Shown piece by piece: positions 1 to 64,000 of a stretch of 64,000 nucleotides of DNA (within the stretch, counting starts at the first letter, position 1; each line of letters opens with the position of its first letter). This stretch comes from Squalus acanthias. Lineage: Eukaryota. Where the stretch lies: assembly GCA_030390025.1 (NCBI GenBank), contig CM059431.1, forward strand, positions 150,972,001 through 151,036,000, given 5' to 3'. Under the pieces are notes generated by a model, which was given only the letters and a program-made list of their open reading frames with translations, searched no databases and was not told the DNA's origin. The position numbers and the translations under genes are program-made.

Positions 1-3000
1 CATTTTTGGTGGTGACTCTAGTCTATCATTACTGGTGGTGACGCTACTCCAACATTACTGGCGGTGATTCTACTCTAACATTAATGGTGGTGAATCTACT
101 CTAACATTAATGTTCGTGACTCTACTCTAACATTACTGGTGATGAGTCAACTCGAACAGTACTGGTAGTGACTCTACTCTAACTTTACTGGTGTTGAGTC
201 TACTCTAACATTACCTGTGGTGAAACTACTCTAACATTACTGGGGGTGAGTCTACACTAACATTACTGGTGGTGAGTCTACTATAATATTACTGGTGGTG
301 CGTCTACTCCAACATTGCTGTTGGTGACACTACTCTAACATTACCAGTGGTGACCCTGCTCTATCATTACTGGTGGTGAACCTACTCGAACATTACTGAC
401 GGTCACTCTACTCTAACATTACTGGTTTTGAGTCGACTCTAACATTACTGGTGGTGTGTCTACTCTGACATTACTGCTGCTGACCCTACTCTAACATTAC
501 TGGTGGTGACTCTAATCTAACATTACTGGTGGTGAGTCTACACTGACATTACTGCTGCTGAACCTACTCTAACATTACTGGTTGTGAGTCGACTCTAACA
601 TTACTGGTGGCGAGTCTACTCTAACATTACTGGTGGTGACTCTAATCTAACATTACTGGTGGTGAGTCTACACTGACATTACTGCTGCTGAACCTACTCT
701 AACATTACTGGTTGTGAGTCGACTCTAACATTACTGGTGGTGACTCCACTCTAACATTACTGGTGATGAGTTTACACTAACATTACTGCTGGTGAGTCTA
801 CACTAACATTACTTGTGGTGAGTCCACTCTAACATTACTGGTGATGAGTCTACTCTAACAGTACTGGTGGTGACTCTACTCTAACATTACTAGTGATGAG
901 TCCACTCTCACATTACTGGTAGTGAGTCTACTCTATCGTTACTGGTGGTCAGTCTATTCTATCATTACTGGTGGTGACCCTACTCTAACATTACTGATGG
1001 TGACCCTGCTCTAACATTACTGGTGATGAGTCTACTCTAACATTACTGGTGGTGACCCTACTCTAACCTTACTGAGGATGAGTCTAATATAACATTACTG
1101 TTGGTGAGTCTACTCTAACATTAATGTTGGTGAGTCTACTCTAACATTACTGCTGCTGAACCTACTCTAACATTACTGGTGATGACCCTACTCTAACATT
1201 ACTGGTGGTGACTCTACGCTAACAATACTGGGGGTGAGTCTACTCTAACATTACTGGTGGGGAGTCTACTCTAACATTACTGGTGTTGTCCACTCTAACA
1301 TTACTGGTGGTGAGTCTAATCTATCATTACTGGTGTTTTGTCCACTCTAAGTTACTGGAGGTGAGTCTACTCTAACATTACTGGTTGTGACACGACTCGA
1401 ACATTGCTGGTGGTGAGTCTACTCTAACATTACTGGTGGTGACGCTACTCCAACATTACTGGTGGTGAATCTAATCTAACATTAATTGTCGTGACTCTAC
1501 TCTATCATTACTGGTGTTGACTTTACTCTAACATTACTGGTGGTGAGATTACTCTAACATTACTGGTGGTGACTCTATTCTCACATTAATGGGGGTGAGT
1601 CTACTCTAACATTACTGATGGTGAGTCTACTCTAACATTACTTGTGGGTGACACTACTCTAACAATAATGGTGGTGACTCTACTCCAACATTACTGGTGG
1701 TGAGTCTACTCCAACATTACTGGTGGTGACTCTACTCTAACATTACTGGTGGTGACTCGACTCTAACATTACTGGTGGTGACTCAACTCTAACATTACTG
1801 GTGATGTGTCTAATCGAACATTACTGGTGGTGACCCTGCTCTACCATTACTGGTGGTTATTCTACCCTAACATTACTGGTGGTGACACTACTATAACATT
1901 ACTGGTGGTGAGTCTACTCTAACATTACTGGTGGTGAGTCTACACTAACATTACTTGTGGTGAGTCTACTCTAACATTACTGGTGGCGAGTCTACACTAA
2001 CATTACATGTGGTGAATCTACTTTAACATTACTTGTGTTGAGTTTACTCTAACAGTATTGTTGGTCACTCTCCTCTATCATTACTGGTGGTGAGTCTACT
2101 CTGATATTACTGCTGCTGACCCTACTCTAACATTGCTGATGGTGACACTACTCTGACATTACTGTTAGTGAGTCTACTCTAACATTACTGGTGATGACTT
2201 TACTCTAACATTACTGGTGGTGAGTTTACACTAACATTACTGTTGTTGACTCGACCTCACATTACTGGTGGTAAGTCTACTTTAACATTACTGATGGTGT
2301 CTACTCTAACATTACTGGTGTTGACTCTACTCTAACATTAATGGTGTTGAGTCTACTCTAACATTACTGGTGGTGACTCTACTCTAACATTAATGGTGTT
2401 GAGTCTACTCTAACATTACTGGTGGTGACTCTACTCTAACATTAATGGGGTTGAGTCTACTCTAACATTACTGGTGGTGACTCTACTATAACATTACTGG
2501 TGGTGATTCTACACTAACATTACTGGTGGTGATTCTACACTAACATTACTGGTGGTGACACTACTATAACATTACTGGTGGTGAGTCTACTCTAACATTA
2601 CTGGTGGTGATTCTACACTAACATTACTTGTGGTGACTATAATTGAACATTACTGGTGGCAAGTCTACACTAACATTACATGTGGTGAGTCTACTTTAAC
2701 ATTACTTGTGTTGAGTTTACTCTAACAGTATTGGTGGTGACTCTACTCTAACATTACTGGTGGTAACATCACTCTAACATTACTGGGGGTGAGTCTACTT
2801 TAACATTACTTGTGTTGAGTTTACTCTAACAGTATTGATGGTGCATCTACTCTAACATTACTGTTGGTAACTCTGCTGTAACATTACTGGTCGTGTGTCT
2901 CTTCTATCATTACTGGTGGTGAGTCTACTCTAACATTATTGGTGGTGTCTACTGTAACATTACTGGTGGTGAGTCTAATCTATCATTACTGCTGGTGAGT

Positions 3001-3349
3001 CTACTCTAAGTTACTGGAGGTGAGTCTACACTATCATTACTGATGGTGACCCTACTCGTACATTACTGATGGTCACTCTACTCTAACATTACTGGTGGTG
3101 ACGCTAATCCAGCATTACTGGTGGTGAGTGTACGCTAACATTAATTGTGGTGAATCTACTCTAACATTAATGGTCGTGACTCTACTCTAACATTACTGGT
3201 GATGAGTCTACTCTAACAGTGCCTGTGGTGACCCTACTCTAACATTACTGGTGGTGAGTCTACTCTAACATTACTGGTGGTGAGTCTACTCTAACATTAC
3301 TGCATCTGACCCTACTCTAACCTTACTGATGGTGACAATACTCTGACAC

Positions 3350-4930
3350 TTAGAGTAGGGTCACCACCAGTAATGTTAGAGTAGACTCAACACCAGTAAT
3401 GTTAGAGTCGATTCACCACCAGTATTGTTAGAGTGGTGTCGCCACCAGTAATGTTAGCGTAGACTCCCCCACAGTAATGTTAGAGTAGGGTCACCACCAG
3501 TAATGTTAGAGTAGACTCATCACCAGTAATGTTAGAGTAGGGTCACCATCAGTAATGTTATAGTAGATTCACCACCAGTAGTGTTAGTTTAGTCTCACCA
3601 CCAGTAATGTTAGAGTAGACACCACCAGTAATGTTAGAGTAGACTCACCACCAGTAATGTTAGAAGAGACTCACGACCAGTAATGTTACAGCAGAGTTAC
3701 CAACAGTAATGTTAGAGTAGATGCACCATCAATACTGTTAGAGTAAACTCAACACCAGTAATGTTAAAGTAGACTCACCAGATGTAATGTTAGTGTGGAC
3801 TCACCAACAGTAATGTTGGAGTAGACTCACCACAAGTAATGTTAGTGTAGACTCACCACCAGTAATATTATAGTCGTGTCACCTCCAGTAATGTATGGGT
3901 AGACTAACCACCAGTAATGTTGGAGCAGGGTCACCACCAGTAATGTTAGAGTAGACTCACCATCAGTAATGTTAGAGTAGATCCACCCCCATTAATGTGA
4001 GAGTAGAGTCACCACCAGCAATGTTAGAGTAATCTCACCAACAGTAATGTTAGAATAAAGTCACCACCAGTAATGTTAGAGCAGATTCAACACCAGTAAT
4101 GTAAGAGTAGTGTCACAACCAGATATGTTAGAGTAGGGTCAGCAGCAGTAATGTCAGAGTAGACTCACCACCAGTACTGTTGGAGGAGACTCATCACCAG
4201 TAATGTTAGAGTAGAGTCACCACCAGTAATGTTAGAGTAGATTCACCACCTGTAATGTTAGAGTAGAGTCACCAACTGTAATGTTAGAGTAGAGTCACCA
4301 CCAGTAATGTTAGAGTGGAGTCACCACCAGTAATGTTAGAGTAGAATCACCCTCAGTAATGTTAGAGTAGGGTCACCACCAGTAATGTTAGAGTAGACAC
4401 AACACCAGTAATGTTAGAGTAGGGTCACCATCAGTAATGTTAGAGTAGAGTCACCACCAGTAATGATAGAGTAGACTCACCACCAGTAATGTTACAGTAG
4501 ACACACCACAAGTAATGTTAGTGTAGACTCACCACCAGTAATGTTAGAGTAGACACACCACCAGTAATGTTATAGTAGGGTCACCACCAGTAATGATAGA
4601 GTAGACTCACCACAAGTAATGTTAGAGTCGACAGACCAACAGTAATTTTAGAGTAGGGTCACCACCCGTAATGATAGAGTAGACTCACCACAAGTAATGA
4701 AATAGAGCAGAATCAACACCAGTAATGTTAGAGTACACTCGCCCACAGTAATGTTAGAGTAGACTCACCACCAGTAATGTGAGTTCGAGTCACCAGCAGT
4801 AATGTTAGTTTAAACTCACCACCAGTATTATTAGAGTAAAGACACCACCAGTAATGTTAGAGTAGGCTCACGACCAGTAATGTGAGTTCGAGTCACCAGC
4901 AGTAATGTTAGAGTAGAGTCACCACCAGTA
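3350..4930 (-). repeat. Inverted block of the 26-bp satellite
   Basis: Units read as the reverse complement (CACCACCAGTAATGTTAGAGTAGACT) between the junctions CTCTGACAC|TTAGAGTAGGG and ACCACCAGTA|CATTAAATTG. Confidence 0.95.
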
Positions 4931-7900
4931 CATTAAATTGTGGTGAGTCTACTCTATCATTACTGGTGGTGACCCTACTATAACATTACTGGTGGTGTGT
5001 CTACTCTAACATTACTGGTGGTGACTCTACTCTAACATTACTGGTGGTGAGTCTACGCTAACATTACTGGTGGCGACACCACTCTAACAATACTGGTGGT
5101 GAATCGACTCTAACATTACTGGTGGTGAGTCTACTCCAACATTACTGGTGTTGACTCTACTCTAACATTGCTGATGGTGACCCTATTATTACATTACTGG
5201 TGATGAGTTACTCTAACATTACTGGTGGTGACCCTACTCTATCATTACTGGGGGTGAGTCTACTCTAACATTACTGGTGGTGAGACTACTCTAACATTAC
5301 TGGTGGTGAGTCTACTCTGACATTACTGGTGGTGAGTCTACTCTAACATTACTGGTGGTGAGTCTACACTGACATTACTGGTGCTGACCCTACTCTATCA
5401 TTACTGGAGGTGAGTCTACTCTAACATTACTGGTGATGAGTCTACTCTAACATTACTGGTGTTGAACCTACTCTAACATTTCTGGTGGTGTGTCCACTCT
5501 AACATTACTGGTTGTGAGTCTACAATAACATTACTTGTGGTGAGTCAACTCTAACATTACTGTTGGTGACTCCACTATATCACTACTGGTGGCGAGTCTA
5601 CTCTACCATTACTGGTGGTGTGTCTACTCTGACATTACTGCTGCTGACCCTACTCTAACATTACTGGTGGTGACTCTACTCTAACATTACTGGTGGTGAG
5701 TCTCCTCTGACATTACTGCTGCTGACCCGACTCTAACATTACTGATGGTGACACTACTCTGACATTACTGTTAGTGAGTCTACTCTAACATTACTGGTGA
5801 TGACTTTACTGTAACATTACTGGTGGTGAGTTTACACTAACATTACTGTTGTTGACTCGAACTCACATTACTGGTCGTGAGTCTAATCTAACATTACTGG
5901 TTGTGACTCTACACTAACATTACTTGGGGCGAGTGTACTATAACATTACTGGTGGTGTGTCTACTCTAACATTACTGGTGGTGAATCTACACTAACATTA
6001 CTTGTGGTGAGTCTACTCTATCATTCATGGTGGTGACCCTACTATAACATTACTGGTGATGTGTCTACTCTAACATTAATTGTGGTGAGTCTACACTAAC
6101 ATTAATTGTGGTGAGACTACTCTAACATTACTGGTGGTGACTCTACTCTAACATTACTGGTGATGAGCACACTCTAACAGTACTTGTGATGACTCTAATC
6201 TAAATTTACTGATGGTGACCCTGCTCTAACATTACTGGTGGTGAGACTTCTCTAACATTACTGGTGGTGTGTCTACTCTAACATTACTGGTGGTGAGTCC
6301 ACTCTACCATTACTGGTGTTGCCTCTACTCTAACATTACTGGTGGTGTCAACTCTAACAGTACTGGTGGTGACTCTACCCTAACATTACTGGTGATGAGT
6401 CTACTCTAACATTACTGGTGGTGACCCTACTCTAACATCACTGGTGATGAGTCTACTCTGACATTAGTGGTGGTGAAAATATTCTAACATTACTGGTGAT
6501 GAGTCTACTCTAACATTACTGGTGGTGACCCTACTATAACATTACTGGTGGTGTGTCTACTCTAACATTACTGGTGGTGACTCTACTCTAACATTACTGG
6601 TGGTGAGTCTACGCTAACATTACTGGTGGCGACACCACTCTAACAATACTGGTGGTGAATCGACTCTAACATTACTGGTGGTGAGTCTACTCCAACATTA
6701 CTGGTGTTGACTCTACTCTAACATTGCTGATGGTGACCCTATTATTACATTACTGGTGATGAGTTACTCTAACATTACTGGTGGTGACCCTACTCTATCA
6801 TTACTGGGGGTGAGTCTACTCTAACATTACTGGTGGTGAGACTACTCTAACATTACTGGTGGTGAGTCTACTCTGACATTACTGCTGGTGAGTCTACTCT
6901 AACATTACTGGTGGTGAGTCTACACTGACATTACTGGTGCTGACCCTACTCTATCATTACTGGAGGTGAGTCTACTCTAACATTACTGGTGATGAGTCTA
7001 CTCTAACATTACTGGTGTTGAACCTACTCTAACATTTCTGGTGGTGTGTCCACTCTAACATTACTGGTTGTGAGTCTACAATAACATTACTTGTGGTGAG
7101 TCAACTCTAACATTACTGTTGGTGACTCCACTATATCACTACTGGTGGCGAGTCTACTCTACCATTACTGGTGGTGTGTCTACTCTGACATTACTGCTGC
7201 TGACCCTACTCTAACATTACTGGTGGTGACTCTACTCTAACATTACTGGTGGTGAGTCTCCTCTGACATTACTGCTGCTGACCCGACTCTAACATTACTG
7301 ATGGTGACACTACTCTGACATTACTGTTAGTGAGTCTACTCTAACATTACTGGTGATGACTTTACTGTAACATTACTGGTGGTGAGTTTACACTAACATT
7401 ACTGTTGTTGACTCGAACTCACATTACTGGTCGTGAGTCTAATCTAACATTACTGGTGGTGACTCTACACTAACATTACTGGGGGCCAGTGTACTATAAC
7501 ATTACTGGTGGTGTGTCTACTCTAACATTACTGGTGGTGAATCTACACTAACATTACTTGTGGTGAGTCTACTCTATCATTACTGGTGGTGACCCTACTA
7601 TAACATTACTGGTGATGTGTCTACTCTAACATTAATTGTGGTGAGTCTACACTAACATTAATTGTGGTGAGACTACTCTAACATTACTGGTGGTGACACT
7701 ACTCTAACATTACTGGTTTTGAGTACACTGTAACAGTACTTGTGATGACTCTAATCTAAATTTACTGATGGTGACCCTGCTCTAACATTACTGGTGGTGA
7801 GACTTCTCTAACATTACTGGTGGTGTGTCTACTCTAACATTACTGGTGGTGAGTCCACTCTACCATTACTGGTGTTGCCTCTACTCTAACATTACTGGTG

Positions 7901-8959
7901 GTGTCAACTCTAACAGTACTGGTGGTGACTCTACTCTAACAGTACTGGTGATGATTCTACTCTAACATTACTGGTGGTGACCCTACTCTAACATCACTGG
8001 TGATGAGTCTACTCTGACATTAGTGGTGGTGAAAATATTCTAACATTACTGGTGATGAGTCTACTCTAACATTACTGTTGGTGACCCTACTCTAACATTA
8101 CTGTTGGTGACCCTACTCTATCATTACTGGTGGTGCCCCTACACTAACATTACTGGTGATGAGTCTACCCATACATTGCTGGTGGTGAGTCCTCTCTACC
8201 ATTACTGGTGGTGAGTCTACTCTAACATTACTGGTGGTGTGTCTACTCTGACATTAATGCTGCTGACCCTACACTAACATTACTGGTGTTGACTCTACTC
8301 TAACATTACTGGTGGTGAATCTACTCTAACATTACTGTTGGTGAGTCTACTCTGACATTACTGGTGATGAGTCTCATCTACCATTACTGGTGGTCACTCT
8401 ACTCTAACATTACTGGTGATGAGCCTAATCTAACAGTACTGGTGATGACTCTACTCTAACATTACTGTGGGTGAGTCTACTCTAACATTACTGGTGGTGA
8501 GTCTACTCTAACATTACTGGTGGTGAGTCTACTCTGATATTACTGCTGCTGACCCTACTCTGACATTACTGCTGCTGACCCTACTCTAACATTACTGATG
8601 GTGACACTACTCTGACATTACTGGTCGTGAGTCTACTCTAACATTACTGGTGATGACTTTACTCTAACATTACTGGTGGTGAGTTTACACTAACATTACT
8701 GCTGGTGACTCGAACTCACATTACTGGTCGTGAGTCTACTCTAACATTACTGGTGGTGAGTCTACTCTATCATTACTGGCGGTGACTCTACTCTAACATT
8801 AATCGTGCTGACTCTACTGTAACATTACTGGTGGTGACTCTACTCTAACATTACTAGTGATGAGTCTACTCTATATCATTACGGCTGGTGACCCTACTCT
8901 AAAATTACTGTTGGTCTGTCGACTCTACCATTACTTGTGGTGAGTCTACTCTATCATTA

Positions 8960-9318
8960 GAGGTTTATAAGATGATGAGGGGGATAGATAGAGTGGATGT
9001 TCAGAGACTATTTCCTCGGGTAGAGGCAGCTGTTACAAGGGGGCATAGCTATAAGGTGCATGGGGGAAGATATAGAAGGGATGTCCGAGGTAGATTCTTT
9101 ACTCAGAGAGTGGTTGGGGTGTGGAATGGACTGCCTGCTGTGATAGTGGAGTCGGACACTTTAGGAACTTTCAAGCGGTTATTGATAAGCACATGGAGCA
9201 CACCAGAGTGACAGGGAGTGTGATAGCTTGATCTTGGTCTCGGACATTGCTCGGCACAACATCGAGGGCCTAAGGGCCTGTACTGTGCTGTACTGTTCTA
9301 TGTTCTATGTTCTATGTT
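8960..9318 (+). mobile_element. 5'-truncated CR1-clade LINE, 3' end only
   Basis: Encodes the CR1 ORF2 C-terminal motif TRGHSYK...RGRFFTQRVVGVWNGLP, followed by a 3' UTR and a (TGTTCTA)n tail. Candidate ATTA duplication at 8956-8959 and 9319-9322. Confidence 0.92.
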
Positions 9319-10719
9319 ATTACTGGTGGTGACCCTACTATAACATTACTGGTGATGAGTCTTCTCTGACATTACTGGTGGTGAGTCTACTCTAACATTA
9401 CTTGTGGTGAGTCTACTCTAACATTACTGGTGGTGAGTCTAATCTACCAATACTGGTGGCCACTCTACTCTAACATTACTGGTGATGAGCCTAATCTAAC
9501 ATTACTAGTGATGAGTCTACTCTAACATTACTGGTGGTCAGTCTACTCTATCATTACTGGTGGTGACCCTACTCTAAAATTACTGATGGTGACCCTGCTC
9601 TAACATTACTGGTGATGAGTCTACTCCAACATTACTGAGGGTGAGTCTACACTAACATTACTTGTGGTGAGTCTACACTAACATTACTGTTGGTGACTCT
9701 ACTCTAACATTACTGGGGGTGAGTCTACTCTAACATTACTGTTGTTGACCCTACTCAACATTAATGGTAGTGAGTCTACTCTATCATTACTGGTGATGAC
9801 CCTACACTAACATTACTGGTGATGAGTCTACTCTAACATTACTGTTGGTGCCCCTACTCTAACATTACTGAGCATGAGTCTACTCTAACTTACTGGTGGT
9901 GAGTCACCTCTAACATTACTGGTGGTGACTCTAACCTGACATTAATGCTGCTGACCCTACTGTATCATTACTGTTGATGAGACTACTCTATCTTTACTGG
10001 TGGTGAGACTACTCTAACATTACTGGTGGTGACTCTACTCTAACATTAATGGTGGTGACTCTACTCTAACATTACTGTGGGTGAGTCTACTCTAACATTA
10101 CTGGTGGTGAGTCTGCTCTATATCATTACTGGTGGTGAGTCTACTCTAACATTACAGTTGGTGTGTCTACTCTTACATTACATGTGGTGACTCTACTCTA
10201 ACATTACTGGTGGTAACTCTGCTCTAACATTACTGGTGGTGAGTCTACTCTAACATTACTGGTGGTGAGTCTACTCTAACATTATTGGTGGTGACTCTAC
10301 TCTAACATTACTGGTGGTAACTCTGCTCTAACATTACTGGTGGTGAGTCTACTCTAACATTACTGGTGGTGAGTCTACTCTAACATAACTGGTGGTGAGT
10401 CTACTCTAAAATAACTGGTGGTGCGTCTACTCCAACATTACTGGAACTGACCCTGCTCTAACATTACTGGTGTTGACTTTACTTGAACATTACTGTTCGT
10501 GACTATACCCTAATATTACTGGTGGTGCATCTGCTCCAACATTACTGGTGGTGACTATACTCTATCATTACTGGTGGTGACTATACTCTATCATTACTGG
10601 TGTTGACTATACTCTACCATTACTGGTGGTGCCCTTGCTCTAACGTTACTGGTCGTGACACTACTATAACCGTATTGGTGGTGACTATATTCTAACATTA
10701 CTGGACATGATATTGGAGT

Positions 10720-11785
10720 GGTGTCCTCACCTTTCACCCCACCAGCCTCCACATTCAACGGATCATCCTCCGCCATTTCCGCCAACTCCTGCGTGATCCC
10801 ACCACCAAACGGATCTTCCCCTCACCTCCCCTTTCAGCATTCAGTAGGGACCACTCCCTCCGCGACACCCTAGTCCACTCCTGTATCATCTCCATCACCC
10901 CTTCCCATTCGCCCGGCACCTTCCCGTGCAAGCGGAGGAGATGCAGCACATGCCCTTATACATCCCCCCTTCCCACTGTCCAGGGCCCCAAACACCCCTT
11001 CCAGGTGAAAGAGCGATTTACTTGTACTTCTTGCAATTTAGTATACTGTATTCGCTGTTCACGATGTGGCCTCCTGTACATTGGGGAGACCAAACTCAGA
11101 TTGGGTGACCGCTTTGCAGAAGACCTCCGTTCAGTCCGTAAGGGGACACTGAACTTAAGGTTGCCAGTCACTTTAATTCAACTCTTCACTCACAGTCAGA
11201 CCTCACCGTCCTCGGCCTCTTGCATTGTTCCACGGAAGTTCAGCGTAAGCTCGATAAACAGCACCTCATCTTTCGATTAGGCACTCTACAGCCCTCTGGA
11301 CTCAACATTCAGTTCAACAGTTTCAGATCATAACCTCGGTCCCTATCACATATATATATATTTATCCACACTTTTTGTTTGGCACTTTTTTTCTTCCCTC
11401 CCACATGGCAGCTGTCCTTCATTCTGCTGCGTAATTCACACTTCATCTAGAGCTATCCTTTGTTCCTTAACCTGTCCCATTACCACCTCCTCTTGCCTTG
11501 AATATCTCTTAATGTCTCTCAATATCTCTTAATCTCTCCTGCTTTCTATCCGATCACTGACCTTCCCTTTTGTTCTTTCATCCCCTCCACCATTTCCCAG
11601 CCCCTGAAACTGCCTTAAAATCTATTCCATTTCCTGCTTTTTTCCAGTTCTGACAAAGGTCATCGACCTGAAACGTGAACATTGTTTCTCTCACCACGGA
11701 TGCAGCCTGGCCTGCTGAGTTTTTCCAGCGTTTTATGTTGTTCTTTCGGATTTCCAGCATCCGCAGTATTTTGCTGTTGTATTAG
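10720..11785 (+). mobile_element. Penelope-like element, partial upstream unit (GIY-YIG endonuclease and 3' region), degenerate
   Basis: Encodes NLVYCIRCSRCGLLYIGETKLRLGDRFAE (GIY-YIG type). Homologous by eye to 13950-14945. Frameshifted. Confidence 0.85.
11646..11680 (+). ncRNA. Degenerate minimal hammerhead-ribozyme motif of the Penelope element
   Basis: CTGACAA-AGGTC(ATC)GACCT-GAAAC: a CUGANGA-like box with one mismatch, a 5-bp stem II and a GAAA box. Minimal hammerheads are known in Penelope-like elements. Confidence 0.55.
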
Positions 11786-14700
11786 TGTTTGGTTCACTGC
11801 CACCTCTCTTCTAGGAATGCCCACCTTGAAGAAATTCTGCTCATCTCTTCGACGTATTTCCGTTTGTCTCTTCAACCTTGTTCATCTTCATTGATTTCAG
11901 TTTCCCTTCTCGTGTTTGATCAGGTATCTGCCAAGACTCGGTTTCACAGCCACATCTCTTTCCTCAGCAACTGTCTCCGGTTCCGACTTCTTCCACGTGG
12001 ATTTCAACTAAACTTCCACACTTCTTGTTTCGGATCCATCCAGGATTACAAATATCTCCAAGATATTCATCGTTCCTCGAACTACTGCTATCACTGCATC
12101 TTTTGATCCACGCTCAACGTCATATGGCGCCACATGAACACTCTCGACCTCTCTCTTCAGCAGCACCGACGCACTCTATCTCAAAGCTGTCCGGGTCCAC
12201 AGTTTAATTTCATCCTTCGATTCATCCGACTCTTCAACAAAAAACTTTTTTTCTTCCTTTCTCACGTCAAGGATCGCAAGCTTCATCAACTCTTGAACAC
12301 CAGCGCCCCTCCAGAAGCTTCTTTCCTTCACTTTCCTCTGACCCCCCTTCTCCCATTCTCACCCCTGCCGCGTTTTCACTATCCCTTCTGACCTTTCCCT
12401 TTCTTACCCCGAACGATCAGTCCTCAGCAAAGTCCTGAGCGTCATTGCCTTACGCCCCCGCCTCAATGAATTTCTCGCTCGGCACGATGCTGAGCTCTTT
12501 TTCCGCCGCCTTCACCTCGGTGCCCACTTCTTTGGCCAGGATTCTTCCCCCCGCACAGCTGACCCTTTCTCCCGCTTTCAGAATTCTCGTTCTACCTGGA
12601 CCCCTCCCTCTGGCCTGTTTCCTCTCTAGATCATTTAATTGCAAACTGCCGCCGTGACATCAGCCGTCTCCATTTCTCTGCTCCCCTCAGTCACTCCAAC
12701 CTACCTCCCTCTGAACTTGCAGCACTCTATTCTCTCAGACCCAAACCCGACATTGTCATTGAACCTGCGGCCAAGTGTGGTGCTCTTGTTATTTGGCGAA
12801 CCGACCTCTACCTGGCGGAAACTGAACGCCAACTCTCCAACACCTCCTCCTAACTCCACGTTGATCATGATCCCACTACCGAACATCAAGCCACCGTTTC
12901 CAAGACTGTCACTGACGTCATCTCCTCTGGAGATCTTCCCATCGCGGCCGCCAACCTCATAGTTACCCAACCACGCACAGCATGCTTCTACCTCCTTCCC
13001 AAGATCCATAAACAGGACTGCCCTGGTAGACCCATCGTTTCAACCTGTTATTGCCCCACAGAACTTATCTCTTCCAATCTCGACTCTATTTTTTCTCCCC
13101 TTGTCCATTCTCTTCCTACCTACATCCGCGACTCTTCCGAAACCCTCCGCCACTTTAACAGTTTCCAGTTTCCCGGCCCCAACCGACTCCTTTTCACTAT
13201 GGATAGCCAATCCCTCTACACCTCCATGCCCACCAGGATGGCCTGAGGGCGCTCCGGTTCTTCCTTGAACAGAGGCCCAACCAGTCCCCATCCACCACCA
13301 CCCTTCTCTGCTTGGCTGAACTTGTTCTCAGATTGAACAACTTCTCCTTTGACTCCACTCCTTTCTTCCAAATTAAAGGTGTTGCTCTGGGTACCCGCAT
13401 GGGTCCTAGCTATGCCTGCCATTTTGTGGAATATGTAGAACACTCTTTGATCCAGTCCTACTCGGGTCCCCTCCCTTACCTCTTTTTCCAGTGCATTGAT
13501 GAATGTATCGGTGCCGTCTCCTGCTCTCACCCTGAACTCGAAAATTTCATTAACTTTGCTTCCAATTTCCGCCCTTCCCTTACCTTCACATGATGCATCT
13601 CCGACTATTCCCGTCCCTTCCTTGACTTCTCCGTCTCCATCTCCGGTGATAGGTTATTGACAAACCTTCACTACAAGCCCACTGACTCCCACAGCTATCT
13701 CGACTACACTTCCTCCCACCCCGCCTCCTGTAAGGTCTCTATTCCATTCTCCCAGTTTCTCCGTCTCTGCTGCATCTGCTCTGATGATGCCACCTTCCAT
13801 ACCAGTGCTTCCAAAAAGTCTTCCTTTTTCCTCAAGCGAGTATTCCCCTCTATGGTGGTTGACACGGCCCTCGACCGTGTCCATTCTATCGACTGCACTT
13901 TTGCACTCACCCCGGCCCCTCCCTCCCGGAACCACGATAGAGATCTCCTTGTCCTCACCTTTCACCCCACCAGCCTCCACATTCCAAGGATCATCCTCCA
14001 CCATTTCCACCACCTCCGGTGTGATCCCACCACAAAATGCATCTTCCCATCACCTCCCTTTTCAGCATTCCGCAGGGACCGCTCCCTCCGCGACACCCTA
14101 GTCCACTCCTCTACCACCCCGAGCACCCCTTCCCCCTTCGCCCGGCACCTTTCCGTACACGCGCAGGAGATGCACATGCCCTTATACCTCCCCTCTTCCC
14201 ACTGTCGAGGGCCCCAAACACCCCTTCCAGGTGAAACAGCGATTTACTTGTACTTCCTGCAATTTAGTATACTGTATTCGCTGCTCACGATGTGGTCTCC
14301 TCTACATTGGGGAGACCAAATGCAGATTGGGTGACCACTTTGCGGAACACATCCGTTCAGTCCGTAAGGGGGACCCCGAGCTCCCGGTGGCCTGTCACTT
14401 TAATTCACTGCTTCACTCCCACTCTGACCTCACCGTCCTCGGCCTATTACACTGTTCCACGGAAGCGCAGTGTAAGCTCGAGGAACAGCACCCCATCTTT
14501 CGTTTAGGCACGCTACAGCCCTCTGGACTCAACATCGAGTTCAACAATTTTAGATCTTAACCTTAGCCCCATCACATTTATATTTTATTTTCACATCAAA
14601 ACTTTTATTTGACACCCCCCCCCCCCCACCCCCTTTCTTTTCCCTCCTAGAAGCTGGCAGCTGTCCTTCATTCTGCCAGTGGATTTCACACATATTTCAG

Positions 14701-40500: not shown

Positions 40501-42075
40501 CGGCCTCAGCTTGCCGTGACGCTCTTGGAGCAGCACGGCGCTTAAGCTGTCTCCGCTGGCAGCTACCTCCAGGAAAAACTCCTTCCCCCCATCTATGGCC
40601 CCTAAGGCTGGCGCGGTCTGCAGATCCCTTTTTAACTTCTCGAAGGCTGCTTGGCAGCCCTCGTCCCAAAGCCACTCTACTCCCTTATGGAGGAGTCGGA
40701 GGAGCGGCGCCGCTGTGGCCGCATAATCCTCGATAAAATCCCTGCAGTAACCGGTCAGTCCCAAGAAGGACCTCACACCCCTTACGTTGTTGGGAATCGG
40801 TAATTCTTGCACCGACTCCCTCCTTGCTTTGTCTATGGCTCTTTCCCCAGCGCGTAGGGTCAGTCCCAGGAATTTTACTTCCTGCTGACCGATACGTGCT
40901 TTCTTTGGGTTTACTTTAAAACCCTTTCTCGCTAACAGCTCCAATAACTCGTCCAGTAGTGGTCCGTGCTCCTCCCTTGAGTCCGTAAATAGGAGCAAAT
41001 CATCCACATACTGTACTATCTGATTGGGCTGACTAAACTCCTTTAAACTTCCTGCCATACACTGGTGAAAAATACTGGGGCTATTGTGGAAACCCTGTGG
41101 CAAGCAGTTCCACGTGTACTGTTGCCCTTTAAACGTAAAGGCAAACTTGTACTGGTCCTCTCGCCGCAGCGGGATGGACCAAAAACCGTTCGAGATATCC
41201 AGCACCGTGAACGTGGTCGCGGACGCTGGGATGCTCCCTATTAGGTCAGCAACTGCTGCTACTGTGGGCGCGCAGGCGGGGATGTTACTGTTAAGGACTC
41301 TGTAGTCCACCGTGGCTCTCCACGAATTATCCGGCTTCCTAACCGGCCATAATGGGGAGTTCACGTGTGTGGCTATCGGCCTCAACACGCCCTGCTGCAC
41401 CAAGGAAGACATTGCTGCCTCCATATCGGGTTCTGCTTCTTTGGGGAAGTTATACTGCTTTTGGGGTCGGGTCATGGGGTCCCCATCTACGCTGACCTCA
41501 AACCCGACCACCCTCCCACAATCGTGCTTGTGGGTTGCAAACGCGTGCATATTATCTGTCACGTACGTTTGCATGTCCGTTGGGACATCTGCGACCATAA
41601 GCCTGAGGTCGTAGCCTCCGGATGGCTGTACGGTACACAGGACCCCTGTTTCTTCCTCCCCTTGAATTACCATTACCTCGCCTTTTTCACCTTTAGCCCC
41701 CCAGAGACAGTGATTTCTGAGGTCCACGAGGATCCCGTGTCCCGCTAGCAGATCGGACCCGAGAATACCTCTTCCACCCCCCTTTTGCCATGCCATCAGT
41801 ATACACTTCCACTTAAGGCGAAGTGTCCCTAAACGAATGGATAGCGGGAGGGAAAACGTGCCAGCCTGTTCTTTCCCTGTGAACCCTGCTAGCGTGAATG
41901 GGACCTTGGTAGATAGCGGCGAGTCAAAAGGGTCATCTGTATGGATTATGGTGCAAGAAGCTCCCGTGTCCAACAAATAACTGCCCTTTTGTTTCTCTAC
42001 CTCCATCTCCACCACAGGTCGCCTCCACGCATCATAGCTGAGCGGACACAGGTAGACGGGCTGTGCTGGTTCTAG
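37534..42075 (-). CDS. pol: Pol polyprotein (protease, RT, tether RNase H, RNase H, integrase, C-terminal extension), in frame with gag
   Basis: LLDTGA; LDISNGFWSIPL, LPQGFHNSP, YVDD (40999-41010); degenerate RNase H LEVAAS...YSSRVL; second RNase H YVDGS, AQQAEL, SDS, GNRQADALA; HHCC and D,D-35-E (IDYIGP, SDQGSHF, GIVERMN); GPY. The frame is open from directly after the gag stop. Confidence 0.95.
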   Translation of the reverse strand, partial: LEPAQPVYLCPLSYDAWRRPVVEMEVEKQKGSYLLDTGASCTIIHTDDPFDSPLSTKVPFTLAGFTGKEQAGTFSLPLSIRLGTLRLKWKCILMAWQKGGGRGILGSDLLAGHGILVDLRNHCLWGAKGEKGEVMVIQGEEETGVLCTVQPSGGYDLRLMVADVPTDMQTYVTDNMHAFATHKHDCGRVVGFEVSVDGDPMTRPQKQYNFPKEAEPDMEAAMSSLVQQGVLRPIATHVNSPLWPVRKPDNSWRATVDYRVLNSNIPACAPTVAAVADLIGSIPASATTFTVLDISNGFWSIPLRREDQYKFAFTFKGQQYTWNCLPQGFHNSPSIFHQCMAGSLKEFSQPNQIVQYVDDLLLFTDSREEHGPLLDELLELLARKGFKVNPKKARIGQQEVKFLGLTLRAGERAIDKARRESVQELPIPNNVRGVRSFLGLTGYCRDFIEDYAATAAPLLRLLHKGVEWLWDEGCQAAFEKLKRDLQTAPALGAIDGGKEFFLEVAASGDSLSAVLLQERHGKLRPVVYSSRVLTDVERSFSNCERHLLATHWAVKRSAIFTGLSPITLLTHHTPTKMLLDGRIKDGTVSSARIARWTLLLSQLDIRVKGLCEPRLAANLVYPGTAHRCSVEGVWDVNIGLRAGIHPTGREIYVDGSSTVSAGERLTGCGVYDPAADLALAIKLPSTMSAQQAELSAVVYVVTHPDIFPTPYTICSDSMFTCNSCTEYLAIWSRRGYTSADGRPLTVKPLLEKILAAAVGEEGEIFIHKVKAHSSTEPRGEGNRQADALAREGARDGTFWNPYRTGPIAAVRGGDGNTGNTRVALPLDLKTVQAQDPALKAVLKTIAEGRQVEGPCSTATLSVKEGMLFREEQWVVPQQHRREFLQLAHEGPGAGHPGPEVTWQRVEQAGWWPGLREQVREFCANCLVCAANNPDPQKRKVPMGHVRRVEGPWQSIQIDYIGPLPTTQGGYKYCLVLVDVFSKWVEAFPCRTATALGTAKILVREVFSRWGLPRFVESDQGSHFTGQVMQNTLMLLGIEGKWHVAHNPQSSGIVERMNRTLKEKLRKETRNSPQKWAEVLPLVLMGVRASQSKSTGYSPHEVMTGRLMRTPTHVLAPVLTEGQLQEISRDKFAQTLLERLKQVYEQAAGNMGRQHQGNRLLLEPRKTREWEVGDQVMVRNYARVGSLEPLYMGPYNIVDKASSMVYAVKVPRRTKWFHINQCKLYQPGAQGKTTGVNPANGKTQPQVGPQGTQAGVAACIRGRDIPDDHAAFFWSWGLDDEDPRVPWSDEDSADEHSDDDGWFQRNGLGGLGPLGRDPYGVDTQAAGPDSRRKELEEAGPAAMWFPEVWPPALNVQSSGEAEFASEGPPAGPSRAGPRTASPEVREAESAEAGLAPVMEPQVIPLKVSGPGPSVTEPPPIAIPRRSSRVPQPRKMWSGPQAAPGRKFQVKITRVETGHIEAVTGCGRSEERVSAATGCGRSEERVSAATGCGRSEGRVSALPPSGRARSSLLRI
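37583..37699 (-). repeat. 3 x 39-bp in-frame tandem repeat at the Pol C-terminus
   Basis: Encodes A(V/A)TGCGRSE(E/G)RVS three times. Confidence 0.9.
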
Positions 42076-43887
42076 TCATGGGGCACTATTAGACGGTCCT
42101 GCGGCACCTACGGGGCCGGTTGCGACCGCCACCTGTCCACGCGCATTCAAAACCATCTTGCGCATGACTCCTAACACTGCTTCGAGGTCTTCGGGAGAGG
42201 TGGGTGCCTTTGCTTCCTTAGCCGGGACAGGCGCCTGGGTTCGGACCGCGGGATTTTTATCCTTGGAATCCTTCCAAGGGTTCCTGCAGTGCTTGCGCCA
42301 GTGCCCTGTCTTCCCACACCCGTAACAGGCATTACTTGCCTGTGGGGCGCGATTACCCTCCTGATGCCACTCTCTTTGAGTCGGGGCTGCGGGTCGTACC
42401 TCATGTACTCTTCCCTTAAAGGGACGTGTCGTCATACACCTTATGTTACGGTAACCCAACGTGAGTCGATTCAAGACCGACTCTTCCGTAAGGTTGAGGT
42501 CATTGGGATCGAACCAGGCTTTTGCCTGCTCTCTAACGGCTGGTAAACTGTTGGCTATTATGCACCTAAGCCAATGAATTAAAGCGGCGCCTTCCACATC
42601 TTCGCGCTCGGGCGCACCTAGACAGCTGCGCTCATATACTGGCCACAGCCTGTCGGCAAAAACCTTCGGGGGTTCTCCCTCCATCTGCACTGTCTGTCCC
42701 ACTCTAGCAAACGGACCTCCGTCGTTCGCTCCCACTACTTCTAGGACCTCATTTTTCAATTCCTCATAACTTTTATTACCCCTCTTGCTATCGCCTGAGA
42801 GACACTGAAGGACCGAGCTATCTAGTGAGAACAGCAGCATTTTTGCTGTCTCCCCATCATCGCAGCCGTTAATGGCTGCGGCTTGCTCAACTTCCCTGAA
42901 ATGTACGGAAGGGTCGTCTATCTCGGTCAGCTTCCTTACGTGGTTTATCATGGCCCTCAGCTGATGTGAACTGTGAGGCAACACCAGCTGTCCGAGGAGA
43001 TCCCCCGGTTCTTCCCCACCGTTTCTGCTTGGGCCCCTTTTAATACCCGTTACTGGATACAACGATCCCTTTTCTACCTCCTTTTCAACGGGCTCTTTTG
43101 CTTCTTCCGTTGCTTCCTCCCTAACCCAGGTTTCTGAATAGCTGGGTGGCGCGGAGGGCGCAGTGGCTACTACTTCTCCTGCTTTACTTGGTGGGGAATT
43201 TCTAAATCTCTCATTCACTAGTGGCTGGCGCGCCGACGGATTAATAAGGCACACCATGCCGTTCGCATTATTCACGGCCTTTTTGAGGCTCTCTATCTCT
43301 TTTTCGCAGGCGCTATGGTCGGCTCCCTGAAACTTATCCTCAAGGGCCAACTTATACGCCGACCTGACCGCCATTAAGCTCTCTTCTTGAGTTCTTATCT
43401 GGGCAGCTTGACGGTTACATCTTTCCTTCATCCTACTCTCGTTTAATTTTGCTTCAGTGATCTGGCACTCGAGATACTCTACCCTTGTTTTAAGGTAACT
43501 GGAGACTTCCTGGCTTTCCTGGCGTAACTCATTTAAACTCTTAATGAGCGCCTCCCCTCCAGAAACCTTCTCCTCCATTTCCTCCTCTAACTGCTTGATT
43601 CGAGCGGTTAGCGCTGTATTGGTCTGGTTTGAAATCTGAACCTGCCTTTTGTAGCACATAAGCCAGACTGCTTTCTCAACTGCCTTTTTATGCTCCTTAC
43701 TATCAGTCCACCTTTCAGCTGCCTCTAGTGGGCTCTTATCCGCTAACAATTCGCTTATCCACTTTTTCGTTAGATTAACCTTTCCAAACACGTAATCCGC
43801 TATCTTTTCCTGCATCACATTTCGTACAGTCATTCCATAATCTAACACACTACCCTCTCGCTGCCAGTGTCCTGCCGCGGTCGCCAT
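42076..43887 (-). CDS. gag: Gag polyprotein, 603 aa
   Basis: N-terminal coiled-coil-like region, PSAPPSY late motif (43138-43158), capsid-like central region and a single CCHC knuckle CYGCGKTGHWRKHC (42286-42327). Confidence 0.92.
   Translation of the reverse strand: MATAAGHWQREGSVLDYGMTVRNVMQEKIADYVFGKVNLTKKWISELLADKSPLEAAERWTDSKEHKKAVEKAVWLMCYKRQVQISNQTNTALTARIKQLEEEMEEKVSGGEALIKSLNELRQESQEVSSYLKTRVEYLECQITEAKLNESRMKERCNRQAAQIRTQEESLMAVRSAYKLALEDKFQGADHSACEKEIESLKKAVNNANGMVCLINPSARQPLVNERFRNSPPSKAGEVVATAPSAPPSYSETWVREEATEEAKEPVEKEVEKGSLYPVTGIKRGPSRNGGEEPGDLLGQLVLPHSSHQLRAMINHVRKLTEIDDPSVHFREVEQAAAINGCDDGETAKMLLFSLDSSVLQCLSGDSKRGNKSYEELKNEVLEVVGANDGGPFARVGQTVQMEGEPPKVFADRLWPVYERSCLGAPEREDVEGAALIHWLRCIIANSLPAVREQAKAWFDPNDLNLTEESVLNRLTLGYRNIRCMTTRPFKGRVHEVRPAAPTQREWHQEGNRAPQASNACYGCGKTGHWRKHCRNPWKDSKDKNPAVRTQAPVPAKEAKAPTSPEDLEAVLGVMRKMVLNARGQVAVATGPVGAAGPSNSAP
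43869..43886 (-). promoter_or_regulatory. Candidate primer-binding site TGGCGACCGCGGCAGGAC (tRNA-Ser-like, imperfect)
   Basis: Begins with TGG 5 nt after the 5' LTR. Shares TGGCG....CGGCAGGA with the complement of vertebrate tRNA-Ser 3' ends as recalled; not searched. Confidence 0.6.
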
Positions 43888-43891
43888 TTTC

Positions 43892-45488
43892 TGTAAGGGA
43901 TTCTCTCCTGACCCTGCGTGTCTCGTAGCCTGTGAGGTTCACGCGGCTCTGTGCAGCCTGTATGTCAGTGCGTGTCTAGGCCTGGTCTCCAGCCAGTCTG
44001 GGAACACTAGACACCCCTGTGAGTGGTTCGAATCACTCTCCCTTACGGTTCTAGACACTGGACTTAGATGCGAGAGCAGTAATGGAGATAAAACTCATGT
44101 AGACTTGGTTTGAACGGTACGAAATGGAAAATCTTTATTGCATGATACTTAAAATTATGAAATACATGTCATATGCACAGATTAATGACAGTACAATCTT
44201 ACAAACGGTTATAATCACTCTTAGGGAAACGAGGAACGACCAGCACAACGTAAATAGGGCACACATTACAAATATCCTTAATCTTTAAACCCTCCCCTAT
44301 CAATGTCTATCCTAAACTAGCTTCGTAGGATCCCGAGACTCATGCTCACCACTCGTAATAACTCGGAGAAATCCCGAATGGTTGATCGGATGTTTTTCAC
44401 CGCAGCACCTACGTGTTGGTCAGGAGATCTCCTGGTCCCACTTGTTTACTGCTTCTGCTGCTCGGTCAGTCGGCTGGACCGTCCGCTGTAGTGAAGACCT
44501 CTGTTGGTTGGATACAAGGTATGGTGGAGCACCGTTGTCAATATCGCTGATACGATGTGTTTGCACAGTCCAGTTATCTTCGATGCAATATGTCTTGTTA
44601 AAGAAGAAAACTTCCTGTCGAGAAGACTTGGCTGATCGACCTACAGGCGCGGTCGGGATCTACTGACCGTGGCGATGGATAAGGTCTTCTTCTCTTCTCC
44701 TCTCATCTCATCTCATCTCATCTCATCCCGGGCCTTCGGTTCCGCTGCCAGCTACCAACATAGGTCTTTGCAACAGTCTTTTACACAGGAGCAGCCACGA
44801 TGATAACAGCAACAAGCGGCAAGAGTCAAGAACATGAGGCAAGAGCAAGAGCAAGAGGCCAGAGAGAGAATGGACGGTTTGGGGCCTGCAATTATAGTGC
44901 ACAGTTCTTCTGTTTCCCGCCCAACTACAATGTCCATTCTTTTGTTTAAGGTTTGGCGCCCAAAATGTCCTGTATGGGTGATCTCTGTCCTTAATGGGTT
45001 TCGGGGCTACTCCTGAATGTTTGAGTACCTGTTAATATTTCTCCCATTGTTAAATCGGTCGGTGTTCCCCCTGGAGGGGTTTGGGGCTTCCAAGTGTCCT
45101 GTATAACTACCTGCTAACGGCTCTCTCATCGTAGAGCCGTTGGGAGTTTACATATTAATGTCCTTTGGATGGGCCCTTGATGGCTTTCCTTTGTACCTGG
45201 GAGACCGATTCCAGTATCGATGTTTATACTGTAAACCCATAATGTCCTGTGTAATTGTCTTCACTGTGCTGAATCGTTATCGATCTTGCAAGAATGTTTA
45301 TTGGAACGCCATCTTGTCTGCCTGCTGAAAAGTCTAGAATGTTCTGTCACGCGGTGCGGCGGCCATTTTACAGGCTGCTTGTGTCCAATTTAAACCTGAC
45401 AGCATTCCGCTGAAATAAAAGCTGTTTTGAACGAAACTTTGTGTTTTCTCCTCATTAAAATGAAATCGCGATAATTGCGAATTCTACA
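43892..45488 (-). repeat. 5' LTR (1597 bp)
   Basis: Direct repeat of 32898-34494, lying adjacent to the PBS and the gag start. Confidence 0.97.
44890..44897 (-). promoter_or_regulatory. Candidate TATA box in the 5' LTR (copy near 33896-33903)
   Basis: CTATAATT on the minus strand, followed about 20-30 nt later by the pyrimidine-rich CCATTCTCTCTCTGGCCTCTTGC. Confidence 0.45.
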
Positions 45489-48400
45489 CCTGGGTCTATT
45501 TCCCCTGGGTCTCTTTTCCCCTGGGTCTCTTTCCCCTGTGTCTCTATTCCCCTGAGTCTCTTTCCCCTGCGTCTCTTTTCCCCTGAGTCCCTTTTACCCT
45601 GGGTCTCTTTCCCCTGGTTCTCTTTTCACTTAGTCTACTTTACCCTGGGTCTCTTTCCCCTGGGTCTATTTTCCACTGGTTCTCTTTCCCCTGGGTCTAT
45701 TTTCCCCTGGGTCTCTATACCCAGGATTTCAATTCCCTGGGTCTCTTTTCCCTGGGTCTCTATTCCCATATTCTCATTTCCCCTGGGTCTCATTCAGCTG
45801 GGTATCTTTCCCCGGTTTCACTTTTATCCCAGGGTCTCTTACCCCTGGATCTCATTTCAATGGTCTCTTTCCCCTGGGTCTCTTTTCCCCTGGGCCACTT
45901 TCCCCTGGCTCTCATTTCCCTGGGTCTCTTTCCCCTGGGTCTCTATTCCCACGTTTCTTTTTTCCCCTGTGTCTCTTTCCCCTGGGTCTTTTTCCCCTGG
46001 GTGACTTTTCCCCTGGGTATCTTTTCCCCTATGTCTCTTTTCCGCTGTGTCTCTGTCCCCTGGGTCTCTTACCACTGGGTCTCTTTTCAAAAGGGACTAT
46101 TTCCCCTGTGTCTCTTTTCCCCTGGGTCCCATTTCCACAGCGTCTCTTTCCCCGGGGTCTCTTTTCCCCTGGGTCTCTTTTCCCCTGTTTTTCTTTCCCC
46201 TTTGTTTCTTTTACCCTGGGACTCTTTTCCCCTGGGTCTCTTTCCCCTGGGTCTCTTTCCCCTGGGTCTCTTTCCCCTGGGTCTCTTTCCCCTGGGTCTC
46301 TTTTCCCCTGGTTCTCTTTCACCTGGCTCTCAATTCCCCACGGTCTCTTTCCCCTGTGTCTCTTTTCACAATTCTCTTTTCCCCTGGGACTCTTTCCCCT
46401 GGGCCTCTTTTCCCCTTGGGTCTCTTTCCCCTGGATCTCTTTTCCCCTGGGTCTCTTTCCCCTGGATTTCATTTCCATGGGTCTCTTTCCCCTGGGTCTC
46501 TATTCCCATGGGTCTCGTTTCCCCTGTGTCTCATTCAACTGGGTTTCTTCCCCCTGTGTCACTTTTTCCCCTGTGACCCTTATCCCCGGGTCACTTGTCC
46601 CCTGTGTGTCTTACCCCTGCATCTCATTTCCATGGGACTCTTTCCCCTGGGTCTCTTTTCCCCTGGGTCTGTTTCTCACTCTGTCACATTCCCCTGTGTT
46701 TTTTACCCACGGTCGCTTTCTCCAGGGTCTCTTTTCCCCTGTGTCTATTTCCACCTCTGTCTCATTACCCGGGTTTTTTTCCCCTGGCTCTCTTTCCCCT
46801 GAGTCTCTTTTCCCCTTGTTCTCTTTCCACTGGGTCTATTTTCCCCTGGTTCTCTTTCCCCTGGGTCTCATTTCCCCACGGTCTCTTTCCCCTGGGTCTC
46901 TTTTCACATGGTCTATTTTCCCCTGGGACTCTTTCCCCTGAGGCTCTTTTCCCCTGCGTCTCTTTCCCCTGTATCTCATTTCCCTGGGTCTCTTTCTCCC
47001 TGTGTCTCATCACCTGGGTATCTTTCCCCGGTGTCACTTTTTCCCCTGGGTCTCTTTCCCCCTCTGTCTCATACCCCTTGGTCTCCTTCCGCTGGGTCTC
47101 TTTCCCCTGGGTCTCTTTCCCCTGGATTTCATTTCCCTGGGTCTCTTTCCATTGGGTCTCTATTCCTATGGGTCTCGTTTCACCTGTGTCTCATTCAACC
47201 GGGTTTCTTCCCCCGGTGTCACTTTTTCCCCTGGGTCCATTATCCCCGGGTCTCTTTTCCCCTGGGTGTCTTACCCCTGGATCTCATTTCCATGGGACTC
47301 TTTCCCCTGGGTCTCTTTTCCCCTGGGTCTCTTTCCCCTGGGACTCTTTTTCCCCTGGGGCTTTTTTTCCCCTGGGTCTCTTTCCCCTGGATTTCATTTC
47401 CCTGGGTCTCTTTCCCCTGGGTCTCTTTTCCCCTGGGTCTCTTTCCCCTGGGTCTCTATTCCCATGGGTCTCGTTTCCCCTGTGTCTCATTCAACTGGGT
47501 ATCTTCCCACGGTGTCACTTTTTCCCCTGGTTCCCTTTTCCCAGGGTCTATTTTCCCCTGGGTCTCTTTCCCCCTCTGTCTCATTCCCCTGGGTTTTTTC
47601 CCCTGGGTCACTCTTCCCTGCGTCTATTTTCCCCTGGGTCTCTTTCCCCCTCTGTCTCATTCCCTTGTATTTTCCCCCCTGGGTCTCTTTCCCCAGGTTC
47701 TCTTTTCCCCTGGGTCTCTTTTCCCTGGAACTCTTTTCCCCTTGGTTTCTTTCCCCTGGGTCTCTTTTCCACTGGTTCTCTTTCCCCTGGGTCTCATTTC
47801 CCCACGGTCTCTTTCCCCTGGGTCTCTTTTCACATAGTCTCTTTTACCCTGGGACTCATTCCCCTGGGGCTCTTTTACCTGGATCTCATTTCCCTGGGTC
47901 TCTTTCCCCTGGGACTCTTTCCCCTGTGTCTCTTACCCCTGGATCACTTTTCCACTGGGTCTCTTTCCCCCTCTGTCTCATACCCCTTGGTCTCTTTCCG
48001 CTGGGTCTCTTTCCCCTGGGTTTTTTTCCCCTGGGTCTCTTTTCCCTTGGGTCTCTTTCCCCCTCTGTCTCATACCCATTGGTCTCATTCCACTGGGTCT
48101 CTTTCCCCTGTGTCTCTTTTCCCTGGGTCTATTTTCCACTGGTTCTCTTTCCCCTGGGTCTGTTTTCCCCTGGGTCTCTATACCTGGATTTCAATTCTCT
48201 GCGTCTCTTTTCCCTGGGTCTCTATTCACATGTGTCTCTTTTCCACTGGGTCTCATTCAGCTGGGTATCTTTCCCCGGTTTCACTTTTATCCCTGGGTCC
48301 CTTTTCCCCTGTGTTTCTTTTCCCCAGGGTCTCTTACCCCTGGATCTCATTTCCCTGGTCTCTTTCCCCTTGGTCTCTTTTCCCCTGGGCCACTTTCCCC

Positions 48401-51400
48401 TGACTCTCATTTCCCTGGTTCTCTTTCCCCTGGGTCTCTATTCCCACGTTTCTTTTTTCCCCTGTGTCTCATTCCCCTGGGTCTAATTCCCCTGGGTCTC
48501 TTTTACCCTATGTCTCTTTTCCCCTGTGTCTCTGTCCCCTGGTTCTCTTACCACTGGGTCTCTTGTCAAAAGGGTCTATTTCCCCTGTGTCTCGTTTCCC
48601 CTGGGTCCCATTTCCACAGGGTCTCTTTCCCCTGGGTCTCTTTTCCCCTGGGTCTCTTTTCCCCTGTTTTTCTTTCCCCTGGGTCTTTATCCCCTGGGTC
48701 TCTTATCCCCTGGTTCTCTTTCACCTGGCTCTCATTTCCCCACGGTCTCTTTCCCCTGTGTCGCTTTTCACAATTCTCTTTTCCCCTTGGGTCTCTTTCC
48801 CCTGGATCTCTTTTCCCCTGGGTCTCTTTCCCCTGGATTTCATTTCCATGGGTCTCTTTCCCCTGGGTCTCTATTCCCATGGGTCTCGTTTCCCCTGTGT
48901 CTCATTCAACTGGGTTTCTTCCCCCTGTGTCACTTTTTCCCCTGTGACCCTTATCCCCGGGTCACTTGTCCCCTGTGTGTCTTACCCCTGCATCTCATTT
49001 CCATGGGACTCTTTCCCCTGGGTCTCTTTTCCCCTGGGTCTGTTTCTCACTCTGTCACATTCCCCTGTGTTTTTTACCCACGGTCGCTTTCCCCAGGGTC
49101 TCGTTTCCCCTGTATCTATTTCCACCTCTGTCTCATTACCCGGGGTTTTTTCCCCTGGCTCTCTTTCCCCTGAGTCTCTTTTCCCCTTGTTCTCTTTCCA
49201 CTGGGTCTATTTTCCCCTGGTTCTCTTTCCCCTGGGTCTCATTTCCCCACGGTCTCTTTCCCCTGGGTCTCTTTTCACATGGTCTATTTTCCCCTGGGAC
49301 TCTTTCCCCTGAGGCTCTTTTCCCCTGCGTCTCTTTCCCCTGTATCTCATTTCCCTGGGTCTCTTTCCCCCTGTGTCTCATCACCTGGGTATCTTTCCCC
49401 GGTGTCACTTTTTCCCCTGGGTCTCTTTCCCCCTCTGTCTCATACCCCTTGGTCTCCTTCCGCTGGGTCTCTTTCCCCTGGGTCTCTTTCCCCTGGATTT
49501 CATTTCCCTGGGTCTCTTTCCATTGGGTCTCTATTCCCATGGGTCTCGTTTCACCTGTGTCTCATTCAACTGGGTTTCTTCCCCCGGTGTCACTTTTTCC
49601 CCTGGGTCCATTATCCCCGGGTCTCTTTTCCCCTGGGTGTCTTACCCCTGGATCTCATTTCCATGGGACTCTTTCCCCTGGGTCTCTTTTCCCCTGGGTC
49701 TCTTTCCCCTGGGACTCTTTTTCCCCTGGGGCTTTTTTTCCCCTGGGTCTCTTTCCCCTGGATTTCATTTCCCTGGGTCTCTTTCCCCTTGGTCTCTTTT
49801 CCTCTGGGTCTCTTTCCCCTGGGTCTCTATTCCCATGGGTCTCGTTTCCCCTGTGTCTCATTCAACTGGGTATCTTCCCACGGTGTCACTTTTTCCCCTG
49901 GTTCCCTTTTCCCAGGGTCTTTTTTCCCCTGGGTCTCTTTCCCCCTCTGTCTCATTCCCCTGGGTTTTTTCCCCTGGGTCACTCTTCCCTGCGTCTATTT
50001 TCCCCTGGGTCTCTTTCCCCCTCTGTCTCATTCCCTTGTATTTTCCCCCCTGGGTCTCTTTCCCCAGGTTCTCTTTTCCCCTGGGTCTCTTTTCCCGGGA
50101 ACTCATTTCCCCTTGGTTTCTTTCCCCTGGGTCTCTTTTCCACTGGTTCTCTTTCCCCTGGGTCTCATTTCCCCACGGTCTCTTTCCCCTGGGTCTCTTT
50201 TCACATAGTCTCTTTTACCCTGGGACTCATTCCCCTGGGGCTCTTTTACCTGGATCTCATTTCCCTGGGTCTCTTTCCCCTGGGACTCTTTCCCCTGTGT
50301 CTCTTACCCCTGGATCACTTTTCCACTGGGTCTCTTTCCCCCTCTGTCTCATACCCCTTGGTCTCTTTCCGCTGGGTCTCTTTCCCCTGGGTTTTTTTCC
50401 CCTGGGTCTCTTTTCCCTTGGGTCTCTTTCCCCCTCTGTCTCATACCCATTGGTCTCATTCCACTGGGTCTCTTTCCCCTGTGTCTCTTTTCCCTGGGTC
50501 TATTTTCCACTGGTTCTCTTTCCCCTGGGTCTGTTTTCCCCTGGGTCTCTATACCTGGATTTCAATTCTTTGCGTCTCTTTTCCCTGGGTCTGTATTCAC
50601 ATGTGTCTCTTTTCCACTGGGTCTCATTCAGCTGGGTATCTTTCCCCGGTTTCACTTTTATCCCTGGGTCCCTTTTCCCCTTTGTTTCTTTTCCCCAGGG
50701 TCTCTTACCCCTGGATCTCATTTCCCTGGTCTCTTTCCCCTGGGTCTCTTTTCCCCTGGGCCACTTTCCCCTGACTCTCATTTCCCTGGTTCTCTTTCCC
50801 CTGGGTCTCTATTCCCACGTTTCTTTTTTCCCCTGTGTCTCATTCCCCTGGGTCTAATTCCCCTGGATCTCTTTTACCCTATGTCTCTTTTCCCCTGTGT
50901 CTCTGTCCCCTGGTTCTCTTACCACTGGGTCTCTTGTCAAAAGGGTCTATTTCCCCTGTGTCTCTTTTCCCCTGGGTCCCATTTCCACAGGGTCTCTTTC
51001 CCCTGGGTCTCTTTTCCCCTGGGTCTCTTTTCCACTGTTTTTCTTTCCCCTGGGTCTTTATCCCCTGGGTCTCTTATCCCCTGGTTCTCTTTCACCTGGC
51101 TCTCATTTCCCCACGGTCTCTTTCCCCTGTGTCGCTTTTCACAATTCTCTTTTCCCCTGGGACTCTTTCCCCTGGGCCTCTTTTCCCCTTGGGTCTCTTT
51201 CCCCTGGGTCTCTTTTCCCCTGGGTCTCTTTCCCCTGGATTTCATTTCCATGGGTCTCATTCCCCTGGGTCTCTATTCCCATGGGTCTCGTTTCCCCTGT
51301 GTCTCATTCAACTGGGTTTCTTCCCCCTGTGTCACTTTTTCCCCTGTGACCCTTATCCCCGGGTCACTTGTCCCCTGTGTGTCTTACCCCTGGATCTCAT

Positions 51401-54400
51401 TTCCATGGGACTCTTTCCCCTGGGTCACTTTTCCCCTGGGTCTCTTTCTCCCTCTGTCAGATTCCCCTTGTTTTTTTACCCATGGTCTCTTTCCCCAGGG
51501 TCTCTTTTCCCCTGTGTCTATTTCCACCTCTGTCTCATTACCCTGGGTTTTTTCCCCTGGGTCTCTTTCCCCTGAGTCTCTTTTCCCCTTGTTCTCTTTC
51601 CACTGGGTCTATTTTCCCCTGGTTCTCTTTCCCCTGTGTCTCATTTCCCCACGGTCTCTTTCCCCTGGGTCTCTGTTCACATGGTCTATTTTCCCATTGG
51701 GACTCTTTCCCCTGAGGCTCTTTTGCCCTGCGTCTCTTTCCCCTGTATCTCATTTCCCTGTGTCTCTTTCCCCCTGTGTCTCATCACCTGGGTATCTTTC
51801 CCCGGTGTCACTTTTTCCACTGGGTCCCTTTTACCCTGGGTATATTTTCCACTGGAACTCTTTCCTCTGGGTCTCTTTCCCCTGGATTTCATTTCCCTAG
51901 GTCTCTTTCCCGTGGGTCTCTATTCCCATGGGTCTCGTTTGCCCTGTCTCTCATTCAACTGGGTTTCTTCCCCCGGTGTAACTTTTTCCCCTGGGTGTCT
52001 TACCCCTGGATCTCATTTCCATGGGACTCTTTCCCCTGGGTCTCTTTTCTCCTTGGTCTCTTTCCCCCTCTGTCACATTCCCCTGGGTTTTTTACCCTTG
52101 GTCTCTTTCCCCAGGGTCAATTTTCCCCTGTGTCTATTTCCACCTCTGTCTCATTCCCCTGGGTTCTTTTCCCCTGGGTCTATTTTCCCGTGGTTCTCTT
52201 TCCCATGGGTCTCAGTTCCCCACGGTCTCTTTCCCCTGGGTCTCTTTTCACATAGTCTCTTTTCCCCTGGGACTCTTTCCCCTGGGGCTCTTTTCCCTGG
52301 ATCTCATTTCCCTGGGTCTCCTTCCCCTGGGACTCTTTCCCCTGGGTCTCTTTTCCCCTGTGTCTCTTACCCCTGGATCACTTTTCCACTGGGTCTCTTT
52401 CCCCCTCTGTCTCATACCCATTGGTCTCTTTCCACTGGGTCTCTTTCCCCTGTGTCTCTTTTCCCCTGGGTTTCTTTCCCCTGGGTCTATTTCCCCTGGA
52501 TCTATTTCCCCTGGGTCTCTTTTCCACAGGGTCTCTTTGCCCTGTGTCTCTATTCCCCTTGGTCTCTCTCCCCTGAGTCTCTTTCCCCTGCGTCTCTTTT
52601 CTCCTGGGTCCCTTTTACCCTGGGTCTCTTTCCCCTGCGTCTCTTTTCACTTAGTCTACTTTCCCCTGGGTCTCTTTCCCCTGGGTCTCTTTTCCACTGG
52701 TTCTCTTTCCCCTGGGTCTCTTTTCCCCTGGGTCTCTTTACCCTGGATTTCATATCCCTGGGTCTCTTTTCCCTGGGTCTCTATTCCCATGTGTCTCTTT
52801 TCCCCTGTGTCTCATTCAGCTGGGTTTCTTTCCCCGGTTTCACTTTTATCCCTGGGTCCCTTTTCCCCTGTGTTTCTTTTCCCCAGGGTCTCTTACCCCT
52901 GGATCTCATTTCCCTGGTCTCTTTACCCTGGGTCTCTTTTCCCCTGTGTCCCTTTTAACAAGTCTCTTTTTCCCTGGGACACTTTTTCCCCTGGGGCTCT
53001 TTTTCCCCTGGGTCTCTTTTCCCCTGGATCTCTTTCCACTTGGTCTCTTTTCCCCTGGGGCTCTTTCCCCTGGCTCTTATTTCCCTGTTTCTTTTTCCCC
53101 TGGGTCTCTATTCCCACGGTTCTCTTTTCCCCTGTGTCTCATTCCCCTGGGTCTTTTTCCCCTGGGGCTCGTTTACCCTGGGTCCCTTTCCCCCTGGGTA
53201 TCTTTTCCCCTATGTCTCTTTTCCCCTGTGTCTCTGTCCCCTGGGTCTCTTACCACTGGGTCTCTTTTCAAAAGGGTCTATTTCCCCTGTGTCTCTTTTC
53301 CCCTGGGTCCCATTTCCACAGGGTCTCTTTCCCCTGGGTCTCTTTTCACAATTCTCTTTTCCCCTGGGACTTTTTCCCCTGGGCCTCTTTTCCCCTTGGG
53401 TCTCTTTCCGCTGGGTCTATTTTCCCCTGGTTCTCTTTCCCCTGGGTCTCATTTCCCCACGGTCTCGTTCCCCTGGGTCTATTTTCACATGGTCTCTTTT
53501 CCACTGGGACTCTTTCCCCTGGGGCTCTTTTCCCCTGCGCCTCTTTCCCCTGTATCTCATTTCCCCACGGTCTCTTTCCCCCTGTGTCTCATCACCTGGG
53601 TATGTTTCCCCGTTGTCACTTTTTCCACTGGGTCCCTTTTACCCTGGGTATATTTTCCACTGGAACTCTTTCCTCTGGGTCTCTTTTCCCCTGGGTCTCT
53701 TTCCCCCTCTGTCTCATACCCCTTGGTCTCCTTCCGCTGGGTCTCTTTCCCCTGGGTCTCTTTCCCCTGGATTTCATTTCCCTGGGTCTCTTTCCCCTGG
53801 GTCTCTGTTCCCATGGGTCTCTTTCCACTGGGTCACTTTTCCCTACGTCTCTTTCGACCTGGGTATCTTCCCCCAGTGTCTCTTTTTCCCCTGGGTCCCT
53901 TATCCCCGGGTCTCTTTTCCCCTGGGTGTCTTACCCCTGGATCTCATTTCCATGGGACTCTGTCCCCTGGGTCTCTTTTCTCCTGTGTCTATTTCCACCT
54001 CTGTCTCATTCCCCTGTTCTTTTTTTCCCCTGGGTCTCTTTCCCCTGAGTCTCTTTTCCCCTTGTTCTCTTTCCCCTGGGTCTATTTTCCCCTGGTTCTC
54101 TTTCCCCTGGGTCTCATTTCCACACGGTCTCTTTCCCCTGGGTCTCTTTTCACGTAGTCTCTTTTCCCCAGGGACTCTTTCCCCTGGGGCTCTTTTCCCC
54201 TGCGTCTCTTTCCCCCTGTGTCTCAGTCACCTGGGTATCTTTCCCCGGTGTCTCTTTTTCCCCTGGGTCCCTTTGACCCTGGGTATATTTTCCGCTGGAA
54301 CTCTTTCCACTGGTTCTCTTTTCCCCAGGGTCTCCTTCCCCCTCTGTCTCATACCCATTGGTCTCCTTCCGCTGGGTCTCTTTCCCCTGTTTTTTTTCCC

Positions 54401-57400
54401 CTGGTTCTCTTTTCCCCTGGGTCTCTTTCCCCTGGGTCTCTTACCCCTGGATCTCATCCCTGTGTCTCTTTCCCCTGGGTCTCTTTTCCCCTGGGTCTCT
54501 TTCCCCTGGGTCACTTTTCCACTGGTGCACTTTCCCCTGGGTTTCATTTCCCCTGGGTCTCTTTTCACGGAGTCTCTTTACCCCTGGGTCTCTTTCCCCT
54601 GGGTCACTTTTCCACTGCTGCACTTTCCCCTGGGTTTCATTTCCCCTGGGTCTCTTTCCACTGGGTCTCTTTTCCCCTTGCTCTCTTTCCCCCTGGGTCT
54701 CTTTTCCCCTTGTTCTCTTACCCCTGTGTCTCATTTCCCCTGGGTCACTTTCCCCATGGTCTCTTTTCCCCTGGGTCACATTCCCCTGGATCTCAATTCG
54801 CTGGGTCTCTTTCCCCTGGGTCTCTATTCCCTTTGGTCACTTTTCCCCTTTGTCTCATTCCCTTGGGTATCTTTCCCCTGTGTCTCTTTTTTCCCTGGGT
54901 TACTTTTCCCCTGGGTATCTCTTCGCCGGGACTCTTTCCCCTGGGTCTCTTTCCCCTGGTTCTTTTTTCCCCTGGGTCTATTTCCCCTGAGTCTCTTCAC
55001 CCTGGGTATCATTTCCCCTGGGTCTCTTTTCCCTGGATATCATTACCTTGGGTCTCTCTTCCCATAGGTCTCTTTTCCCCTGTGTCTCATTCCTCTGGGT
55101 CACTTTCCCCTGGGTCTCTTTTCCACTTGGCCTCTTTCCCCTGGGTCTCGTTTCCCCTGGTTCTCTTTCCCCTGGGTCTCATTTCCACACGGTCTCTTTC
55201 CCCTGTGTCTCTTTTCACATAGTCTCTTTTCACCTGGGACTCTTTCCCATGGGGCTCTTTTCCCCTGAGTCTCTTTCCCCTGGATCTCATTTCCCTGGGC
55301 CTCTTTCCCCTGGGTCTCTATTACCACGGGTCTCTTTTCCCCTGTGTCTCATTCACCTAGTTATCTTTCCCCTGTGTCACCTTTTCACCAGGGTCCCTTT
55401 TCCCCTGGGTATCTTTCACCCTGGTACTCCTTCCCCTGTGTCTCTTTTCCCCTGGGTCTCTTACCCATGGATCTCATTTACCTTGGTCTCTTTTCCCCTA
55501 GGTCTCTTTCCCCTGGTCTCTTTCCCCCTGGTTCTCGTTCCCATGGGTCTCTTTTACCTGGGTCTCTTTCCCCTGGGTCTCTTTTCCCTGGGTCTCTATT
55601 CCCATGTGTCTATTTTCCCCTGTGTCTCATTCCCTTGGGTAACTTTCCCCTGTGTCACTTTTTCCCCTGGGTCGCTTTTCCCCTTGGTATCATTTCCCCT
55701 GGGTCTTTTTCCCCTGGGTCTCTTTTCCCCTGGGTCTCATTCCCCTGGGTCTCTTTCCCCTGGGACTCTTTCCCCTGTGTCTCTTACCCCTGGATCACTT
55801 TTCCACTGGGTCTCTTTCCCCCTCTGTCTCATACCCCTTGGTCTCTTTCCGCTGGGTCTCTTTCCCCTGGGTTTTTTTCCCCTGGGTCTCTTTTCCCTTG
55901 GGTCTCTTTCCCCCTCTGTCTCATACCCATTGGTCTCATTCCACTGGGTCTCTTTCCCCTGTGTCTCTTTTCCCTGGGTCTATTTTCCACTGGTTCTCTT
56001 TCCCCTGGGTCTGTTTTCCCCTGGGTCTCTATACCTGGATTTCAATTCTCTGCGTCTCTTTTCCCTGGGTCTCTATTCACATGTGTCTCTTTTCCACTGG
56101 GTCTCATTCAGCTGGGTATCTTTCCCCGGTTTCACTTTTATCCCTGGGTCCCTTTTCCCCTGTGTTTCTTTTCCCCAGGGTCTCTTACCCCTGGATCTCA
56201 TTTCCCTGGTCTCTTTCCCCTTGGTCTCTTTTCCCCTGGGCCACTTTCCCCTGACTCTCATTTCCCTGGTTCTCTTTCCCCTGGGTCTCTATTCCCACGT
56301 TTCTTTTTTCCCCTGTGTCTCATTCCCCTGGGTCTAATTCCCCTGGGTCTCTTTTACCCTATGTCTCTTTTCCCCTGTGTCTCTGTCCCCTGGTTCTCTT
56401 ACCACTGGGTCTCTTGTCAAAAGGGTCTATTTCCCCTGTGTCTCGTTTCCCCTGGGTCCCATTTCCACAGGGTCTCTTTCCCCTGGGTCTCTTTTCCCCT
56501 GGGTCTCTTTTCCCCTGTTTTTCTTTCCCCTGGGTCTTTATCCCCTGGGTCTCTTATCCCCTGGTTCTCTTTCACCTGGCTCTCATTTCCCCACGGTCTC
56601 TTTCCCCTGTGTCGCTTTTCACAATTCTCTTTTCCCCTTGGGTCTCTTTCCCCTGGATCTCTTTTCCCCTGGGTCTCTTTCCCCTGGATTTCATTTCCAT
56701 GGGTCTCTTTCCCCTGGGTCTCTATTCCCATGGGTCTCGTTTCCCCTGTGTCTCATTCAACTGGGTTTCTTCCCCCTGTGTCACTTTTTCCCCTGTGACC
56801 CTTATCCCCGGGTCACTTGTCCCCTGTGTGTCTTACCCCTGCATCTCATTTCCATGGGACTCTTTCCCCTGGGTCTCTTTTCCCCTGGGTCTGTTTCTCA
56901 CTCTGTCACATTTCCCTGTGTTTTTTACCCACGGTCGCTTTCCCCAGGGTCTCGTTTCCCCTGTATCTATTTCCACCTCTGTCTCATTACCCGGGGTTTT
57001 TTCCCCTGGCTCTCTTTCCCCTGAGTCTCTTTTCCCCTTGTTCTCTTTCCACTGGGTCTATTTTCCCCTGGTTCTCTTTCCCCTGGGTCTCATTTCCCCA
57101 CGGTCTCTTTCCCCTGGGTCTCTTTTCACATGGTCTATTTTCCCCTGGGACTCTTTCCCCTGAGGCTCTTTTCCCCTGCGTCTCTTTCCCCTGTATCTCA
57201 TTTCCCTGGGTCTCTTTCCCCCTGTGTCTCATCACCTGGGTATCTTTCCCCGGTGTCACTTTTTCCCCTGGGTCTCTTTCCCCCTCTGTCTCATACCCCT
57301 TGGTCTCCTTCCGCTGGGTCTCTTTCCCCTGGGTCTCTTTCCCCTGGATTTCATTTCCCTGGGTCTCTTTCCATTGGGTCTCTATTCCCATGGGTCTCGT

Positions 57401-60400
57401 TTCACCTGTGTCTCATTCAACTGGGTTTCTTCCCCCGGTGTCACTTTTTCCCCTGGGTCCATTATCCCCGGGTCTCTTTTCCCCTGGGTGTCTTACCCCT
57501 GGATCTCATTTCCATGGGACTCTTTCCCCTGGGTCTCTTTTCCCCTGGGTCTCTTTCCCCTGGGACTCTTTTTCCCCTGGGGCTTTTTTTCCCCTGGGTC
57601 TCTTTCCCCTGGATTTCATTTCCCTGGGTCTCTTTCCCCTTGGTCTCTTTTCCTCTGGGTCTCTTTCCCCTGGGTCTCTATTCCCATGGGTCTCGTTTCC
57701 CCTGTGTCTCATTCAACTGGGTATCTTCCCACGGTGTCACTTTTTCCCCTGGTTCCCTTTTCCCAGGGTCTTTTTTCCCCTGGGTCTCTTTCCCCCTCTG
57801 TCTCATTCCCCTGGGTTTTTTCCCCTGGGTCACTCTTCCCTGCGTCTATTTTCCCCTGGGTCTCTTTCCCCCTCTGTCTCATTCCCTTGTATTTTCCCCC
57901 CTGGGTCTCTTTCCCCAGGTTCTCTTTTCCCCTGGGTCTCTTTTCCCGGGAACTCATTTCCCCTTGGTTTCTTTCCCCTGGGTCTCTTTTCCACTGGTTC
58001 TCTTTCCCCTGGGTCTCATTTCCCCACGGTCTCTTTCCCCTGGGTCTCTTTTCACATAGTCTCTTTTACCCTGGGACTCATTCCCCTGGGGCTCTTTTAC
58101 CTGGATCTCATTTCCCTGGGTCTCTTTCCCCTGGGACTCTTTCCCCTGTGTCTCTTACCCCTGGATCACTTTTCCACTGGGTCTCTTTCCCCCTCTGTCT
58201 CATACCCCTTGGTCTCTTTCCGCTGGGTCTCTTTCCCCTGGGTTTTTTTCCCCTGGGTCTCTTTTCCCTTGGGTCTCTTTCCCCCTCTGTCTCATACCCA
58301 TTGGTCTCATTCCACTGGGTCTCTTTCCCCTGTGTCTCTTTTCCCTGGGTCTATTTTCCACTGGTTCTCTTTCCCCTGGGTCTGTTTTCCCCTGGGTCTC
58401 TATACCTGGATTTCAATTCTTTGCGTCTCTTTTCCCTGGGTCTGTATTCACATGTGTCTCTTTTCCACTGGGTCTCATTCAGCTGGGTATCTTTCCCCGG
58501 TTTCACTTTTATCCCTGGGTCCCTTTTCCCCTTTGTTTCTTTTCCCCAGGGTCTCTTACCCCTGGATCTCATTTCCCTGGTCTCTTTCCCCTGGGTCTCT
58601 TTTCCCCTGGGCCACTTTCCCCTGACTCTCATTTCCCTGGTTCTCTTTCCCCTGGGTCTCTATTCCCACGTTTCTTTTGTCCCCTGTGTCTCATTCCCCT
58701 GGGTCTAATTCCCCTGGATCTCTTTTACCCTATGTCTCTTTTCCCCTGTGTCTCTGTCCCCTGGTTCTCTTACCACTGGGTCTCTTGTCAAAAGGGTCTA
58801 TTTCCCCTGTGTCTCTTTTCCCCTGGGTCCCATTTCCACAGGGTCTCTTTCCCCTGGGTCTCTTTTCCCCTGGGTCTCTTTTCCACTGTTTTTCTTTCCC
58901 CTGGGTCTTTATCCCCTGGGTCTCTTATCCCCTGGTTCTCTTTCACCTGGCTCTCATTTCCCCACGGTCTCTTTCCCCTGTGTCGCTTTTCACAATTCTC
59001 TTTTCCCCTGGGACTCTTTCCCCTGGGCCTCTTTTCCCCTTGGGTCTCTTTCCCCTGGGTCTCTTTTCCCCTGGGTCTCTTTCCCCTGGATTTCATTTCC
59101 ATGGGTCTCATTCCCCTGGGTCTCTATTCCCATGGGTCTCGTTTCCCCTGTGTCTCATTCAACTGGGTTTCTTCCCCCTGTGTCACTTTTTCCCCTGTGA
59201 CCCTTATCCCCGGGTCACTTGTCCCCTGTGTGTCTTACCCCTGGATCTCATTTCCATGGGACTCTTTCCCCTGGGTCACTTTTCCCCTGGGTCTCTTTCT
59301 CCCTCTGTCAGATTCCCCTTGTTTTTTTACCCATGGTCTCTTTCCCCAGGGTCTCTTTTCCCCTGTGTCTATTTCCACCTCTGTCTCATTACCCTGGGTT
59401 TTTTCCCCTGGGTCTCTTTCCCCTGAGTCTCTTTTCCCCTTGTTCTCTTTCCACTGGGTCTATTTTCCCCTGGTTCTCTTTCCCCTGTGTCTCATTTCCC
59501 CACGGTCTCTTTCCCCTGGGTCTCTGTTCACATGGTCTATTTTCCCATTGGGACTCTTTCCCCTGAGGCTCTTTTGCCCTGCGTCTCTTTCCCCTGTATC
59601 TCATTTCCCTGTGTCTCATTCAACTGGGTATCTTCCCACGGTGTCACTTTTTCCCCTGGTTCCCTTTTCCCAGGGTCTTTTTTCCCCTGGGTCTCTTTCC
59701 CCCTCTGTCTCATTCCCCTGGGTTTTTTCCCCTGGGTCACTCTTCCCTGCGTCTATTTTCCCCTGGGTCTCTTTCCCCCTCTGTCTCATTCCCTTGTATT
59801 TTCCCCCCTGGGTCTCTTTCCCCAGGTTCTCTTTTCCCCTGGGTCTCTTTTCCCGGGAACTCATTTCCCCTTGGTTTCTTTCCCCTGGGTCTCTTTTCCA
59901 CTGGTTCTCTTTCCCCTGGGTCTCATTTCCCCACGGTCTCTTTCCCCTGGGTCTCTTTTCACATAGTCTCTTTTACCCTGGGACTCATTCCCCTGGGGCT
60001 CTTTTACCTGGATCTCATTTCCCTGGGTCTCTTTCCCCTGGGACTCTTTCCCCTGTGTCTCTTACCCCTGGATCACTTTTCCACTGGGTCTCTTTCCCCC
60101 TCTGTCTCATACCCCTTGGTCTCTTTCCGCTGGGTCTCTTTCCCCTGGGTTTTTTTCCCCTGGGTCTCTTTTCCCTTGGGTCTCTTTCCCCCTCTGTCTC
60201 ATACCCATTGGTCTCATTCCACTGGGTCTCTTTCCCCTGTGTCTCTTTTCCCTGGGTCTATTTTCCACTGGTTCTCTTTCCCCTGGGTCTGTTTTCCCCT
60301 GGGTCTCTATACCTGGATTTCAATTCTTTGCGTCTCTTTTCCCTGGGTCTGTATTCACATGTGTCTCTTTTCCACTGGGTCTCATTCAGCTGGGTATCTT

Positions 60401-63400
60401 TCCCCGGTTTCACTTTTATCCCTGGGTCCCTTTTCCCCTTTGTTTCTTTTCCCCAGGGTCTCTTACCCCTGGATCTCATTTCCCTGGTCTCTTTCCCCTG
60501 GGTCTCTTTTCCCCTGGGCCACTTTCCCCTGACTCTCATTTCCCTGGTTCTCTTTCCCCTGGGTCTCTATTCCCACGTTTCTTTTGTCCCCTGTGTCTCA
60601 TTCCCCTGGGTCTAATTCCCCTGGATCTCTTTTACCCTATGTCTCTTTTCCCCTGTGTCTCTGTCCCCTGGTTCTCTTACCACTGGGTCTCTTGTCAAAA
60701 GGGTCTATTTCCCCTGTGTCTCTTTTCCCCTGGGTCCCATTTCCACAGGGTCTCTTTCCCCTGGGTCTCTTTTCCCCTGGGTCTCTTTTCCACTGTTTTT
60801 CTTTCCCCTGGGTCTTTATCCCCTGGGTCTCTTATCCCCTGGTTCTCTTTCACCTGGCTCTCATTTCCCCACGGTCTCTTTCCCCTGTGTCGCTTTTCAC
60901 AATTCTCTTTTCCCCTGGGACTCTTTCCCCTGGGCCTCTTTTCCCCTTGGGTCTCTTTCCCCTGGGTCTCTTTTCCCCTGGGTCTCTTTCCCCTGGATTT
61001 CATTTCCATGGGTCTCATTCCCCTGGGTCTCTATTCCCATGGGTCTCGTTTCCCCTGTGTCTCATTCAACTGGGTTTCTTCCCCCTGTGTCACTTTTTCC
61101 CCTGTGACCCTTATCCCCGGGTCACTTGTCCCCTGTGTGTCTTACCCCTGGATCTCATTTCCATGGGACTCTTTCCCCTGGGTCACTTTTCCCCTGGGTC
61201 TCTTTCTCCCTCTGTCAGATTCCCCTTGTTTTTTTACCCATGGTCTCTTTCCCCAGGGTCTCTTTTCCCCTGTGTCTATTTCCACCTCTGTCTCATTACC
61301 CTGGGTTTTTTCCCCTGGGTCTCTTTCCCCTGAGTCTCTTTTCCCCTTGTTCTCTTTCCACTGGGTCTATTTTCCCCTGGTTCTCTTTCCCCTGTGTCTC
61401 ATTTCCCCACGGTCTCTTTCCCCTGGGTCTCTGTTCACATGGTCTATTTTCCCATTGGGACTCTTTCCCCTGAGGCTCTTTTGCCCTGCGTCTCTTTCCC
61501 CTGTATCTCATTTCCCTGTGTCTCTTTCCCCCTGTGTCTCATCACCTGGGTATCTTTCCCCGGTGTCACTTTTTCCACTGGGTCCCTTTTACCCTGGGTA
61601 TATTTTCCACTGGAACTCTTTCCTCTGGGTCTCTTTCCCCTGGATTTCATTTCCCTAGGTCTCTTTCCCGTGGGTCTCTATTCCCATGGGTCTCGTTTGC
61701 CCTGTCTCTCATTCAACTGGGTTTCTTCCCCCGGTGTAACTTTTTCCCCTGGGTGTCTTACCCCTGGATCTCATTTCCATGGGACTCTTTCCCCTGGGTC
61801 TCTTTTCTCCTTGGTCTCTTTCCCCCTCTGTCACATTCCCCTGGGTTTTTTACCCTTGGTCTCTTTCCCCAGGGTCAATTTTCCCCTGTGTCTATTTCCA
61901 CCTCTGTCTCATTCCCCTGGGTTCTTTTCCCCTGGGTCTATTTTCCCGTGGTTCTCTTTCCCATGGGTCTCAGTTCCCCACGGTCTCTTTCCCCTGGGTC
62001 TCTTTTCACATAGTCTCTTTTCCCCTGGGACTCTTTCCCCTGGGGCTCTTTTCCCTGGATCTCATTTCCCTGGGTCTCCTTCCCCTGGGACTCTTTCCCC
62101 TGGGTCTCTTTTCCCCTGTGTCTCTTACCCCTGGATCACTTTTCCACTGGGTCTCTTTCCCCCTCTGTCTCATACCCATTGGTCTCTTTCCACTGGGTCT
62201 CTTTCCCCTGTGTCTCTTTTCCCCTGGGTTTCTTTCCCCTGGGTCTATTTCCCCTGGATCTATTTCCCCTGGGTCTCTTTTCCACAGGGTCTCTTTGCCC
62301 TGTGTCTCTATTCCCCTTGGTCTCTCTCCCCTGAGTCTCTTTCCCCTGCGTCTCTTTTCTCCTGGGTCCCTTTTACCCTGGGTCTCTTTCCCCTGCGTCT
62401 CTTTTCACTTAGTCTACTTTCCCCTGGGTCTCTTTCCCCTGGGTCTCTTTTCCACTGGTTCTCTTTCCCCTGGGTCTCTTTTCCCCTGGGTCTCTTTACC
62501 CTGGATTTCATATCCCTGGGTCTCTTTTCCCTGGGTCTCTATTCCCATGTGTCTCTTTTCCCCTGTGTCTCATTCAGCTGGGTTTCTTTCCCCGGTTTCA
62601 CTTTTATCCCTGGGTCCCTTTTCCCCTGTGTTTCTTTTCCCCAGGGTCTCTTACCCCTGGATCTCATTTCCCTGGTCTCTTTACCCTGGGTCTCTTTTCC
62701 CCTGTGTCCCTTTTAACAAGTCTCTTTTTCCCTGGGACTCTTTTTCCCCTGGGGCTCTTTTTCCCCTGGGTCTCTTTTCCCCTGGATCTCTTTCCACTTG
62801 GTCTCTTTTCCCCTGGGGCTCTTTCCCCTGGCTCTTATTTCCCTGTTTCTTTTTCCCCTGGGTCTCTATTCCCACGGTTCTCTTTTCCCCTGTGTCTCAT
62901 TCCCCTGGGTCTTTTTCCCCTGGGGCTCGTTTACCCTGGGTCCCTTTCCCCCTGGGTATCTTTTCCCCTATGTCTCTTTTCCCCTGTGTCTCTGTCCCCT
63001 GGGTCTCTTACCACTGGGTCTCTTTTCAAAAGGGTCTATTTCCCCTGTGTCTCTTTTCCCCTGGGTCCCATTTCCACAGGGTCTCTTTCCCCTGGGTCTC
63101 TTTTCACAATTCTCTTTTCCCCTGGGACTTTTTCCCCTGGGCCTCTTTTCCCCTTGGGTCTCTTTCCGCTGGGTCTATTTTCCCCTGGTTCTCTTTCCCC
63201 TGGGTCTCATTTCCCCACGGTCTCGTTCCCCTGGGTCTATTTTCACATGGTCTCTTTTCCACTGGGACTCTTTCCCCTGGGGCTCTTTTCCCCTGCGCCT
63301 CTTTCCCCTGTATCTCATTTCCCCACGGTCTCTTTCCCCCTGTGTCTCATCACCTGGGTATGTTTCCCCGTTGTCACTTTTTCCACTGGGTCCCTTTTAC

Positions 63401-64000
63401 CCTGGGTATATTTTCCACTGGAACTCTTTCCTCTGGGTCTCTTTTCCCCTGGGTCTCTTTCCCCCTCTGTCTCATACCCCTTGGTCTCCTTCCGCTGGGT
63501 CTCTTTCCCCTGGGTCTCTTTCCCCTGGATTTCATTTCCCTGGGTCTCTTTCCCCTGGGTCTCTGTTCCCATGGGTCTCTTTCCACTGGGTCACTTTTCC
63601 CTACGTCTCTTTCGACCTGGGTATCTTCCCCCAGTGTCTCTTTTTCCCCTGGGTCCCTTATCCCCGGGTCTCTTTTCCCCTGGGTGTCTTACCCCTGGAT
63701 CTCATTTCCATGGGACTCTGTCCCCTGGGTCTCTTTTCTCCTGTGTCTATTTCCACCTCTGTCTCATTCCCCTGTTCTTTTTTTCCCCTGGGTCTCTTTC
63801 CCCTGAGTCTCTTTTCCCCTTGTTCTCTTTCCCCTGGGTCTATTTTCCCCTGGTTCTCTTTCCCCTGGGTCTCATTTCCACACGGTCTCTTTCCCCTGGG
63901 TCTCTTTTCACGTAGTCTCTTTTCCCCAGGGACTCTTTCCCCTGGGGCTCTTTTCCCCTGCGTCTCTTTCCCCCTGTGTCTCAGTCACCTGGGTATCTTT
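45489..64000 (+). repeat. 15/16-bp satellite CCCCTGGGTCTCTTT(T) with multi-kb higher-order duplications
   Basis: Tandem units. Near-identical blocks occur at offsets of 2371, 7851, 1907 and 9758 bp, seen as duplicated ORF translations (46595/48966/56817; 50881/58732/60639; 51636/61394). Confidence 0.97.

Follow-up and report, generated by a model that had tools for sequence, protein, structure and literature searches.

How does a retrovirus-like element obtain its Pol enzymes when gag ends in a stop codon and pol continues behind it in the same frame? The question is raised by a locus on the minus strand of the window, by which we mean the whole 64-kb stretch of DNA analysed here. With its long terminal repeats (LTRs), gag and pol domains, the locus is a member of the Retroviridae, namely an endogenous retrovirus (ERV) of a deep-branching lineage, its host probably being a cartilaginous fish (shark or ray). 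It is organized as follows:

43892..45488, minus strand: 5' LTR, 1597 bp, TGTA...TACA, 99.6% identical to the 3' LTR (6 mismatches)
43869..43886, minus strand: putative primer-binding site, beginning with TGG and overlapped by the gag ATG
42076..43887, minus strand: gag, 603 aa, ending in TGA
37534..42075, minus strand: pro-pol, 1513 codons, same frame as gag; domains are protease, reverse transcriptase (RT), tether RNase H, RNase H, integrase
34919..37270, minus strand: env, with an RQRR cleavage site and a C-terminal hydrophobic stretch
34495..34503, minus strand: short purine tract preceding the 3' LTR
32898..34494, minus strand: 3' LTR, from the LTR comparison

The element is young: its LTRs differ at just 6 of 1597 nt. 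The gag, pol and env frames are all open, and CAGG, present at both element ends within a tandem repeat, is a likely target-site duplication. We take the primer-binding site to match the 3' end of an arginine tRNA; tRNA genes were not found in the 64-kb window. A coiled coil, a capsid-like region and one CCHC knuckle could be read off the Gag sequence, for which Pfam gave no significant match. In Pol, Pfam identified RT, two RNase H-like domains and integrase, while matches to the protease stayed under the Pfam cut-offs. Directly 5' of the env ATG lies, as judged by eye, a pyrimidine-rich acceptor-like CAG.

The gag 3' end reads CCA TGA CTA GAA CCA on the minus strand, with the TGA at 42078-42076, exactly as a first-pass annotation of this DNA had described it, and its claim that the frame stays open past the stop into the protease, giving a 2117-residue fusion, was also correct: gag and pol share one frame, TGA-CTAG is its sole break, and counting from the ATG at 43887 gives 603+1+1513 = 2117 codons. 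The stop is located 35 codons upstream of the protease DTG. On the two strands of the window taken together, TGACTAG occurs a single time, and with the codon use of gag-pol (CTA 1.1%, G-first codons 37%) CTA-G would be expected after the stop in about 0.4% of cases. Textbook retroviral readthrough uses UAG and a pseudoknot. The junction does not have the UAG-G context of the gammaretroviral type III; it has that of the alphavirus-like type II, i.e., UGA followed by CUA or CGG and an open downstream frame. Anatomy and comparison with other elements together make it very probable that programmed readthrough of UGA-CUAG yields Gag-Pol. The features around the junction are:

42072..42078, minus strand: UGA-CUAG candidate readthrough context, read from the sequence
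42067..42075, minus strand: predicted 9-nt spacer separating the stop from the first stable pair, from folding
41860..42066, minus strand: predicted unbranched rod stem-loop, +10..+216 after the stop, 207 nt, 79 bp
42009..42069, minus strand: short hairpin, +7..+67, which cannot coexist with the rod

The first-pass annotation had drawn an extended hairpin after the stop and suggested RNA folding as a check. Folding with ViennaRNA, which predicts no pseudoknots, did find structure downstream of the stop, but the 207-nt rod dominates it. When folded alone, the 63 nt from +7 (-27.3 kcal/mol) form the outer stems as drawn, with a dinucleotide z of -2.07 (9 of 200 shuffles as good) and a synonymous-recoding z of -3.57; in an 89-nt window z falls to -0.97 (30 of 200 as good), and in a 240-nt fold all eight of its pairs that were checked have a probability of 0.000, their bases pairing in the rod instead. 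As modelled, the short hairpin is marginal and outcompeted by the rod. The proposal of a UGA-CUAG recoding signal thus keeps the support of anatomy and comparison, but the stimulatory structure assigned to it was the wrong one, +10..+216 being better predicted than +7..+67.

The predicted rod comprises 44 G-C, 28 A-U and 7 G-U pairs, and its apex holds the D-T-G codons of the protease (41970-41962). Its energy of -97.1 kcal/mol (z -5.11) was matched by none of 200 dinucleotide shuffles, and none of 200 random synonymous recodings was as good (z -4.2). The rod window has the lowest z among 80 windows spanning gag-pol-env, although it was picked after the rod had been seen and other windows reach about -5 (22 shuffles). 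By unbranched stem length it is among the top three of 861 windows, and the rod is the longest predicted stem in the element. Comparison with an 84%-identical relative is weak evidence, made at the protein level under a best-case codon assumption: 4 of 13 differences break a rod pair, where 54% are expected. Rfam gave no match at gathering level over 41500-45500. With the first stable pair at +10, the stem-loop 8-9 nt past the stop that belongs to type II is present by prediction, and a predicted 9-nt spacer followed by a long-range stem corresponds to what alphaviruses (type II) use rather than to the UAG-pseudoknot of MLV.

We therefore favour, with a probability of roughly 0.75, the reading that the element makes Gag-Pol by programmed, alphavirus-like readthrough of a stop codon (Beier-Grimm type II), with the rod downstream. 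Most ribosomes would terminate at the UGA, and Gag would be set free. CUAG would make termination less efficient, and the basal part of the rod, placed at the mRNA entrance of the ribosome, would raise near-cognate decoding, so that, taking both effects together, a few percent of ribosomes would make Gag-Pol. The closest counterpart is the alphavirus nsP3/nsP4 opal codon (SINV, VEEV), which has UGA-CUA, a spacer of 8-9 nt, a 3' arm more than 100 nt downstream, and a polymerase made as a minor extension, as proposed here; in alphaviruses the stem stimulates readthrough up to 10-fold (PMC3159437). The alphavirus stem has 10-12 bp and closes a long loop, whereas the structure predicted here is a 79-bp rod that runs without interruption across the codons of the protease active site.

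The strongest competing explanation accepts readthrough but assigns it to UGA-CUAG alone or to the short hairpin, leaving the rod to shield the RNA from nonsense-mediated decay or to serve in packaging or export. A published stability element of Rous sarcoma virus, tied to the gag stop, offers a precedent for such another task; it reportedly sits behind that stop and guards the transcript against such decay. Folded on its own, the short hairpin does form, and it could be the earlier of the two structures to appear once a ribosome clears the region; teleost lokiretrovirus junctions give, by eye, a hairpin of only ~50 nt, and UGACUAG is basally active without structure, at a level of at least about 1.3% (PMC13517186). 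Against this stand the start of the rod at +10, where the stimulators of alphaviruses and MLV begin, and the probability of its basal pairs, which exceeds 0.99. We regard a rod without influence on readthrough as unlikely and lean towards the predicted rod acting as the stimulator.

Considerably less probable is that Pol has an mRNA of its own, spliced or separately initiated like that of foamy viruses, or that it is reached by a non-canonical bypass, as in Tca2. The first Met of pol is codon 24, 12 codons ahead of the catalytic Asp in the DTG at codon 36, and could serve as a start, but the conserved strand RPVVEMEV begins upstream of it and initiation at Met24 would truncate this first protease strand. 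An acceptor-like tract such as the one seen by eye at env is absent from -400 to +120 of the junction. None of six listed contig joints allows a minus-strand GT-AG reading; 41887-42045 is missing from one low-depth contig and 41506-41940 from one diverged contig, and GT-AG bounds neither gap. At 15 foamy-type loci the frame preceding the stop upstream of pol stays open for no more than 142 codons, which leaves gag out of frame there, whereas the gag of the window element is in frame; the arrangement of the Spumaretrovirinae, with pol outside the gag frame and its own start on a spliced mRNA, is not found here. Tca2, a Candida albicans copia element of an unrelated family, likewise has an in-frame UGA between gag and pol that need not be read through by virtue of its flanks, and when this junction sequence was placed by itself in a reporter, readthrough did not occur (PMC2194720). 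Frameshifting was rejected: the sole slippery-like heptamer lies 345 nt upstream, and it is unnecessary since gag and pol are already in the same frame.

The least credible alternative, one of the outcomes that the first-pass annotation had named as refuting its proposal, is a gag-pol that is normally fused and has acquired the TGA as a private nonsense mutation. Fused frames do occur in several lokiretroviruses and in the gene model of P0007, a coelacanth relative of the same lineage annotated as a single frame, but three near-full-length Gag proteins of the skate Rhinoraja (of four cluster members; 51-52% identity) terminate at the same alignment column, five close Pol relatives (P0004, P0005, P0006, P0008, P0148) have their first Met within the protease, which a preceding stop or change of frame would lead one to expect, the LTRs are nearly identical with all three frames open, and the CTA-G context would rarely arise by chance. 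Weaker evidence in the same direction is that no fixed difference at the stop is among the 40 best-supported of 654 variant places in four runs, where cover of the exact bases is not evident. None of 32 listed contig pieces spans the stop, and confirmed loci of the lineage were not found in the viral and metagenome contigs searched.

Programmed readthrough also fits the known retroviral anatomy. In MoMLV, WDSV and snakehead retrovirus a single in-frame stop lies downstream of the nucleocapsid knuckle and ahead of the DTG of the protease. Of 39 reference retroviral loci, 13 show an in-frame stop that has a long open frame before it and the protease after it; 12 of these are TAG-G, one is TGA-A and none is TGA-CTA, unlike the TGA-CTAG of the window. 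One distant retrovirus (L001; 10,688 nt, UAG-GGC junction) we take to be snakehead retrovirus from its junction and length. SSSV, ZFERV, RMEV and XtERV-S share aquatic hosts and a UGA between in-frame gag and pol, but their contexts are UGAAGA, UGACGA, UGAAGU and TGA-CAG. The accessible text of a 2026 review lists only the first three as retroviral UGA cases, describes the MoMLV stimulator as a compact pseudoknot, in contrast to the rod predicted here, and considers retroviral readthrough unverified outside gammaretroviruses (PMC13517186).

In the RT tree the element falls within a branch of 41 rows with foamy, gamma, delta and SnRV-like references (100/96). Its nearest named Pol relatives are amphibian and coelacanth 'protein NYNRIN-like' elements (45-46% identity), with which it forms one group (86/92). 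Lokiretroviruses, recognised by motifs common to the consensus sequences of PMC7947760, form a separate branch (100/99) that excludes the element; an identity as lokiretrovirus was dropped after these trees, although an AU test does not reject the joining (p 0.112). Both have dual RNase H and, by eye, similar env proteins. The RT motif is LPQGFHNSP in the element and RCPFGYxNSP in lokiretroviruses, and a short single protease region and the CCHC knuckle in Gag set the element apart. For env, neither Pfam nor PDB gave a significant match, a relation to Mononegavirales fusion proteins having been looked for; the structure model (pLDDT 30.6) is unusable, the match to the env of L001 is non-significant, and an Atlas search returned just one chordate cluster (0.84).

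Read by hand in the available consensus sequences (Wang and Han 2021, PMC7947760), seven lokiretrovirus junctions with a stop are without exception TGA-CTA[A/G]: TGA-CTAG in Loki-Ofa, Loki-Cne, Loki-Pyo and Loki-Sau, and TGA-CTAA in Loki-Dcl, Loki-Lro and Loki-Bsp. The fused Loki-Pfl has CGA-CTAA, a counterpart of the CGA sense variant of alphaviruses. TGA-CTAG also marks the junction of a class III ERV of the bullfrog Pyxicephalus, a relative of XtERV-S, in the portion of a published supplement at hand. The texts searched, as far as available, do not remark on this signal: readthrough, stop codon and frameshift are unmentioned in the main texts of PMC7947760 and PMC9040795, CUAG is unmentioned in PMC8310308, and the open literature searched yielded nothing on lokiretrovirus readthrough or on TGACTA readthrough at an ERV gag-pol junction, nor any description of a UGA-CUAG-type signal for retroviruses, subscription journals and Repbase lying outside the search. 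The signal is a variant of a known readthrough mechanism whose retroviral use we did not find described in this literature. To that extent the first-pass annotation rightly called it atypical for a retrovirus, but it is not unique in nature, since TGA-CTA[A/G] also stands between gag and pol in published sequences of lokiretroviruses and of a frog ERV.

Tentatively, UGA-CUA with a long 3' stem might be a third, overlooked route to retroviral Gag-Pol across deep branches (a cartilaginous-fish lineage, the class III frog ERV and teleost lokiretroviruses), either ancestral or repeatedly evolved and switching between opal and arginine codons as in alphaviruses; the rod, burying the protease active-site codons, would then be an unusually long stimulator. 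If so, retroviruses would have converged on the solution that alphaviruses and cellular genes use, recoding laboratories would gain new natural cassettes, and split or truncated pol in ERV and lokiretrovirus annotations would be explained. Lokiretroviruses include fused junctions as well as CGA and TGA ones, which makes it possible to test how control of Gag-Pol synthesis evolved near the root of the retroviruses.

Of 24 listed sequencing runs, 20 contain the stretch; they come from 11 studies and seven organism codes, and none of them is recorded as RNA, which has no bearing on expression.

The endogenous retrovirus on the minus strand inserted recently and has all three of its frames open; its boundaries and env gene lie as follows:

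45488-43892 and 34494-32898, minus strand, LTR pair of 1597 bp each with 6 mismatches, forming the element boundaries
34919-37270, minus strand, env frame, 3' of the pol frame

At the gag/pol boundary, minus-strand positions 42081-42067 read CCA TGA CTA GAA CCA and, exactly as the first-pass annotation had it, the same frame continues into the protease. The open frames of 620 codons upstream and 1513 codons downstream of the TGA are in register, the latter encoding protease, reverse transcriptase (RT), two RNase H-like domains and integrase, and the predicted read-through product, counted from the ATG at 43887, indeed has the proposed 2117 codons.

The least likely alternative, a private nonsense mutation, does not agree with the skate relatives: three near-full-length Gag proteins from a cluster of four stop at the alignment column where the element's Gag stops. 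At the level of sequence, an in-frame UGA-CUAG and a conserved Gag end are established. The stop sits where retroviral readthrough stops sit when compared with 39 reference loci, 13 of which have an in-frame stop just ahead of the protease (TAG-G in 12, TGA-A in 1). From codon use, CTAG would be expected to follow a stop in about 0.4% of cases. Pol cannot easily have an independent start, because its first Met (codon 24) lies inside the opening strand of the protease, only shortly before the catalytic Asp (codon 36), and no acceptor-like tract was found within -400 to +120 of the stop. Contigs of four runs give depth over the junction bin; none of the 40 best-supported variants, out of 654, falls within 41560-42150, and none of 6 joints is of the GT-AG type, both weak results because none of the 32 contig pieces listed crosses the stop. 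We put the probability of programmed readthrough at UGA-CUAG at roughly 0.85. Stopping at UGA would release Gag, while a smaller share of ribosomes, delayed by CUAG and a stem at the mRNA entrance, would decode UGA via a near-cognate tRNA and produce Gag-Pol.

Folding of the RNA bore out only part of the earlier proposal of an extended 3' hairpin. This short stem-loop (+7 to +67 after the stop) forms in isolation, if marginally (z -0.97 over 89 nt; z -2.07 for the most favourable 63 nt, which come 29th among 2097 windows), but not as the main fold: in the ensemble of longer windows, its checked pairs have a probability of 0.000 versus > 0.99 for those of a longer predicted stem-loop, the rod. 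In a pseudoknot-free prediction, the rod is a single unbranched stem of 79 pairs from +10 to +216 (42066-41860, minus strand) with the protease D-T-G codons at its apex. It is predicted to persist in 220-450 nt windows and when 150 nt of upstream sequence are added; its basal pairs weaken when 300 nt upstream are included. For the rod window, which was picked after the fold had been seen, the energy is -97.1 kcal/mol and z is -5.11, with 0 of 200 dinucleotide shuffles as good. The rod has the lowest z among 80 windows across gag-pol-env, and its stem is the longest unbranched one in 861 windows across the element, ahead of an LTR stem (72 pairs) and one in the pol tail (69 pairs). Against random synonymous recodings, z is -4.2, and codon choices therefore contribute to the fold. 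At the protein level, 4 of 13 changes disrupt a pair, against 54% expected, which is no more than a hint. We lean towards the predicted rod acting as a stimulator of readthrough; the main rival explanation is that it serves RNA stability or packaging instead.

According to the accessible part of one study, in alphaviruses UGA-CUA or UGA-CGG is followed, after a spacer of 8-9 nt, by a stem that pairs with a partner more than 100 nt away and boosts readthrough up to 10-fold (PMC3159437). The element shares the alphavirus-type signal; its predicted stem is unusually long. The accessible part of a 2026 review names UGACUA (type II) only for CHIKV, SINV, PSIV and cellular genes, gives UGAAGA, UGACGA and UGAAGU as retroviral UGA contexts, and does not mention lokiretroviruses or retrotransposons (PMC13517186). 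In XtERV-S, the TGA, here in the context TGA-CAG, is expected by its authors to be suppressed, and in Tca2 the stop-flanking sequence alone gave no readthrough, as stated in the available portions of these reports (PMC8278194; PMC2194720). We regard the feature as real, namely retroviral Gag-Pol readthrough, which is known, with an alphavirus-type signal and a long predicted stem, which would be new; no description of this combination was found in the open-access papers searched.

The same signal occurs in published sequences. In the portion of the PMC7947760 supplement covered, gag is annotated on its own in 7 of the 24 lokiretrovirus (Loki) consensus sequences. TGA-CTA is present at all seven junctions read at the nucleotide level (six of these seven plus Loki-Cne), followed by G in Loki-Ofa, -Cne, -Pyo and -Sau and by A in Loki-Dcl, -Lro and -Bsp. 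By hand count, all seven are in frame with the protease, the Loki-Bsp consensus slipping one base further downstream. Loki-Tfu, available as protein sequence only, has X-L-S at the stop position, and in the fused Loki-Pfl the equivalent place reads CGA-CTAA, the opal-to-arginine variant known in alphaviruses (PMC13517186); Loki-Oja, -Sri, -Ame, -Sme, -Str, -Pma, -Npa and -Xla are annotated as fused. A text search of the main article (PMC7947760) for stop codons and readthrough gave no hits. TGA-CTAG also stands at the gag end of a defective class III ERV of the bullfrog. Counting the element, the signal therefore occurs in at least three lineages, by descent or convergence. By eye, a hairpin of ~50 nt is apparent at the Loki-Ofa, -Pyo, -Sau, -Bsp and -Pfl junctions (loop +35 to +38), one pair of which exchanges G-C/G-U/A-U; amphibian Loki junctions differ in look.

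Relatives of Gag were found only in the skate Rhinoraja longicauda (51%), and those of Env only there (75%) and in a sawshark (59%), which makes a cartilaginous-fish host probable. For Pol, the closest relatives that carry a name are NYNRIN-like proteins of amphibians and the coelacanth (45-46%). In an RT tree of 53 rows, selected out of about 290 proteins and 40 loci, the element falls with retroviruses (100/96), inside a 16-row group (86/92) without firm placement. Lokiretrovirus identity, our first guess, was dropped, as the Loki branch (100/99) excludes the element. Its separation from lokiretroviruses is favoured and not proven, because an AU test does not reject the tree joining the two (p 0.112). 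The fused gene model of the coelacanth Pol relative has Q-G-C-Q at the expected stop position, recalling the UAG-G type; the element's lineage may mix stop contexts.

At 43869-43892 (minus strand), the gag ATG lies only 5 nt past the 5' LTR and overlaps a putative primer-binding site, leaving almost no leader outside the LTR. Gag begins with MATAAGHW in the element and MATTKGHW in skate, a difference that would be compatible with priming by different arginine tRNAs in the two. Directly after a TATA-like box, a 72-pair hairpin of CT-rich and GA-rich repeats is predicted at 44671-44886 (minus strand), the likely start of R. The N-terminal region of Env appears Ig-like by eye, and patches of Env resemble Loki env by eye and, in a non-significant match, that of a distant 10,688-nt retrovirus, taken as snakehead retrovirus. 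Pol extends ~280 residues beyond the integrase core (37534-38400, minus strand) and has an acidic and proline-rich tail there, with three 39-bp repeats at 37580-37698. The window has an N gap at 29164-29363, and the element is surrounded by long purine/pyrimidine-skewed tandem repeats (15300-32900 and 45500-64000), with larger repeat units recurring across 46000-64000.
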